NCBI GenBank assembly: GCA_965178125.1
Contig: OZ237740.1
Coordinates: forward strand, 1 to 64,000
Length of the DNA: 64,000 bases
Source of the DNA: Bilabrum cf. latius
Lineage: Eukaryota
Reading direction: 5' to 3'
Part shown: positions 1 through 64,000 of the stretch, piece after piece
How positions within the stretch are numbered: the stretch's first letter is position 1
Layout: the number at the start of each line of letters is the position of its first letter
Notes under the pieces: model-generated
What the model was told of the DNA's origin: nothing
The model's database searches: none
The model's input: the letters and a program-made list of their open reading frames with translations, nothing else
Program-made: the position numbers and the translations under genes

Positions 1-546
1 ACCCTAACCCTAACCCTAACCCTAACCCTAACCCTAACCCTAACCCTAACCCTAACCCTAACCCTAACCCTAACCCTAACCCTAACCCTAACCCTAACCC
101 TAACCCTAACCCTAACCCTAACCCTAACCCTAACCCTAACCCTAACCCTAACCCTAACCCTAACCCTAACCCTAACCCTAACCCTAACCCTAACCCTAAC
201 CCTAACCCTAACCCTAACCCTAACCCTAACCCTAACCCTAACCCTAACCCTAACCCTAACCCTAACCCTAACCCTAACCCTAACCCTAACCCTAACCCTA
301 ACCCTAACCCTAACCCTAACCCTAACCCTAACCCTAACCCTAACCCTAACCCTAACCCTAACCCTAACCCTAACCCTAACCCTAACCCTAACCCTAACCC
401 TAACCCTAACCCTAACCCTAACCCTAACCCTAACCCTAACCCTAACCCTAACCCTAACCCTAACCCTAACCCTAACCCTAACCCTAACCCTAACCCTAAC
501 CCTAACCCTAACCTAACCCTAACCCTAACCCTAACCCTAACCCTAA
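1..546. repeat. Terminal telomere tract (CCCTAA)n / (TTAGGG)n
   Basis: CCCTAA hexamers run from the window start, with one variant unit (CCTAA, a 1-nt deletion) near 511-516. The C-rich strand on + marks a left chromosome end. Confidence 0.98.
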
Positions 547-1863
547 GGTGATGTCAGTCCAGCCAACGAGCTGCACGAGAAAGCGGCCGCACCTCTGCGC
601 GCGCTGCTCCACGCCGGCAGCATCAGTCTCGGCGTGCAGGAGGCTGTCCACGACGACAACGGCGCGCCTCTGGTACGCCCACCAGCGCCGCATGCCTTGC
701 ATGGTCACCGTCTCCATCACTGGAGGTGCGAGCGCCCTCCACACCTCGGGAGGCAGCTCCTGCCTGCCAACGCAGGTCAGCAGGCCCTGCAGGGCCTGCA
801 CCGCCTCGTCGTCCACCTCCCATATGTGGTAGGCCAGCATGGGGTGCTGCGCGAGGTCGTCCGTCGCCTCGTGCATGCCGAACCGGTACTCGGGCGGGAG
901 GTTGACGGCCAGGGCCTCCTCTCCCTGCGCTCCCCCCGGGTCGCCGACGACCAGGTTCCACGCCTGCACGGGTGGCGCACCGACCTCCCCTCCGGCGTCT
1001 GGGCCTGCGCCACCGCCTTGGGCGCCGGCTGCCTCTGCACCGGCAGCGAACACGACTCCGGGGATGGGCAGCTCGGGCGCTCCTCCCTCTGCCCCGAAGA
1101 GCGGCTGCTGGCCCTGAGCATCCCAGACCATGGCCTGCCGAGCTGCCTGGGTGGCCGCGTGGGCGGCTTGGCGCCCGAGGAAGATGGCCTGGACCGCTTC
1201 TGGGGGCTCGTCGTCCTCCATCGCGTCCTCCCCTGCGCCGACCCCGGCCAGGACGGGCACGTCGGCGAGAGGCACGGGCCCAGGGACGAGTTGGTGCTGG
1301 GCAGCCTGGGCAGCTGGCTGCTGCTCGGCTGCTGGAGGGGCCGGACCGACGCCGGCTGGCCCACCTGCAGGCTCCTGCTGGGGCTCCGGGATCGGGAGGA
1401 AGGCGTCGGCATCGCCAGCTGGCGGCTCGGGCTGCAGACCTCCTGGGACCGGCAGGTTGGCACCCGGACCAGCGGGGTGCTGGGGCGGGGCGGCGGCCAT
1501 CGCCTGCTGGCCAGCAGCAAGAGCTGCACCAGGTGGTGGTTGGTGGGCGCCCTCTTGCTGCTGGTGCTGGGGCTCCGGAGCATGCTCGCCGATGGCTGGG
1601 GCGGGGGCCGGCAGGCCTGCCGCATCGCCCCCCCCGGCGGCATGGCCGCCTGGCGCTGGCCCCACCTGGGCCGGGATCTGGGCCTGCGCCTCGCCGGCCG
1701 GCGGGCCAGGCAGGGCGGCACCTCCTGGTTGAAGTGGCCCTGGGACTCCGATGCGCACGCGATGCGGGTTCTGAGCGTAGCCCTTCGCGCGGCGGTCCAG
1801 GAAGGCCCGGAGGTAATCGAGAGCCTTCACATGCTTGGTGGCGTCGTACGTGGACTGCGCCAT
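547..1863 (-). CDS. Cassette ORF1, unknown Ala/Pro/Gly/Gln-rich protein, 3'-truncated by telomere repeats
   Basis: ATG at 1863 with strong GC3 codon bias. Globular-looking N- and C-terminal parts flank a low-complexity middle. The frame runs straight into TTAGGG (...GWTDIT-LGLGLG) with no stop of its own. Confidence 0.7.
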
Positions 1864-2437
1864 GACCAGACTGCGGACAGAGATGCCACAAGGATATATA
1901 ATATACTTGGGATGTGATTAGTATGATGGTACGATGCGTTGTTCCCTGGTGGCGCACTCGTCACGGCGGTGCCGCGCATCAGGTTCCGCAACCTGATCCG
2001 GGCCACCACAAATGTTGTCGCAGCACACCTGCCGCAAGCAAAGTGAGCATTGGGCGCGCAGCCTATATATCGCCGCGCAATTGTTTGCAGTATGTTATAT
2101 TATTTGATAATATGCGCGAGATTAGTTCCAACGAGTGCTTGCCGTCGCGCAATTGAGCCAAACGTCTGAACCACGTTGCAGCAAGCGCATTGCGCGAGGC
2201 AATCCCCACGCATACCCCATCGATTTGACTCACGTTTGCTTTAGGGTTGTATGCACAATATGCTATAGTAGCTATATGCCAAGTATGCGCCTCTGCAATT
2301 GAATACAAGGAGCGCAATATGAGTGTTTCTGATTTCGCGCTGCTCGTTGGGTGAACGGGTAGGTTTCGGCGTGACAAGTGCAAGTTGCGTGCACTTTTGA
2401 TGCGAATCTGTATTTTTTTTTCGGTTTCGCGTGGGTT

Positions 2438-2517
2438 GCTGTGGTGGTGGAGTGGTATTGCGTACGGTTGGTAATCGCACCCCGGCCTACCCCCGAGGTT
2501 CGATTCCCGTTGGGGCG
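2438..2517 (+). ncRNA. tRNA-like RNA polymerase III unit (degenerate cloverleaf, apparent anticodon GGT)
   Basis: A-box TGGTGGAGTGG at 2445-2455 and B-box GGTTCGATTCC at 2497-2507. A 5-bp stem closes the 7-nt loop TTGGTAA (2468-2474), and oligo-T runs begin at 2522. Acceptor and T stems are imperfect. Confidence 0.6.
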
Positions 2518-2748
2518 ATCATTTTTTTATTTTTTTTCTGGGCTGGAGTCCGTCCCCCCACGACTGGAGAGCCGACCCAACATCATGGGTCCCAGGTCTG
2601 AGGCCGAGTGGGCGGGGTCGTGGCCTTTTTTTTTTTTTTGTCCTCGAGCTTGCCCTGGAGTACCTCTAGGTCTCGTGTCCGTGTTCCCTGCCGCACTCAA
2701 GCGCCTGTTCGTGACCTCACCTGTGTTCCCCTGTCACCGCAGAGTACC

Positions 2749-4302
2749 ATGGCCGCCGCAAAGAGCTACAGCGTCAAGCACACCAGCAAGTCTCGCCCTG
2801 TCGTGGCCGCCCTGGCTTCAGGCGTCGCCACGTCCGCGGCCAAGCAGGTCCTGCTGATCTCCCTCGTGGGCCTCCACCAAGACTGTGGGCTGCTCTGCGG
2901 GTCTACGGAGCACTACGAAGGGACCAAGAAGGCGGGCATCAAGGCCTGTGTGGATGCCATCCTGGCGCTGGATGAGTCCAAGCTGCCGTCTGGCGTGCTC
3001 GAGTCGCTGAACCGTCGCCTGTACCCGGCTGCATCAACCAGCGGCTCCAGCTCGCCAGGCTTTCGGAAGATGAAGCAGCTGCTCATGGGCCTGCGCGACA
3101 GCGGCTATTCAACCAACCACAATCCTTGGTTCAAGGCAGGCATGGACGGCCTGCGGAGGAACTACAAGACCGTGCTCAAGTTCGTCTGCGACCACGGAGC
3201 TGGGAAAGCCTCTGTGCGTGGTCGTGGAGGCATGCAGGCTGTCTTCAAGGACATGCTCGAGTTGCCGGTTGACGACTCTGCCGAGGCTTCAGCACGAGAT
3301 CAAGGTGGTTCTTCGGGAGCCGCTGCTGCCATGCCGAGTAGTGCACCCCGTACGCGGAAGGGCAAGCGGAGTGCCATGGACGACGACGACGACGACGACG
3401 ACGAAGATGACGTGGAGCACAGAGCCTATACGGCCCGGAGGGAGCAGGGCGGGATGGGTCGGGACGACTCAGAGTCCAGCGACTCAGCGACCGAGCGACT
3501 GAACAACGAGCTACTCGGCCCCAAGCGAGCGGCGGAGGCCGAGAGAAAGGCCAAGGCAAAGGCCAAGCTCAGCGCCAGGACCAAGGCCGCGGGCAAGTCG
3601 AAGGGCAAGTCGAAGGGCAAGTCGAAGGGCAAGTCGAAGGGCAAGTCGAAGGGCAAGGGTGCCCGATCGGCAGAGCCGAAGGGCAGGCACGCTGAAGCCG
3701 CGCCTCCGGCTAAGATGCAGCCCAAGCGATTGCCCGTCCTCCAGCCGGGCTATGGCGGAGGAGCTCGCCGCGCCGATGACCAGGAGAAGAGGGGAGCAAG
3801 TGGCGCAAGGAGTGGAGCAGCAGCATCACTGCCTCGACAGGACTCTGAGGAAGATGAAGAGGAGATCCGTGGTCGGTACCACGCAGACGCAGCCGGAGAG
3901 GAGGACGAGGATGAGGCTCCGATAGGGCTCGTGCAGCAGGACGAGGAGGATGGAAACGAGCTGGATGAGGAAGAAGATAACGAGGCCCAGAACCAGCAAG
4001 ACGACTCTGAGAACGACGGTGGAGTGGAGGACAACGGCTTCACCGACTAGCAGCGGCACCTGGTGGACCGCATCCTCACTGCCTGCGATGACACCGCGCT
4101 GGGCGTCAGCCGGACTATCGACGACATGGTCGAGGACGTGCAGGAAACAATTCAAGAGAGGGACCACGGATTGGGCATGCTCGCAGACCTGATGACGGCC
4201 CTCGAGAAGACGGCGGAAGGAGATCTCAATGCGGCAGACGTGGACGCTGTGGAGGCTCTCCTGGCAGCTGTCGGTGCGGAACCCTCCTCCGATGACGAGT
4301 GA
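2749..4302 (+). CDS. Cassette ORF2, unknown ~517-aa protein with acidic and basic low-complexity tracts
   Basis: ATG at 2749. The TAG at 4048-4050 is followed in frame by 83 more codons of the same bias, ending at TGA 4300-4302. Contains poly-Asp/Glu tracts, (KSKG)5 and a helical C-terminus. Confidence 0.75.
3592..3657 (+). repeat. 12-bp coding tandem repeat (GGCAAGTCGAAG) x5.5 encoding GKSK
   Basis: Perfect repeat visible inside ORF2. Confidence 0.95.
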
Positions 4303-4604
4303 AAAGCAGCCAATCGGATGGCAATTGAGGTCAGTGGCAGCTGGGCCAGCTTGTGAGAGGAGTTTGCCAATGTGCCAGCCAGTGACCCGTTAGGACGGAA
4401 TAGTAGGAGCCAAGAGGCATTCTGTTTAGTCTTGACTATAAGCCAACGAATATCTGCTATTAATACAATCCTCCAAAAATAAACCACTGCCATAAACATA
4501 ATCTCAACAGAACTACTGACTATCAAACGACTATCATCACAAAGACATGATTCCCATATTTTGAACGTGACATTATCAAGTGACCCCGATGACATCAAAG
4601 AGAT

Positions 4605-6247
4605 TTTTGCACCATGTTGTGGCCCTAGGCCGTCCCAATGCCGTTTGAACGGTCTTCATATCTCCTGTAGTTGCCGAGATCGTATCCCGCAGGATTTCAG
4701 CATGAAAATCTTCAAGGCCCAATATTGGCGCCGCGCGTCAAAAACGGAACCTGGGGAACATTTGCCCCATGTTGTGGCCCTAGGCCGTCCCAATGCAATT
4801 TGAACGGTCTTCATATCTCCTGTAGTTGCCGAGATCGTATCCCGCAGGATTTCAGCATGAAAATCTTCAAGGCCCAATATTGGCGCCGCGCGTCAAAAAC
4901 GGAACCTGGGGAACATTTGCCCCATGTTGTGGCCCTAGGCCGTCCCAATGCAATTTGAACGGTCTTCATATCTCCTGTAGTTGCCGAGATCGTATCCCGC
5001 AGGATTTCAGCATGAAAATCTTCAAGGCCCAATATTGGCGCCGCGCGTCAAAAACGGAACCTGGGGAACATTTGCCCCATGTTGTGGCCCTAGGCCGTCC
5101 CAATGCAATTTGAACGGTCTTCATATCTCCTGTAGTTGCCGAGATCGTATCCCGCAGGATTTCAGCATGAAAATCTTCAAGGCCCAATATTGGCGCCGCG
5201 CGTCAAAACCGGAACCTGGGGAACATTTGCCCCATGTTGTGGCCCTAGGCCGTCCCAATGCCGTTTGAACGGTCTTCATATCTCCTGTAGTTGCCGAGAT
5301 CGTATCCCGCAGGATTTCAGCATGAAAATCTTCAAGGCCCAATATTGGCGCCGCGCGTCAAAAACGGAACCTGGGGAACATTTGCCCCATGTTGTGGCCC
5401 TAGGCCGTCCCAATGCAATTTGAACGGTCTTCATATCTCCTGTAGTTGCCGAGATCGTATCCCGCAGGATTTCAGCATGAAAATCTTCAAGGCCCAATAT
5501 TGGCGCCGCGCGTCAAAACCGGAACCTGGGGAACATTTGCCCCATGTTGTGGCCCTAGGCCGTCCCAATGCAATTTGAACGGTCTTCATATCTCCTGTGG
5601 TTGCCGAGATCGTATCCCGCAGGATTTCAGCATGAAAATCTTCAAGGCCCAATATTGGCGCCGCGCGTCAAAAACGGAACCTGGGGAACATTTGCCCCAT
5701 GTTGTGGCCCTAGGCCGTCCCAATGCCGTTTGAACGGTCTTCATATCTCCTGTAGTTGCCGAGATCGTATCCCGCAGGATTTCAGCATGAAAATCTTCAA
5801 GGCCCAATATTGGCGCCGCGCGTCAAAAACGGAACCTGGGGAACATTTGCCCCATGTTGTGGCCCTAGGCCGTCCCAATGCCGTTTGAACGGTCTTCATA
5901 TCTCCTGTAGTTGCCGAGATCGTATCCCGCAGGATTTCAGCATGAAAATCTTCAAGGCCCAATATTGGCGCCGCGCGTCAAAAACGGAACCTGGGGAACA
6001 TTTGCCCCATGTTGTGGCCCTAGGCCGTCCCAATGCAATTTGAACGGTCTTCATATCTCCTGTGGTTGCCGAGATCGTATCCCGCAGGATTTCAGCATGA
6101 AAATCTTCAAGGCCCAATATTGGCGCCGCGCGTCAAAAACGGAACCTGGGGAACATTTGCCCCATGTTGTGGCCCTAGGCCGTCCCAATGCCGTTTGAAC
6201 GGTCTTCATATCTCCTGTAGTTGCCGAGATCGTATCCCGCAGGATTT
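4605..6247. repeat. 155-bp tandem repeat, about 10.6 near-identical copies
   Basis: A 155-bp period is visible in the sequence and in the ORF-track offsets (4671, 4826, 4981...). Only a few variant sites differ (GCCGTTT/GCAATTT, AAAAACGG/AAAACCGG, CTGTAG/CTGTGG). Confidence 0.98.
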
Positions 6248-6309
6248 TGTCAAAATTCGAAGATGAAAATATTTTTTCCCCGACCCTGTCCCTGACTTTA
6301 TATTAGATA

Positions 6310-8439
6310 CCCTAACCCTAACCCTAACCCTAACCCTAACCCTAACCCTAACCCTAACCCTAACCCTAACCCTAACCCTAACCCTAACCCTAACCCTAAC
6401 CCTAACCCTAACCCTAACCCTAACCCTAACCCTAACCCTAACCCTAACCCTAACCCTAACCCTAACCCTAACCCTAACCCTAACCCTAACCCTAACCCTA
6501 ACCCTAACCCTAACCCTAACCCTAACCCTAACCCTAACCCTAACCCTAACCCTAACCCTAACCCTAACCCTAACCCTAACCCTAACCCTAACCCTAACCC
6601 TAACCCTAACCCTAACCCTAACCCTAACCCTAACCCTAACCCTAACCCTAACCCTAACCCTAACCCTAACCCTAACCCTAACCCTAACCCTAACCCTAAC
6701 CCTAACCCTAACCCTAACCCTAACCCTAACCCTAACCCTAACCCTAACCCTAACCCTAACCCTAACCCTAACCCTAACCCTAACCCTAACCCTAACCCTA
6801 ACCCTAACCCTAACCCTAACCCTAACCCTAACCCTAACCCTAACCCTAACCCTAACCCTAACCCTAACCCTAACCCTAACCCTAACCCTAACCCTAACCC
6901 TAACCCTAACCCTAACCCTAACCCTAACCCTAACCCTAACCCTAACCCTAACCCTAACCCTAACCCTAACCCTAACCCTAACCCTAACCCTAACCCTAAC
7001 CCTAACCCTAACCCTAACCCTAACCCTAACCCTAACCCTAACCCTAACCCTAACCCTAACCCTAACCCTAACCCTAACCCTAACCCTAACCCTAACCCTA
7101 ACCCTAACCCTAACCCTAACCCTAACCCTAACCCTAACCCTAACCCTAACCCTAACCCTAACCCTAACCCTAACCCTAACCCTAACCCTAACCCTAACCC
7201 TAACCCTAACCCTAACCCTAACCCTAACCCTAACCCTAACCCTAACCCTAACCCTAACCCTAACCCTAACCCTAACCCTAACCCTAACCCTAACCCTAAC
7301 CCTAACCCTAACCCTAACCCTAACCCTAACCCTAACCCTAACCCTAACCCTAACCCTAACCCTAACCCTAACCCTAACCCTAACCCTAACCCTAACCCTA
7401 ACCCTAACCCTAACCCTAACCCTAACCCTAACCCTAACCCTAACCCTAACCCTAACCCTAACCCTAACCCTAACCCTAACCCTAACCCTAACCCTAACCC
7501 TAACCCTAACCCTAACCCTAACCCTAACCCTAACCCTAACCCTAACCCTAACCCTAACCCTAACCCTAACCCTAACCCTAACCCTAACCCTAACCCTAAC
7601 CCTAACCCTAACCCTAACCCTAACCCTAACCCTAACCCTAACCCTAACCCTAACCCTAACCCTAACCCTAACCCTAACCCTAACCCTAACCCTAACCCTA
7701 ACCCTAACCCTAACCCTAACCCTAACCCTAACCCTAACCCTAACCCTAACCCTAACCCTAACCCTAACCCTAACCCTAACCCTAACCCTAACCCTAACCC
7801 TAACCCTAACCCTAACCCTAACCCTAACCCTAACCCTAACCCTAACCCTAACCCTAACCCTAACCCTAACCCTAACCCTAACCCTAACCCTAACCCTAAC
7901 CCTAACCCTAACCCTAACCCTAACCCTAACCCTAACCCTAACCCTAACCCTAACCCTAACCCTAACCCTAACCCTAACCCTAACCCTAACCCTAACCCTA
8001 ACCCTAACCCTAACCCTAACCCTAACCCTAACCCTAACCCTAACCCTAACCCTAACCCTAACCCTAACCCTAACCCTAACCCTAACCCTAACCCTAACCC
8101 TAACCCTAACCCTAACCCTAACCCTAACCCTAACCCTAACCCTAACCCTAACCCTAACCCTAACCCTAACCCTAACCCTAACCCTAACCCTAACCCTAAC
8201 CCTAACCCTAACCCTAACCCTAACCCTAACCCTAACCCTAACCCTAACCCTAACCCTAACCCTAACCCTAACCCTAACCCTAACCCTAACCCTAACCCTA
8301 ACCCTAACCCTAACCCTAACCCTAACCCTAACCCTAACCCTAACCCTAACCCTAACCCTAACCCTAACCCTAACCCTAACCCTAACCCTAACCCTAACCC
8401 TAACCCTAACCCTAACCCTAACCCTAACCCTAACCCTAA
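6310..8439. repeat. Internal telomere tract, 355 x CCCTAA (2,130 bp)
   Basis: Perfect hexamer array in the same orientation as the terminal tract. Confidence 0.98.
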
Positions 8440-8447
8440 CCCCCCCT

Positions 8448-8662
8448 GGTGGCGTGGATGCGTGGGTGGTGGCTGGACAGGGCCATGGATGGTGGCGTGG
8501 ATGCGTGGATGCGTGGGTGGTGGCTGGACAGGGCCATGGATGGGGGGTGTGGATGCGTGGGTGGTGGCCGGACAGGGCCATGGATGGTGGCGTGGATGCG
8601 TGGGTGGTGGCTGGACAGGGCCATGGATGGTGGCGTGGATGCGTGGGTGGTGGCTGGACGGG
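8448..8662. repeat. Subtelomeric G-rich minisatellite, ~43-bp unit, about 4.7 copies
   Basis: Unit GGTGGCGTGGATGCGTGGGTGGTGGCTGGACAGGGCCATGGAT repeats with small indels directly after the internal telomere tract. Confidence 0.93.
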
Positions 8663-8831
8663 TGAGGTCAAATGTATTGTTCAAGTCTATGTGAACACGC
8701 AAGCAAGCCATGGGAGGACAGTCTGAGGTAAACCGGAATTCGTCCACTCGGCTTCACTGCGGACTCGGCTTATGGGCCCCATCCATTGGCATTGGCTTTG
8801 TATACTGTTCGGTTCTTTCGTCGTTATTGCC

Positions 8832-9518
8832 ATGTTGTAGGTCAGAGCACTTGCCATAGCAACAGTGTTGCTGAACGTCTGCCTGGCGGTTGACAGCAAC
8901 ATGAGCAGCGACACCAACACAGCGAATAATACAGCGACAAATAGTACTTCTCATACCAACTGCCCTGCTCGACTGCAAGAGCTGGAATTGGAAGCGTTTA
9001 GTTTACAGCGATAGATTGCGTAGCTCACCGCAGATTTATAGACCAAGCAGCACACACTGGCGGCCAGTGAGCACAAGATTGGCGCGCTGTAGCGGGCCTT
9101 ATAGGAAGCAAAAAAGTCGTTCGGCTAGAGTGGTGGAGTTGGAGACGGAACTGAGCCGGAAAGCAGACACGGATTCAAGCAAGGGCATGCACCACCACCG
9201 TAGCAGGCGCACACTGCATCACTTCGCAGATCTATTGCCGCGTTTCTGTAGCAAGAGCGAGAAAGGTAGCGCCGTAATGACCTGAGCGATGCTGAAGAAG
9301 CAAGAGCAGGGCCGAAGGAAATCTCCATATGGTGTGAGGCTGCACCACGGGTCAACATACTTCCTCTTGACGATGAATCAAGGGACATGGGGGCATGTCT
9401 ATCGCTTGCAATCGGTGCACCGGAGCTTGATGCGCGCCTCGTGCTGCAATGTGACGGTAGTTTTGCGCCTGAAAAGGACGAACGAACAGGCGCTGACAAT
9501 TCTCAAACTGGGGACTGA
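8832..9518 (+). CDS. Hypothetical secreted coiled-coil protein, 228 aa (needs TAG=Gln; absent from the ORF track)
   Basis: ATG 8832 to TGA 9516-9518 with 10 in-frame TAG and no TAA/TGA. It reads as a signal peptide (MLQVRALAIATVLLNVCLA), NxS/T sequons, then a heptad stretch RLQELELEAFSLQRQIAQLTADLQTKQHTLAASEHKIGALQRALQEAKK. Confidence 0.75.
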
Positions 9519-9657
9519 GCTCAGACCACATGGATGGCACCATGCAAGGATATTCGCAACAAATTCAATTGCGTCTTCCGGCAATATATTTTGTTACGTC
9601 GTGTGCTCGGGGTATCCACTCAAAATAGCTGTTAGTCGACTTGCGATGCCAGATAGG

Positions 9658-11469
9658 TCAGGAAGCCGATCCGTATCGCGGCACGGCGGCCAGGACGGAC
9701 TGGAGTCCACGGCGCCGATTCCGACTCGTTCTACCATTTCCCCGCCCTCGATGGCCATGATCTCCATCACTGTCTGGGTCCTTGCGCCGATTGAGCTGAT
9801 CGTGGTGGCCTTCTGCAGCGCTGTCCTCTGCTCGAGCATCCCTGCGGATCCGCGCCCTCAAGAGATCGCTAAGCGACTGGAGCGTCCTTTGGGCCTGCGC
9901 CTCCGCTGCTTCTGCCCTGGTCCTCTGGGCGTCTGCCTCTGCCTCGGCCCGCTGCGCCCTTTCGACAGCCTGCAACGTCTCTGCCCTGCGATCGCAGTAC
10001 ATCTTGCACGCCCGGCCCAGCAGTGCTAGGTACTTGTCCCCCCTGTGCCGCTGGTACGCCAGCTCGGACTCGAGAGCTTCCTTCTCGCTCTGAGCTCGCG
10101 CCCGCTTGGGGTTCCTACTCTCTTCTGAGTCCTGCCCAGCTGCACTGCCACCGGTAGCGTCCTTGTCATCGGGGTCTTCCCTGCTGCGTTTCATCCCGAG
10201 TCGGGTCCTTGGCTAGATCTATGCAGCTTGTGGTGTGTGTTTGGCAGATACCACCTGGCAATCGGCACCCCCCTGCTTGCAGTCCGCTGCAACTTGACGA
10301 CCGGCACCGCTACTCTTGCAGGCAGAACGAGTCGCACCGTGCAGTTTGTTTCCCAGTGGACGGCTGGCCGTGCCAAAGCCAGCTGAGCTACCCCTGATGG
10401 CTGTACTGCTGCTAGCGCTGCTGGAACTGCAATTGCCGGCAAAAGTTTGTACTGCCTTTGCTTCTCGGGCTACTTTACTACTACTGCTTGTAGACGCATT
10501 TTCGCCGTTGCCCGAGACTTCTGACGAGAGCTGTGCTTGTGGCACCTCCACAGGCTGCCTTGGCACTGCCATGGGTGGGTCTACCAATCTCTGCCGCTCA
10601 TTGCAATTTTTGTCCATACCTTTGGGCTGCGGAGCGACCTGTGTCTCTAAAACAGCGGTAGTACCACTTTGACTCGTAGCCCCTCGGCCTGTTTGTTCGC
10701 GGTTCCCATCCACGGCCTATCTGCCAGCTGGCTGCAGGAGCTTGGCGAGGACCAGTGGGAGCTCGTCGTTCGAAGCAGCCCGGCTCAATATAGAGGAAAC
10801 CCTATCTCTAGACGCACGCATCCGCCGTGCGCGGTTCCGGTGCCTGGACCAGCTGGCCTCAGCAGGAATGCGCTCGCCTACCTCTATTGCATCATCGCAA
10901 CCGGAATCTGCAGACTCGTCTGGCTCTCCATCGCTGCCACGTGTGCCGATAACACTCTTGCAACCTCCCACGCCATCAGAACACTCGCCACATCTCTACT
11001 GCGTACGCTTGGAATCGGTAGGAGAACTTGCTTTCAAAGACTCCCAGTCAGCCGCAAGACCCCGTAGGCTCTCCTCGTTCGACGAATCAACCCGGCGCTT
11101 CTTCCACTGGATTGCTACCGAACGCTCAACTGCGTGTGTTAACTCCGCGTCTCCACCTGCACCCTCCAGTTCGTCTAAGTATCTGCCATCCGGCAAGAGC
11201 ATGCAGTCGCTGTCGTCTTCAGCACCTGCCAGCCGCACGCTGGATGCATTCCTTCTCGAGAACGTTTTGCCACTCAGTGAGCTCACAGAATGATTTGCTC
11301 TATGCAAAGAATCGCCCAGGCTGGAATCACGGGACCGCTTTCTTCCAATTCCGGTACCGCAGTACCTGGATGCAGAAAGGACTGGTGTTCTGGCGTCGCC
11401 TGGGCTTGTAGAAGCAGTTTCGGTTGGCTCATCACAATCCATACTACTCGATGAAAACCAATAATTCAT
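9658..11469 (-). CDS. Hypothetical ~603-aa low-complexity protein with C-terminal coiled coil
   Basis: Four track ORFs (10996-11499, 10717-10971, 10219-10713, 9658-10194) share one frame and are joined only by TAG (10996, 10717, 10219, 10213). Ends at TGA. Has NLS-like basic motifs. Confidence 0.75.
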
Positions 11470-11793
11470 CGTTTCTTTCTTGAACCAAGACAGCTTCAAG
11501 TTGTCGCCAGGTATGCCTCTCCGCTTCCTTGCTCGTCAAATGTGCTCGAATCAGGTGCTACTACGGCAAATTCCACAGATTTAACAAGATGACCTTTATA
11601 TGGAATCCAGCTATGCAGCGCAATTCAACACTAGGCGCAGGGATGCCTGGATGGGCAGTCTATGCGAATGCTTGCTCCTTTGCACAGCACGACTGTTTGA
11701 TATTTGTAGCGAGTAGATTGGTTCGTGAAAATCAGATATATTATTGCAAGACAGCTCGCTCTAGACATCTACAAACCGACAACACTTCTAGCT

Positions 11794-13722
11794 ATGGCTG
11801 CGTCCAGCTCGAGTGCCGCTAGTTCGATTTCAGATGACTTACGGCGTCGATTTACAGAGGCTGGGCAGGATCATGTGTTCGGGCGTGTTGATGCAGGTGG
11901 AGTGAGAGTCTGGCGCATAGCATGTTTTTTAATGGTGCGCCCGCAATGAGGCCTGCAATCTTGGGTGTGTGCCATTCACGCATTCCTTTCTTGCAGTGCA
12001 GCGAAGATGACGTGAGGGCGTTCGAGAAGCAGTTACAAGAGGTGGAACTTGGATCCGTAGCAGACATATTTTCGTCAACAATGAAGGCAAGTGAAGGTGA
12101 GACTGATGTGCATAAAGAAGGTTGATCCAACATATCGCACACATGCCACAACCCCAGTTCGGTTCATTTAGTGGCCGGCTGTCGCAGCTGCAAAGTCAGG
12201 CGACGCCTCAGCAGTTGCAGGCCTCGAGCCAGTCCGCGACGTAGCAAGCTTGAATGCATCTTCAGGTAAAGACTTACAGTCTTGGTAGGCAATAGGATTG
12301 AAAGCAGTCCGCGATGGGCATCTTGCTGCGGTGGTCCTGGCTGGAGGGCAGGGTACGCGGCTGGGGTTTGATCGCCCGAAAGGAGAGTACGATGTTGGGC
12401 TGCCATCCAAGAAATCTCTATTTCAGATCCAAATCGAACGAATCCAGAGGGTTCGTGCAATGGCTGCAGCCGAGGCGGCCCTCTCGCCGCTGGACGTGCA
12501 CGTGCCCCTGTACGTGATGACGAGCCCGCAGACAGACGCGGAGACTCGCCGGTACTTTGCCGAGCATGCGAACTTTGGGCTCCCGGATGGAGATGTGTTC
12601 TTTTTCTAGCAAGGCACCATGCCATGCTTTACTCCAGAGGGAAAGTTCATGCTAGCGGCCCCTTGCAAGCTCGCCACAGCCCCAGACGGGAACGGAGGAA
12701 TCTATCGCGCGCTCCATTCTTCAGGCGCTGTGGCAGACATGAAGCGGAGGGGGGTGCGGATGATGCACGTGTATGCTGTTGATAATCTTGCGGTTCGCGC
12801 CGTGGACCCTGTGTTCCTAGGCCTGTGCCTGGCCCGTGGTGCGGACGTCGGGTCCAAGGTGTGCCGCAAGCGGGACGCCGGCGAGAAAGTCGGCGTGCTG
12901 TGCCGGAAGGGTGGCCGCTTCGCCGTGGTAGAGTACTCCGACATGGATGAAGAGTCCAAGACTGCCACGGACGATGACGGCAACCTGAAGTTTTCAGCCG
13001 GCAACATCTGCATCCACGCCTACTCTCTCAAGTTCATCGAGAGGGACGTCTCCATGGACTCGCTGCCCAGGGAGTACCACGTCGCGAGGAAAAAAATTGG
13101 CTTCGTGGATCCGGAGTCCGGGGAGGAGTACCCAGCGTCATCTCTCTCGGCGCCCTCTGGCATCAAGCTGGAGACGTTCATTTTCGACGTGTTCAGCCGG
13201 GCTGAGAAAATGGCAGTGCTAGAGGTGGACAGGAGCCAGGAGTTCGCGCCTGTGAAGAACGCACCGGGCACGGCCAGGGACTCGCCAGACTCAGCCAGGG
13301 CGCTCCTGTCACGCCTGCACAGGCATTGGCTGCTCCGCGCTGGCGCGCGGGTCGTTCGGCCCGACTCTGGGGTGTGGGAGCTGCCGGAGGGGGCGGGCGA
13401 GGGGGCGGGCGGCAAGGGGGCAGCAGGAGCAGCAGCAGGGGGTGACGAGGCCTCCATTACAGGAGAAGCGGCAGGAGGGGCATCTGAAGAAGACGACGAG
13501 GGCGCCCCCATGGTGGAGGTGAGCCCGTGGGTGAGCTATGCGGGGGAGGGGCTAGAGGCGCTCAAGGGAGCCGAGCTGAGGGCGCCTCTGCTGGTCGTGC
13601 TGCGGTCGGAGGAGCTAGGGGCGGGGGATGCGCGGGCGGAGACCGTGGAGTTGCCGAGTGGGGGTAGGTTGCGGCACTCGATCACCGAGTCTGGTGTTCA
13701 TGTGTATGAGGTGCTTGGGTGA
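11794..13722 (+). CDS. UAP1: UDP-N-acetylglucosamine pyrophosphorylase
   Basis: Motifs AGQDHVF, LAGGQGTRLG, PKG, SLFQIQ, APDGNGG, VEYSD, KLETFIFDVF and EFAPVKNA. Two 5' GT-AG introns (approximate). In-frame TAG at 12286 and 12607. TGA stop. Confidence 0.95.
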
Positions 13723-15870
13723 TGATTTGCACCACTAGCTTTTCATATGACCCCCCATGACTGTGGCGCGGCACAGCATGTCAGTTCTTTTTTTGTTCAG
13801 TATATGCTTCTAGTTTGGCAAGGGGCTACCGGTCGGGCTTGTGGCTTGCAATAAGTACGAAGATACACCTACGCCATAAGTACACGCAATAATCGCTGTC
13901 CGCATCCGTCGGTTGTAACTTACCCCGACACATTCATCACACCAATTCTTGACCGCAACGATCCCCGACACAATACAACTCGTCGATTATCACGCGACAT
14001 CAATAGCGTATCTTCCATGTAATGAGGTTTTTTCATTGTGTAATTAGTGAATTACCATACAACCACCGTAAGGCTAACGAGAGGAGCAGCACGCTGATCC
14101 AAATGCCACTGAAACCACAGTCCACGCTGCATCCCTATTGTGCAATCATTTCGACGAATAGAATGCGCTATTGGTCGACTTCATTACAGATCAAATAGGT
14201 ATTTAAAACAAATCACCGCTCCAGTATGTCACAGAGAGTCCATTAGAACCGAGGATGGTCTCATTTGACGTCAGATCTCGATTCATTTTGGGCAGAATCC
14301 AATTCACCACTGTCCTGATACACTTATAGTTTATTTATACATACGATTTGTTTGTGTATGGTACTGTATTTGTACAGGTCCTACAATTTCGCAAGTTGTG
14401 GCTGTTTCCAGTGGTTTGGTACCATTCAGAACACAATTGTGTCAAATCTATGAGGCCAGTACTAGTTTGAGACTAATCATGGTATTAATATACCTAATAA
14501 AAGGCAGTGTACGGATTTTCAGTCCCAATGGTGTAGAATAGCATGGCGTACTTCAGGTCTTCTGGATCTGGCCACCCGCACAGCTGCTGGTGCTGCTCGT
14601 GTCCTAATGATGGCCATAGTAGCCTCCTGTTCGATTTTCTGAATACGATCAATACAAAAAATGTAGTGGTTGGTCTCAATTCGCGGTAAGCTGCAGATTG
14701 GTGAGGTAAATGTGCAATAGCTAACTCTGCGGCCTGGTTCAGTCATCCTCACGGGAAACACCCTACTCATGAACCGCACAGCAGAATATGAGCGCGTTAT
14801 TTGAATAAAGTCATCAATTTGCTCAGAATTATGAGGAGTGTAATCAAATTCAGTATCTCAGAGGGCCAATCGAAGCAAGTTTGTTGCGGCTGCCAGAGGG
14901 ATGACCGTGGACCCTGTCGTGTCCAAATGAATCTTATTCAGACATTCGTCTGCACAGCAGCGTATAATTTAGCATCATTATCATACAGGTATATTTTTAG
15001 GTCTATTTTGTAGACTAGAAAGGGGTATGCGGGCAGTGTCGGGGTGTCGTGCGACACTAATCACACAGTTTTGGCGCCGCGCAAAGCTGCAGCTCCCTGC
15101 TAGAGGCCAATTCTTTGAATGGCATGTTAACAGACTTAATCTCATCGTATGGAGTTGAAAGGCGCACCAGCAGACTCGCAAGAGCGCGCTGAATCGAATT
15201 GCATCATGATTTCTTCTCCGAATTATCTGGGCGCCGCGCAAATTGCTGATCCGGAACCGGCAAAAACCAGTAAATTGTGTATTGTTCCGTTACATTCGAC
15301 GGATTTTTGGTTTTTGGGGGTGGTGAACGAACTTACGTCTGAGCTGCACTCGACTCCGCTGTTCCAAACAGGCGGAGCTAATCCGTAGCAGAATTAGTAG
15401 TGTCAAAGGTTCCGTGCACTAAGGTGAGATTCCGAGAGAAGTTGATATGATAGAGCGGTGTCTCAACTGGATCGCCAGAGCCACTATTGTATCAGTATGT
15501 AGATGCAATGTAGTGGAATGCAACGGTTGGCGATGGTACACTTGTCCTACCACACTTCCTTGAGTGGCGCGGTTGCTGATTACCCTCTGCGCCTGTTCGT
15601 GTTGCTCTCGAGAACTCGAAGCACCATTGAGGCGGCAGCGTATGTACCACAAGCTCTTGCTCGTCTAGGTTATGCAATGCTGTATAGTGAACGTATATGC
15701 AGTAGACTATCACGCTGCTGGTTTGTACTATTCCTGAGCCCCTTCGCGCAGAATTGGCTGCCCACCAGATCTACTTTTCAAGGGTGGTTCTGTCCAGATC
15801 GGCACGACACCAAGTCAGAAGCCGCACGGTAGTACACTGCAGGCTATATCAAGTTTGGAGATATCAAAGG

Positions 15871-16716
15871 ATGGCGGGTGCGCACTTGAAGCTGGACACG
15901 TCAAAGGGGCCGCAGTCTCGTGCCGAAGCCATTTCGGTGCAGGAGGGCCGCATCGGGTCTCCAGGTGGGGCCGCGCCCAGCGTTCCCCGCAGCAGCCTTC
16001 CCGCAAAAACTCCAGGACCAGGTGAGAAGGCATCAATGCGGCGGGAGGGCTCGATGCGGGCTGAGAACCCTGTGCCTGACTGGCTCAAAGACAAGGTGGA
16101 CGCTGTTGTGTGGGACTTTGACAAGACGATTCTACGAATTCACGCCTACGGGTCGAGGATATAGGTAGATCAAGTAGAGTCGCGACCTCTGGCGTCCGAT
16201 TTCGCCGATCTGGAGTTTTTCACCACGTTGGTGCACCGGCTCGAAGAAGCAGGGATTGGCGTGTACGTGGCCTCGTACGGGCGCAACGATGTGATCCGCG
16301 CGTACCTGGAGAGGGCCGTTCACGGGAGCTTTGGGCCTGACCAAGTGAGCACCCCAGCAACCGTGGGCGGCAGGGATGGGTACCCCACCAAGGACGGCAA
16401 GAATCCGCAGCTATAGAAGATATGCAAGGATACGGGCTTCAAGATGGATCGCTTGCTCTTCTTCGACGATGACAACAGCAACGTGAAGCAAGCAGAGGCG
16501 AGAGGTGTCATGTCTGTCCATTGCCCCGAAGCTTTCCTCCGGACGACATGGGAGCGAGCCATGACTACCGTGCGTGAGAAGCGGGAGGTGGCCTCGGCTG
16601 CGGTTGGTGGCGCGGGCGACGGCGCAGCAGCACCAGAGCCTGCTGCTGCGCTCCCCCAGGAAGGGGACAGCGAAGTAGAGGAGGAGGAGGAGGACCCGGG
16701 GGCCGTAGGGGAATGA
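15871..16716 (+). CDS. HAD-superfamily hydrolase/phosphatase
   Basis: HAD motifs VVWDFDKT (I), VAS (II), GKN (III) and LFFDD (IV) lie in one frame joined by TAG at 16162 and 16414. TGA stop. Confidence 0.85.
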
Positions 16717-16890
16717 GGTCGGTGAACCACTGAGCCTGCAGTGCGTGTGCGTATAATGTGCCTTGTGCCACACACAGCTGATCCATCTCGAGTTGCAACG
16801 AGCCGCGTTCCCCGCGCTACCTTGACCGTTTCACAGTCAAACATGTAATCAGTGTTAGAACCATTCGCGCATCACAACTAGTTATTGGGA

Positions 16891-19800
16891 TCATCCGACG
16901 ATTCCAGACCGCATCCGCCGCCTTGCGGCATTCGCATTGCCAGTTGGCGAATACTCATCATCCCCGGGGCAGCCGCGGTCCCCGGAAGGGAGCCACTTGT
17001 CCATGATGAGCTCCACGGAGCCGTGCTGCGACGTGACGCTCAGTTCTCCAAGGTACGGACAGTCGTTGCTGCAGCTGGGGCCCGCGCTAGCGCAGTTCAC
17101 CTGCACCCGCTCCACGACCACCAGCCCGTCGGTCCTGTCCTCGGCGCCTGCACAAGGGTCCACCGGCCTGCCCTGCGCGTCCCTCTAGTCGAACCCGAGC
17201 CCAGAGCAGCGCAACCTGCCCCCTGTCACAACAGACACGATTCCCGCGAAGCGAGTGGCATGGATCCGCACCTCGCCTGAGTCAGTCTCTACCTACAGTA
17301 CAGCCCTCGGGTCCAGCTGGATCTCATCGATGCGCACCCCTCCGCTCACAGTTGCTGCACGCATGGCCTCCCGCACCAGCGGGCGATAGGCACGCACAGA
17401 TCCTGCCGAACCGCGAATATCGTAGACCTGAGCGTCCGTGTCCGTCAGCTCAATCAGCCCCTGCTCGCCAACGAGTCGAAGCGTCCCGGCGCCCTGCGTG
17501 TTGCGTACCACGGTCCTCTCCACGCGGACCAGCGACTGCGAGCCACGCAGCAGCACATCGCAATCGGTGAAGTTGGATTCTTGCAGCGAGATGCCGCCGA
17601 GGTCAGTGTTCAGGTCAACGTTGTAGTCGGACTGGCCCAGCAGCAGCGGGTTGCATCTCGCAGACACGCCTTGCAGAGTCAGCTCGCCCAGCCCAGTCTC
17701 AGCACGCAGCCCGAGAGCCCCGAGACGCACGTTGGTGAGGTCGATCGCGCCTCCCCCAGTGACCAGCTCACCGCGAACGAGCTCGATCTCGCCGTCCTGG
17801 GCGCCCTGTGGCAGCGACAGGTCGATGCCGCCGAAAGTGCCGCTCATGCTGGCAGATAGACGGAGCCCAGGCACCTGCTCCGGGGAGGATGCCTCCGCGG
17901 CGCTAGTGGCTGCAGCCCTGGCCCTGCCCTAGTCGGTTTGCAGCACTGCCTGCAGGGCCCTCTACCGAGCCAGGGGCGTGTCGCCAGGACTAGGTGTGCC
18001 GAGCATGCGTGCGTTGGAAGCAGAGGTGGCGTGGGGGGCCACCTGCACCTCAACGTCCGTGTAGTGGCACGACACGTCGAACCCCATGATTTTTGTCGGG
18101 GTGGTCTGCTCCGCCACGACACCAACAGAGTTGTCCTGCCGCCTGCGGAGGTCAGGGAAGTCACCCGCCGCGAACCTGCTCCGGAATGCCCCGCGCACCA
18201 CTCCCAGCTGCGTCGTTCCGCTGGCTTGCCCCGACTCGGCACCGGCGAGAACCAGGCGCACGACACCGCGCTTCTCGGTGCTCTCCACGAAAATGTGGTC
18301 CCCAACGCCTCCGTACGAGCTTCCCCTCGTCAGGGCCGCAGGGGAGGCCTCCTGGACGCCGTCCTCCGTCGACGTGTACGCTATCGCAGTGGAGGCGTCC
18401 TCAAACACGTTGTCCTCCGAGTGATCGCCCAGGGCCGAGCACTGCGTGGAGAATTGCAAGGCAGCTACTGCCAGCCCAACCACCAATAGAACCAGAAAAA
18501 CCATGCAGCCACAGCACGCGCCGATCATGCACCTGCTGGTTGCGGTGCCGTTCGTCCATCGCTACTTCCAGCACATCCTGACTGCGTTGTGGTGCCTAGG
18601 GGGCCTCTCCCTCAGCTGCAGGTCTGCCTCAGACTCCACGACGATCGTGTGGGAGGCTTTACTGCCACCCTATGGCTTTGTGCCCGCTGCAGCCTTAGAC
18701 GCGCCGGCCTCTTCGCCTTCGTCCACGCCGTGCACACCCTGCTCCCTTCTCTCCCGCCCCTCCACCACGTCGAGCTGCTGCTCCACGTCCTCCTTGTGGG
18801 CGCGGACACGGATGCGGTGATACAGAGCGCGTCTCAGTGCGTGGATGTTGTCGTCCTCGCCTTGCTTGCGCGGGGGATCAGCGTTGACCATTTCCTCCGC
18901 CCTGTCCGACTGCTCATCGTCCACGTCGGCGTCCTCCTGGATGGCATCCGCTCGAGCACGCAGGGCTAGGTACCTTGCCCCTTCCTCGCGGGCCAGCGCT
19001 GCCGCAAGCTGGTCCACCTCGGCTCGGGACATGCGGTTGTGCCTGCGCAAGGCTTGCTGGGCCTTGGCCAGGGCCTCCACCCGCTGCCGCATGAGCTCCC
19101 AGACCTGCTGCAGCTCCGCGTAAAGCTGGTCCACCAAGTTCTCCAGCTCGCTGCGACGCTTGAGTTCGGAGCGAAGTCGACACGTCGCAAATATCTGCGT
19201 GGCGAGCACAACCGCTGTGCACAGCGACATGAAGCCCAGCACGTTGAGGTTGTCCTGCACGAACCGCTCGAACTGCTCCTTGTCGTACTTGCCCCCGAAC
19301 GTGGGAGGGAGCACCTTGCGCACCTGTTCCCAATTATCGGTCAACTCCGCCTGCACTCGATCGGCTTCCGCAAACGCTGCCGCCCCGAACGCCGCAAACA
19401 CGAGCGAGGACAGCACGATAAGCACAAGGAATATCTGCATGATGCCGCGGGACTACAAGGCCGTGCCCACGCAACCGATTGTCGTGAGGATCACGACGAA
19501 GAAGCCCATGATAAACACGGCGAAGGCAGCGTAAGGTGCCTCGATGGAGGCCGCAGTATCGGCCATGTATGCGGCCGCCGCCATGAGGCCGGCCCCGAGG
19601 GGCAGCATAGCGATGCTGGTGGCCTGCAACAGGACCGAGAAGGCCTTCACTGGAGTGACCAGTCTGACGACATTCGCCATGGCACACAATAGCATGAACC
19701 CGAGGACCACGGCAACCGCACCGGAGATGTAGAGGTACGCCTTCAGGTCCGCGACGACCTGGTCCGCGTCCAGATCCTCGCGCTGCTCTGGGCTCAGCTG

Positions 19801-20492
19801 CGGGTGGTGGGGCTAGCATGACGGAACGTTTTTCTTGCGGAGGCACTTTGTGTCGGACAGGTGTCACAAATTTCACATGGAACCGACTCGAGTATTCTAG
19901 GATCTCACGCCAGCAGTGATTTCGTCCCAGTTGTCCTCGACTTGCCGCACGGCCGAGCCCGTCAAGATGAAGCAGAATCCACCCATCAAAAACATGGACA
20001 GAGCGGTAAACACTAGAAAAGTATAATACTGCGAACGCGAAACCGGGTGAGATGATTCGGGGCCATGCCGAATGCAGTTGTACAGCGGGACCGAGTGGGC
20101 GACAGGCAGAAGCCAGCGCTCACGAAGAGGAGAATCCTGTGGGCCCTAGACCGCACGATGCCGAAGATACCCAGCAAAGTTACAAATACCAACAAAATGC
20201 CCAGACCAGAAAGGGCGTACAACACCCATTGCAACTGCACGAGTCGAACACCTCCGACGAAGCTGAACACTGTCAGTCCGACTCCAATGATGAGAAGCAG
20301 CACGTTGAAGCACCAGAGGCACCGCTTAGCCGCCTGAATATTATCCTCAAACTTTTCCTGGTCGGAACGGTTGTCGTCATCATCAAACCCACCATCCTCG
20401 TACTCATTGTCGTAACCGCCGCCCTTCACGTTCGGTTTGTCGAGAACTGCATGACCCATGACGACCTCTTCATCGTATCTATGATTTCGCAT
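16891..20492 (-). CDS. Large membrane protein: two tandem tetraspanin-like units, coiled coil, one further TM segment and a DUF4097/adhesin-like beta-repeat domain
   Basis: Tetraspanin-like TM patterns (FNVLLLIIGVGL...LLGIFG; GFFVVILTTIGCVGTAL-Q-SRG). Two GT-AG introns at about 20030-20123 and 19798-19908. One frame then continues through 7 TAGs to TGA at 16891. The C-terminal part has T-x-x-G-x-I/V repeats. Confidence 0.75.
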
Positions 20493-20680
20493 TGATAATT
20501 AAACACCACAAGCAAGATGAATCCGCCGGAATCTGGCAGTTTGGCTGCAAAACAGTACCGAAACTGCACCGTGTACCGCCGGCGTATCCATCTTGAAACA
20601 TTACGCTTCAAATACTTGATTTATGGATCGGACCACTGCCACACGCTTCCAATCATCCAAAGGGGGATTGTACTGCAACT

Positions 20681-21256
20681 ATGCCAGCTCCCACGCCTAT
20701 CGCAGTTGGCAAGAACAAGGGTCATGTTGTTTCGAAGCGTCTGACCACCACTGAGGACCGGATTGCACTGAAGCCATCGTACAGGCCAAGGGTAAGGAGC
20801 CAAGTGTTCATCTTCTTTCTTATTCGCAAGGCCTAGGAGGTACTAATGGGAATATTTGCTGCATTTATCATCAATTTGTATTCTTTGTACTCATTATTGC
20901 GAATTGCAGAAGCTTTCTGCCCGTGCTAAGGTCATCCGCCAGGTGGTGCGGGAGACGCTTGGTGTTGCCGCGTACGAGAAGCGAATGATCGATATCTTCA
21001 AGGCCGGCGTTGGTAACGTTGAGAAGCGAGTTTACAGGCTCGCCAAGAAGAGGGTGAGGCTGATGCCTTTTGGTGCTGTAGTACAGGCTCCGCCTGTTCG
21101 TTCTACCTTTGCAGCGCTGCAACTCTACCACTGCTGGCCCTGTCTCCTAGCCTCTTTCTGCTTCTGTCGCAGCTTGGTACGCACACCCGCGCCCTGCGTA
21201 AGCGTGAGGAGATGAGGTCTATCTTCCAGGCACAGAAGGCCGGCGGCCAGCGCTGA
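20681..21256 (+). CDS. RPL36: 60S ribosomal protein eL36
   Basis: Exons 20681-20791, 20910-21053 and 21173-21256 with GT-AG introns. Protein IAVGKNKGHVV...IRQVVRETLGVAAYEKR...AKKRLGTHTRALRKREEM. TGA stop and no TAG codons. Confidence 0.96.
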
Positions 21257-21433
21257 GTTGGAGAGCTTGGGTTGATATTTGAGGGCTCCTCGGTGCTTGA
21301 TTTTGGGTGCATGATGCCCAAGGTGGGCCAAGAATATGGGAGTTTTCATGATACATTTTCGCTGAAAGTCATTTCACACACTGCATTGGTCATTCGGCGG
21401 ACAGAGGCTGCTGAGCTGTTCACAGATAGAGGC

Positions 21434-22798
21434 TCAGCTGCGTTTGGAGCTCTGGTCGAGGGTTCGCAAGAACCGGGAGCTAACGACGGCAGCTCTTTTT
21501 CTAGATATCAGAATGACTGCTAAGTTGGACAGACCTGCGGCTTGCCGCTTGCTGTTGACGGCCTACGCGCCCGACTCAGTTTCCGTGGATGCCACGATGG
21601 CGTTCAGAGTGGGATCCCGAGTGGATGGCCCGAACGGGTCGTCGAGAGCATGGACTTCGACGGTCTCAACCGATGCCGGCATGCAGTCGCTCGCTGCTTC
21701 CACCAGTGCATTTCTCCTCGTTGCAAAATCTTGCACCATGTCGTGCCCCGGCTTGCCAGCCCGCCGCAGCATGGCGTCACCGGTTATGCCGACCACGACG
21801 CGCCGGGGCCGCAATGCAGCGACAGTCTTGAGCAATCGCCTGTGCCCGGCATGAAGCCTGTCAAATGAACCACCTATCACAACATCCGAGTACTGTGGCA
21901 CAGGCCGCGCAGCCCTAGTCGCAACCGCGGGTACGGCAAGGTCGTCGAACAGCAGGGCCTCGGTGCTCTCCGCCACCCTCTTTCCTGGTGCTGCCTCGAG
22001 CTTCTGTAGACAACGTTGCACTGCCTCCTCGTCCCAGCATTTATCGTACGGCAGCGTGGCAGCAGACTGCGCCTGCAGAATGCGTCTGCTTCGCCGGTAC
22101 ACGGTCACACATGCACCTTCACGCTAGACCGAAGCTTCCTTCCCGCGAGTGTCGTACGCGCTTATGTGCTAAGCTTCCTTGCCATCTAAGACTTCGAACT
22201 TGGCCCAAGAGCGTGCGTACCCCGCCGATCGCCTGCGTTGTAGACAGGGAGATATCCCGGCAAGGAGCTTGCTCTGGAGAGCCAAGTCGTTGCTCATCTT
22301 CAAGACCCATAATCTATCGCTTAAGTCCAGAGATTCTGCAACAGAATTCGTCCAAACCACACTGCCCATGGAGCCATGCCCATGGATCGTGGCCTTAACA
22401 CCGGGTTTTCCAACTTGAAGCTATGCATCAAATAACGATTCCTCAAGATCCAACTCTCGAATGCACAAATTTGCTTGTGATGCTCTTCTATGAGCAACGG
22501 CGCCCGATTCTGCTGCAGGCGACAGTACAACGTAAACGCGATCGTTGGCCATCTTGAGAGCCTCTACAAGTAGTCGCTATTCCTCGCACGCTTGCCTGGC
22601 ACCGTGTGTCACGCATTGGGGTAATATTATAGCAATGGAATTCGACGGCTTGGAACTACCTTGTGTTGATCTTATAAGAGCCTCCCAAACCTTCGAACTA
22701 AATTTAGTGGCTGTTTGTCCACGTCTGGCCCTCCACGCGGCAAATCCAATAGCGGCAGCAGCGAAAATGCTTGAAACAGCAATGTCTACAATCTGCAT
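21434..22798 (-). CDS. Phosphopantetheine adenylyltransferase (CoaD/COASY-type nucleotidyltransferase domain) with N-terminal hydrophobic anchor
   Basis: Motifs GGSFDRLHAGH (HxGH), VGIT, DPFGP, IVASTET, then VN..R...GL and SS..LR after a TAG at 21563. Single intronless frame of 454 aa with 5 TAGs and a TGA stop. Confidence 0.85.
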
Positions 22799-22936
22799 GT
22801 AGCCGAAACAAATACGGCGTCTCCAATGCGCTTGGAAACATAGAATACCCGGAATAGAAGACCACCAAAAACAACACGGCACAATGGTGATTATATCAGA
22901 TCGACAGATCGCCGGGCGTATTCTTGCTGGACGAGG

Positions 22937-25900
22937 ATGGCTGTCTCGAAGGATGCTATCACTCGTGGCCTGAAGGATGTTGAAGATCCTGACAAGGATG
23001 TTCGTTACATGGCAATCAGCGATCTTGCAACAGAGCTAGGAAAGGAAGGACAGATCGACCCCCCTACGCAGCGGAGGTTAGTTGCGTTCTTCGCTTGCTT
23101 TATGATGCAGTCTGGAATGAGCTACAGGTTCATCTCCGCTATGAGAGACATGTTGAGTCACTGCATACTGTGATTGTCGTTTTTGGTGCTGTACGACCGC
23201 CTCAATCAACTCGACTGCCTTGTTTGATCCATCACAGGATTACCGCCGCCATCCTTGAGCGCATGGAGAAGGATGACTCTGCAGACGTCCAGACCATTGC
23301 AGTGCGATCGTGAGATTTGTATGCGCATTCCTGTTGCTTATATGCCGAGGATTGAACTGCATTTTCTGGTCCCTGTCTCGTGTTGCGCGTACATTTTGAA
23401 GCGCAGCCTGAAAGAGCTCGTGTCTGGTGCAAGCGAGGACACCGTGACGCAAGTTTGCAACACCCTGGCTACACAACTGGCCCATGGAAAGGCGGAAATC
23501 AGGGACGTTTTTGCAATCGGACTGAAAAAGGTGGTGTCCGAGGTCGAGGACGAGCAGGGCTTCATTGTGATTCGAGCTCTTCTTAAGCCATTGTACGACG
23601 ACGTGCAGGGTGCTCCTGGTGTCTCGCCAGAGGACCAGTCAGGAATCCGGGTAGAGGCGCTTGACGTCTTGAACGAGCTCCTGACGAGGTTCGGAGGCAA
23701 GGTGGTGGAGGCTGGCAGGACCGGGGCTGCCACGGTCTCCGACGCTGCACTTCTCAGCGTGCTCCTGAACCAACTTGGTGGCGCGGAAGCAGATACCCCC
23801 AAGCGTGCCATGCTTGCGCTGTCAGCTCTGTCGGCCCACCTCTCGGACGACTTGCTGCAGAGGCTCATGGACGCCCTGCTGGGAGCGATCGCCGCGGATG
23901 GGAAGCCGGGCGCGGCGTCGGGCGCGGGTGCGGCTGGACAGCCCTCTCGCATGGTTGTGGTGCAGGCTATCGGGGCAGTGTCTCGGCAGGTGGGCTGGAG
24001 GCTCTCTGCTTACCTAGAGCGCGTGCTGCCGCTGCTGGAGGCCGCCATGGGCAGCCCCGACGAGGAGGGCCAGGAGAGCGACGAGGTGTGCGAGCTCAGG
24101 GAGAACTGCCTGCATGCAGTGGAGTCGCTGGCAGAGCGCTGTGCTGCCGACATGGCGCCGCACGTGCCGCGCGTCCGTTCTCTGTGCTTGCGCTTTATGT
24201 CGTTCGATCCGAACTATTCGTACGAAGACGCCGATGATGTCGCAGGGGAAGGAGACGAGGACGAGTTCGACGACTACGGGGACGACGAGTACGGCGGGTA
24301 CGAGATGGACGATGGGGATGGCATGGACGCAGACGAGGACGGCACCTGGAAGGTTCGAAGGGGCGCACTCCGCACTCTGCGGGCGCTGCTGCGCTCACGG
24401 CCCGAGGATGTGAAGGAGTACTTCGACGGTGCAGCGGGTAGCGGCGGATAGTCGCCCGCCGTGCAGCTGCTGGACCGCGTGAAGGAACGCGAGGAGAGCG
24501 TGAGGCAGGACGTGCTGCAGTGCTTGCGCGAGCTGCTGCGGGCCACGGTGGTGGTGGAGGGAAACGCCCGGGTGGCGCTGCCCGCAGCCATCGCGTCTCG
24601 CCTTGGCATCGTCCAGGCCGAGGGAGCAGTGACCGGGTCCATGGGGGCGGCAGGAGGCGTGGGCATGGCCGCAGCAGCAGCTGCCGGCCTGCTGCAGCCT
24701 CCTGTGCTGGTACGGCAGAAGAGCGCGGCAGATCTGCTCGCCGAAGAGGTGGGGCCCGCCACCCTGGAGAAGCTGTCGGCTGAGCTGAGCAAGCCCTCTG
24801 GGCTCAAGCCAGCGACGCGCAGCGCCATGCTGGACGTGCTGCTGAGTCTGCAGAGGGCCGCAGGAGGCGCGCTGGCGGGGTCTGCAGCGCTGACCATCGG
24901 AGCTGGGGTGTCTGCCCTGGGCACGGACAGCTCGCAGGTGCAGCTGGACGGGCTGCGGCTGCTGACCACGTGCATGGAGATGATGGACTCGAGAGACCTG
25001 CTACCGCTGCTGGGCCCCGTGGTGGACCAGGTGACTCGGTGCTGCGCGGGAGAGTGGTACAGGCTCGTGGCAGAGGCCCTGCGCACCGCCGGCCGCATCG
25101 CCCTCGTGCTACGGCCCATGCAGGACGACGGCTCGGCATTCCGAAGCGATGTGCCAGCGCCTGACAGCGCCCAGTGCAGCAAGCTCTTCGATGCCGTGCT
25201 CGCGAGGCTGCGCGAGGTGGACATCGACCAGGAGGTAAAGGAGAGCGCCATCACCGCCTCTGGGCTGCTACTATCCTCCATGGGCGACCTGAGGCCGGGT
25301 GCAGTAGACGAGGTGCTGCCAGTGCTGCAGGAGAGACTCGACAACGAGGTCACTCGGACGGCCACTTTGCGCGCGCTGACCTTCGCAGCCACCTCCCCTG
25401 CCGCGCTCGACCTGAAGAAGCACGTGCCTGCGGTGCTGGACAAGGTCGCCGCCTTGCTGCGGCAGAAGAGCAGGCAGGTCCGCCAGTCCTCTCTCGCTGC
25501 TCTCGACGCGCTGCTCAGCAAGCACGCCGACGCCTCGGTCGCAAAGGGCCTTGAGCCCGTGCTGCAGAGCACCGCCGCCATGGTGGATGCCAGCGACGCA
25601 TACCTCGCCCAGTTGGCCCTGAGGGTTGCGGTGGACGCGCTCCGGGCGGGACCGGCCGCGGCGGCGCATGTGAAGTCCTACATCCAGCCCAGGGCGCTGC
25701 AGCTGTCGGCTTCGCCCCTGGTGCAGGGGTCCGCGCTCCGCGCACTGCGGAGCTACTTCGAAGCGGCTGTGGAGGTGGGAGGGGCTGCCGCGGTTGGCGC
25801 ACTTGCTGACGCTATCGTGCAGCAGGCGGCAGCTGGGTCTGGTGGTGCGTCTGGCGGGGCAGCCTCCGGGGCTGGTGCAGGAGGAGGGGACGAGGGGGAG

Positions 25901-27387
25901 CAGGCAGGCTCTCCCCGCCGCCAAGGCCTGCTCAACGCAGCCAGGTGCCTGGCATCTGTAGCGAAAGCCGGGGGCAGCGCGGCAAGCGGGATCCTCAAGC
26001 GCTTCTCGGATGACGCTGCTGCTGCTGCGGCCAACCCGTCGGCGTGCTCGCAGTCGCAGCTGCTGTCTGTCACGTCGATCGGCGAGTGTGGGGCCGAAGG
26101 CCTGCTCGCAGGCGATGCTCAGAAGCGCGCTTTCGACTCGCTCATGTCCAGCATTGAGGGAGACGCCGAGGACCTGAAGTCGGTGGCCAGCATCGCGCTT
26201 GGTGCCCTGATCGTAGGGTCCACGAGCGAAGCCTTGCCCGCCTTCCTCGCCCGCCTCAGCAAGGACGACAGCGCTGACAACTACTACCTGCTGTCTGCCC
26301 TGCGGGAGTGCCTGGAGAGGCATGCCCCGGCGACGCAATCGGGCCCTGATTTCAGCCCGGTCGCCGGCAAGGTCCTGCCAATTCTTGCATCCAAGGCGGA
26401 AACTGAAGATGAGGGAATCCGCAACATGGTTGCCGCATGCCTCGGCCTGCTCGCCGCCGCATCGCCCGGCGAAGTGTTCCCTCGCGTCACCGGCATGGCT
26501 TCTGATGGCGCCAGCAGCCCCGGACTTCGATGGGTGGCTTGCACTTCTGTGCGCTTCGGCGTGACGGCAGCTGGGGCGGGGCCATTCGCAGGTTGTGACT
26601 GGAAGCCATTCTTGGCGCTGTTGCATGACGCCGATCTGTCCGTCCGCCATGCAGCACTTCTGACCCTCGGTGCTCTGATCCAGCACGCTCCGAGCTCACT
26701 GCGCAGCACCCTTCGGCTGACAGAATGCAAGATTCCTCTTGAGGCAGAGCCTGAAGTGGATTTGGATGGGGTCGGAGTTTTGCCGCTCCTCTACTATGAG
26801 ACTGCAAGGCACGCTGGCCGTGTTCGCAAGGTGCAGTTGGGGCCGTTCAGCCATGAAATTGACGATGGCCTACCCCTCCGCAAATCAGCCTTCTCTGCTT
26901 TAGATGCGTAAGATCACGCGTAACTCGTATGCGCTTGCACCTCTATCTTAACTCTGCCAGTCCTATCCGCTCGATCTCAAGAACACCAACGCATCGCAGG
27001 ATCTTTACATTCATGAGCGACAGGGCTGACAGTGCGTTCCTCCCAGCTCTGTGCAAGGGACTGCAAGATCCCGCTGATGACGTTATTTTGCTTACGCATC
27101 ATACTCTTCTCAAGCTGATCTCCAACAAGTTTTGGCAGATTCGCGTTACTGCTGCCATCGACGATGTTGTCGAAGGATTGAAGCGCCCCTTCGATGCTTT
27201 GGCCACCGGCAAGAAGAGCAAGATGCCGGGCAATGACGTGCTGCGGTCATCCCTTCGAGTCGTTGATTCAATTTAGTCAAATTGCAAGGAAGCAATGTCA
27301 ACTGCGAAGTTTGAAGCAGTTTTGCAGCAGATTGACTCTATCCCCAAAACGAAGGAAATGCTTGCAGACATTCGGTCAGGTCCTTGA
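22937..27387 (+). CDS. CAND1: Cullin-associated NEDD8-dissociated protein 1 (HEAT repeats)
   Basis: Motifs DKDVRYMAISDL, ELRENCL, DPNY, WKVRR, KEREESVR, DIDQEVKE, RLDNEVTR, EGIRNMVA and GPFSHEIDDGLPLRKSAF. Three GT-AG introns. TAG at 24449 and 27274. TGA at 27385-27387. Confidence 0.96.
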
Positions 27388-28679
27388 CCATTTGGATCAG
27401 GCTAAATTCTTCTTGTCTGATTGAATTGGAGAGGCTATCTGTAATGCTTTATGTGGATCAAGCAGTCACAATCAAATCAGGTATTTATGAATCAAGATAT
27501 TTTCAATCAATGGGATCAAATAGCGCATTTGGTAAAAATATTTCCCTGAACTATATTTTTCTTGCCGTTCTGTTTGTTGCCCAAGTAGTCATGAATGAGG
27601 AGCATACTTACACATGGTTTGAGCGAACATGCGAGTACTGGGCCTATGACTTGAATCGTGGCCGTCGTAGATCTGACGCCTATTGTTTCCATTCGAAAAA
27701 CGTTTCGTGTTATTGCGGCATTTGTGATATGGGCTACATGGAACGGATCTGCCCCAAACTCTTAACTTTTGAAGATTAATTTAGATTTTACATAATATTT
27801 AAGGTGCCGTGTTTCGATAAATTCGAATTATCTAGGCACACAACATCGCAAAACTCACGTACAATTGAAATATCTAGACTAATTAGGGATATTTTGTGTG
27901 GTTAGCTATTTTGTTTGGAATAAATTATGATCTGTGTGGGTTTGGGATATGATTTAGAACAATAGGATAGAAGTTAGCGATTTGTTGGCTCGAAATGTAC
28001 TTTTTGGCATGGCAAAGGTCAAATTGCTATTCCAGCACGCCCACGTCTGATTGTCAGCATCTTGTGCCCAAGCACTGCTCCTCGACCGTATTCTTAATCC
28101 TGGGGACTTGAAGCTTTCTACCTTATCGCTGCAAGCAAATCAATCTTATTTGATTTTGTTATTTCTTACTGCATGTTCTTGCGGTTGATCTATTTGGTGA
28201 CAAAAGTACAGTAATAATATCTTTATAAAGAATCGGATGTAGTTATTCTGGAAAAAGTCGTATTGTCATAATCAATCGTCATCATCACCTTCGAGACCTC
28301 GCCTTGGACCCTCGCCCAAAACTAGTTCTCTGTGGCACTTATCGAGACTTCTGAGCTGAGTTAGGATGATCCAGAAACACCCATACCCCGCCGTGGTGGG
28401 GTTGTTGCGCAACTAAAGCTCCTGGAGCCTCGGGCTCGATACCCAGAGGAGGGCTTCCCGACCATCGGCATGCAAGCTCCTTTCCGATTCCGGCTCTGTG
28501 CAAACTATTGCCAGTTCAATATCCACCGGAGGCCTCGCGCGTTCTCCAACACAGGCAAGACGACAGCTCCATGTACTCTGCTTATAGAGATTAATTATTC
28601 TGAATGCATAATTATATATATTGTTTGCCAGTACCATTGCTTGAAATATGCGGGATTCAATCTTTAATGCCAATTTCAT

Positions 28680-30317
28680 TCACAAAATGACACGGATATA
28701 CTGAATGCCAAAACAGAGCAATAGAATGAGTAATTGGTTGGCTTCCATAGAAGGACCCTTCGTTCGGACAAGCGCTTCATCAAACTCTTGCAAAAAACTG
28801 CTGGATCTGTCGGCTGTGTCCATTATCATATCGAGCAATCTTGGAAATAGTGACTACCGCGATATGTTCAATACTTTGCCGGGCTATGATCGAATACGAA
28901 ACTGCACTTCATCATTTGGACAAGGTGTCTCTGATTCTTTCGCTTTAAATTGCTCTACGCTAGCACTAGGAACATCAAAAACGTGAACAGTGCTTGAATA
29001 GTCCCCAGCGACTACGTTCAGCATAATCTTAAAACTGTCGGTTGTGACACTCTTAAGAGTACAAAAATCGATCATGTCTTTCCAAGCTTTTCCGAAAGCG
29101 CCGTGCACTTGCATCAGACACCGCGCTGGACCTGAGTCAATCTTTCTAGGGGAATCTCCAGGCTTAGGTGGATAAGAAACACAAGCCCACATAGCAACTG
29201 GAAGCGACAAGCGTTGGCTCATACACGTGCACAGGCTTGCCTGGTCTTGATCCAAATTTCCGGCACGAAGAGCTACTGATATCATAGATTGAATCCGGTG
29301 GTGAGTGCCTGCAGGACACAAAACACTACCACATTTGACATCCTATAGAGTCTACGCTGAGCTTTTCGGATTGCTATGTGCAGTCGATAAAGAAGGCGAA
29401 GAAGTAGCAGCTGATACAGCCACCTGTGCAGATGATGCAGCTTGTGCTGGGGCAGTCCCTTGTGTACCTGACTGCCCGACGGGGCCAGAACTTAACTATG
29501 GCTGCAATACTTGGACTGCAGCTTGCCTCGCACCGATCTGGTGCATCAGCCAAGGGAATAGTGTATCACCAGGAGATGCAATCAGGCGCTCCAGTAACTT
29601 GTGGTCAAATCCAACCAACTTCGATGCTTTGATGAAAGCATCCAAATCATCGGTTTGCTGTGGTGTCCCAATGAAGTCAACTTCAAATGCGCCCTACCTT
29701 GGCAGCACGTCCAAATGCAAAGGCATGCCTGCTGCTTGATCAGATAAAGAGGCGTCTTCTGCAGGGGCGACTGTAAGCGCGTGTTTCAGGGCAACAGAGT
29801 CTATCCGTCGCTTCTTGCCGGCACGAGTGCCTTCCTCTGATTCAGTAGCTACGCTTCCCGGTTTTCGCTATGCTCCAGGTGGCATTTTAATGAGCCCTTT
29901 CGATCTGTCTGTCTGGTCCATCGTGCTCGATGATGCTTCGCGTAATGGACTGTTGTGTGCCTGCAGGCTGGCTTCGTCGGAATCGGGCTTTCGGCGCTTC
30001 TCGCCGCAAACGGCAGCTGCAGCCCGCGATAGAACACCTTCTGCAACAGCCCCAATCGTGCTTTTGAGCAACTTTGCAGTGGCCTCGCGATCCGTAGGAG
30101 CAATCTAGAGACCTCTTTCAGATATTTTCTGCTCGAGCCAAATTAGAAAGTGGTCCTCCGACACAGAACTGCTTGACCCACTTGCGTCAGTCTCCATGTC
30201 ATACAATAGGTCAAGGAGGCAACTTGTTTCCTGCTATCCAAAGCCTTCGTGTTGCCCCTGGGGTTTGCCGCAGCAGCAGGTTCGTGCGATTCCGAATTGC
30301 AGAAGTTGCAGTTGCCA
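28680..30317 (-). CDS. Hypothetical protein (major exon; ends uncertain)
   Basis: 1,638-nt frame with 9 TAG and no TAA/TGA in moderate-GC DNA. Further exons may lie at about 30430-31125 and 28270-28580. No family recognised. Confidence 0.5.
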
Positions 30318-31127
30318 TCATCAACATTGTGCGCACACGATGGCACCACAGATCTAGTGCAAGGTAAGACCTGCTCGTGAAATAGACATTTTATGGACCA
30401 TGGCTTCTATTCGGCTCATCAAGTTATGTTATCCGACTATCCAAAGCCCCCGAGCCACCCTGTCCCACCTGCCACACGCAGACGGACGCCTATACACTGA
30501 GCAGAGCCAGAGAGATTGTATCCAGCCATATTCAATACCGTGGCTCACCAGCAAGTACCCTTCCGAGTCAGCAATATGCGAGCGAGCATCAATTGTTCGC
30601 CATTCACTGGCAGCGCCAGCCCCATGGACCTGACAGGCCACGGCTGTGGTGCAAGAGCTCCCGTGCACTGTAGCGGGGGTAAATGTCGATATAAGCTCAG
30701 AAGAGAAGGGTGAATCATTGCTGTGGACCCAGCTGCCTCCTATTTGAAGGCAGGATCTGAGCGCGGTCATCATCGATCGTGAGCACTGCGTGCTGGCGCT
30801 GCTTGGCAGACGCTGCCATCTGTCGGGTGGGACACGCAATCGACCTCGACCGGGATGGTCGTTGCTGTAGCAGAAGATATATAAGAATCGCGCCATGCGA
30901 CCATGTACAACGACCATTGGCACCCAGCCTGGTGGACCGCAGCGTGTGATTGTCCAGTCCACAACGCTTGGGGGAGGGCGAGAGCTGGTGCCCCAGTGCA
31001 GTGTAGGTGCAGGCTTGCTCGGCTTCCCGACAATCAGCAGTCGGCCAGCATAGAGTGGATGTTAAATTGCATTGGAAGGCTGCACTCACCGCGACTATTA
31101 CTCGAGGCCAATCCCCACCAGCCATGG

Positions 31128-34100
31128 GGGGATCTGATATTTTGTGGACTCAACTCAAAAGCGCACGCTATCACGAAGAAACATCTGGAACGAGGGCCCG
31201 GGACCTACCAGACTTCACGCTTCAGCTGCAATGGCCTAAACCACCTAAGCTCCACCCTGGGGACCCATTTCCCCCTGGGGAGCGTCAGCGTTCACGTTCC
31301 CTCCGGCGCCCGCTGCCGGCACCCCGTCCTGCTGCCCGTTCTGAGCCAACCCTGCCTTGACGTTGGCGATCGCCACGGCGAGGTTGTTGTTTTCGGCTGC
31401 CCCTACAGCCAGGCTGGCAAAGTCCTCCCGGACCGCCCTTGCGAGCGCCCGTTTGGCCTTCGCTGCAGCCCTCCTCGATCCCTTCGAGACAAAATCGAGG
31501 ATCCTTGAGTGGTCCTGCATGACCCGTGAGTACATAGTGTGGTACACACGCTGTTCCCCGCGCACGTGCTGGTGCTAGGCGGCAACGGAGAGGCGAGCCT
31601 TTGCCACAGAAGACCACGAGAGGCGTGCGTTGGCCGGACGAGTCGAAACCCGCCGCCCTTTGTCCTCCTACCTCTTCTTCCGCAACTTGTCGAGCACCTG
31701 CAGGAACTCGACCGACTTCTCCCCGATTCCCCCCAACACGTCCACCACAAAGGGTACGACCCGCACGCCACTGCGTACCGCCCCTTTCTGCGTCCTCACG
31801 GTCCCAGGACACCACTTGTCTTCTCCTCCGATCCGGACGCCGAGCGCTCCGAGGTCGACGGGCCTGCCGTAGCTGGCCAGCTTCGTGGCATGCGCGGCCC
31901 GCAAAGCAGACCCCTCTTGCCAGTCGCTGCCAATCCTCCACGACGAGCGGTCCCACCGGTAAGTTGCCGCAGTGGAATCAACCACCGTGACATCGATGAG
32001 ATAAGCCGTCCCCTCGTGCTCAAAGAACAGGTCGCCGCGTGGCACGAGCGGACCGCGCCGACCCGGCAGCCGGGCCACTTGGCCCTCTGGCTCCCGGATA
32101 GGGCGTCTGCCCGTGGCCTCGCGGACCACCTGCTCGAGCACGTTGAGCACCCGGAAGTGCCTGCGGCCTGGAAGGCCTCCGCAGACACGCTTGTCCTTGC
32201 ACGTGGCACCGTGGCGAACTGACTAGATCAGTTCGACTACCTTGCCCTGCTTCCGGCACCCCGGGCAGATCTGCGTGACGCGCCACGCCTCCCCACATGC
32301 ACCGTGCGTTGCCCCAAGAGGTTGTGGGGGACAGCTGCACGGCTATGGGATGGCGAGACGCTGGCAGAACATGCCCCGGGCATCTTCAGGCTGGACTCGG
32401 CTCAGGACAGAGAGCGGCGCATGCAGCCAAGACCCGGCTCCTTGGGACCTGGCGGCGCGGATTGTGGCTCGCGCCACTCCTGCGTACTCTCTGGTGACTG
32501 CATCGACTGGAGCGAGTCTGTCGTGCGCAAGCGGAGATGAGGCATCCCAGAGGAGCCTCTCCACCTGCACTCGCTCAGCCAGTGCCGTCACATGGCTCTG
32601 GTTGTGCCCTCCTGCGGCACCTTCGAGAAAACGAATAACCGCCTGCGATGCGGTGGGTGCCGGCTGCTCCCCAGCCAGCTGCCTCGTCACCCATGCCCGA
32701 AGGTCCTTCACCTCCAGGCGCCAGGGTTCAGTGGCCCCACCGCACAGCTCCATACGGGCTGCCTTCTCGGCTGGGCTGCCCAGGAGTTCCGAAGTGCGGG
32801 CTGTGTCCCACACCATACCATAGCGTGGGGGGACGTCAGCCTCCGGAACAAGTGGAAGCAACGGACTCGGGAAACCAGCCATCCCGAAATTGTCTTGCTT
32901 CCCCTCTTGTACGAGTCTCCCGTACTTCGAGATTGCGGTCATCACCGTGTCCACAAGGGAGTTCAGGCGCGCGGTGCGCCCTCGCAGTGGGTTCAGCAGA
33001 GGGGGTGCCTCCCCGGCACCTGCCGCCGCACCTTCCCCGACCTCCTCCGCCGGGTCCCACTGGTTGAGCGCCACCTGCAGGTGTGGCAGGTTGAAATCGC
33101 GTGCTACCCTCGCCAACCAAGGCCACACATCCAACAACCCCCCGACGCACATTGCCTCCCGGGTTAAATCGGCAGGCACGAGCCCCACTCCGAGACCCCC
33201 ACGGGCAACGGATAGCGGACCCAGCACGTCCAACACCTGTCTCTGGGCCTGCGAGAGAGCGCTTACACGCATCCCTGTCAGGAACTCCAGAAACGCTCCC
33301 TACACTTCCTTCAAGTGGGGTGTCACCCCGTCCTTAAGCTCGGGCAAGAGGCACCCGCTCCTGTGCACGTGCGTCCACGCCGGCACTACGCACCGGGCAA
33401 ACAGTGCGCGCGCACTGATTGGGTCCAGGTAGGCCAGGCGAAAAGCCTGGACCACCGTCTCTTCCAAGCGTCCCTTCAAGACTTGTTCGGCCACTCCGAC
33501 TTCGGTCCCTACCGGGACGCCCAGGATCCTCAGCCCATGCTCGTGGACCACTCCTTCGAGCCTATCCTCCTGGTCTGGCGCCAATAGGTGGACCAGGCGC
33601 TAATAGGTGGCTCGGGAGGGGGAGAAGAACGACGTTTTCTTCTAGTTGAGGGAGAGGCCGACGTCCCCCAACTTCCCCTCCAACGTGGCGATGGCTGCCC
33701 TGACATTATCTAGCTCCCCCAACAGGAACACGTCGTCAAGGTACGCTACTAGGTACACATCCATGTGGGCAATCTTTGTCGCTTTCAGAGCGCCCTAAAT
33801 GGCTGCGCAGAACAGCGCTGGAGACAATGGCGACCCCTACAGCACCCCCTCCAGGTTCTGCACAAGCTCTGTTCCATCCTCGCCAGACACAACACCATGT
33901 ACTGCGTGCTGCAGACACTGGTGTACGTAAGTGCCCAGTCCGGTGGACAGCGACGCCAAAGCTTGCAAGGTCGCCTTCCGATGGATGGAGCCATATGCAT
34001 CCGAGGCATCCAGCGCAGCGACCACCCACTCAGGGTTAGCGCTGAGAAGAACCTGGATCGTTGCAATGGCTCCGTCCATCCCGCACTTGAGCCCCGCCCC

Positions 34101-35698
34101 CATCTGGTGTGGGGCGCAAGCTCGCTACACCTTCGGCAGCAATTCGGGCCGAAGGGCTCGGCTCACAAATGTATGCCACTGAGGCTGGATTGCGATGACC
34201 CTGAACTCCGAGCCCCCCTCCCCTTTCGGGATTGGGACCCCTCGAAACAGGCCCAGGCACGCGAACAGGCACGGCGGCAGGGCTCCCTCAACCATGGACT
34301 AGCAGAAGGCATGGAAGTCGTCATAAAGCCGCTTCACATCAGCTCCCTCCCCGGTCAGCAAGGTTTTCAGCACCTCTCTCGTCACACCAAAAGCATCTGG
34401 CGCCTTGAGTCGCAGGGCCTTCTAGACCTCCTCCCCTAGTCTAGCCCCCGACAGCTCCACCACATGCTCGCGCGCGTCTCCTCCAGTTCCCCCTCGTCGG
34501 CCTCTTCGCACCGGGCGTGTCCAGCGGAACCTGGGGATCGGCTGGGACCTCTTGGTGCGAAACTTCCCCTAAACCTTCGCCTGCATTTCGGCTGCCGTAC
34601 CCCTAGCGTGGGGCCTAGCAGCCAACCGCGACATGGCCTTACGGTAGTCCCCGATCGACAGAAACCGGAGGCAACTGCGTACTGCCTTGCGCGATGGGGG
34701 GGAAGGAAGTCCCTTGCCACTGACGCTGGAAAGGATACCCCCCAACTTCTCCACAATCCTCCCGCGGGCTGCGAGAGACTCGGGATCATCAGATGGGGAG
34801 CTCCCACTCTTTCGGTCTACCACGGCTCCACCAGCTATGGCTTCCTACTCAGCGGCAGCTTCGCGCGGGACACGAGAATCCGACGGCCGGCGACACAGCA
34901 AAACAAACACTTTCAGCTTATGTAAAGCCTACAGCGTGAGCTTCTCCTCCAGTTCTTTGCCTTTACCAGAATCGTTGGTCCAGGCGGAGGATACATTCAT
35001 AGTCTCCTTCAGGAAGAGAGAAAGGGCGGCTCGCGCCTCCTTTTTCTAATCTAAATTCATACTACGAAGCGCTGTCTCGCGTTCGGGCCAGAACGCACAC
35101 TCAAGGATCAGCTTGCGAACGTCGTCGGGCAGTGGCACTGCCTCCAACTCAGCCGCCTAATGCTCCGCAGGAACCCCCGCTCCGGCCCCGCCGGCAACTT
35201 GTGGGACTGCATGTGGAACATTTGCTTCACCCTGATCTGCATCTTCTTCAGCTGCGGCGACTGCGGCATTATCTGCCCCCGGCGCCGCCTCAGCAACCAC
35301 GATTGCTGCACCTCCGACCGCCGCCTCACCCACAGGCTAGGGAGGCTAAGCGTGACCGAAGTGCTAGCGTCCAATGACTCCGTCGGAATCAGAATCATTG
35401 GAATCGGGGGGGTTGGGGACTCCTGGTCCGGTCTAAGCGGCGCTGGCAGCACCGGCAGAATCCTTGGCAAGTAACCTTCCCAAGGCGAATCTTTGCGCGA
35501 CTCCCACACCCATTCTGGGCATCTTACCCTTACCGGCAACACGCCCTGAACGTAGGACGATCTGACCCCCCCCGGGGTCATCCATTTCCCAAGGAGATTG
35601 CCATCCAATACATTTGTAGCGTGCAGTTAGGGTTTCTTTCCCAGGATCTTGCCTTGCCAAGAACACGCCTGTATTCTGGCACCTGACATTGTGGGGTT
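31128..35698 (-). mobile_element. Non-LTR retrotransposon with restriction-like endonuclease (CRE-like, R2 superfamily), apparently intact
   Basis: Single ORF encoding RT, a CCHC knuckle and a PD-(D/E)xK-type RLE. Boundaries are taken from the 10-bp direct repeat CCAGCCATGG at 31118-31127 and 35699-35708. No poly(A) tail seen, so the ends are tentative. Confidence 0.88.
31215..35585 (-). CDS. Retrotransposon polyprotein, RT + CCHC + RLE, about 1,456 aa
   Basis: One frame with 23 TAG and no TAA/TGA. Motifs in order: GDYRKAM, KAPDAFG, IPK...FRVIAI, PHQMG, LDASDAY, GVL[TAG]GSPLSPALF, AYLDD, GLSLN, ILGVPVG, GGLG, AGSWL, CPGC...HGATC...RH, RGDL...IDVTV, K...Y, VPFVVDVLG, RLSVAA[TAG]. Confidence 0.93.
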
Positions 35699-35704
35699 CC
35701 AGCC

Positions 35705-38700
35705 ATGGACGAATTTCGGTCAATATGTACTATCCTTTAGTCTGATATGCCGGTTGATGAATTGGTTCCTTCGCTCTAGTGTCTACCAGCCAAGCTTCGC
35801 ACCACATTTTAGCATGATGCCAGCGTGGACGACTTGCAACGAATGGGACTTGTACAGTGCTGGAAAGAGTGCGTGCCATCAGTTGTGAAACGAGTGTCTG
35901 AGTTGAAACTGGGCGGCAACGTGCCTGCATCTAGCGCAGCGAGAGAGTGCTTGGCTGCATGCGCCCGAACCTGCGGCCTCATTTTGCCGTGCTTGCCGAA
36001 GGAAGCTATTGCTTGCCTGTCTTGCTGTACGGACGCCTCGAATCATGTGTATTCAGATGAAGAGCCTAGTGCTGGGGCAAAGAAAGACGGTGGGGAGGAA
36101 GGAGCAGCGCCCTCGGGTTCGTCAACCGACGACACAACTTGGCGCAAGGCCCTGGGGTTCCAGGGACTGGTAGATGTCGTCACCACCGCCCAAGGAAAGT
36201 AGACCTGGAAGACAGGAACTATCATGCTCGAAGTAAGTCCACAATTAGCGGCGCCATCGTGCAGAATGCTGCTCAGTTTTGCCACCCGGCGAATGCCGAT
36301 ATCCTCCTCTATGTTAAATCACCTACAATGCGCGTTGCATCGCAGGATGGCGACCATCTTACAGTGTTCTTCGAAGATGGAACCCCGGAGCAGGTGGTCG
36401 ATCGTTTCGCCCCCACGCTGCAGCGGCCAGCCACCATGCTGGGCAAGCCGGTGGAGGCGGCTCCGGGTCCAGGGGCTCAGGGCGCCTCTTCCTCCTCCTC
36501 TTCTGCAGCAGCCGGCGGGGCACAGGCAGTCGCAGACGTGGATGCAAAGCTGGCGTGGGCAAATTTGCTTCGTCCCGGTGACGTGATCGACGTGGAGGAC
36601 AGGGAGCGGCGGTGGTCGAGTGCCACGGTGGTGCACGCGGGGGAGATGCCTGGGTACTAGGTGAGCGGCATCACCGTGGGCTTCAGGGTGTACTGCTCTG
36701 CGGGGCGCAGCACGGACCGCAAGGGGCGTCGCTACGACGGCCTAGGCGCAGAGTGGGACGAGGCCATCTCGCTGATAGCCGGGAACATGGTGCGACTGGA
36801 CAAGCCGGGGGCCAGGACCAGGGGCCTGGCCTACTGCCTGCTGCCTCCCGGGATCGACGCAGGCATCGACGATGCGGATGATCCGATCATTCGACTAGAG
36901 GGGCCGTCTCGCGATGCGGCATCTGCAGCTGCCCCCGCACCAGCAGCTGCTGCAAGTTCGTCTAGCGATGTCGCGGGATCAGCCGCTGCCCCTGCCCCTG
37001 CCCCAGCTCCCATCCCTGTTCCTGTCCCAAAAACAGAAGCAGGGGCAGGAGCAGGAGACGACTCGAGCGACGATGGAGTTCTGGATGAGCACGCCGAGGA
37101 GCAGCCCGTCCATCCTACTCCCGCCACGCAAGCTCCCGGGCTTGCCAAGCAAGCACCAGACGGAGCACAGCCTGGTCCCACACCCGCCTCGAGCGCTTCG
37201 TCTGCTGTGGCAGCGGCATCGACTGGTCCAGCGCCTCTGTCCAATGTCACGACGGAGCAGGCACAGGCTGCTAGCGCTGGCGACGCGAAGAGCATCCAGG
37301 CTGTGCTGGACGTAATCAGGGCAGCGCTCGTGCCCATGCCCGAGTCCGCCAGTGCCAGTGCCAGTGCCAGTACCAGTGCCGGCTAGGGCGCTGCTGAATC
37401 GCGGCCGCAGTTGATGGGGCAGTACCCAGTCCCCACCGCACCCACTGTTCTTTAGCCCCAGGTCCCCATGGATGGGTATTCAAGCCCATACGGAGGTGCT
37501 TAGACATAGGGGCAGTCGTTGTATGGAGGTGCGCAAACGAACCCATACGGGGCCGCACAGGGGCAGCTGGTGCACGGTGGCCTCATCGGCCACGGCGGTT
37601 CTGGTGCTGGTGCTGGTGCTGGTGCTGGTGCTGGTGCTGGTGCTGGTGCTGGTGCTGGTGCTGGTGCTGGTGCTGGTGCTGGTGCTGGTGCTGGTGCTGG
37701 TGCTGGTGCTGGTGCTGGTGCTGGTGCTGGTGCTGGTGCTGGCGGTGCAGGCGTGGGTGCCGTTGGTGCTCCTGGGCCTGCTGATGCACGCCCCACTGCC
37801 GATACCTTGGTCATTCATCGCCGCGGACTGTCTTCCAATGAGGTGTTGGCTTCTATCCGAGCTTTTGCGGATAGCGGTGGCTTGTCTGTTCTGCTGGCAG
37901 GACTGCTTAGCTTCGTGTCGCCGGGTGATGCTGTCGCCTCGCTCCGATAGTATGGCCGTGCCCCCGATCTGGCAGACCTGCCTGTGTTCTTGGACGCGCT
38001 GCGGCTGCTGGGCCGGGTGTGGCCGCACTTGAATCGGCACGCAGTGGCAGCCGTGGGTGCAGTGCTATCGACAGTGGCTGAGGGATGCAGCCGCAGCCTC
38101 GGTAAGGAGAAGGTCCTCAGGAGCTTTCAGCCGGAGCACGCTATGGCACTGGACGAGACACTGCCCCCTGTGCTGTGGAGGCACTGTGGAAGGCAGGAGG
38201 TGCGCCAGCTGACCCGCAGCGCGCAATGGTCACTCGTCTGCAGCGCGCTTTCTGGACCCCTGTTTCCCCCCAAACCGCTTGCCATCCGAGCTATGGGCCA
38301 AATGGTGTCTCAGTATCTATCTGGAGAGCTAAGAGAACCGCAGCAGTTCAACTATCATGGAGGACGGCCCATGCCGCACCCTCTGCGGTTCGCCGTGCAG
38401 CCCTGGTTGACTCCAACCCGGTTGCGAAGACTCATGGAGGAGCATGGGGTGCTGGACCGCATCTTCGGGAGCGGCGGGACACCACAGTGGTTTGGCGAGG
38501 CACTTTCTCGGCTAGACAAGTGGGCACAGGACTACGTGAGCCCCGTTCGAATGGAGCCCGGGGAAGAGGGTGCTGGCCGCGACGAGCAGACGGAGGGTGT
38601 GCATGTTTGGCAGCAGTGCGAGCCCGCGCTGGTGGAGGTCTCGGAGCCTCTCTTGAAAGCCATGGCACAGCACGGGCAGTTTCAGGGGCCAGTGGTGCTG

Positions 38701-41700
38701 TCTGTGCTTGGGCCCATCCTGCGTGGAGAAAAGCGCACGAGCGTGGCAACCGTGTGCGAGCTTCTGCAGTCTGGCGCCTCGTGGATCGAGGAGCCGCCCA
38801 TGTCCGTGATGAGCCGTGTGTTCCTTTAGCTTCGAGACGATCGCGTCAAGACGGAGGTGGTCGAGTGCGTCTTCAGGCTGGCCCGGAAGGGGGGTGGCCA
38901 CAAGAGGGCCTTCAAGAACTACCCGTTTGCCTCGCTCTACATGCTGGATACGCTTTACGCCTGGAACTCGGAGGAGACGGCCTGCAGTCGAGAGGCGAAG
39001 GATCTCGCAGGGGAGCACCTCGTCGAGTTGCTGTGCTCATCGAACTTTTACAGGTTCTGCAAGCTCTTCTACGCGAAGGCATTGCTGCAGCCGCTGTAGT
39101 CCAAGGGTCTCACCACCGGTCTACGGCTGGCGAGTCGCATCGCGAATGTGATCAAGGAGACTGGAGGAGGCTAGCAGCACGGTTTGGGCTACCATGTGGT
39201 ACGACGAGATGCTATCCTTAGCTACGTGCTAAACGACGCGGACAAATATCACAAGACCCTTCTGAGTCGAATCGGCTCCTACTGGCAGCGCTGGAAGCAG
39301 CAGCAGGCAGTCGCTCTAAGGGACGTGCCGTGGAAGGACCGAGCCAGCTACGTGGTTGGACTGTACACGTACATGCAGCACGTGCAAGGTCTCCTTGAGT
39401 TCCTGGGCGATGGCCTCAGGCAGAGCAACAAACGAACGGTGCTCACGAGAGAACTTGCGCTGCTTCTCTTTGACACGGGCATCCAGGGGGCTCTTTGCGA
39501 GGAAGAGCACCAGGCCTTCGCCACGTGGATGGTGCGGCTGCTGCGCGACCATCGGAGCGGCTCATGCACTGCTATTGACGCGTATGTGCCCGAGGCCGTT
39601 CTAGAGCAGAGGTTGCTTAAAGGAAACGGGTGGATCCTGAAGGCAGTGACCAGTGCGCAAACTGCCAAGCCAACTCTGCCCGTAGAGTCCGAGTCGGCCG
39701 GGCCGGGGACCGGGTCTGCTGCGGGTGGCCCTGGGAGCCAGGCTGGTGCAGGTCCAGGGGGCATCACGACAGGCCGCGCTGAGCTAGATGGAGTCACCAG
39801 AGCACCGCATGCTGCCGCTGGAGGAGCTGCATCTGGCATGGATGCGCTATCCAAGTCTGGTGCTCCGCTCCTCTCTGGCAGCAGTGACCAGGTGTCTCTC
39901 GCTGATGCCACCATGGCCGACTTTCGGCTGCTGCAGGAGTTCACTGGAGCGTAGTGCACGGCGCAAAGCATCGTGGATCACGTCCAGGACAGCTCTCTCC
40001 TGGCGCACTATCTACAGGGAGGTTCCGAGATCGACGTGATTCCCAAGTCTCCTCCAGACTTCATTGGTAGCCTGGCGAGTCTGTGGCAGATTGCGACTTC
40101 TGCGAAAGATGATCGTGTTGCTAGAGACGCGCAGATTCTTGTGGCCGAGTTCTACGGCCGCTGCCTGACAGCATGGGGCGGTATGGGGGCAGTGCCAAGA
40201 GAGCCCATCACGCAAGAGTTTCTGGACAAGTGCAAGAAAGCGCTTTCAGACAGCCTTCAAGGGTCAGGAGCACACGACGCCTGCCTTATTCGCAAGCGCA
40301 CATTGTAGCTGGTGCTTCGAACCATCTCTGCCTCTCATGCCGAATCAGTGCGACGTAGCGAGATCTCAGGTGGGACGGGCTGCTTGCGATCTCATGCGCA
40401 GGTACTGCCCGGCCAGATGGCTCCAATCACTGTGGACGCCTCATCTGTACCCGGAAACGGCCCGGATGGGAGGCCCATCCCAACCAAGCTCGTGCTGCCG
40501 ATGCGGTCCAACTCGTCGCTGGCTGACTTGAAGCGATGCGCGGCATGGGCACTTCGGCTGCGCCCGGAAAGGATCGAGTTGTGCGTGAAGGCACTGGATG
40601 ATTCTAGGCACCATAGTACAGACGGGCTGGAGTTCGGCACTCGGGAGGCAGACGGCATCGACCACACCAGCAGCTGGCTCCGGGCCCGCAGCAAGCACCC
40701 GATCCCAGAGTGGGCGGGCTCGCTGCTGCTCAACGAGGTTGGAATGGCGCGCCAATCTGGCGTTGAGGTGGCTGCGTCCATTAAGCGAGCCGGTAAATCA
40801 CCCTTGATTGCCGGCGCCGGCGGTGCAGCGGCCGGTGCATCCCAGCGAGAAGTCGCCCCCCTAGTGGTGGACGGTGGCATGTCGCCGAGGCTGCTAGCGG
40901 TCGAAAAGTGCATCTTTGACTGTTTTGCATCGTATGTGGTGCCTGGCGGCGAAGTAAAAGCTGACGGGGATGACACGAATTCATCGTCCGCAGCTACGGC
41001 AGCTACATCGCAAGAAGACAGTTCCAGCTCTGATGCGCGCCACCTCCCTGGAGCGATCCAGGCTCTCACCAAGCGTGACGTCGCCAGGCTATTCACTGCG
41101 TGGGGCAGCAAGATGTATACATCAGCCAACAGTGACGTGATGAAGACTGTCAACGTACACTCGACTTCCGGGGGCCAGTTCTTGACTCGATCAGACTTTC
41201 ACAGTTTCCTAGCTACCCGGGCCATGGACAAGGAAGGTGCCACGCTTCGGTCCGAGCTGAAAAAGCTCGGCTGGAGGAAGGATCTTGTGCGAGACGGAGA
41301 CTTGCTCGAGGACAAGATGGGCGTGCCGGAGGAGATTCTCGAGATGGCGAGGGCTGGGCAAGCCGAGGTGGACCGGTTGGCGATTGCCTCGGCTTGGGTG
41401 CAGAAGGCGGCCAAGGAGGAGTAGCGCAATAGCGGGGGTCTAATGGCCACAGCAATCGTCAAACAGACCGAGTGGACGCAGCTGCTGTTCCGCATCGCTT
41501 CGACGGACTCACCTCAATCGGCGCGGATTGCATGGACGGTACTTCGTTCGCTCCCAGTGCACCCTGGCCTCATGGCACAGCTGCGGGGGTTCGTGTACCA
41601 GGATCGGGGGCAAGCAGACATGCGTCAGCACGCCGAGCGCTCCCTTGCACAGCTCTTGGGGGGTGAAGGCTGGCTGCTGCCTGAGGGGCATGGAGAAGTC

Positions 41701-44700
41701 TCAGTCCAGTACGACAAGATGGTTCGATGCTACTCAACGATTGCGCTGCTGGGCCTCATCAGGGCGCACGTGGACGACAAATGGGAGCCCAGCGCACCAC
41801 CCGAGCTCGCCAAACTGTCCTCTACCGGATCCTACCGCGGCCGCTCGCAGTCCTCCTCCATTGGCACTGGGCGCGGGCAGCAGCCCATGCAAGACCAGGA
41901 TGGATACAATGGCGGCAGCACGCCTGATGATCCTGTGCTGCCATTTCCCGGCCCTGCGGTGCTGGCCGAGTATGACGCCTCCCTACTTGATGGCCAAGTG
42001 TCTGTAGCCAAGAACCTTACCACTGCAGAGCGTGCGATGTTGTTCCAGAACTTGGCCAGCACTAGCATTGTCCAGTAGGCAGCCACAGCACTGGGAGTGC
42101 GGAGCGTGGCGGGGGCCCAGACTGCCGAGGCAAACTCGTTCCAGTCCGCGTTCAGCGACCACTTTGCAAGCGTAAACTGCAACTTGCTGAGGTTCCTGCT
42201 GCTGTCAGAGTCGCAGGCCCTTGGCAGACTGGGGCGGGCGCGAGGTATGTCCAGTCCCATGGGTAGGTAGCGCTCCCACGAGGCCGCGGCACTCGGGGCT
42301 CCTGTGGGCTCGGTGCAGCACGAGGCTGCCTCAGGAGCTGGGGCTGGCGCTGGCTCTGGGGTCGGATAGGGCGCCCCTGTCCGACTGGCTTCGCAGGGCT
42401 CTACGAGAGCTACCGGAGCACTAGGTCAGGGAGGTTCCATCGTGAGGCAGTGCATGCCCGACAAGAACATCGGACCAATGCTCGAGCTGCTGTCGGAGGA
42501 GGCTGCCCATGCTGTGCTCGCCACCAAGGTCAGCGAGGCTGCCAACAAGGCCTGCTCCGTGCTTTCCCTCGAAGGCTTGGCCAAGGATGTCATAACGCTT
42601 GCGGTGACAGTCATCCATCAACAGCTGACCCTGGATGGAGCCACCCTGGTGGAGGCCCTTGTGTCTGTGTGGTACGCTGCCGCGTCTGCGAGCCCCTCCG
42701 TGGTGCATCAGGCGCTTGCCGACGATCGAAAGCAGGTGCTGATGTAGTTGCTGGAGTTCGACGGCCCCCACGGGCCTCGCATCCGCCGAGCATGGGCAGC
42801 TGCCCTCCTCAGAGCCACTCGAGTGCTCACCAGCGAGCCCACCGGCGGTTCGGGACTAGCGGGTGCGACTTTAGACTGCAAGCACGCCCTGCTGGTGGAG
42901 CTGCTGCCCAAGGGTGCCGAAGACTTGCGCAAGACATCCCCGGAACAAAGCGCTCTCATCTGCAGGCTGGTAGAGGACATCTCCTAGAGCGGGCTTGCAT
43001 CCGGTGCATTGGACGGTGCCTTGCTGCAGGACAAGTGCACTACTCTTTTGTAGGCTCTTTTTACCATGCAAGTGGTGGAGGTCGAGCCACCGTCGCCGAA
43101 AGACGCCTCCTTCGAAGCTGCGCAGCGCATTGGGGTCGCGGCGCTCTCGGCGGTGGAGGCGGAGGAAGCCACGCTGGTGTCTGCGAGGCCAGTAGAAGAT
43201 GCTGCTCCTGAATACATGCAGGACGATGAGGACGCCAGTCCGATTGCAGTGCAGCGAGCCAGGGACTTGTTGCTGTCATCCAGCAGCTCTTCCTCCTCGG
43301 CCATGTCTGGGGGCGCCACCGCCGAAGATGCGATTCTCTTTGAGGCAGCAAATTAGATGGACAGCTGCTCTGCGGCCGCGTCCGCTGTCTTGCCGGAGTC
43401 CTCACTGGACGACGAAAGGGTGATTTCAGTACTTCAGCTCCTCACCACGCTAGGCACTTGCTTCCCTACTTCTATGCAGGAGGCTGTGCGGGCGGTGGAG
43501 GAGGGGGCGGGAGTATGCCTGTCGACGAGGCCCTGGACCTCGGAGGGGCTGGATGCAACGCAGAAATACTGCCTGGAGCACTAGCAGGAGGCACAGATCC
43601 CAGGATGCAGGCTGGCCGTTGCCATCATGGAGCTCTGCGTGCTCCCGCCTTTGCCAGACGATACGCCCTCGAGCGGATTTGGGGTAGTGGAGATTTCGCC
43701 CGACACGCACCCCATGCCCCTATGCAAGCGACCAAGGTCACGCCAGGCTGCGTTCAATGCCATCCGCAGCTTGCTCAGTAAGTACCCGCTGGCAGCGCCA
43801 TGCGTCCTCCAGTCCTGCATCCGACCGAGGCTGGACAGTCTACGCAAGCCCCACGACGTGCAGTTCGATCCATCACGACGTGCGAAGGCTTCCAGCGGAG
43901 CCATCGGCCTCAAGAACTTCGGCAACACTTGCTACATGAACAGCACGCTGCAGCAGCTGTTCTACATCGAACCGCTGCGCAATGTAATTCTTACGGTCGG
44001 GGATGCCAAGCCCATTGCTGCGGCCACGGAGCAGCCCTCGGCAGGGAGCAGCGGAAGTATGCGGCTGCCTCGTGATCCCCGCGCCATCCGCGTGCTCTCA
44101 TCGGTGCAAGAGCTCTTCACTGCGCTGTTATCGAGCGACAAACAAGACTACAAGCCGCAATCGCTGATTTGGTCCTACACAGAGATGGGCAAGCCAGTCA
44201 ATGTCAAGCAGCAGAAGGACGCCCATGGATTCCTCTCTGGACTGCTAGACACCCTGAGTGAGGGCCTCGCGGACGCCAGCACGGCGCTGTCGTCCGGAGC
44301 GTCAGAGAGCAAGTCGGCGGAGGACGGGGGCAGTGGTGCTGATGCCGCGAGGGACATCCACAGCATTTGCTACTGCGAGTACGACACTAAGAAGACGTAC
44401 AAGGAGCACCCCGAGGTCTAGAGCAAGTGGTCTAGAGACGAGACGTGCCTAGTGGGAGTTGAGGTGAGGGGCATGGATAGCGTGGGACAGGGCCTCAGCA
44501 AGATGCTGGAGCCACAGGCCATCGAGGACTACAGAGCGCCCGATCTTGGAGGGGAAGTTGTCACGATGGAGACCCACCAGACCATCCGGAAGCTGCCTCC
44601 GTTCCTCTTCCTGCAGCTGCAGCGCATGACATTCGATTACAGGGTGGGCGACACGGTCAAGCTCAACCACAAGGTGGAGTTCCCGCTGGAACTCAACATG

Positions 44701-47700
44701 GAAGAGTACACCACCGAGGGCCAGTTGTGGCGGCAGGCGCGGCAGGCATCGCAGCCCAAGGAGCAAGGTGAGTCTTCCAACGAAGCTGGCGCCGGGGATG
44801 GTATTGCAGCGCCTGGTGATGCCGCGGGCGGTGGCGCAGCAAGCGGCGCTGGCGGGCCCGTCGACGCACCGCCGGACGACGCTCCGCCGGCAGCTGGTCA
44901 GCCGGAGGGGGGTACGCCTGTGGACCTCCCCCCTCATTTTTCCGAGCTGCCAACGGGTCCTTATCAATTGCAGCCCAAGTCGTACTACGAGTACGAGCTT
45001 TAGGGCATCGTAATTCACAGAGGCACGGCTCAGTCAGGCCACTACTACTCGTTCATCAGAGACAAGAATGGGAAAGTCGAGCACTCGTGGCTGCGGCTGG
45101 ACGACTCCACCGTGGCGGCCGTGCAGCTCCCCCCTGATGCCCTCGAGCAGGAGGCATTCGGTGGTACGGGAGGGGGCGGGCCGGTCGACCCCGAGCTGGC
45201 GGCACTAGGGTTCAACTCACAGAACGAGGCGAACGCGTACCTCCTCGTCTACAGGCGGAAGGATGATGCTGGCGCCCCGTTGGATACGCCTTCTGCGGAT
45301 GCAGCAGCCGAGAGCGCCGGCACGGGCGAATCGAAGCATGACGACGACGGAGTTCCACCCAGTGGGCCGCCGCCCCCGTACAGCGCGTGCGGTGACACCG
45401 CCACGGCTGCCAGTCTTCGAAAGGCACAGCCTGCGCTGATGCGTCAGAGCTCTACCCGTTCCAAGCTGCTGGCCTGCCCGGAGTCTGCGAGGTCGCTTAC
45501 GGCGACTGCCAACTCTCGCTTCTTGCTGGACCGTCTGGTCTTTCAACACGATTTCTTCGCCCTCTTTGCCGACCTGGCAGCTGTGGCATGTCCCCTGCAG
45601 AAGCTGGACCTCGCACTATCGCCTTTCAACACGGTGCTGCGGGTCACGGTTGAGGTAGTGGCTCGGGCCAAGAGCGCCGAAACGCTGCCTCTGCTGCGAG
45701 CTGCTCTCACGAGCGGCGCTTCAGCCGCGCCGGGAGGAGCTTTGGCCGCTATTGCTGGGCTCACCAACTTGCAGGATTCCATTGGCAAGGCGGTTCCAGC
45801 CGGATCTGCCTCCACCGAGCCCCTGCGCATTCAGTTCTCCCACACGGGGACTGCGTTGCAGCAAGGGCTGTACGATGCCGAGCGAGTGATGGTGCGGATG
45901 GAGCTGGGAGCTCTCTTGGCCGAGCTCTTCGCACGCGCCGCAGGCGGGGTTGCGGGCGAGAAGTTCATCCGTGCCGTGGTTCAACTGAAGCCAGGGGAGC
46001 ATGGCCCGGTGCTCGCGCCTCGGGAGGGAATGGGGTGGTGGCAAGCTCCCGAAGGCAAGCAGCTGCGCTATCCAGAACAACCTACCGTGCCGTATAGCCA
46101 GCTGGCTCGCGCCCTCGACTTTGACGCAGAGGCACTGCCGCTGCTCGCAGCTAGCTCTCTTGTGATCGGAGAGCTCCTACCTCTGTGCCTGAAGAAATGG
46201 TTCAAGTTTGACGAGGCCATGCGTGCTGTGGCCTCTATGGCCGCGGCATCGCCCGCCTTCCGAGCGTGCCTGCTGTGGAGCGGAACTGTAGCGTTGTTGG
46301 CTGACGTTGCCTTGCAAACGCGGTCACCGCTTCAGGGCGCCGTGGATCCCAATACGATGCAGGACAAACCGCGCAAGCATGTAGGCAACTCTGCCGTCAG
46401 CCCGAGGCTAGGCGGGATCCTGGCTGCTGTGCTAGCAGTCGGCTCTCACGTGTCACTGAGGCAGCCCGACCAAGCCGCGGTGCCTCCGCAGGACCAGGGC
46501 GCGCTGGATCCGGCCACGCCGGTTTGCGCCGTGCTCAGCAGCTCGTGCGTATACCCGGGGGGCGTGCCCACCGATGCTCGTGGATTTACCGTTGGATATT
46601 CGCACGAAGCGATGGGCAGTGTGGCATCCGTGTCTGATGCCTGCATCAACGGAGGCAATGACAAACCAGAGGGGGCCAAAGAGGGCGGCTCAGACAGACA
46701 CGCCATCACCGGTACAATGCTGGTGCCTGCACCCCTCGAAACGGTGCACGGGGGCTCTGCAGCCGCCTCGAAGGTTGATCCAAGCAGCCATACGACCCCA
46801 ATGCAGAGCGACTTGGCTGTCAGGACATTGCTGACTTCGCCTGCGCTGGTGGCGGAGGCCGTACGCTCGGGCCACGCGTTCTACACCGCGGCTCTGCACG
46901 CCGAGAGACTTGCAACCTGCGCGCCTGCCTCACTACCCGGTCTCGTGTCTGAGGCTGTGGAAGGCCTCAACAGCGGCGGGGCCGACGTGAGGCTCCGGGC
47001 CTGGGTGCTGGCGGGTGTGCTTGTGCGCGCTGTCAACACGATTGACGACCTGAAGGCGCCCCTCAGAGCCTACCCTCCCCCCGAACCGCCTGTCCTGCCG
47101 CAAGACACGGGAGCTGCTGGGGGGCAGTCCGGTGCAGCGGCAGGCTCAGCGCCGGCTTCATCTGTGCCGGAGAAGTAGCAGTCCGGTGGGATTCTCGGAA
47201 TATTTGGTTGGGGCGCGCAAACTACTTCGCCTGTGCCTGCCCCTGCGTCCACTGCTGCGCCTAGCGCGCAGGCCGGTACGGGACAACCCGGTGCGGGGTA
47301 TCAAGACGACAAGAAGGACTGGGACGAGCCAGTAGGCGACTCTGATGAGGAGGAGGCGGGCGAGATTACGTCCAAGTCTTAGCCTGCTGGCCAGATCTAG
47401 CCGCCCAGCCTGCTCATGTCGACTGGGACCTCTGTCTCCGGCGAGGACCGAGGACAAGAACACGCGCACGATCCCGAATGGACCTTGCTGCCAGTGCGGC
47501 CCTAGGATCGAAGCAGCAAGTGGAATGAAGGCAGACAGGCAACCGCTCTGCATCTGTGGCTCATGTGCTCGCTTATCGGTGGCCGCAAGGTGGCCGTTCC
47601 ACTCCCGCCAGCTGCTGCTGAACCTGACACGGTGCCGTTCAACGCGATTCCCATCGAGGACGGAGGATTGCCTGGGATCCTGGGGGCCATATTTTCGAGG

Positions 47701-48378
47701 AGAAAAGTGGCTAAAGCAGCGCCCAGGGTTATCACAGAGCTGCTGCTTGCATATGTGCAACTAGCCAAGCACTCGCCAGAGGCCACGCGGTCTGTGTTGC
47801 GCTGCGTGCAGGGCACCGTTCCGCCTGATTTCAAGGGCAGTCAGGATCGATGGCTCGACTTCACGCGGAAGACAGTCGCGATGCTTTCCAATTTCACGCA
47901 GGACTTGACCCGCCCGGCTGAGCTGCACGAGGTGCATGTGCTGCAGCGGGAGCTTGACAGGTTGTCTGGGCGCATCTACGGCACGCTTCCGCCTAAGGTT
48001 TCCACCGAGAAGACCGAGAAGACTCTCTTCCAAATGTTCGCTGATGGTAGCAACAAGACTATTGCGATCCGCGTCAAACTTATTGAGGACCCCATGAGCG
48101 ACAAGGGGGCGGAGGTCTAGTGGATCGTCTTTAGCAAGCACAGGGACCCAGTCCAATTTGAGTTTTGGTTCGAAGATGGCACGCATTTTGCATACCCAGA
48201 AGAGGCGCTGAACTACCGGCTTACCAAGGAGAGGATCGTAAAGATGATCAATCCCGACGAGGTCAAGGTAATGTACCGCTCACCTGTGCTCGATCCAGAG
48301 AACGAGTGCCAGGTAGAGGACGATAAGTGGTCATACTACTGGAAGGCCTTCGCACCGCAGTATGTATACCGCCAATGA
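35705..48378 (+). CDS. Giant ubiquitin carboxyl-terminal hydrolase (peptidase C19), USP9/USP24/USP34-like, about 4,190 aa
   Basis: ATG 35705 in gccATGg context, intron 36233-36345, then a ~12-kb exon with only TAG interruptions (about 30 in the gene). Cys box GLKNFGNTCYMNSTLQQLF, QQKDA, His box GIVIHRGTAQSGHYYSFI, LDDS and NAYLLVY. TGA at 48376-48378. Confidence 0.9.
37603..37740 (+). repeat. Coding microsatellite (GGTGCT)23 encoding (Gly-Ala)23
   Basis: Perfect hexamer run, in frame within the USP gene. Confidence 0.97.
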
Positions 48379-48595
48379 TGATTGAGGCTTGAACGTGAAC
48401 TTTGCCGTAAACAATAGCTACATGGGTCCTATTTGTCGTGTTTGCCTGAGTTCAATGCCTAACCTACACGTACAGCTTGGGGAGCTAACTGGAAGTAGCC
48501 CATATCACAGTTTGGTCTCCTGATTGTCATTTGTCCAGCTTCACACAGCTGGCTCGATCCAGCGCAAGTACTTGGACCGCCTCACGGACTCAAAA

Positions 48596-51500
48596 TCATT
48601 TGCCAGCACCAGAATCGGACCGCTTCCTTCTCAAGGATGTCCTCAAACCCTCAGACACGCCCACTCGCATTCGAGAACTTCCCCCTGTCGCACGCACACC
48701 ACCCGCAGACTTTGACAGTGAGGTCAACGCATTGGAGCTTCCAAACGACTGCGCGCTTCGCGACACTTGCCGCCTGGGAGCCCCCTTGCCTGCCACACCC
48801 CGAGCGATACCCCGCAACTCCCGTCCAGAACCCCGAGGGGAGGGACCGCCTGCCCCCGGTCTATCCCCTAGCCGAGAGGCGCGCGCTCCTGACTATCCGC
48901 CTGCTATTTTCCGCGCAAACCGGCGCACCTTCAACCGAGCCGCCCGGGCTCCGTGCCCGAGGGCAGATGCGCCAAGCACCTCGCTGCCCGCTGCCAGCGG
49001 CGTCAGTTCCCCCCCATCCTGAACATCAGCTCTCCCGATCCCCGCCTACAAGCTTGGCTCTGATAGCATTAGTACGGAAGATGACATGATTTCCACGCCA
49101 CCACTACCTACCAATCCGCCCATGGAGGCATAGTCAGATGCCTCCATGGCGCCCTGCCTGACAAGAAGCTTGGATCCCACCGGCTGACTGGACGCCCCCC
49201 TACCGCCTGCCACGTCCGACCGCCTGCCATCGCGACCTCCAGATACCGTCGGGCTTGAACTACGACCGGCCTTGCCTACGGCATCAGGGCTGGGCTGCAT
49301 GGCTCCTGCAGCATAGTGCAAGGCAGACTGAGCAAGACCCCCACCGGCGGCATTGGGCCGGTCCCTCCTGCCCTTGAAGCGACTGCTTATACCGGGTAGC
49401 CGCTGGGTGGCAGGGGAGGACTGGCACTGCATCCCCAGGAGAGCAGCGTCGGCAGCCTCCACGGCCTGCCTGGAGAGCTCGCGGGGATCCAGGAGTGGGT
49501 TGACTGACGGTCCCCGCCGGGACTCTGTCCTTCCACCTGGCTGTCCGGCATCTTTCGATCGCTAGGGAGATGACGACGTCAACGTCGAGGGTGAAGCCCT
49601 TTCCAGGCTCCGAGCACTGCCTCCTGGCAGGGCCATCCCCACTCCAGCCCTGCGCACGGTTGCCCCCTCCTTCCCGTCTCGACCCCGGAGGTCACCCGGG
49701 CGGCTCCACTGGCATTGGCTGGAGCTGCCTCCCGATTGGCGCTGTGCCCTGCCCGGCCCCGCCGAGCCGTGTCTTTGTCCGCCCCCTTCCACGGCTACAG
49801 GGGAAGGCTGCGGCTGCCTGGTGCCTCGTGGACAATCTTGCGGCACTTGCAGCGACAGAGCTCCAGCGGCCATGCTGTTGCTGATGCACACTGTGGGCAC
49901 TTGGCCAGTGCTGGAGGAAGCCGCCTTGCTGATTTGACCCACCAGCCTGTTGCTGCTTGGGCTAGCTTTGGCATCGCCTACCTGATCTCGAGCAGGGCTG
50001 CTCCCGTCAGATTTCCGGCCATCGCTGGAGCCAGCTGCAGGCGCTCCGAACCCCTTGCCCTAGCTGGCCTTGGCGCCGCCAACGGCTTTTGACGCCAGTT
50101 TCTTGGCCTTATGCTTTGCCAGCAGCTTGCCAGCGGATATCGCGCATGTGGCGGCCGCTAGAGCAGCAGCTTGCGTGGTGGCCGCGATAGCCGACTTCGA
50201 GGTTGACCCGCGGGAGGAATCAGTGCCGTACAGGGCCCCGCATACGCGCCTGCTCCATCGCAGGAGACCCTCTCGGCTACCCCACTGTGAATGCCCCAGT
50301 CGGCTGAAGCTGCGGCCAGAGCCTCCCGAAGACTCGAGCAAGCCAAAGACAAGGCCTCTGCCCGTGGCGCTGTACACCGCGGGCGGATCAAGTGGGCACG
50401 TGCCCCAGGCGCACACGTGCTCCTGGCCGGGCCGCGGCTCTGACCTGAACCCGAACGGGGCGTGGTAGTCCTTGCAGCCCGGCGGCGGCTACAGGGAGTC
50501 CACCTGGCAGCTATACGGCCTCCTGCCAGTGTACGAGCTGCTCTTGGGGAGCGAGGGCGGGGATGGGGCGCGCGTGGCCCCATCGGGCTCGGGACCAGCC
50601 TGCCCGGGGACGGCGCCGTCAGCCCGCTCCTCCCTTGTCCGCCTCTCCCGGAAGGAGGCGAGCGCCAGGGTGTACCTGTCCACTGCCTCCTGTGGCAGCT
50701 GGGAGCGCAGGGGGAGCCGGGCCCGGCCGCATTCGATGACCTTGTGCGTGGCGAGGTCAGCAGCTGCGGGCTTCGACGCAACCAGCTCCCCCCCAGCATC
50801 TGCAGGAGCCTGCACGAAGTGTGCTGCATACGGGTCGAAGCCCGGGCTGCGAAGGTGTGCTGCTGCATGCAGCCTGCCATATATACGTGTGTGCGACAGC
50901 ATGTTGCAGCTGCACTCGATGGTGAAAGATAGCTGCACGCCCAGCTCCCGCAAGGCACAGACCCGACCGGTTCCGTCCTTATGCCCTTCCCCTTTCCCGC
51001 TAGACTTGCTTTTCACCTGCGCCCACTCCCGACTCACCCTGGAGCGCTCGCCGGGCACGAGCCGCCCAGCGGGGTCTCCGTGCGTCGCGAACGGCGCGAG
51101 AAGCGGCCTGTCCTCTTCTGTGGGGTCCACGAGCCCGGCCGCTCCCGGCGCGTACAGCTCCCCTGCCACGGCCAAGTCCTCTAAAGAAAGCGGCCGCTCC
51201 CCACGTGCCGCCCTACCCTCGTCCAGCTCTGAGTCGTCCCCGCTTCCTGCCGCGCCGTCCTCGTCGTCGTCGTCGTCCGCGTCGCCCCCCTCAGCGGCCT
51301 GGGCGCTCCTGCGACCTCCGGTACTGGACGAGGCCGCAGCGACTGCAGACGACGCGGCGAAGGACGCAGACGCGCCCGCTTTCGAGCTCGGCACCGCACT
51401 GCCGCTAGCTGCCCCAGCTCCTTCTCCCGTGGTGATGCTCCTGTCGTGCAGCTGCCCGTACGGAGTCCCGTAGATGCTCCGCTTGGACGGGAGGCCCTTT

Positions 51501-53020
51501 TTGCTCTTGCCGTACCCGCACGCGTCGGCATTGAATTGCGGCGCATACGTCTGCATCGCACTGGCTAGGAAGAGGCTCCGCCACTCTCGGTGCGGGGTCT
51601 GGGGGTTGGCTATGAAGTAGCACCCGTGCCTTGCGCTGTACCCGTGCAGGTCCAGATAGCACCAAAGACCACCGTGACCGGAGCGAGTGCTGCTGCCCGC
51701 GCCCGGGGAGGGCTCACCGGGAAGAGAGGGGAATGTAGACGCCAGCTGCTTGAGCACGTTCTTGATGGCAAATATGGTGGGGTGCCGGCTGGGCGACGGC
51801 GTGGCGTACTGTCTGTTCAAGTTGCACCCGCGAGTGTCGGTACGGAAGTGGCCGTGGAAGACGCCGTCCGGATTCACCATCGGGACGACCTTGAAAACGA
51901 ACCTTCTCCGCAGTTCCCTAGCGTAGCTGTTCCCCGGCTGCAGCAGGAATGCCAGAAACCCGTGCAGCATGTAGCTAGCAGCCGTCTCCCCGGGGTGCAC
52001 CCGCGCGCTGACGAATACCGCTGGCTTGCCCGCGAACCGGTGGGGCCGTGGCCTTTCCTCAGGGAATAAGCCGCCCTCGATGCGCGGCTCTCTGTCAGAC
52101 TCGGCAGATCGACCATCGGTGGAGGTGATGGTCAGCAGCTCCACCCGCCTGCCTTCCAGCGAGTGCGCAAGAAGCTCCCTGTGGTAGTACACGTCTGCCG
52201 CCGGGTCTCTCCCCTTGCTCCCCTTCTTGCACTTGCCACGCAACCGGCCAGGAGGCGCGACGGGGTCCGCAGAGGACCCAAACGCGTTGTCAATGTTTCT
52301 CAGTAGCCGCTGGCAGTCTGCATAGCTGAACGGATAGAAGTAGGCAAAGTGCACCTCGGCCTCTGGCCCGGCCCCGAACGTGTAATCGAACGAGAGATGC
52401 AGGCACCCAGGCTGTGACACGTCGATGGAGCACCTCTGCTGCAGCCTGCGGCGAGAACATGCGGAGGGGTCGGGGCGACAGAACATCTGTTTTGAATCGA
52501 GAGTGTGCCGGTAGTTCCAGGCATTGTCGTATGGTCCGTGTGGAGCAACATGATTCAAAACCAGGGCTCATCAGGCCCATGATTTGAACCCAGTACGTTT
52601 TGATGGCACATGCATTAACTCGCAGGCACCTCACCTCTCCCAAGTGGGACTGTACGATGGGACCCTGACGAGGGGCCTGAGGTCGCCGTTATACACTTTC
52701 GACATGGCATTCATGTCGATGATTCGAACCCGTATAGTCCTTCCTGGTCTTCCTCCAGAAATAGCGAAATGGTACCACATTCGATACACGGTTTCACATG
52801 ACTGCCCAAAACAATCTGGCCGGATGCCGATTTCAAACACTTCCCGACCCGCTTCGTCCATTGTCCTCCGAGCAGCTCCGATGTTGCCACCATCGAAATC
52901 TCCTCTGAATGTCAGGTCGCCAGTATCAAATATGTAAGTTGAGCCCTTGGATACGCCTGGTGGAGAGTCTGGCGGTGCGGGCAGGGCTGCCACAGCTTTT
53001 CTGTTCCGCTGACTACTCAT
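48596..53020 (-). CDS. AGBL5: Cytosolic carboxypeptidase (M14D tubulin deglutamylase), CCP5/AGBL5-like
   Basis: N-domain FDGGN...WYHF, then FYPFSY, SARVHPGE, PMVNPDGV, NLNR, DLHG, GTGRV and SFTIE. Intron 52446-52634. The frame continues through at least 5 TAGs to TGA at 48596. Paralogue assignment is by eye. Confidence 0.85.
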
Positions 53021-53383
53021 GGTATCCGGATTGATCCTTGATCACTCTAAAAGACACATGAAAATCGACTGATTAGTCCAGAATATACGCTGCATCGCTG
53101 AAGCTAGGCATTTTACGAAACGGCATCCATTCTGCATCCGGAGCCTAAACTAAATGTGATTTTATATGTGAGGTGTAGTTAGTTTTGGTGGCATACATCG
53201 TTCGCACTCTTTCTGTTGCATCTAGCGCTTAGTCAATCATAACTCCCTCCAGCTAGCTCTGGATACTGTTGAAATAATTAAAACACTTTCTCCATTCATT
53301 CACAGCTTCGCGGAAGCACTGGAAGGAGAGTTTCAGTGCATACTACAAGTAGCAGTTGGACGAGCAGGCACCTCGGATTCGAA

Positions 53384-55473
53384 ATGCCGCGTCGTGCCAG
53401 TGCCCGTGCCCGTGCGGCTAGTAACGCCAGGGCAGCGCGTACAACACAAAGGAATTAGCCCCCTTCAGCGGCTTCATCAGTGAGACGGCATTGTTATTTG
53501 CTCCAGTCTGTTTTGGACATACGTTTCGTGGTGCACGATCACCTTGATACAGCGCCACACGAAACGCAGCTTTCCAAATTATACACCAGCACTTTCTCTG
53601 ATACCAGCAGTACAATCGCCGAAGCGAGTAGACTGCAGTTCGTAGTGCAGCCTTAGCCGCCGCTGCAGCAGCAGCAGCTTCTGCCAGAGCTTCAGGCGAC
53701 CGAGCAAGTCACAGGGAAAGCGGAGTACACCCTAGCAGTCGACGTGTCCAAGTTGTATCTGACATGATTTACGGTGACGACTCGGAGGACTCGGAGGACG
53801 ACGAAGACTACGATCACGGCGGTTGGGGACATTACGGTCCACGATACAATCAGTACTATGAAGAAGAGGAAGATGAGGACGAGGAGGAAGAGGAAGATGA
53901 TCCAGGCCACGGTTTTGTGCATGGTGATATGTTTGATTCGGGTGAAGTTGGACATCGCGGTCCGGGTCGCCCACTTGTGTTTCCAGCCTTCGGGCAAAGC
54001 CTGGCGCGCATGTTTGCGATGAGCATGATGCTTGGGGGAGGGGGGCACGAGGGTGGGGGTATGCAGGGGGCACGCATTCCTCTGGGTATAGGCATTCATG
54101 CGGGCATGTCCATGACAGCGGCCATTCGCGCCTCGATGGAGCATGCGGAGCGCGAGGCAGACCGCCGTGCCGGGGTTAAAGCAGACCTGCGGCAGCACAT
54201 CCAGGAGAAGCCCATGTCCGAGAGCGACTGCAAGGAGCACGGAGAATGCGCCGTGTGCTTTGAGGACTTAAAACCGGGCGAGAGGGCCGTGCAGCTGCCC
54301 TGCGAGCACTGGTACCACAAGAAGTGCATCGACCCGTGGCTGGACAAGAGCGTCACCTGTCCCATGTGCAGAGCACCCATCGATCTGCAGTCCCTCAGGA
54401 AGGCAGGCATGGTTCCAGGCTTCTCCAAAGGAGGGTACGTGGACCTGACTGAGGATGGGGACGGGGAAGGCGGCGGATCAGACGGTCAGCACACGGCAAC
54501 CAGGGTCAGCCCTCAGAGCCTCAGCAGCGCGAGCTCAGCTGGCAGCTCGGCCACACGCCCCCCACAAGTCCCTCGAGCAGCCTCCAGAGTGATCGATCTG
54601 GTGTCTTCGGATGAAGAAGAGGACGGGGAGCAGGGGAGGCAGGGACGGGCTCGTGCAGTTGCTGGGGCTCTACCTGGAGCTCGAGCTCAAGTGCGAGCGC
54701 AATTGCGGGCGGGATCGCGGGCGCGATAGAGAGCTGGCGCTGGTTCTGGAGTTGGCGCCGGTGCTGGCAGTGGCGCCAGGGCTGGAGCTGGTTCTGGAGT
54801 TGGTGCCGGTGCTGGCAGTGGCGCCAGGGCTGGAGCTGGTTCTGGAGTTGGCGCCGGTGCTGGCAGTGGCGCCAGGGCTGGAGCTGGTTCTGGTCAGCTT
54901 GCTGGTTTCCAAAGAAGGGTGCCCCACCGCTGGGATATGAACCAAATGGTCGGCCCATCTGCAGTGCGAGTCGTGGACTTGGATTCACCCTCCCCGCAGC
55001 AAGCTGGGCGGCGGCAGCGGCAGAGCAGGGGAGAAGGGGGCAGGGCCGGAGCAACCGCTGGAGCAGCCAGCAGCCCTGTGGTCGCAAGATCACGGAAGCG
55101 ACCCAGGTCCGAAATGACGATGCCGGTAAGGAGGACGGTCCGTGGGTCAAGAGCGGCCGCTGGCGTCGGGACCGGTGCGGCGCCTGCCAGGCCAGCAGAA
55201 AGGCGGGCCGTTGCAGTGGCTCAGGCGGCCGCTATTCGGGAAGCCCGGGATGGAGCAATTGGCTCGCCCGGCGTGCCATCTGCTCGGAGCTCAGTTAGGC
55301 GTGCATCTAGATAGCCTATCGTGGGTACTGGCGGGGCGCCGCAAGCGCAGCAGCGTACGGGCACTGAAGCACAGGCATCCGTGCGGGCAAGCCTTGGGGA
55401 AATGCTGGTACAGAACCGGGATGAGAGGCAGCGTCGCAAGCGTAGGAGGCGCGAGCGCGAGGAAGCAACGTGA
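53384..55473 (+). CDS. RING-H2 E3 ubiquitin ligase with SUMO-interacting-like motifs
   Basis: RING-H2 CAVC...LPCEHWYHKKCIDPWL...CPMC and SIM-like YVDLTED, VIDLVSSD, VVDLDSP. TAG at 54727 and 55312 are read through to TGA 55471-55473. The 5' exon (53384-53479) and its intron are tentative; alternative start at 53764. Confidence 0.85.
54739..54893 (+). repeat. 48-bp coding tandem repeat x3.2 (AGSGVGAGAGSGARAG)
   Basis: Visible directly inside the RING gene, just downstream of an in-frame TAG. Confidence 0.93.
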
Positions 55474-55666
55474 TAGTAGCGATATCCGGAATCCGGAGGC
55501 TGCGGTAGGCTCTAGCAGACCAAGGGGCGGCCGGCCCAGCTGAAGACCAGGCCTACCCTAGTCTAGCACTCTTGTAAATCCCTGGTTGGCGCACACAAAG
55601 CATCGGAACGGTTTTGCAGACACAATGGATCGTCCAAAAATGGATACAAGGTTCAACTCAGCCGAC

Positions 55667-58600
55667 TCACTGCCCGTCAGTCTTGATTGTGTCCAGCAGC
55701 ACCCGAGCTCTGTCCATTGCCATCCGGCTGCGGTTCAGGTCAATCACGCGGGCCTCCTGCCTATTTGTGATGGGGGAGACCTCATCGATGTCGATGCCCT
55801 CGTGTTGCACCTCGAAAGCCGGACCAGCCGGGCCATTGGGACTGCCGTGTTCTGCCTGTGTCGGCTCTGTGCTTGCTTCTACCGCACCATGCGGTTGCGC
55901 ATACTCGTCCGAAAGCAGACCAACGCTCCTACCTCTGGCAGTCCCAATTATCTCGTCGCCAGAGCCCTGACTGTCTCCATCGTCGTCATTCTCACTTTCA
56001 GACGGTGATCCACCCCATGGCTCCTGCCCCGGAGACCCTGCGGGGATGCCCCGAATCATTTCCGCTGCAATTTCTTTGACGGAGCGGATGGACCCATCCT
56101 AGTAGCTATCCTAGCTGGCATCCTGCACGGATGTATCCAAACTCGCTTCCCCGTCGATAGCGGCAATGCCGGTCGCTGTTTGTGGCTGCATCTCCATGTT
56201 CTTGGCTCCTTCTTCATCGGCGTGACTCTCCTCCGGGTCCACCGACCTGCTCCCAGCCTCGCCCTAATCATCACCAAGTTCGTCATCCGTGGCATCGAGC
56301 TGGCCGCTCTCAGCCGATGCCTCATTCGCTACCACAGCCTCAACGTCGGTGGCATCGCGTTGCCCATCTTCTGCTTCGGTCTCGTCCTCTTCGGCCTGAC
56401 TGTCTGCAGGCGACGCAGGGGCAAACTGCGACCGTGGCTGCTCGTCCTCATCATCACCTTCTTCGCTCTGGTTCTGAACCGCATCCTGATCCCCGTGGTC
56501 ATCGAGCGCAGCCGGATCTTCGCCACATCGGATGCAGCAATTGTCGCCTCGCCGGCACAGAAAGCACGTGAAGCAGCAGCAGGTGAACTCGAAGTCGCAC
56601 TCGCAGCAATCAACAAACACCCGGTTCTTCCAGTTGGGCACGAACTTCGCCACAGCGTCGTCTTCTTTGAACATGCACATGTAGCAGCACGGCTCGTCTC
56701 GCCCGTCCACGTCACCGTCAATCCGGCCACGTGCGCGACTGAGGCTGATCTTGGTGGTGGTCCGCATCCTCTGGTCAGACACCCTGTCCTTGAGGTGCGA
56801 GAGCTGCTGCGAGTAGCTTGAGCCGACTGGCCGCTCGATGTGGGCACCCACCGATCGGTCCGACCCAGCTCCGCGGACGACGTCCATGTTGATCGGAGGG
56901 GGCTTCTGCCGAACTGGACCCGGAACAGGGGCAACAACCGTAGGTTTATCACGAGCCATCCCTGCAGAGGCTGCAGCCGCCAGCGCGCCCGCCCCACCCC
57001 TCTTCGACGTTGCGGCATCGCTGAATTCCCCCTGGACGCCAGACGGACCCTCGGGAACTCGGCCGACTTGGCTGTCGTCAGTCTCGACGGAGGCGACGCT
57101 GCCTCCAGACTCCACGTCTTTGCCCACTACTTTTCCGATGCGATCGGCGGCTGCCATCGCCTGATTCTTTGCTTCGGCGAGCTAGGCTGCATTTCGGTGC
57201 CTGGACCAGCGCAGCGTCTGCCGGGCGCGGATGTGAGGAGGCAGCTGGCCCTGCGCCACCTGCTTAGGCGGCAGCCCGGGAGCCATGGGAGCTTCGAGCA
57301 CTTCGTCAGCCCGACGAGTGCGGTCACCAAGGTCGTTGAACTCCATGGATTCGTCATCGTGGCCGGCCTTGCGCAGGGCACGAATTCGCTTGGCCTGCGC
57401 GTACGCAGACAGCTCATCATCCTCATCCTCGTCGCACGCATCGATCCACCCAATGGGGATCAGCAAACTGCTGCGAGCTCCGAAGGCGAAGTCGACGATA
57501 GCGTTGTCGATGTCTCGCAGCAGGCGCCCGAGCGCCTTGGCTGTGCCAGTGCAGGCTATCTCAGTCTTGGTGAAAGCCGCCAGCCCTGTCCGCAGCCCCA
57601 GTAGCGGGGTCATCCCAAGGAAGATGGCGCACACAAGAGCCAGAAGCGGAGGGGCCGCGCAGATCGAGACCAGGAACACAGGCCACTCCCACACAAAGTA
57701 CCGGATGTAGTCCACGGGTCCCAGTGGCCGCAGGTCCTTCTCCTCCTTCACGGCCTGGGCCATGTCCAGCTCGCCCGCCGCAGCAGTCTGCCGCCGGTCC
57801 AGCACAGGCCAAAACATCTTGGCGGCCTTGTACATGGCAACAAAGGTCGCCATAATGGCAAAGAAGAAGAACCATAGAGCTGTGAATGCAGGAGCCACGA
57901 CCGCGCCCACGGTGGACATGAACACGGCGCTGATGATGGCTGCCGGCAGGTTGGGGTCCCTGTCGTAGCACCCCGGCCCGCACAGGAGGCTGTAGCTGAG
58001 AGGCACCGTGGGAGGCAGTCCGAGCAAGGTCCTTATCAGAATCTCCGCGAGCATCCAGTAGTCCGTGGTGAAATCGACGAGCCCCGCCTGGGTGCCGATG
58101 GGCAGCGGTGGCCTGAAGTCGTTCGTCTCCACGGAGGCTCCGCAGCACCCGGACACCCGAGCCGAAGCTGCGTTGCTGCTGCCCTCGCCGCCCTCGTCGT
58201 TGGCAGGGCTCGGCAGGCCCTTGCCCGTCCCGTAGTCCCTGTCCAGCACCCCGGCGCCATGTAGGTCGTATAGGCCCTCACTCATGTCTGTATTGCAGAG
58301 GATGCCTCCCCGACCCACCCACCTCGGACTCAGAGTCCAGTAGACCACGAATCCGCTCTTGAAGCCGAGGAATAGACCGATAACGGGGAGCAGCAGGCAC
58401 AGCACCAGGGCCACCAAGGGCCACAGGACGGCCAGGAAAGCTGCAGTGACAACCCAGATTGGCTTGCGGCGAATGCTGCGGGCATCCAGTCCGTACTCCT
58501 CGGTTCTCTGCGCGACGTGCATGTAGCCATACACGCACAGTGGCACGAAGAGCAGCACTCCAGTGAGCAGATAGCAGACTGCCTGCAGGGGGCCCAGGAA

Positions 58601-59653
58601 GGCTGCGCAGATCAGGCCTAGCAACATGTCGCAGAGGCGAATTTCGCATGGGATACCCACCCAATCCTAGTCCGAGTACTCGCTGAGCTGGAAGATGATC
58701 TCGTCGGTCAGGAAGTTGTACCACGCTGTCATGTAGGTGCCGGCCTGTGGGACGAAGGGAAAGCAATCGAGAAGATACATAAACACTCAGTGGCAAGTAC
58801 ACCAAAGCGGTAACATAATCAGTTTGCATTGGCTTACACGCCGTATCGGGTCGGAGAATCCACTACAGGCGTAAATCACGTAGTGCACGACTTCTGTGCA
58901 CTAAACCTGCCTTCCGTTCAGGATGGCAAAGTAGGCATGAACGTATGATGTAGCCACTGCAAGCAGAACCATAAATACCACTGTGGCAGGAACCGCGAGG
59001 AGTAGTCCGAACGGCAGGAGCAAGAGGGCGATTAGACGTGCACCCTCGAGCAACCTTGGCGAGACGGACACAGCGAGGCACGCGCGGTCGCAAAGCTTCG
59101 GCAGGGAGACGAGGTATATGCCTAAGCCAAGGACCACTGTGTAGACGAGTATGAATGGAAGCACTAGAGTCCCCTCGACCAATGCGACGGACACTGCTGC
59201 AGCAGAAACGAGCACCTCGCAGCAAACTTCAGCACTCTCCAGCTCCGGAATGTCCAGCTGCGGTGGTCGCTTCTCAAGTTCTTTTTCAATCTACTGCTCT
59301 ATTACAGAATCTTCAAGGTTTTGGGTGTCTCCCATTCCCGCTCGGGAAACTGTGGGTGAGGCAGCAATTCTCTGCGAACCAATGGAATTGGCCTCAGCTC
59401 CCCATTCCAAACCACGATGCGGCGCGCCAGAATCTGGTTCAATTGATTCTTCTCTGGCATATCCATAGTACTGCTTTCGTTCCCGCGTTCCTAGGCGAAA
59501 ATTTGTTGTCATGCCGAGAGACATCGATTGGCTCCACGGGCTAGAAGTTCGCTACAGGGTCGGCGCCGGACGAGCTACATCCTCCATGCTCTGCCCTAGT
59601 CCAGACTCGGAACTTTTCACAGGGCTAGTGCTGAAATCTCCTGTTCCATTCAT
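55667..59653 (-). CDS. Hypothetical multipass membrane protein with Cys-rich and acidic C-terminal region
   Basis: Track ORFs 59291-59524, 58901-59215, 57182-58660, 56264-57157 and 55667-56059 join through 8 TAGs and one intron (about 58746-58879). Three similar hydrophobic hairpin blocks. TGA stop. Start codon uncertain. Confidence 0.75.
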
Positions 59654-59699
59654 TGAGCTGACCGCGGGTATCTGTCCGTTGGCGAGGCGAGGCGAGCGC

Positions 59700-59769
59700 T
59701 CGACTCGATTCGGTTGCAACCACTGGCAGGATTAAAACCACTGGCAGGTTGCAACCGAATCGCAGTCGA
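59700..59769. promoter_or_regulatory. Inverted repeat with internal direct repeat in a short intergenic gap
   Basis: CGATTCGGTTGCAACC (59706-59721) and GGTTGCAACCGAATCG (59747-59762) are exact reverse complements, extendable by TCGACT/AGTCGA. AACCACTGGCAGG occurs twice between them. Function unknown. Confidence 0.55.
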
Positions 59770-59867
59770 ACCTTCAAAATCAGATTAGATCTATGAAATA
59801 TCGCTATTCCGCAGTTACAGCCATGATACTCAACACTTCACACGTTCAAAATGCGACCATCTGCATA

Positions 59868-62800
59868 TTACCGTGATCCAGCGTCCTATTTCGATGAAAC
59901 CCGCCGCCGCCTCGATGTCACACGGCCTGCCGATACGGATGTGTCGCCCTTCCCTTGGTCCGATCCTCCAGCTACTCTACTGGTCTGATCGTCTGCATCT
60001 CCACCATTCAAGTGTTCAGCTGATTCAGCCCCTGACTCGATGGAACCGGCCGCAGCTCCCTCACCGCCGCCCCCTTTACCGCGATCCTGCCCTTCCGGAC
60101 ATCCTGGCCCATCCACACCCCCGTCTGCGACCGCCAGCTCAGGACAACGCTCCATCAGCTGGGCTCGCACCCACGCGCGCAGGTCCTCCCGCGCAGAACC
60201 CCCCGTCCCCCTCCTCCGGTAGAACAGCAAGTAGGCCCCAGCCCCCAGCCGCTGAAGGCGCCCCGCCACGGCCTCCTCCTCCAGAGCAGCAGAGGCAGCT
60301 GCCTGAGCTGCCGCTGTGTGTTCCTTTGCGACGCGCTCCCCGTCACCATCTGCGCGAGAGCCATACCCCTCCCGTCCCGAACCATCCTTCCGGCCATCCG
60401 CAGTGGAGGGAGAAGTGGCCTTGTCACCGCTGCGGCCCTCCGAGGACCGGGCCCGCCTCCTGGCACCACCGTGCGATGCACCCTCCTCGGCCCTCACCAG
60501 CCGGGCAGCTGCTTCATGCGCAGGTTCCTCCCAGCCGTCGAGCAGCTGGCGCCGCGCATGCAGCGGAACCTCCTGCCAGCCGGGAAACCGCTTCATCAGC
60601 CTGCGCTCGTCCACGGCCAGCTGGTCCTCGCGCTCGGCATCCACCCGGCCCACGTAGTCGTCGTCACATTCCCACCACGTGCCGGTGACTGCGGAGCGCA
60701 CGAACGCCGTGTAGTGCCCCCGGGAAATCGTTTTCCCCGCGTGGCACACAATCCCGGCCAGGTCATACACTGGGTTCTGCGCCTCCGCGAGCTCTGCGGA
60801 AGCTGCGGCGCCGCGCGCGTGTCCCAGCCTCGTCGAACCGGCGCCCCTGAGCACGGGCGCGGCCGGGCCTGGGTCTCTGACCCCCGCGGCCACTAGGGCC
60901 TGCCTGGCGTCCAGCACTCTCGGGAAATTGATTTTCCGGTCGTTCTTGAGCATGCTCCCGTCCTCGCAGTACTTGAAGCGGACCAGGTTCACCACGAGCA
61001 GCGGCGGCAGCACCACTGGCCGCAGCCTCTTGAGCGCCCTCACCTTCTTGTCGCAGGAGGAGCACCGCCACTGGGCGTCCTCGTCCAGCCTCTCCCAGTG
61101 GCACATGCGGTTGAGGCAGTGCTGCAGGGAGGGCACCTCGGGGGCCACCGGGGCGCGGAGGGGTCCTGACCGGGCATCCAGCACGATCTCGGGGCGCCCA
61201 GTCGCGGCTGAGGCCAGGCGGATGGGAGCACCGGGCCCGGAACCAGCCCCCTTCTCGTGTCCTGGCTAGCGGGCCAGCAACGGGTGCGACGGGCAATCAT
61301 CCCCAGCACTTGTCCCCGACCCGCTGTCCCAACGGCCTGTGCTCCTCGACTGCCTCCTGGCCCCGCTTTGACCGCGGCTCGCTGCCCCATCGCTCGCCTC
61401 AGTCACCCCACTCCCGCCTTGAGCTTCCGCCCGAGGTAACCTCCCGTGCTCCGTCAGCACGCTCTGCACGCTCTCAGCCAGCACGTCACCCTCCCACTTG
61501 CCATCCCTTGAACCGTCGCCGGGCCTGCCTGGCCTCGACCTGGGCCGACCGCTGCCCCCCGCACCAGCCCTTGCTATACCACCCCCTCCCACCCCCCCCT
61601 CCACTGCTAGCGGCCCCTCGTGGCTCTCCGGGTCAAGGGCAGGGAGTCGCTCCCACGGCGGAGGTAGGGGGTCAGTCGCACCGTCCGAGCCATTCCGTCC
61701 ACCTCTTCCGCGCCCTCCTACTCCGCTGCCGGCCTCCTCCTCCTCCTCTTCTTCCTCCTCCTCCAACCCTGGCACGTGCCCCCCGCCGGCCCCCGCCGCA
61801 GCCACCTCGTCTGCCTTGTCCCCGGCCCCGACTCGAAGCGCCACAAACGGAGGAGAGTATTGGCCGAGGATCGCCGCAGTCTCGCCGAGGGTGCGCGGCA
61901 TGCTGTACCACAGCGCAATGAGAGCATCCCGGTCCGAGAGTTCGCCGGGGTGCCTGGGGGTCGTCACCTCCAGCCTGTGAACAATTGCCCGCGCAAGCAC
62001 CGCGAGCTCCTCGGCCTCGACGAGAGCCTTGCGAGAGTCCGGCGGCAGGTCGTGCACGTCCTGCTCCAGGACGACCGTCTCAGTCTCGGCTGCCCGCGCC
62101 GCCGCCACTGCCGCGGCTACGATTCGCGGTTTGCGCGGACCCGGTTCTATCTTGTCAAGCAGATCTAGCACATCTCCGGCAACCACGGGAAGCTCTGACG
62201 TCTCACCCTCCCCTGCATCCACCCCACGGGACACGCCCGATTCACCCCTTCCTCTCCTAGAGTTGTCAGCGCTGCTTGCCACAGAGTTGGCTCCTGAAGT
62301 GGCTTTGCTGTTGCCACCCCCACCTCCACTACCACCACTACTGCCGCCCATTCGCCGCCGCCGCCGCCGCCTGCTCGCCGCAGAGGCTGCATCGCCACCA
62401 TCCTGGGCACTATCGCTTGCCTTGGGCCTCTAGCTTTTCTCTCTTTCTTGCTGCAGCTGTTCGTAGTACCTCTGTGCCTCTTTAGAGTGGGTCCCTGCAG
62501 CCCAGCTGCCTGCGGGCATGGGCAGGTCGGTGGGCAGCGGCCTGAGCCCAATCGACTTCCGGGTCATTTCCACCGTGTCTGTCGCTTGGGGAATCTTCGC
62601 GCCAGCATTACGCGGCGACAGGTTCAGTCTACGCCTCATATCTGCGTACGCCCGCTCGCATGCCTCTGCCTCTGCCCTCGTCCTAGCCACCCTCCTGTGG
62701 TCGGCATCTACCTCCTACACCTGCCTAGCATGCAGTGCCCTGATGCGCTGCAACTGGCGTAAGGCAACCCTGTCGATGGCGCGGGCTGTGGCGGGCTGAT

Positions 62801-64000
62801 TTACGTGCTGGTGATCCAACACCACCTCCTGCACCACCGGCACCACGTCGGATTCACCTGCCATCGAGCCACCGAGAGCCATGCACACCTGCCCTCTCGT
62901 GGGGAGCAGCTCGCTAGTTTGCATCTCGGGAGTGACGTAGGGGTCACGGATGGCGAGAACTTCGACAGGGCCGAACTCGACCGACTCTGCCTCTTGATCG
63001 TGGTCCGTTGTGCCATCACGATGCACCTTGGCTCTCGCGGACAGCAGGTCCAGAGGGTGCATGCGAGCCTGTTCCTCCTCCTCTTTCGAGCCCCGTGCAG
63101 CGCCATTCAGGGAGCCATTGGCTCCGCTGGGAGCATCAGACTAGATCCGAGAGCGGAAGCTGGAGATGGGCATGGCAGTACCCAGCTTGCGGAGTCCTGG
63201 GCTCGGAGTGGCTCCAGCTTTGGCCTGCCTGTCCTCGTGGCCAGCAGCGGCTCGCACGGCTTCCTCTATTCCAGCGATACCATCCTCCTCTTGCGATCTC
63301 GGACGGATTCGTCCGGCCCGTCCTGCCCTCTCAGGGGGGCGCACCGGTGACATCTCCACGACCACGTCCACTGGGGTCACCGGGGCAGCTGGGCCCCTCT
63401 CCTTGGGCGCATCAATGTGCCTCGCTGGGGGACGCACGGTCCTGCACCGCTCTTCCCAGGCATGCGCCACTGCAAGTAGCTCCATTTCAGTTGTGAAGGC
63501 CGTGACACGGGCCATGTAGGGCATTCCGGCCTTCAGCTGCTTTTCCCCGTACAGTGGCTGGCCGTCGCAGTGCCCAGCGTACTCGACCTGACGCAGCATC
63601 GCCTCTCGTAGCCTCCAGACGCGCACGCGGTGTCGAATCGGTACCCAACTGTGCTGCCCAGGAAGACCACCGGTGCACGGATACAGATCCTGCGAGCTTG
63701 TGCCGGCAGTACGATCATCGTTGGCGCCCGTAGCTGTTGCCGCGGCGCTGTCCATCGCCTTTCCGGACCTGCCGCCTGCGCCCACTGCAGGCAATCTGCG
63801 CCCAGTTAATGCAGCGTTTGGGTTAGCCGAGGCCTGCACAATGATGGGCCCCCTATCCATGGCGAGATCAACCGCATCGCTGTCCATGAGCCCCCTGTAG
63901 CCCCTATTTCGCACCCCTGGAGGCTGGAAGGCGTATAGCTCCACTTCCCGTGCAGGCAGCCCCACTCGCCTGCGAAGGCACGCAAGCAGCTCCCTCATGT
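59868..64000 (-). CDS. Ubiquitin-specific protease (peptidase C19), C-terminal part; 5' end lies beyond the window
   Basis: SLQHCL...WRCSSC...LPPLLVVNLVRF...INFP, YDLAGIVCHAG...GHYTAF, WWECDD and AYLLFYRR. Five track ORFs share one frame linked by TAG. The first non-TAG stop is TAA at 59868-59870. Confidence 0.9.

Follow-up and report, generated by a model that had tools for sequence, protein, structure and literature searches.

A gene-bearing cassette between two telomere tracts at a chromosome end in a TAG-recoded protist

Organisation of the chromosome end

We analysed a window of 64,000 nucleotides (positions 1 to 64,000) at a chromosome end, in which the order from the tip is a telomere tract of (CCCTAA)91, a cassette at 547-6308, a second and perfect tract of (CCCTAA)355, the chromosome's own 43-bp repeats and then ordinary genes. 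The outer, terminal tract (1-546, plus strand) comprises 91.2 CCCTAA units with 99% matches, represents the C-strand reading inward and holds a single imperfect unit at about 506-517. Directly next to it lies ORF1 (547-1863, minus strand), 439 codons of a Pro/Ala/Gly/Gln-rich orphan protein without a stop codon, separated from the divergent ORF2 by a spacer (1864-2748) in which CGCG-rich and AT-rich words are intermixed. ORF2 (2749-4302, plus strand) runs to 517 residues when the TAG at 4048-4050 counts as sense, and TGA is its stop. It is followed by an AT-rich gap (4303-4605, GC of about 0.43), a satellite of 10.6 units of 155 bp (4606-6247, plus strand, 98% matches), which is non-coding since 155 is no multiple of 3, and a 61-base end consisting of a decayed satellite unit (6248-6308, plus strand), which adjoins the inner telomere at 6308/6309.

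The inner tract (6309-8442, plus strand) comprises 355.7 CCCTAA units with 100% matches in the same orientation as the outer one, amounting to 2134 bases with no deviation in 355 units. Past it, 4.7 units of a 43-bp G-rich repeat (8447-8659, plus strand) form the chromosome's own telomere-adjacent sequence, with ordinary genes next; housekeeping Pfam families were found in 7 of the 10 ORFs tested in this flank, which identifies it as ordinary chromosome. All features that an earlier note, made from the sequence alone, had claimed in 547-6309 were found in their places, and both junctions, which it had called sharp, are exact to the base. The two junctions are known from this assembly alone; the comparison with contigs of four public runs described below excludes 520-554 and 6303-6340. 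Compared with the other 55 kb of the window, the cassette had no similarity to anything, including an RT-encoding element at 31215-35960 that is intact and has TAG as a sense codon.

Within the spacer, words resembling an A box and a B box can be recognised by eye at 2436-2520 (plus strand), followed by T runs. The same note had called this a tRNA-like unit; as a tRNA gene it failed both ARAGORN, which found no tRNA gene in the whole window, and Rfam, which returned no tRNA among four matches at E≤1 in 1-10000. ARAGORN called the stretch only with the score threshold set to 80%, beside three weak calls in the same 885 bases, and its fold was no better than that of shuffles (z of 0.36). It is possibly a decayed tRNA or a SINE-like pol III unit. 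The four Rfam matches (E of 0.62) all lie in the satellite and were discarded as chance matches of a frameshift-element model. The word CGCGCAATTG has two exact occurrences in the spacer; with 6 matches versus 4.98 expected, the window as a whole shows no enrichment of it.

Cassette genes and the genetic code of the host

The N-terminal part of ORF2 is helical and is followed by acidic and basic low-complexity runs. A Pfam search (E≤0.1) assigned no family to ORF1 or ORF2, and none was found for P0004 and P0005, two homologues of ORF1 from a public contig of 12,766 bases. RT, helicase, recombinase, transposase and capsid or other viral domains were absent from the retained 5.76 kb as well as from P0005, in agreement with the earlier note, which had recognised no RT, helicase, recombinase or capsid motif in either ORF. 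Homologue searches yielded only P0004, P0005 and P0006, all encoded on that single contig; P0006, an 87-aa fragment, was the sole relative of ORF2 among 1.84 billion representatives. Scans of IMG/VR with P0002, P0003 and P0005 gave no relative, the satellite word did not occur there, and the JGI metagenomes, IMG/VR and GTDB contigs scanned held neither a relative nor the satellite word.

Searching a protein language-model atlas gave no usable match for P0005. For the N-terminus of ORF2 the nearest neighbours were unnamed phage proteins (score of 0.91, recognition of 1805, below the mark of 2300), a match that shuffled proteins can also reach. Single-sequence AlphaFold models were unusable (mean pLDDT of 46.7 for residues 1-185 of ORF2 and 41.8 for the last 157 residues of ORF1).

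The host reads TAG as a sense codon. When TAG is treated as sense, the number of ORFs of at least 250 aa in 8400-64000 rises from 20 to 34, and the longest of them (4016 aa, with a UCH domain) contains 27 TAG codons. TGA ends 11 of 13 host ORFs. The frame of the host gene CAND1 stops at TAA, which cuts its TIP120 domain; since reading through gave no clear continuation, an intron is likelier there than TAA as sense. In homologues, TAG positions are matched by E/Q, Y/E and V, a mixture that does not settle the encoded residue. Literature on protist lineages gave no match; Mesodinium rubrum was excluded, as no telomeres had been found in it, and a metamonad study offered nothing on the code.

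The same code applies to the cassette. GC content by codon position in ORF2 is 0.76/0.39/0.73 after the in-frame TAG versus 0.43/0.44/0.43 after the TGA, so that the coding pattern persists for 83 codons past the TAG, up to the TGA, and it is the host's code that reads the gene, as the earlier note had proposed. GC3 is 0.78 and 0.74 in the cassette ORFs versus 0.44-0.78 in the 13 host ORFs. Both cassette genes have a host-like codon composition, and ORF2 uses TAG as sense like the host.

These measurements bear on the reading that the cassette is foreign DNA (viral, from a linear plasmid or from some other cultured organism) with its own TTAGGG ends, which we consider very improbable. TAG is rare in the cassette ORFs (1 of 957 codons versus 100 of 14,473 codons in the 13 host ORFs), as might suit foreign DNA, but CAND1 is equally TAG-poor (1 TAG in 1213 codons), so TAG scarcity is not diagnostic of foreign origin, and we dropped that argument, the frame after the TAG being coding as well. 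That both ORFs are orphans fits foreign DNA, as would the phage proteins next to the ORF2 N-terminus had that language-model match not fallen within the shuffled-protein range; GC3 inside the host range, the coding GC retained after the ORF2 TAG and the lack of an IMG/VR relative of P0002, P0003 or P0005 speak against it.

Chromosome healing within ORF1 and other copies of the block

The outer telomere truncates the 3' end of ORF1 at 546/547, so that the gene lacks a stop codon and its frame stays open into the repeats, giving a translated tail of ...WTDITLGLGLG. P0004 is 97% identical to residues 1-369 of ORF1, and P0005 overlaps its last 35 residues at 94% and then continues for about 297 residues past the junction. 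In all four public runs, contigs over ORF1 carry further letters to the left of 555 (343, 343, 2940 and 236), more than a collapsed hexamer repeat could yield, so these contigs reach across the breakpoint; in other copies at least 2.9 kb follows the break, and a contig of 3916 letters in run X5 reaches beyond ORF1. Since the tract interrupts ORF1 and the gene is longer elsewhere, the outer tract as assembled is a neotelomere inside a gene: its outward repeats directly abut unique sequence at a point where an intact copy goes on. Telomere repeats were added directly to a break within ORF1, that is, by chromosome healing. The junction shows no telomere seed, the G strand reading ...ATCACC and then directly TTAGGG, which counts against the joined-fragment explanation given below. 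The suggestion that the cassette is the remnant of something larger, capped by a telomere, was thereby borne out, ORF1 being cut by the outer tract and longer in other copies. Whichever account of the inner junction is correct, chromosome healing in this lineage has a real marker in the truncated ORF1 with its telomere cap.

Words of the cassette are present in public sequencing data: 11 rows in 6 studies have at least a twentieth of them, and there was no RNA run among the listed holders. In the contigs of four of these runs the block is present as several sequence variants per run, together with deletion forms that omit 3107-3474 and 1870-2234. Two contigs of run X1 cover 3822-3983 at depths of 382 and 240, and position 3868 is covered by four contigs in X2 and three in X6. 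Depth in the bin 4420-4614 drops to 2.76, 64.3, 0 and 0 in the four runs; other copies diverge from the window in the AT-rich gap, where contigs of X2 end loosely at 4452 and 4456. In X1 and X2 the words of the satellite are about 17 times as deep as the unique part, with variant units present; contig cover is lacking over 4810-5394 and 5785-5979, and we draw no reading from these parts of the satellite. The 12,766-base contig carries a frame-shifted ORF1 and an ORF2 that diverges past residue 76, a pattern suggestive of decay or mosaic duplication. The block is also present in this lineage as longer copies without the truncation, in several variants, and on the best reading the cassette is the terminal fragment of a repeated, lineage-specific host block in which ORF1 and ORF2 lie back to back beside the 155-bp satellite.

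The copy in the window differs from those in the runs: its letters at 591, 634 and 1261 were found in no contig of the four runs. As these letters are private, the window copy has diverged from the common copies, and the inner tract has not. The recent move of an older copy and a mis-join fit this divergence equally.

A repeated block at such a place could also be a telomere-associated element, self-mobile or Y'-like, which is possible in principle and in our view improbable. It might be a Y'-like subtelomeric unit that spreads by recombination through the internal telomere tract, or else the 3' remnant of a large Terminon- or Helitron-like element that had its enzyme genes in the lost distal part, its fixed ...TATATTAGATA end attaching to telomere repeats and its other end being truncated and recapped. 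It is correspondingly unlikely that a Y'-like gene-bearing subtelomeric element of a recoded protist hops from end to end and leaves the telomere tract internal, and doubtful that telomere-primed break-induced replication or the attachment of a larger element used ...TATATTAGATA|CCCTAA as an attachment site. The several variants and internal deletion forms of the family would agree with an element, as would an estimate of about 14-16 units in X1 and X2 if the rarest variants are single-copy (570 versus about 36 in depth, and 212-256 versus about 15-16), which is a hint, as depth is not copy number. The position distal to an internal telomere tract, as in yeast Y', and telomere-like hexamers 14 bases from the inner junction also agree with it. 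The other copies reach at least 2.9 kb beyond the break, where more of an element could lie, but neither the retained part nor the 297 further residues of P0005 have an RT, helicase, transposase or viral domain. The host does possess an intact RT-encoding element at 31215-35960, which also speaks for an element; the cassette has no similarity to it or to the remaining 55 kb of the window, and a divergent gene pair around a spacer misfits a single sense transcript inserted by target-primed reverse transcription. The ORFs of the 12,766-base contig, frame-shifted in one case and departing in the other, also count against an element, and no second telomere-flanked copy was seen. The candidate new telomeric element of the earlier note, taken as a self-mobile unit, therefore found no backing in any RT, helicase, recombinase or capsid signal or in an IMG/VR relative, and the divergent pair around its spacer is like ordinary genomic DNA and unlike the cDNA of a single transcript.

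Origin of the inner junction and comparison with known systems

As the best explanation, held tentatively and at slightly less than even confidence, we propose that part of a host repeat family became joined to a telomere already in place, or was copied onto it, and that telomerase healed the outer end of the added fragment. At its inner end (...TATATTAGATA) the fragment would have been attached to the tip of this chromosome's telomere, otherwise normal and of full length. By one route, a broken or telomere-less end would have been joined to this telomere by end-joining, after which the fused chromosome would have broken within ORF1 and telomerase would have healed the break. By the other, break-induced replication, the telomere would have invaded a telomere tract lying internally next to a further copy of the block and copied outward. 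Since the inner 2.1-kb tract is perfect, we infer that the joining event was very recent. On this best reading the cassette, whose retained part encodes no machinery, is the cargo of repair and no mobile element. In the assembly, a non-telomeric end does lie on the distal tip of a telomere whose tract leads into its own subtelomere, which is the arrangement expected of an end fusion.

It is quite possible, at a lower probability, that the assembly is chimeric at 6308/6309, the outer telomere and the cassette being the healed end of another chromosome or haplotype. One long read of two molecules, read serially or ligated, the second beginning at this chromosome's natural end, would then have extended the contig past the real telomere; the neotelomere in ORF1 would remain genuine and the join at 6308/6309 would be an artefact. 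From the outer tip inward each tract reads CCCTAA, as two C-strand reads from chromosome ends would, and the inner one is perfect over its full telomere length (2134 bases, no deviation). A family of many variants means that other reads could have polished the cassette, and ORFs intact over 439 and 517 codons place it above raw single-read quality, which argues the other way. The private letters at 591, 634 and 1261, absent from contigs of all four runs, suit a chimera as well. The junction, on the other hand, has no adapter-like sequence, and the 61-base end is genomic, since contigs of X1 carry it at a depth of 391 (with three substitutions and one deletion). The C-rich hexamers CCCCGA, CCCTGT and CCCTGA occupy 6278-6295, 14 bases from the inner junction, and there are about six such sites in 55 kb on both strands; the join therefore lies just past the satellite and by three telomere-like hexamers of the same strand, where random shear would rarely fall.

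Two further observations concern the inner tract. A perfect tract of whole-telomere length is what a chimeric read from a natural end gives, and no single molecule was seen across 6308-8443, the comparison runs being contigs; both count against the joined-fragment explanation.

Should the structure be real, it would be a natural, very recent pair of textbook end-repair events lying side by side, a telomere-spanning join and an in-gene neotelomere in a protist with TAG as sense. It would show the copying of subtelomeric gene families onto new chromosome ends and provide an internal telomere tract of 2.1 kb that could be followed in culture for its stability. A mis-join would instead call for a flag on the assembly, with the true chromosome end at 6309 and the cassette belonging to another end.

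Among known systems, yeast Y' elements encode a helicase, have a constant distal boundary and short internal tracts, and spread by recombination without an enzyme of their own. The cassette may be compared with Y' as a gene-bearing unit of a multi-copy family between a terminal telomere and an internal tract; the tract itself is there, and each run shows several variants of the block as contigs, no other telomeric copy having been seen. Unlike in Y', its distal boundary is a broken ORF, and it has no helicase (Pfam, E≤0.1). TRAS/SART, HeT-A/TART and Athena/Terminons have as their hallmarks an RT, or dependence on one, and a transcript-sense layout. The cassette resembles them in being flanked by telomere, with one end that may be fixed and another that may be truncated to varying extents and recapped, and differs in consisting of two divergent orphan genes and a promoter-like spacer, without an RT. 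No RT was found in ORF1, ORF2, P0004 or P0005, nor any similarity to the RT element of the window, and there was no capsid, polymerase or terminase by Pfam and no IMG/VR relative to indicate a telomere-integrated virus.

In Magnaporthe oryzae (PMC7367193), which provides a precedent for the proposed events, chromosome ends undergo truncation and de novo telomere formation, with capture or duplication of sequence at ends by NHEJ or break-induced replication, and 19 of 24 healing events had a seed of 1-4 nt. As in M. oryzae, an internal tract arises once something is placed distal to a telomere (PMC7367193). The internal tracts of that fungus are made by RT-encoding MoTeR retrotransposons and have at most 18 units (PMC7367193), unlike the cassette described here, with its 355 units, no RT and no visible seed. 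Long internal telomere tracts are described there as highly unstable, three or more units promoting breaks; this instability is a point against the joined-fragment explanation (PMC7367193).

In human cancer genomes (PMC11293586), neotelomeres occur, as do telomere-spanning arm fusions that contain 650-1750 bp of inverted CCCTAA repeats, so that either half of the proposed event has a precedent there; compound events consist of a neotelomere followed by a fusion. Unlike the cases in that account (PMC11293586), both events lie here 5.8 kb apart at a germline or clonal protist end, the fragment comes from a repeated family, and the structure is known from the assembly alone. The likeness is twofold: as at cancer neotelomeres (PMC11293586), the repeats sit directly on a break in unique sequence, here ORF1, and as in cancer arm fusions (PMC11293586), a non-telomeric end lies on the tip of a telomere that leads into the arm, with a comparable tract length of 2134 bp.

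The chromosome end and its flanking genes

The left edge of the window is a chromosome or contig end, and begins with an outer telomere tract (1-546, CCCTAA x91, with a single imperfect unit near 506-517) that is separated by 5762 bases of non-telomeric DNA from an inner tract (6309-8442, CCCTAA x355, with zero deviations). Directly inside the inner tract lies a G-rich 43-bp repeat (8447-8659, x4.7), sequence that belongs to this chromosome next to its telomere and bears no relation to the 155-bp satellite of the cassette. Ordinary eukaryotic genes follow to its right, with Pfam families in 7 of the 10 long ORFs scanned (UDP-GlcNAc pyrophosphorylase type, CAND1, tetraspanin, M14 carboxypeptidase, RING finger, cytidylyltransferase and acid phosphatase), and the flank also encodes a 4016-residue ubiquitin hydrolase. 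The inner tract, being followed by this repeat and by ordinary genes, is therefore at the normal telomere position, with the cassette outside it.

TAG is a sense codon in the host (8400-64000). When it was read through, the number of ORFs of at least 250 aa in this region went from 20 to 34, and 27 in-frame TAG fell within the ubiquitin hydrolase. Across 13 long host ORFs we counted 100 TAG in 14,473 codons, with TGA as the stop in 11 of 13 and TAA in 2 of 13; the homologue residues opposite host TAG were E/Q, Y/E and V.

The flank further contains a reverse transcriptase (RT) ORF (31215-35960, minus strand, 1581 codons; RVT_1, E 4.3e-17), open only with 25 in-frame TAG as sense and with neither TGA nor TAA inside. 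This is apparently an intact retroelement fitted to the host code, and no similarity was found between it and the cassette. The CAND1-like ORF (23273-26911) stops at a TAA with its TIP120 domain barely started (profile positions 9-51 of 166), GC falling to about 0.42 beyond the stop (26900-27500); a short intron rich in AT, or a shift of frame, probably explains the stop, which would then not mark the real end of the gene. Two in-frame coding repeats were also seen: the ubiquitin hydrolase has a Gly-Ala run encoded by a microsatellite at 37597-37742 (GGTGCT x24), and the RING-finger protein has a minisatellite at 54733-54893 (48-bp unit x3.4).

Genes of the cassette

The earlier note described a gene-bearing cassette flanked by telomere, and this anatomy was confirmed in the sequence. 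The cassette (547-6308) comprises ORF1 (547-1863, minus strand, 439 codons, without a stop, its frame directly entering the outer tract), an 885-base spacer, ORF2 (2749-4302, plus strand, with a single TAG at 4048-4050 and a TGA end) and, downstream in order, an AT-rich gap, the 155-bp satellite (x10.6) and a 61-base end. The only match between it and the other parts of the window is 26 bases long. GC by codon position in ORF2 was 0.66/0.49/0.74 before the TAG, 0.76/0.39/0.73 after it and a flat 0.43/0.44/0.43 past the TGA; since the coding-like pattern persists past the TAG and is lost past the TGA, ORF2 is read with the host code, as had been proposed. GC3 was 0.78 for ORF1 and 0.74 for ORF2, inside the host range (0.44-0.78). 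The tRNA-like stretch (2436-2520) did not prove to be a tRNA: neither ARAGORN nor Rfam called one there, ARAGORN reporting one at relaxed threshold only, beside other weak calls, and the fold was no better than that of shuffles.

Both ORFs are orphans. ORF1 is rich in Pro, Ala, Gly and Gln, and ORF2 has a helical N-terminal part followed by poly-Asp and a KSKG repeat (12 bp x5.6). Pfam gave no family for ORF1, ORF2 or two ORF1 relatives (P0004 and P0005), searches of JGI metagenomes and IMG/VR yielded no relatives, a language-model protein atlas gave no usable neighbour, and single-sequence AlphaFold models (pLDDT 46.7 and 41.8) were too poor for a fold search. Nothing in the cassette genes pointed to an RT, helicase, recombinase or capsid, in agreement with the earlier inspection for such motifs.

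The ORF1 break and other copies of the block

The two ORF1 relatives were retrieved by protein search among 8000 scored candidates. P0004 (413 aa) has 97% identity to ORF1 residues 1-369. Beyond these its reading frame changes on the same DNA, and the tail corresponds to the window's alternative frame. In P0005 (332 aa), residues 1-35 align at 94% with the final 35 of ORF1, and 297 more residues follow. Both share one 12,766-base contig with P0006, the sole ORF2 relative among 1.84 billion representatives (95% over ORF2 residues 1-78, then diverging). This other sampled copy looks decayed or mosaic, with a frame shift in ORF1 and different sequence in place of ORF2 beyond residue 76.

Contigs of four public sequencing runs (X1, X2, X5 and X6) were aligned to window 520-6340, with 520-554 and 6303-6340, around the two junctions, masked. 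In all four, the ORF1-covering contig overhangs on the telomere side beyond its aligned part, by 343 letters each in X1 and X2 (1199-letter contigs), 2940 in X5 (3916-letter contig) and 236 in X6. Because a hexamer repeat cannot yield such overhangs in short-word contigs, we infer that these copies continue as unique sequence past the break. The outer tract is thus telomere that was added to a break within a gene. On the G strand the outer junction reads ...ATCACC and then immediately TTAGGG, with no telomere seed visible. The break in ORF1 was healed by telomerase.

Copies of the block form a repeated and variable family. Parts of the cassette occur in 11 rows from 6 studies, the best of which share only 0.64-0.67 of sampled words, and the window copy differs from all four runs at 591, 634 and 1261. 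Over 3822-3983, X1 has two diverged contigs, at depth 382 (4 differences) and depth 240 (14), and X5 likewise has two; position 3868 is covered by four contigs in X2 and three in X6. Deletion forms lack 3107-3474 (X1, X2) or 1870-2234 (X6). Other copies diverge from the window 3' of ORF2, where bin 4420-4614 has depths of 2.76, 64.3, 0 and 0 in the four runs and X2 shows two distinct continuations, at 4452 and 4456. Word depth of the 155-bp satellite is about 17 times that of the unique part (X1, X2), with variant units present, and the 61-base end was found in X1 at depth 391. The rarest variant contigs make up about 1/14 to 1/16 of summed depth (X1, X2), which hints at a family size of the order of 14-16, although depth is not equal to copy number.

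The earlier interpretation therefore stands in part. A remnant later recapped by telomere agrees with an ORF1 that is cut by the outer tract and continues in other copies, but a new telomeric element cannot be concluded from the retained part, which lacks an enzyme and is laid out as a divergent gene pair flanking a spacer, the other sampled copy seeming decayed or mosaic. We consider Y'-like spread via an internal tract, or a larger element with enzymes beyond the break, to be improbable.

Origin of the arrangement and described chromosome-end events

The most likely origin takes two steps, the healed break in ORF1 that is shown above and a proposed attachment to a telomere tip. Both tracts have the same polarity, so the inner join (6308/6309) is not a telomere-to-telomere fusion; as assembled, it joins a non-telomeric end to a telomere tip, and would be the place where the fragment's other end met the telomere of this chromosome. 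A block fragment attached in this way, with its outer end healed by telomerase, is the reading that we tentatively favour. Along one simple path, a block-bearing chromosome end would lose its telomere just past the satellite and fuse to this chromosome's telomere, and the fused chromosome would then break within ORF1 and be healed there; along another, break-induced replication would set out from this telomere once it had invaded an internal telomere tract adjoining another block copy. No variant unit occurs in the 2134 bases of the inner tract, against a divergence of roughly 0.5-2.5% between the cassette and every other copy seen; the attachment would thus have to be much more recent than the divergence of the copies.

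A chimeric long read that switches molecules at 6308/6309 would create an identical arrangement, two tracts of like polarity with the inner one perfect and of full length. Its first molecule would extend from the healed end of another chromosome up to a shear at 6308, and its second would begin at this chromosome's natural tip. Weighing slightly against such a mis-join, nothing resembling an adapter is present at the join, the last 61 bases are genomic, and the join falls just beyond the satellite. Three consecutive C-rich hexamers that resemble telomere repeats (CCCCGA CCCTGT CCCTGA, 6278-6295) lie 14 bases away on the C strand of the telomere, where they make up one of about six (CCCNNN)x3 sites in 55 kb of non-telomeric sequence (both strands). 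We regard a chimeric join as a doubtful but serious possibility.

An attached and healed fragment has described counterparts. A study of human cancer genomes describes telomere-spanning arm fusions that make 650-1750 bp of CCCTAA internal, in the same geometry as the inner join here, with neotelomeres documented alongside (PMC11293586). A study of Magnaporthe chromosome ends describes truncations at which telomeres form de novo, as well as sequence captured and duplicated by NHEJ or BIR, and reports long internal telomere tracts to be unstable (PMC7367193). Such instability argues that the event here is either very recent or an artefact. The arrangement is not categorically new: it is either an assembly join or a known kind of chromosome-end rearrangement, combining a neotelomere with an internalised telomere.

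Follow-up and report, generated by a model that had tools for sequence, protein, structure and literature searches.

In-frame TAG at the conserved glutamine of a retrotransposon reverse transcriptase and evidence for a UAG = Gln nuclear code in Bilabrum cf. latius

Introduction

The meanings of UAA and UAG nearly always change together, with few nuclear exceptions according to the available text of two reports (PMC11687900, PMC5304391). The fornicate Iotanema spirale reads UAG as glutamine and still uses UAA as a stop (Panek et al. 2017; PMC5304391), and in the ciliates Hartmannula sinica, Trochilia petrani and Protocruzia tuzeti UAG alone has been reassigned to glutamine (McGowan et al. 2024; PMC11687900). 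In the accessible part of the latter paper, the list of UAG-only codes contains no stramenopile. For Cafeteria, a host of giant viruses, the text available mentions a non-standard code for the mitochondrion only, in which UGA is read as Trp (PMC6972860). Nuclear recoding in a stramenopile was not found in the literature searched, which consisted mostly of papers outside subscription. For a UAG = Gln code in Bilabrum, the searched literature, as far as its text was available, gave no support.

The present study concerns positions 1 to 64,000 of the forward strand of contig OZ237740.1 (assembly GCA_965178125.1), hereafter the window. On its minus strand, a retrotransposon carries TAG at the invariant Gln of the reverse transcriptase (RT) QG motif, a codon that a first-pass annotation, made from the letters alone, had called the strongest single site for the identity of TAG. 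It is the best single site tested in the window, but one transposon site is weak by itself; the proof that TAG means Gln comes from single-copy host genes and a tRNA.

Results

The QG motif of the reverse transcriptase

Positions 33851-33795 of the minus strand translate as EGVL-TAG-GSPLSPALFCAAI-TAG. The codons quoted in the first-pass annotation for EGVL*GSPLSPALF are present and the motif EGVL-Q-GSPLSPALF occupies 33810..33851 (minus); the interval 33795..33839 given there does have real TAG codons at both its ends, but the quoted motif spans 33851-33810. The TAG at the invariant Gln lies at 33837..33839 (minus; residue 714 of the stop-to-stop frame) and a second in-frame TAG at 33795..33797 (minus; residue 728). 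The catalytic AYLDD follows in frame downstream, as had been claimed, at 33732..33746 (minus), and the RVT_1 domain extends over 33516..34211 (minus; Pfam PF00078, residues 590-821, E 5.7e-15).

The homolog search used a query translated with TAG as Q, the alignment itself was made with TAG as X, and the removal of 4 fragments of the same element family from 150 matches left 146 homologs. The column of the QG-motif TAG holds Q in 145/146 and a gap in one, in accordance with the near-invariance ascribed to this residue. The neighboring residues G711, G715 and P717 are found in 144, 142 and 125 of the 146 homologs, respectively, and the two D of AYLDD in 145 and 144. The proposed alignment to RVT_1 with TAG as X gave 61.4 bits, and among the residues placed at TAG the score was highest for Q (68.4), followed by E (63.9), K (63.4), S (62.0), L (60.6), Y (60.4) and W (59.0). 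The claim that this TAG stands for Gln is supported, the proof being supplied by the host genes and the tRNA described below. At the six other TAG sites of the RT region, Q was the top residue at one only (residue 728, 66/146). A PDB search with the RT returned weak matches only (E 0.037 or worse).

If TAG is taken as sense, the frame runs on for 1,587 codons that include 25 TAG and neither TAA nor TGA, more than chance would give, and the adjoining frame for 4,105 codons with 28 TAG. The contigs of runs X1, X2 and X3 that cover the QG codon agree with the TAG. Reading TAA, TGA or TAR as sense was also tried and rejected, as the genes of the window stay closed.

The retrotransposon and its copies

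The RT belongs to a non-LTR retrotransposon of 4,474 bp with a short C run at its end (31126..35599, minus strand), whose ends are common to three other full-length copies and which is flanked by the target-site duplication ATGGC at 35600..35604 (5' side, minus) and 31121..31125 (3' side, minus). Its single ORF, from ATG to TGA (31215..35585, minus; 1,456 aa), contains 23 TAG, 38 CAG and 10 CAA codons. Two further minus-strand motifs were recognized by eye, a putative zinc knuckle of the form CxxC...H...C at 32199..32267 and RGDL...IDVTV at 31983..32039, a putative restriction-like endonuclease core; neither had a Pfam match at E 0.1.

Among described elements, the closest to it are single-ORF non-LTR retrotransposons with a C-terminal restriction-like endonuclease (CRE-like). 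Like elements of this type, it has one ORF, an RT with QG and YLDD, the Cys/His and nuclease-like motifs seen by eye, target duplications, and 5' truncation; unlike them, no target site common to the copies was found here, and a short C run replaces poly(A). This C run ends all the element copies (31126-31131 in the present one). The element stands head to head with a ubiquitin-hydrolase gene, about 100 bp upstream of the ATG of that gene (35599-35705). The share of TAG among Gln codons is 23/71 (32%) in the element, 331/2,867 (12%) in other ORFs and 278/3,044 (9%) in dyneins.

A DNA search of the own genome with the element gave 11 matches. The three other full-length copies have about 99% identity and open frames of 1,454-1,460 codons, the 5'-truncated copies have the 3' end in common, and run contigs end at 35599 and 31126, the boundaries of the element. 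The alternation of TAG, CAG and CAA that the first-pass annotation had proposed to look for at the QG codon is absent: TAG is present in all seven near-identical copies that cover the codon, three copies do not reach it, and a diverged relative (L008, 84%) is gapped, with a gap at this very codon. Swaps of TAG and CAG occur at other codons. At residues 1212 (32343..32345, minus) and 1437 (31668..31670, minus) the present copy has TAG and four other open-frame copies have CAG, while at residue 1427 (31698..31700, minus) it has CAG and the four have TAG; the swap at residue 1212 is also seen in contigs of runs X1-X3, and residue 687 is swapped in one more diverged copy. All four TAG-involving differences among the copies are TAG/CAG, and no new TAA or TGA was found in the near-identical copies. 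The differences from the full-length copies are mostly synonymous (33 synonymous versus 8-9 nonsynonymous in two copies and 17 versus 9 in one).

These data bear on the case that had been named as fatal to the Gln reading, namely that under the standard code the TAG is a nonsense mutation private to one decayed copy. TAG is one transition away from CAG and diverged, gapped relatives such as L008 do exist, but TAG in seven of seven covering copies, the open frames of 1,454-1,460 codons without new TAA or TGA in near-identical copies, and the mostly synonymous differences do not fit a dead copy. As host genes behave alike and the dynein genes alone contain 278 in-frame TAG, this explanation is refuted and retains a vanishingly small probability. 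The element is an intact, live or recently live retrotransposon and not a pseudogene.

TAG in host genes

The ubiquitin-hydrolase gene of the window (35705..48378, plus; UCH E 3e-46) ends in TGA, and has an intron at 36233-36345 and in-frame TAG in both exons (4 in exon 1, 27 in exon 2). TAG as sense is also needed by the genes for a UDP-sugar pyrophosphorylase (12085-13722), CAND1 (23228-26911), an M14 carboxypeptidase (48596-52567), a RING protein (53602-55473) and a second ubiquitin hydrolase (59868-63998). The public gene calls P0244 and P0248 stop just before TAG sites.

A larger sample was obtained from the dynein heavy chains, for which 19 genes were located and 10 kb of each was fetched. 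The 28 Pfam AAA_6 matches contain 20 internal stops, all of them TAG. With TAG as sense, 18/19 stretches can be read through their whole 10 kb without meeting TAA or TGA in frame; 278 in-frame TAG were counted in 62,876 codons, and in the other two frames TAA occurs 112 and 206 times and TGA 1416 and 1230 times. The TGA that closes the dynein stretch L107 was considered as a gene end and ruled out.

The dynein TAG sites were compared with 120 outside homologs, a site being counted as covered if at least 60 of them were aligned, which gave 161/278 well-covered sites, 46 of them in columns that were at least 90% conserved. The conserved residue is Q at 28/46 of these TAG sites, and at 285/456 and 35/57 of the corresponding CAG and CAA sites; the remaining 18 comprise 7 E, 2 R and 9 singletons, and residues other than Q are just as frequent at the CAG and CAA sites. 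The summed log-likelihood for the TAG residue is highest for Q (+53), with E next (-139). The residue profile of TAG correlates with those of CAG (r=0.989) and CAA (0.982), with 0.46 for the next codon, and the mean frequency of Tyr is 0.010 in TAG columns, 0.009 in CAG columns and 0.515 in TAC columns. A contrary site was found in PRP8, where TAG aligns with P in 5/5 alignments shown, and three TAG sites of UAP gave no residue signal against their homologs.

Based on these comparisons, the nuclear code is very probably one in which UAG encodes Gln and UAA and UGA are stops (the pattern of NCBI table 15), genome-wide, and the retrotransposon uses the code of its host. The commonest eukaryotic variant in the sources available, table 6, in which TAA and TAG both encode Gln, can be set aside with near certainty, since 18/19 dynein stretches have no TAA over 10 kb and the dynein counts refute it; furthermore, the eRF1 gene ends in TAA, and no TTA anticodon was found among 46 tRNA calls, an incomplete set.

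Gene ends and transcripts

All six gene ends that were checked are TAA (eRF1) or TGA (PRP8, GlnRS, GluRS, UAP and pelota). In a sample of about 540 kb, 71 ORFs less 9 rows, chiefly element copies, left 62 other long ORFs, ending in TGA (52) or TAA (10), some of these ends being intron read-in; 57/62 have TAG inside. TAG falls within the last 30 codons of 10/62 ORFs versus 6.2 expected (p 0.10), and because of this slight excess near ORF ends an occasional use of UAG as a stop is possible. Such a context-dependent code, with UAG read as Gln inside genes and still ending some, would also be in keeping with the intact GTS, NIKS and YxCxxxF motifs of eRF1. Nevertheless, the excess falls short of significance and is inflated by intron read-in, the six checked genes all end in TAA or TGA, and context-dependent codes have been described, in the text available, where no dedicated stop is left, whereas two remain here. 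We regard a context-dependent stop as improbable, although it is the least improbable of the alternatives, and full reassignment of UAG to Gln remains the preferred reading.

The GT..AG intron at 36233-36345 is skipped in contigs of runs X1-X3 and kept in X5, and the RNA origin of the run contigs is read from this splice joint alone. In the spliced X1 contig, which links 35675-36232 to 36346-37379, all 5 in-frame TAG are unchanged (0 differences), and their retention argues against editing, on few sites. Editing of TAG to CAG in the mRNA would give protein alignments that look alike, but the five unedited sites, in contigs only, together with the existence of a cognate tRNA(CTA) gene make it highly improbable that the codon is decoded as Gln in that manner rather than directly.

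eRF1

The eRF1 of this genome retains the motifs GTS, NIKS and YxCxxxF and lies on a long branch (0.45). Compared with 95 full-length homologs, it has G33A, N34D, S64V, F121P and K134H among 20 substitutions flagged protein-wide; G33A and N34D stand just before GTS, and S64V changes TASNIKS into TAVNIKS, all of them rare substitutions. A fast-evolving eRF1 with these substitutions may terminate poorly at UAG. Its own gene (L014:1068-2941, G000:C35) has two in-frame TAG, one being the last codon of an exon. Residue 48 is TAG where Q is found in 89/94 homologs, and residue 73 is TAG where L is found in 89/95 and Q in 6. As a matter of speculation, if eRF1 had kept weak activity at UAG, its own TAG codons would feed back on eRF1 synthesis.

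A metagenome locus with an eRF1 about 92% identical (L068) has TAG where the present genome (G000) has CAG, and its gene ends in TGA; none of the other 24 of the 25 loci has a stop inside the eRF1 match. This one site suggests that the code is common to a second species.

A tRNA with anticodon CTA, and GlnRS

A single-copy tRNA gene with anticodon CTA is located at G000:C23:907607-907679 on the minus strand (L113; 69.8 bits). It was missed by pattern searches and found by an Rfam tRNA search, which gave 48 matches with 63 of 780 candidates scored, and in which it is the best nuclear match among those scored. With other patterns, tRNAs for Trp, Asp, Pro and Arg were recovered; the pattern searches did not find His and Leu tRNAs or a third tRNA with a Tyr-type acceptor. 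ARAGORN labels tRNA(CTA) as Pyl, from the anticodon alone.

Among 30 other distinct tRNAs, the closest to tRNA(CTA) is tRNA-Tyr (39/57), and the two tRNA-Gln types score 34 and 32; this whole-body score of 39/57 is reached by 9/417 pairs. The acceptor stem equals that of tRNA-Tyr at 12/14 positions and those of the two tRNA-Gln types at 2/14 and 6/14, a match of 12 being reached by 2/417 different-isotype pairs, and the acceptor and anticodon stems together match tRNA-Tyr at 20/24 (background 8.2 +/- 3.0, maximum 17), in regions picked after looking and within an incomplete tRNA set. C1-G72 is common only to Tyr among the 31 distinct tRNAs, and the variable loop has 5 bases, as in Tyr. In turn, the D stem (8/8), A37 and G73 match tRNA-Gln(TTG), and 12 positions agree with a Gln type but not with Tyr, versus 9 that agree with Tyr only. 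Of the Tyr determinants, G34 and A73 are lost in this tRNA, and G73 and G2-C71 are present. Because of this mixed make-up, with a Tyr-like acceptor, the loss of G34 and A73 and the presence of G73 and G2-C71, an origin from tRNA-Tyr is plausible, and we propose it with clear reserve.

In E. coli, Gln is inserted by amber mutants of tRNA-Tyr that carry G73. The determinants of eukaryotic Tyr identity are A73, C1-G72, G34 and U35, those of bacterial Gln identity include G73, G2-C71 and U35, and amber tRNA-Trp and tRNA-fMet accept Gln, according to the available text of one report (PMC9976931).

The Tyr-like acceptor with its kept C1-G72 and the Pyl label could indicate that the residue at TAG is not Gln but Glu, Tyr, Leu, Ser, Lys or pyrrolysine, or that Gln and Tyr are mixed, and E is indeed the conserved residue at 7/46 dynein sites. 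The log-likelihood, in which Gln leads the next residue by about 190, stands against this, as does, for Tyr, its frequency of 0.010 at TAG columns, near the 0.009 of CAG and far from the 0.515 of TAC, low-level mischarging being invisible to alignments. Pyrrolysine does not agree with a UAG that acts as an ordinary Gln codon and not at special sites. Any residue other than Gln is accordingly considered very unlikely.

One GlnRS and one GluRS were found in the genome. The GlnRS gene (L183:3076-5715, G000:C33) has 0 TAG among its 20 Gln codons, and its anticodon-binding region has FG versus KR in E. coli and human; FG at this place also occurs in plants. The two tRNA-Gln types (L118, L139, L140) are alike at 31/57 positions and have the discriminator bases G and T, which suggests a tolerant GlnRS. 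Several AT-rich nuclear tRNA-Met(CAT) genes (L125, L134, L138, L145-L147) equal tRNA-Pro(TGG) at 41-42/57 positions; they are possible organelle-derived copies or another identity switch.

The organism and its genome

The assembly comprises 48.6 Mb in 111 contigs with about 55-60% GC. The best named match of its eRF1 is Cafeteria roenbergensis (69%); a quick eRF1 tree of 37 rows joins it with Cafeteria at a weak support of 80, and in a 40-row dynein tree it falls among the stramenopiles with support 1.0, beside metagenome proteins. ORFs of the 38.4-kb mitochondrial contig are open with TGA as Trp, a reading also reported for the mitochondrion of Cafileria in the text available. Judged from these sequences, the host is a stramenopile, most likely a bicosoecid that is a relative of Cafeteria without being identical with it.

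In the main rDNA array, the 18S gene is divergent and 1,700 bases long. Another 18S gene, which differs from it and has 1,802 bases, lies on a 17.9-kb contig (L012, L150; G000:C95) and probably comes from a co-cultured eukaryote. The window begins with a telomere repeat (1-546), followed by a 155-bp tandem array (4606-6247) and a second, internal telomere tract of 2.1 kb (6309-8442), which suggests a chromosome end that was healed or duplicated, or else a join made during assembly. The viral contigs showed no match to tRNA(CTA), no GlnRS locus and no RT locus.

Discussion

Our data are consistent with the following route, which may have led to the present code. In a tRNA-Tyr, a change of G34 to C would have created the CUA anticodon, and A73 to G together with a Gln-type D arm would have switched its identity, such that GlnRS would charge a tRNA that keeps the tyrosine C1-G72 acceptor stem. 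Whatever its origin, tRNA(CTA) is probably charged by the single GlnRS found and reads UAG, and its C34 cannot pair with UAA. A CUA anticodon pairs with UAG and not with UAA (PMC5304391, in the text available), which fits the retained TAA stop. The combined proposal, of a first nuclear code change in a stramenopile together with a UAG-reading tRNA that derives from tRNA-Tyr and is recharged by GlnRS, is put forward tentatively. A natural Tyr-derived Gln suppressor was not found in the literature searched. If the proposal is true, the code change would have behind it a natural switch of tRNA identity, from Tyr to Gln.

A single assembly of 48.6 Mb and 111 contigs shows the code together with its candidate tRNA, eRF1 and GlnRS. 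This makes it directly testable how eRF1 gives up UAG but retains UAA. For annotation, this genome and related metagenome contigs need translation with table 15, since public gene calls break at TAG. Moreover, as Cafeteria hosts giant viruses, viruses in which TAG means Gln have a candidate host in the present lineage.

Concerning the described systems, the closest named eRF1 is that of Cafeteria roenbergensis/burkhardae, which also resembles the present organism in reading mitochondrial UGA as Trp, and differs from it in genome size and composition (34-36 Mb and about 70% GC versus 48.6 Mb here) and in an eRF1 that is 69% identical (PMC6972860, in the text available). The closest code is that of Iotanema, in which UAG is likewise Gln and UAA a stop, in an unrelated lineage. 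In the accessible text on Iotanema, however, a tRNA(CUA) was predicted, expected from tRNA-Gln(CUG), and not found, whereas the gene was found here, and its eRF1 carries T32G, whereas the matching Thr (T36) is intact here and two residues before GTS are changed. H. sinica and T. petrani yielded no suppressor tRNA according to the part of the report available (PMC11687900), in contrast to the CTA tRNA gene present here; in the earlier UAG = Gln cases covered by these sources, then, the tRNA either remained a prediction or went undetected. Suppressor tRNAs with CUA are encoded in the genomes of Oligohymenophorea sp. PL0344 (PMC10553269) and of ciliates with UAG = Leu, as here, but in the available descriptions these tRNAs are closest to those of the inserted residue, whereas the closest tRNA here is Tyr and not Gln. 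Compared with these systems, the UAG = Gln code of the present genome is very probably a further case of a known rare type, and the tRNA route by which it is read is possibly new.

Follow-up and report, generated by a model that had tools for sequence, protein, structure and literature searches.

The DNA analysed here, a window of 64,000 nucleotides from contig OZ237740.1 of Bilabrum cf. latius (GenBank assembly GCA_965178125.1), carries on its minus strand a repeated unit whose features are collected in Table 1. The evidence supports its description as an intact retrotransposon with a single open reading frame (ORF) that encodes a reverse transcriptase (RT), a zinc knuckle and a restriction-like endonuclease (RLE). 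Between its ATG and its TGA stop (31215-31217) the ORF contains no TAA and no internal TGA, and a recount agreed exactly with the numbers of codons and TAGs given in the first-pass annotation. The stop-to-stop frame is longer (31215-35978; 1,587 codons, 25 TAG), its additional 131 codons lying outside the repeated unit. Since the remaining five frames across this stretch have 7-29 TGA and 2-13 TAA apiece, the open frame of the element is not due to chance. With the standard code, no open piece that overlaps the region exceeds 318 amino acids, and the element does look dead when read in this way, as had been remarked.

Table 1. Features of the element; positions are those of the window.
Feature	Position	Strand	Basis
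Whole repeated unit, full-length element, ~4,474 bp (4.47 kb)	31126..35599	-	contig boundaries and family alignment ends
5' untranslated leader, very short, 14 nt	35586..35599	-	repeat boundary to first in-frame ATG at 35585
Single ORF, 1,456 codons plus TGA stop, 23 sense TAG	31215..35585	-	ORF count
Reverse transcriptase core, Pfam RVT_1, YLDD catalytic motif	33516..34211	-	Pfam, E 5.7e-15
TAG at conserved glutamine of RT motif B (GVL-TAG-GSPLSP)	33837..33839	-	
TAG replaced by CAG in other near-identical copies	32343..32345	-	contig variants
C-terminal Cys/His zinc knuckle and restriction-like PD-(D/E)xK endonuclease	31539..32441	-	structure model, pLDDT 77.3
3' untranslated region, 89 nt, oligo-C run at end, without poly(A)	31126..31214	-	

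The ends of the element follow from contigs of four public runs (among them X1, X5, X6 and X8) aligned over positions 27000-37500. At the 5' boundary (35599) the element contigs end in all four runs, and contigs of the single-copy flanks enter the element by only about 25-30 nt (X6 record 23 from 35570; X1 record 4 to 31150). At the 3' boundary (31126) the flanks of other copies part from this copy, as seen at a loose end in X5, and the element and two loci of a sister family (L002 and L003, see below) are similar up to the terminal C-run and divergent beyond it. The span proposed earlier, 31128..35698, came within 2 nt of the 3' end and overran the 5' end by about 100 nt.

Pfam recovered the RT motif noticed in the first reading as RVT_1 (stop-to-stop translation, residues 590-821), and the aspartates D278 and D279 of the family profile (alignment A1) are nearly invariant. 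Compared with the PDB, profile A1 matched R2 proteins in a single stretch from the RT through the endonuclease (9nl3_A, 1.4e-59; 9dou_A, 2.2e-59; 8gh6_A, 6.9e-40) and LINE-1 ORF2p over the RT part alone (5e-30). Both ranked above group II intron RTs and retrons, which indicates an RT of the non-LTR type. The strong R2 match stems from a profile dominated by relatives that are 20-24% identical to the element protein; with the element protein as a single sequence, a PDB search returned no R2 chain at E <= 1. On a structure model of 1,010 residues, R2 chains alone align over the full length. Its nearest relatives are metagenome proteins without a name and hypothetical proteins of Cymbomonas: among 20 relative clusters checked, an organism name was attached only to four Cymbomonas proteins and five further clusters were labelled "hypothetical protein", and a profile search of a set of 5.8 billion proteins gave no named match.

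For the C-terminal part, in which CCHC and RLE motifs had been claimed, the predicted fold bears out a Cys/His knuckle and an RLE. When compared with 48,161 chains, the modelled C-terminal 301 residues superposed on the zinc-knuckle and RLE domain of R2, both of Taeniopygia guttata (R2Tg, 9dou_A; Z 14.6, rmsd 3.7, 204 residues aligned, chain 1165-1382) and of Bombyx mori (R2Bm, 8ibw_C; Z 14.0, rmsd 3.5, 200 residues aligned, chain 880-1104). Beyond R2, the matches were PD-(D/E)xK nucleases (cap-snatching endonucleases, Hjc, VRR-NUC, Vsr) with Z <= 7.2, and the top seven Foldseek matches of the same model were all R2. In the superposed endonuclease domain the identity to R2 is 14-19%. The C, H, C, D, K and G columns are nearly invariant in the C-terminal family alignment, those of the knuckle being C49, H77 and C81 of alignment A7; the element protein has further Cys residues (CPGC), and an insertion shifts its knuckle spacing away from the family consensus. 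At E <= 1 RVT_1 is the sole Pfam match in the element protein, with neither a zinc finger nor a Myb domain towards the N-terminus. The N-terminal 459 residues contain just three Cys and no C2H2 pattern, as judged from the sequence of a region without an assigned fold.

The element is present in many copies. Summed contig depth, a rough proxy for copy number, rose in X6 from 2-3 in the flanks to 6-8.5 in the 5' half and 100 at the 3' end, and in X1 from 48-97 in the flanks to 6,947 in the element. All four runs showed this gradient, with 3' ends in steep excess; points of 5' truncation are marked by loose ends at 31462, 31509, 31836 and 32454. Fragments that are near-identical or 53-74% identical are present on many other contigs, and between this copy and the variants of high depth in X1, X5 and X8 about 0.8% of sites are different. 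Of 40 listed differences between copies 28 are synonymous and 12 non-synonymous, with 26 at third codon positions; this bias, read from the sequences, indicates recent purifying selection on the protein between copies. Heavy decay of the copies, which the first-pass annotation had named as an observation that would speak against its reading, was not seen.

In metagenomes, scanned for relatives with the pairwise alignment A4, we found a sister family at four loci. L002 is 62% identical to the element and intact, with 21 TAG codons, five of them at positions common to both elements; L003 has a nonsense change (GGA to TGA), and L001 and L004 are truncated. The flanks of the sister copies are different from those of the element. 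Each of the four loci has another fragment of this family 10-17 nt away from an element end. The remainder of the window gave no BLAST match to the element or to L001-L004.

The locus is very probably a full-length copy of a multi-copy, R2-like, single-ORF non-LTR LINE that depends on TAG for its translation and would be inserted by target priming. From the intact ORF, the R2-like fold, exchanges of TAG and CAG between copies (see below), the intact sister, the excess of 3' ends and the synonymous bias we conclude that it represents a live-looking LINE family, neither a domesticated gene nor a dead relic. The mRNA would be translated only where TAG stands for an amino acid. The protein, composed of an N-terminal region, an RT with thumb and linker, the Cys/His knuckle and the PD-(D/E)xK endonuclease, would bind its own RNA; the endonuclease would nick chromosomal DNA and the RT would copy the RNA from its oligo-C 3' end onto the nick (target-primed reverse transcription). 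Early stopping of the RT, presumably frequent, would yield the 5'-truncated copies.

That this copy or the entire family is now immobile, an open yet inactive relic, is unlikely. The 12 non-synonymous changes, which may lie in this copy or in others, and the 0.8% distance of the high-depth variants are compatible with immobility; against it stand the 1,456 codons that are still open, the retained YLDD, knuckle Cys/His and endonuclease D, D and K columns, the existence of copies about 99% identical, and the recent selection on the protein that the synonymous bias indicates. In X5 and X8 the neighbouring gene occurs in its intron-less form only, X5 has a loose end with poly(A), and both runs contain near-full-length contigs of the element. 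These contigs, which reveal neither strand nor transcript ends and come from runs not recorded as RNA, give a weak hint that the element is transcribed.

The element lies in unique DNA between protein-coding genes, with flanks at single-copy depth. Rfam found no ribozyme, rRNA, snRNA or spliced-leader RNA over 30800-36200 (a lncRNA match with E 0.6 was due to chance), and the nearest telomere-type array is about 22.7 kb away, so that the earlier statement that this copy is not in rDNA, spliced-leader or telomere repeats holds. A simple repeat is found at 37601-37742. The only candidate for a target-site duplication is the ATGG that flanks the element at 35604-35601 and at 31125-31122; at 4 bp, and with one copy to judge from, it may be due to chance.

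A new target preference, which had been put forward in the first reading, is not borne out: the flanks of the copies differ, the element's own flanks are unlike it, and the N-terminal zinc finger or Myb domain was not found by Pfam. It is simpler to suppose that strict site specificity has been lost. It is improbable, slightly more so than immobility, that the element is site-specific for a target not yet recognised, either a defined short sequence or a place beside its own copies. Most RLE elements are target-specific according to PMC4640811, ATGG is present on either side of this copy, and each of L001-L004 has its second fragment close to an end. These paired fragments are explained equally well by template jumping of the RT, and the complete pair of junctions on which a target would be based is a single one. 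Moreover, the 3' flank of other copies is unlike that of this copy from 31126 on, and Rfam gave no RNA gene around the element. Similarity between flanks and element was in the range of shuffled sequences: of 500 shuffles, 129 reached the score of the 5' flank against the inverted 3' untranslated region and 19 that of the same flank against the beginning of L002, which we also count as chance.

In the element TAG is almost certainly read as glutamine, as the host genes in the window require; this assignment comes from comparison of sequences. All 12 host ORFs examined in the window have in-frame TAG (1-28 each), and there are recognisable eukaryotic genes among them. The column of the motif-B TAG (Q244 of alignment A1, nearly invariant) is glutamine in 54 of 54 distant homologues, and the column aligned with one TAG of the sister element is glutamine in 52 of 52. 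At ORF codon 1081 X5 and X8 have, at full depth, CAG in place of TAG (A>G, position 32345), and L002 has glutamine at the same position; TAG and CAG are thus exchanged among copies that are 99% identical. Opposite the 44 TAGs of the element and L002 stand glutamine (14), TAG (10, at five shared positions) and glutamate (5), glutamine being the commonest partner other than TAG (14 of 34).

A meaning of TAG other than glutamine, or readthrough at a low level, is very unlikely. In its favour, TAG in close copies is also found opposite E, K and G, a scan of the window found no tRNA and hence no suppressor, and the host gene UAP1 is uninformative as a guide, both its TAG columns being variable among 120 homologues. 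The codons for E, K and G are, however, one or two mutations away from TAG, almost no protein would be made if each molecule took 23 readthrough events, and neither explanation accords with glutamine in every homologue at two invariant RT positions or as the leading partner of TAG.

With TAG as glutamine, the first-pass annotation was right that the element is fitted to its recoded host and unreadable under the standard code. Its claim that the element "must have co-evolved" with the code change is not supported: the five TAG positions shared with the sister family and the TAG/CAG exchange show only long residence in hosts that read TAG, and any resident element would drift likewise.

The least tenable explanation, a domesticated single-copy host RT gene, for which the intact ORF and the head-to-head position about 76 nt from the 5' end of the neighbouring host gene's contigs could be cited, and which had also been named beforehand as an opposing outcome, can practically be dismissed, being contradicted by a depth many-fold over the flanks with its 3' excess, by the truncation junctions, by the near-identical and 53-74% identical fragments on many other contigs and by the differing flanks of the sister copies.

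Having an RT, an RLE, a knuckle and dispersed 5'-truncated copies, the element belongs to the RLE group of non-LTR retrotransposons (R2 in the wide sense). With R2 (R2Bm and R2Tg; 8gh6, 8ibw, 9dou, 9nl3), which provides its best profile and fold matches in the PDB, it shares the single ORF, the order RT, linker, zinc knuckle and C-terminal RLE, the lack of a poly(A) tail and the 5'-truncated copies. It differs from R2 in that the N-terminal zinc finger(s) and Myb domain of the strict R2 clade were not found (Pfam, Cys pattern), in that it is not in the fixed 28S rDNA site (unique flanks, no rRNA match in 30800-36200), in that Rfam found no HDV-like ribozyme, and in that similarity is undetectable with a single sequence.

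Protist LINEs with a single ORF and an RLE include CRE, SLACS and CZAR in trypanosomatids and Genie, GilM and GilT in Giardia. Their locations are linked to spliced-leader genes or to telomeres, and those of Giardia lie close to telomeres in head-to-tail arrays. By description, these arrays are reminiscent of the paired fragments in L001-L004. The element is set apart, likewise by description, by its distance from the nearest telomere-type array.

NeSL/Utopia elements (Kojima and Jurka, 2015) resemble the element in their central RT and in the zinc finger and RLE at the C-terminus (PMC4640811). They are described there as having in addition one to three N-terminal zinc fingers and, in some cases, a Ulp1 protease, and as targeting spliced-leader or U2 snRNA genes (PMC4640811). 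Compared with that description, the element has neither N-terminal zinc fingers nor Ulp1 by Pfam, nor an RNA-gene target by Rfam. One distant profile relative, P0194, carries a Peptidase_C48 domain downstream of the RT. Dualen/RandI elements, common in protists and in marine plankton data, have, like the element, a CCHC finger and an RLE that follow the RT, and additionally an apurinic-like endonuclease and RNase H (PMC5029228); against this description Pfam found no Exo_endo_phos or RNase H domain in the element.

The element is a sound and fairly ordinary new family of R2-like RLE LINEs. With it, a poorly sampled protist lineage gains an RLE family that has seemingly given up strict target specificity. 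Whether it forms, together with the sister family and some 80 unnamed metagenome relatives having the same C-terminal domain, an undescribed deep clade of protist RLE LINEs is a more speculative proposal, which we consider possible and on balance doubtful. Such a clade may be characterised by the absence of an N-terminal DNA-binding domain, the loss of site specificity and an oligo-C 3' end, and may also produce composite head-to-tail or head-to-head insertions, with fragments 10-17 nt apart, via template jumping.

The element is a clean and independent witness of the host's code change, having conserved catalytic motifs of its own and TAG exactly where every relative has glutamine. Elements in a recoded genome become locked to the code of their host; read in the standard code this one has 23 premature stops, and a move to an ordinary host would lead nowhere. 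Current views stand, because resident transposons are expected to follow the host code, as those of ciliates and of CUG-clade yeasts do. The element is analogous to these in being written in the deviant code of its host; it differs in lineage and element class, and in that TAG alone is reassigned and is used about 2.5-fold more than in host genes. In a limited literature search we found no paper on a stramenopile with UAG as a glutamine codon, on retrotransposons of a host of this kind, or on mobile elements that use a non-standard code. TAG makes up about 32% of the glutamine-type codons in the element vs. about 13% in the neighbouring host genes, which hints that fast-evolving elements come near the new mutational equilibrium before host genes do; this could help to date the reassignment. 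If the deep-clade proposal were true, the 2.5-fold excess would be a fast-ticking recorder of the age of the host's TAG reassignment.

The frame of the element, which lies on the minus strand, is open from 35978 to 31215 if TAG is taken as sense (1,587 codons, 25 TAG). Between the first in-frame ATG at 35585 and a TGA stop it comprises 1,456 sense codons; 23 of these are TAG, and neither TAA nor an internal TGA occurs. The figures of the first-pass annotation (about 1,456 codons, 23 TAGs, no TAA or TGA) were correct once the strand had been set to minus. The remaining five frames over the stop-to-stop stretch contain 7–29 TGA and 2–13 TAA, and with the standard code no open piece that overlaps the region exceeds 318 amino acids.

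Logan contigs of four public sequencing runs (X1, X5, X6 and X8) were placed on positions 27000–37500. The repeated unit extends over about 31126–35599 (4.47 kb), because element contigs end at 35599 in all four runs, contigs of other copies part from the window locus at 31126, single-copy flank contigs enter the repeat by only about 25–30 nt (X6 record 23 from 35570, X1 record 4 until 31150), and the element can be aligned with two metagenome loci of a sister family, L002 and L003, as far as the terminal C run, beyond which all three diverge. The coding content of the unit is one ORF.

All 12 host ORFs examined, among them a 4,105-codon ubiquitin hydrolase, an M14 carboxypeptidase, CAND1, a tetraspanin and UAP1, require TAG as sense (1–28 TAG each) and stop with TGA (10) or TAA (2). 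Alignments indicate that the element's own TAG codons mean glutamine. The TAG at residue 714 of the stop-to-stop translation (33837–33839) lies in motif B (GVL-x-GSPLSP), where 54 of 54 distant homologues have Q, and in two further TAG columns Q is the most frequent residue (20/54 and 18/47). L002, the intact sister element (62% identity over 1,445 residues in pairwise alignment), has a TAG inside the P.Q.G motif, at which 52 of 52 homologues have Q. Opposite the 23 TAGs of the element L002 has Q 6, TAG 5, G, M, E, A and K 2 each, and V and R 1 each; opposite the 21 TAGs of L002 the element has Q 8, TAG 5, E 3, G 2, and A, S and a gap 1 each. At position 32345 near-identical copies in X5 and X8 have CAG vs. 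TAG in the window copy.

The TAG share of the Gln-type codons is 32% (23/71) in the element and 30% (21/69) in L002, as compared to 12.7% (78/615) in the 12 host ORFs pooled (element vs. pooled host ORFs, Fisher p = 5.6e-5). We infer that the excess reflects a quicker drift to mutational equilibrium; the co-evolution with the code change that had been postulated at first was not demonstrated. Among the host ORFs the share ranges from 2% (CAND1) to 25% (UAP1), being highest in short or lower-GC ORFs; differences in expression level, or in how old a gene is relative to the reassignment, may lie behind this spread.

RVT_1 is the only Pfam domain in the protein (E 5.7e-15), which also contains a YLDD motif; in a full HMMER scan, 2,709 of 1.84 billion representatives matched at E <= 1e-3. 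A local profile built from the C-terminal region (consensus C.C...H...C, RH, R.D, DV.V, K...Y, F.P..E..G) matched 90 of 169 collected proteins, 9 of the 90 being its own seeds, and therefore most RT relatives have this C-terminal domain in common. The family profile A1 (61 sequences) matched solved R2 proteins unbroken from RT to endonuclease (9nl3_A 1.4e-59, 9dou_A 2.2e-59, 8gh6_A 6.9e-40) and LINE-1 ORF2p in the RT part only (5e-30). A single-sequence search with the element protein found no R2 chain at E <= 1; the sequence link to R2 depends on the family profile.

The AlphaFold model of residues 471–1480 (pLDDT 77, pTM 0.80) had R2 proteins as its top six Foldseek matches, and in a second structural alignment only R2 chains covered it in full length, LINE-1 ORF2p ending near residue 670–705. 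With a separate model of the C-terminal 301 residues (pLDDT 77.3) Foldseek ranks 1–7 were all R2 (E 4.6e-4 to 1.2e-2). Compared with 48,161 chains, this model matched R2Tg with Z 14.6 (204 residues, rmsd 3.7 Å, chain 1165–1382) and R2Bm with Z 14.0 (200 residues, rmsd 3.5 Å, chain 880–1104); the match after R2 had Z 7.2, followed by other PD-(D/E)xK nucleases and Prp8. By these Pfam, family-profile and structure-model tests the predicted RT, zinc knuckle and RLE, earlier read as motifs, are confirmed independently of motif reading.

Inspection of Pfam matches and translation revealed no N-terminal zinc finger, Myb, protease, apurinic endonuclease or RNase H in the element protein. RLE elements usually have one to three N-terminal zinc fingers, according to excerpts of PMC4640811, and Dualen has APE and RNase H in addition, according to excerpts of PMC5029228. 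With RT, knuckle and RLE, and lacking the N-terminal and extra domains, the element would therefore work in the R2 manner but does not pass the membership tests for R2 proper, NeSL/Utopia and Dualen. It is a real, intact R2-like RLE LINE in the TAG = Gln code of its host, probably active, and represents a new family with a known architecture. In P0194, a metagenome protein distantly related by family profile, a Ulp1-type Peptidase_C48 lies downstream of the RT (residues 1179–1358), an unusual placement for the protease of RLE elements.

The family is multi-copy. Public protein sets contain fragments 99% identical to the window copy that end exactly at its TAGs (P0005, P0011) and others with 53–74% identity; the clusters examined (P0004, P0009) occur on several contigs. 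A metagenome scan yielded four sister-family loci: L002 (1,455 codons from ATG, 21 TAG), L003 of the same family with a single GGA→TGA nonsense change, and the 5′-truncated L001 and L004. Summed contig depth, a rough guide only, is many times the flank value at the 3′ end of the element and declines toward the 5′ end: flanks, 3′ end and 5′ part have 2–3, 100 and 6–8.5 in X6; 48–97, 6,947 and 0–592 in X1; 28–51, 636 and about 167 in X5; and 5–8.5, 33–42 and 20.8 in X8. Loose contig ends at 31462, 31509, 31836 and 32454 mark truncation junctions. The 99% fragments, the depth excess and the sister loci contradict a single-copy domesticated gene, the alternative named by the first-pass annotation. 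Since 28 of 40 listed inter-copy differences (66 more exist) are synonymous and 26 of 40 fall on third codon positions, the comparison points to selection on the protein while the family spread.

The DNA around the window copy is unique, with a 545-codon ORF on one side and the ubiquitin-hydrolase gene on the other; the copy is head-to-head with this gene and about 76 nt from the start of the gene's contigs in X5 and X8. Rfam gave no RNA gene near the element, in agreement with the early remark that the copy is outside rDNA and spliced-leader repeats. The new target preference also suggested there found no support: the 3′ flank of another copy differs from that of the window copy. The flanks have no above-chance similarity to the element. 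The tetranucleotide ATGG occurs at either end of the copy, not long enough to be counted as a target-site duplication. In all four sister loci a second family fragment lies 10–17 nt from an element end, direct in L001, L002 (3′ side) and L003, inverted in L002 (5′ side) and L004. Template jumping is known for the R2 RT; such jumps would give rise to paired-fragment junctions, and so would priming on each of the two nicked strands. A preference for insertion beside old copies is a less likely alternative.

Positions of unit parts, composite junctions and neighbouring landmarks (window coordinates unless a locus is named)
Feature	Position	Description
Leader of unit		14 nt, minus strand, repeat boundary to ATG
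3′ UTR of unit		89 nt, ends in oligo-C, no poly(A)
Composite junctions, L002	80–145; 4550–4696	3′-terminal fragments by another copy's 5′ or 3′ end
Composite junction, L001	269–330	3′-terminal fragment
Composite junction, L004	1499–1542	3′-terminal fragment
Composite junction, L003	about 4440–4480	3′-terminal fragment
Telomere-type array	1–546	(ACCCTA)91
155-bp satellite	4606–6247	10.6 copies, 98% alike; directly before internal array
Internal telomere-type array	6309–8442	(ACCCTA)356, about 6 kb inside
43-bp repeat	8447–8659	directly after internal array
CAND1-like ORF	23228–26911	ends 43 residues into TIP120 domain (profile positions 9–51 of 166)
GT..AG intron	36233–36345	113 nt, 5′ part of ubiquitin-hydrolase gene; kept in X1, X6
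Coding microsatellite (GGTGCT)24	37597–37742	long Gly-Ala run in ubiquitin-hydrolase ORF
48-nt repeat	54733–54893	within RING-finger ORF

The expression check gave a hint, not proof, that the element is transcribed. X5 and X8, which like the other runs have no RNA label, contain near-full-length element contigs (one of 3,809 nt in X8 spans 31807–35599 with 30 differences from the window copy) and the neighbouring ubiquitin-hydrolase gene in intron-less form only (36232→36346, GT..AG, 113 nt), and X5 has a poly(A) loose end.

The DNA of the window is nuclear and comes from a eukaryote with few introns and a high GC content (about 60%). Those UAP1 homologues that have names belong to stramenopiles (Hondaea, Phytophthora, Nothophytophthora and diatoms; about 40–52% identity), which tentatively suggests a placement there. 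The two telomere-type arrays represent either a chromosome end with a second internal array or an assembly join; satellite, array and 43-bp repeat together form a subtelomere-like structure. An intron or frame change probably follows the end of the CAND1-like ORF.
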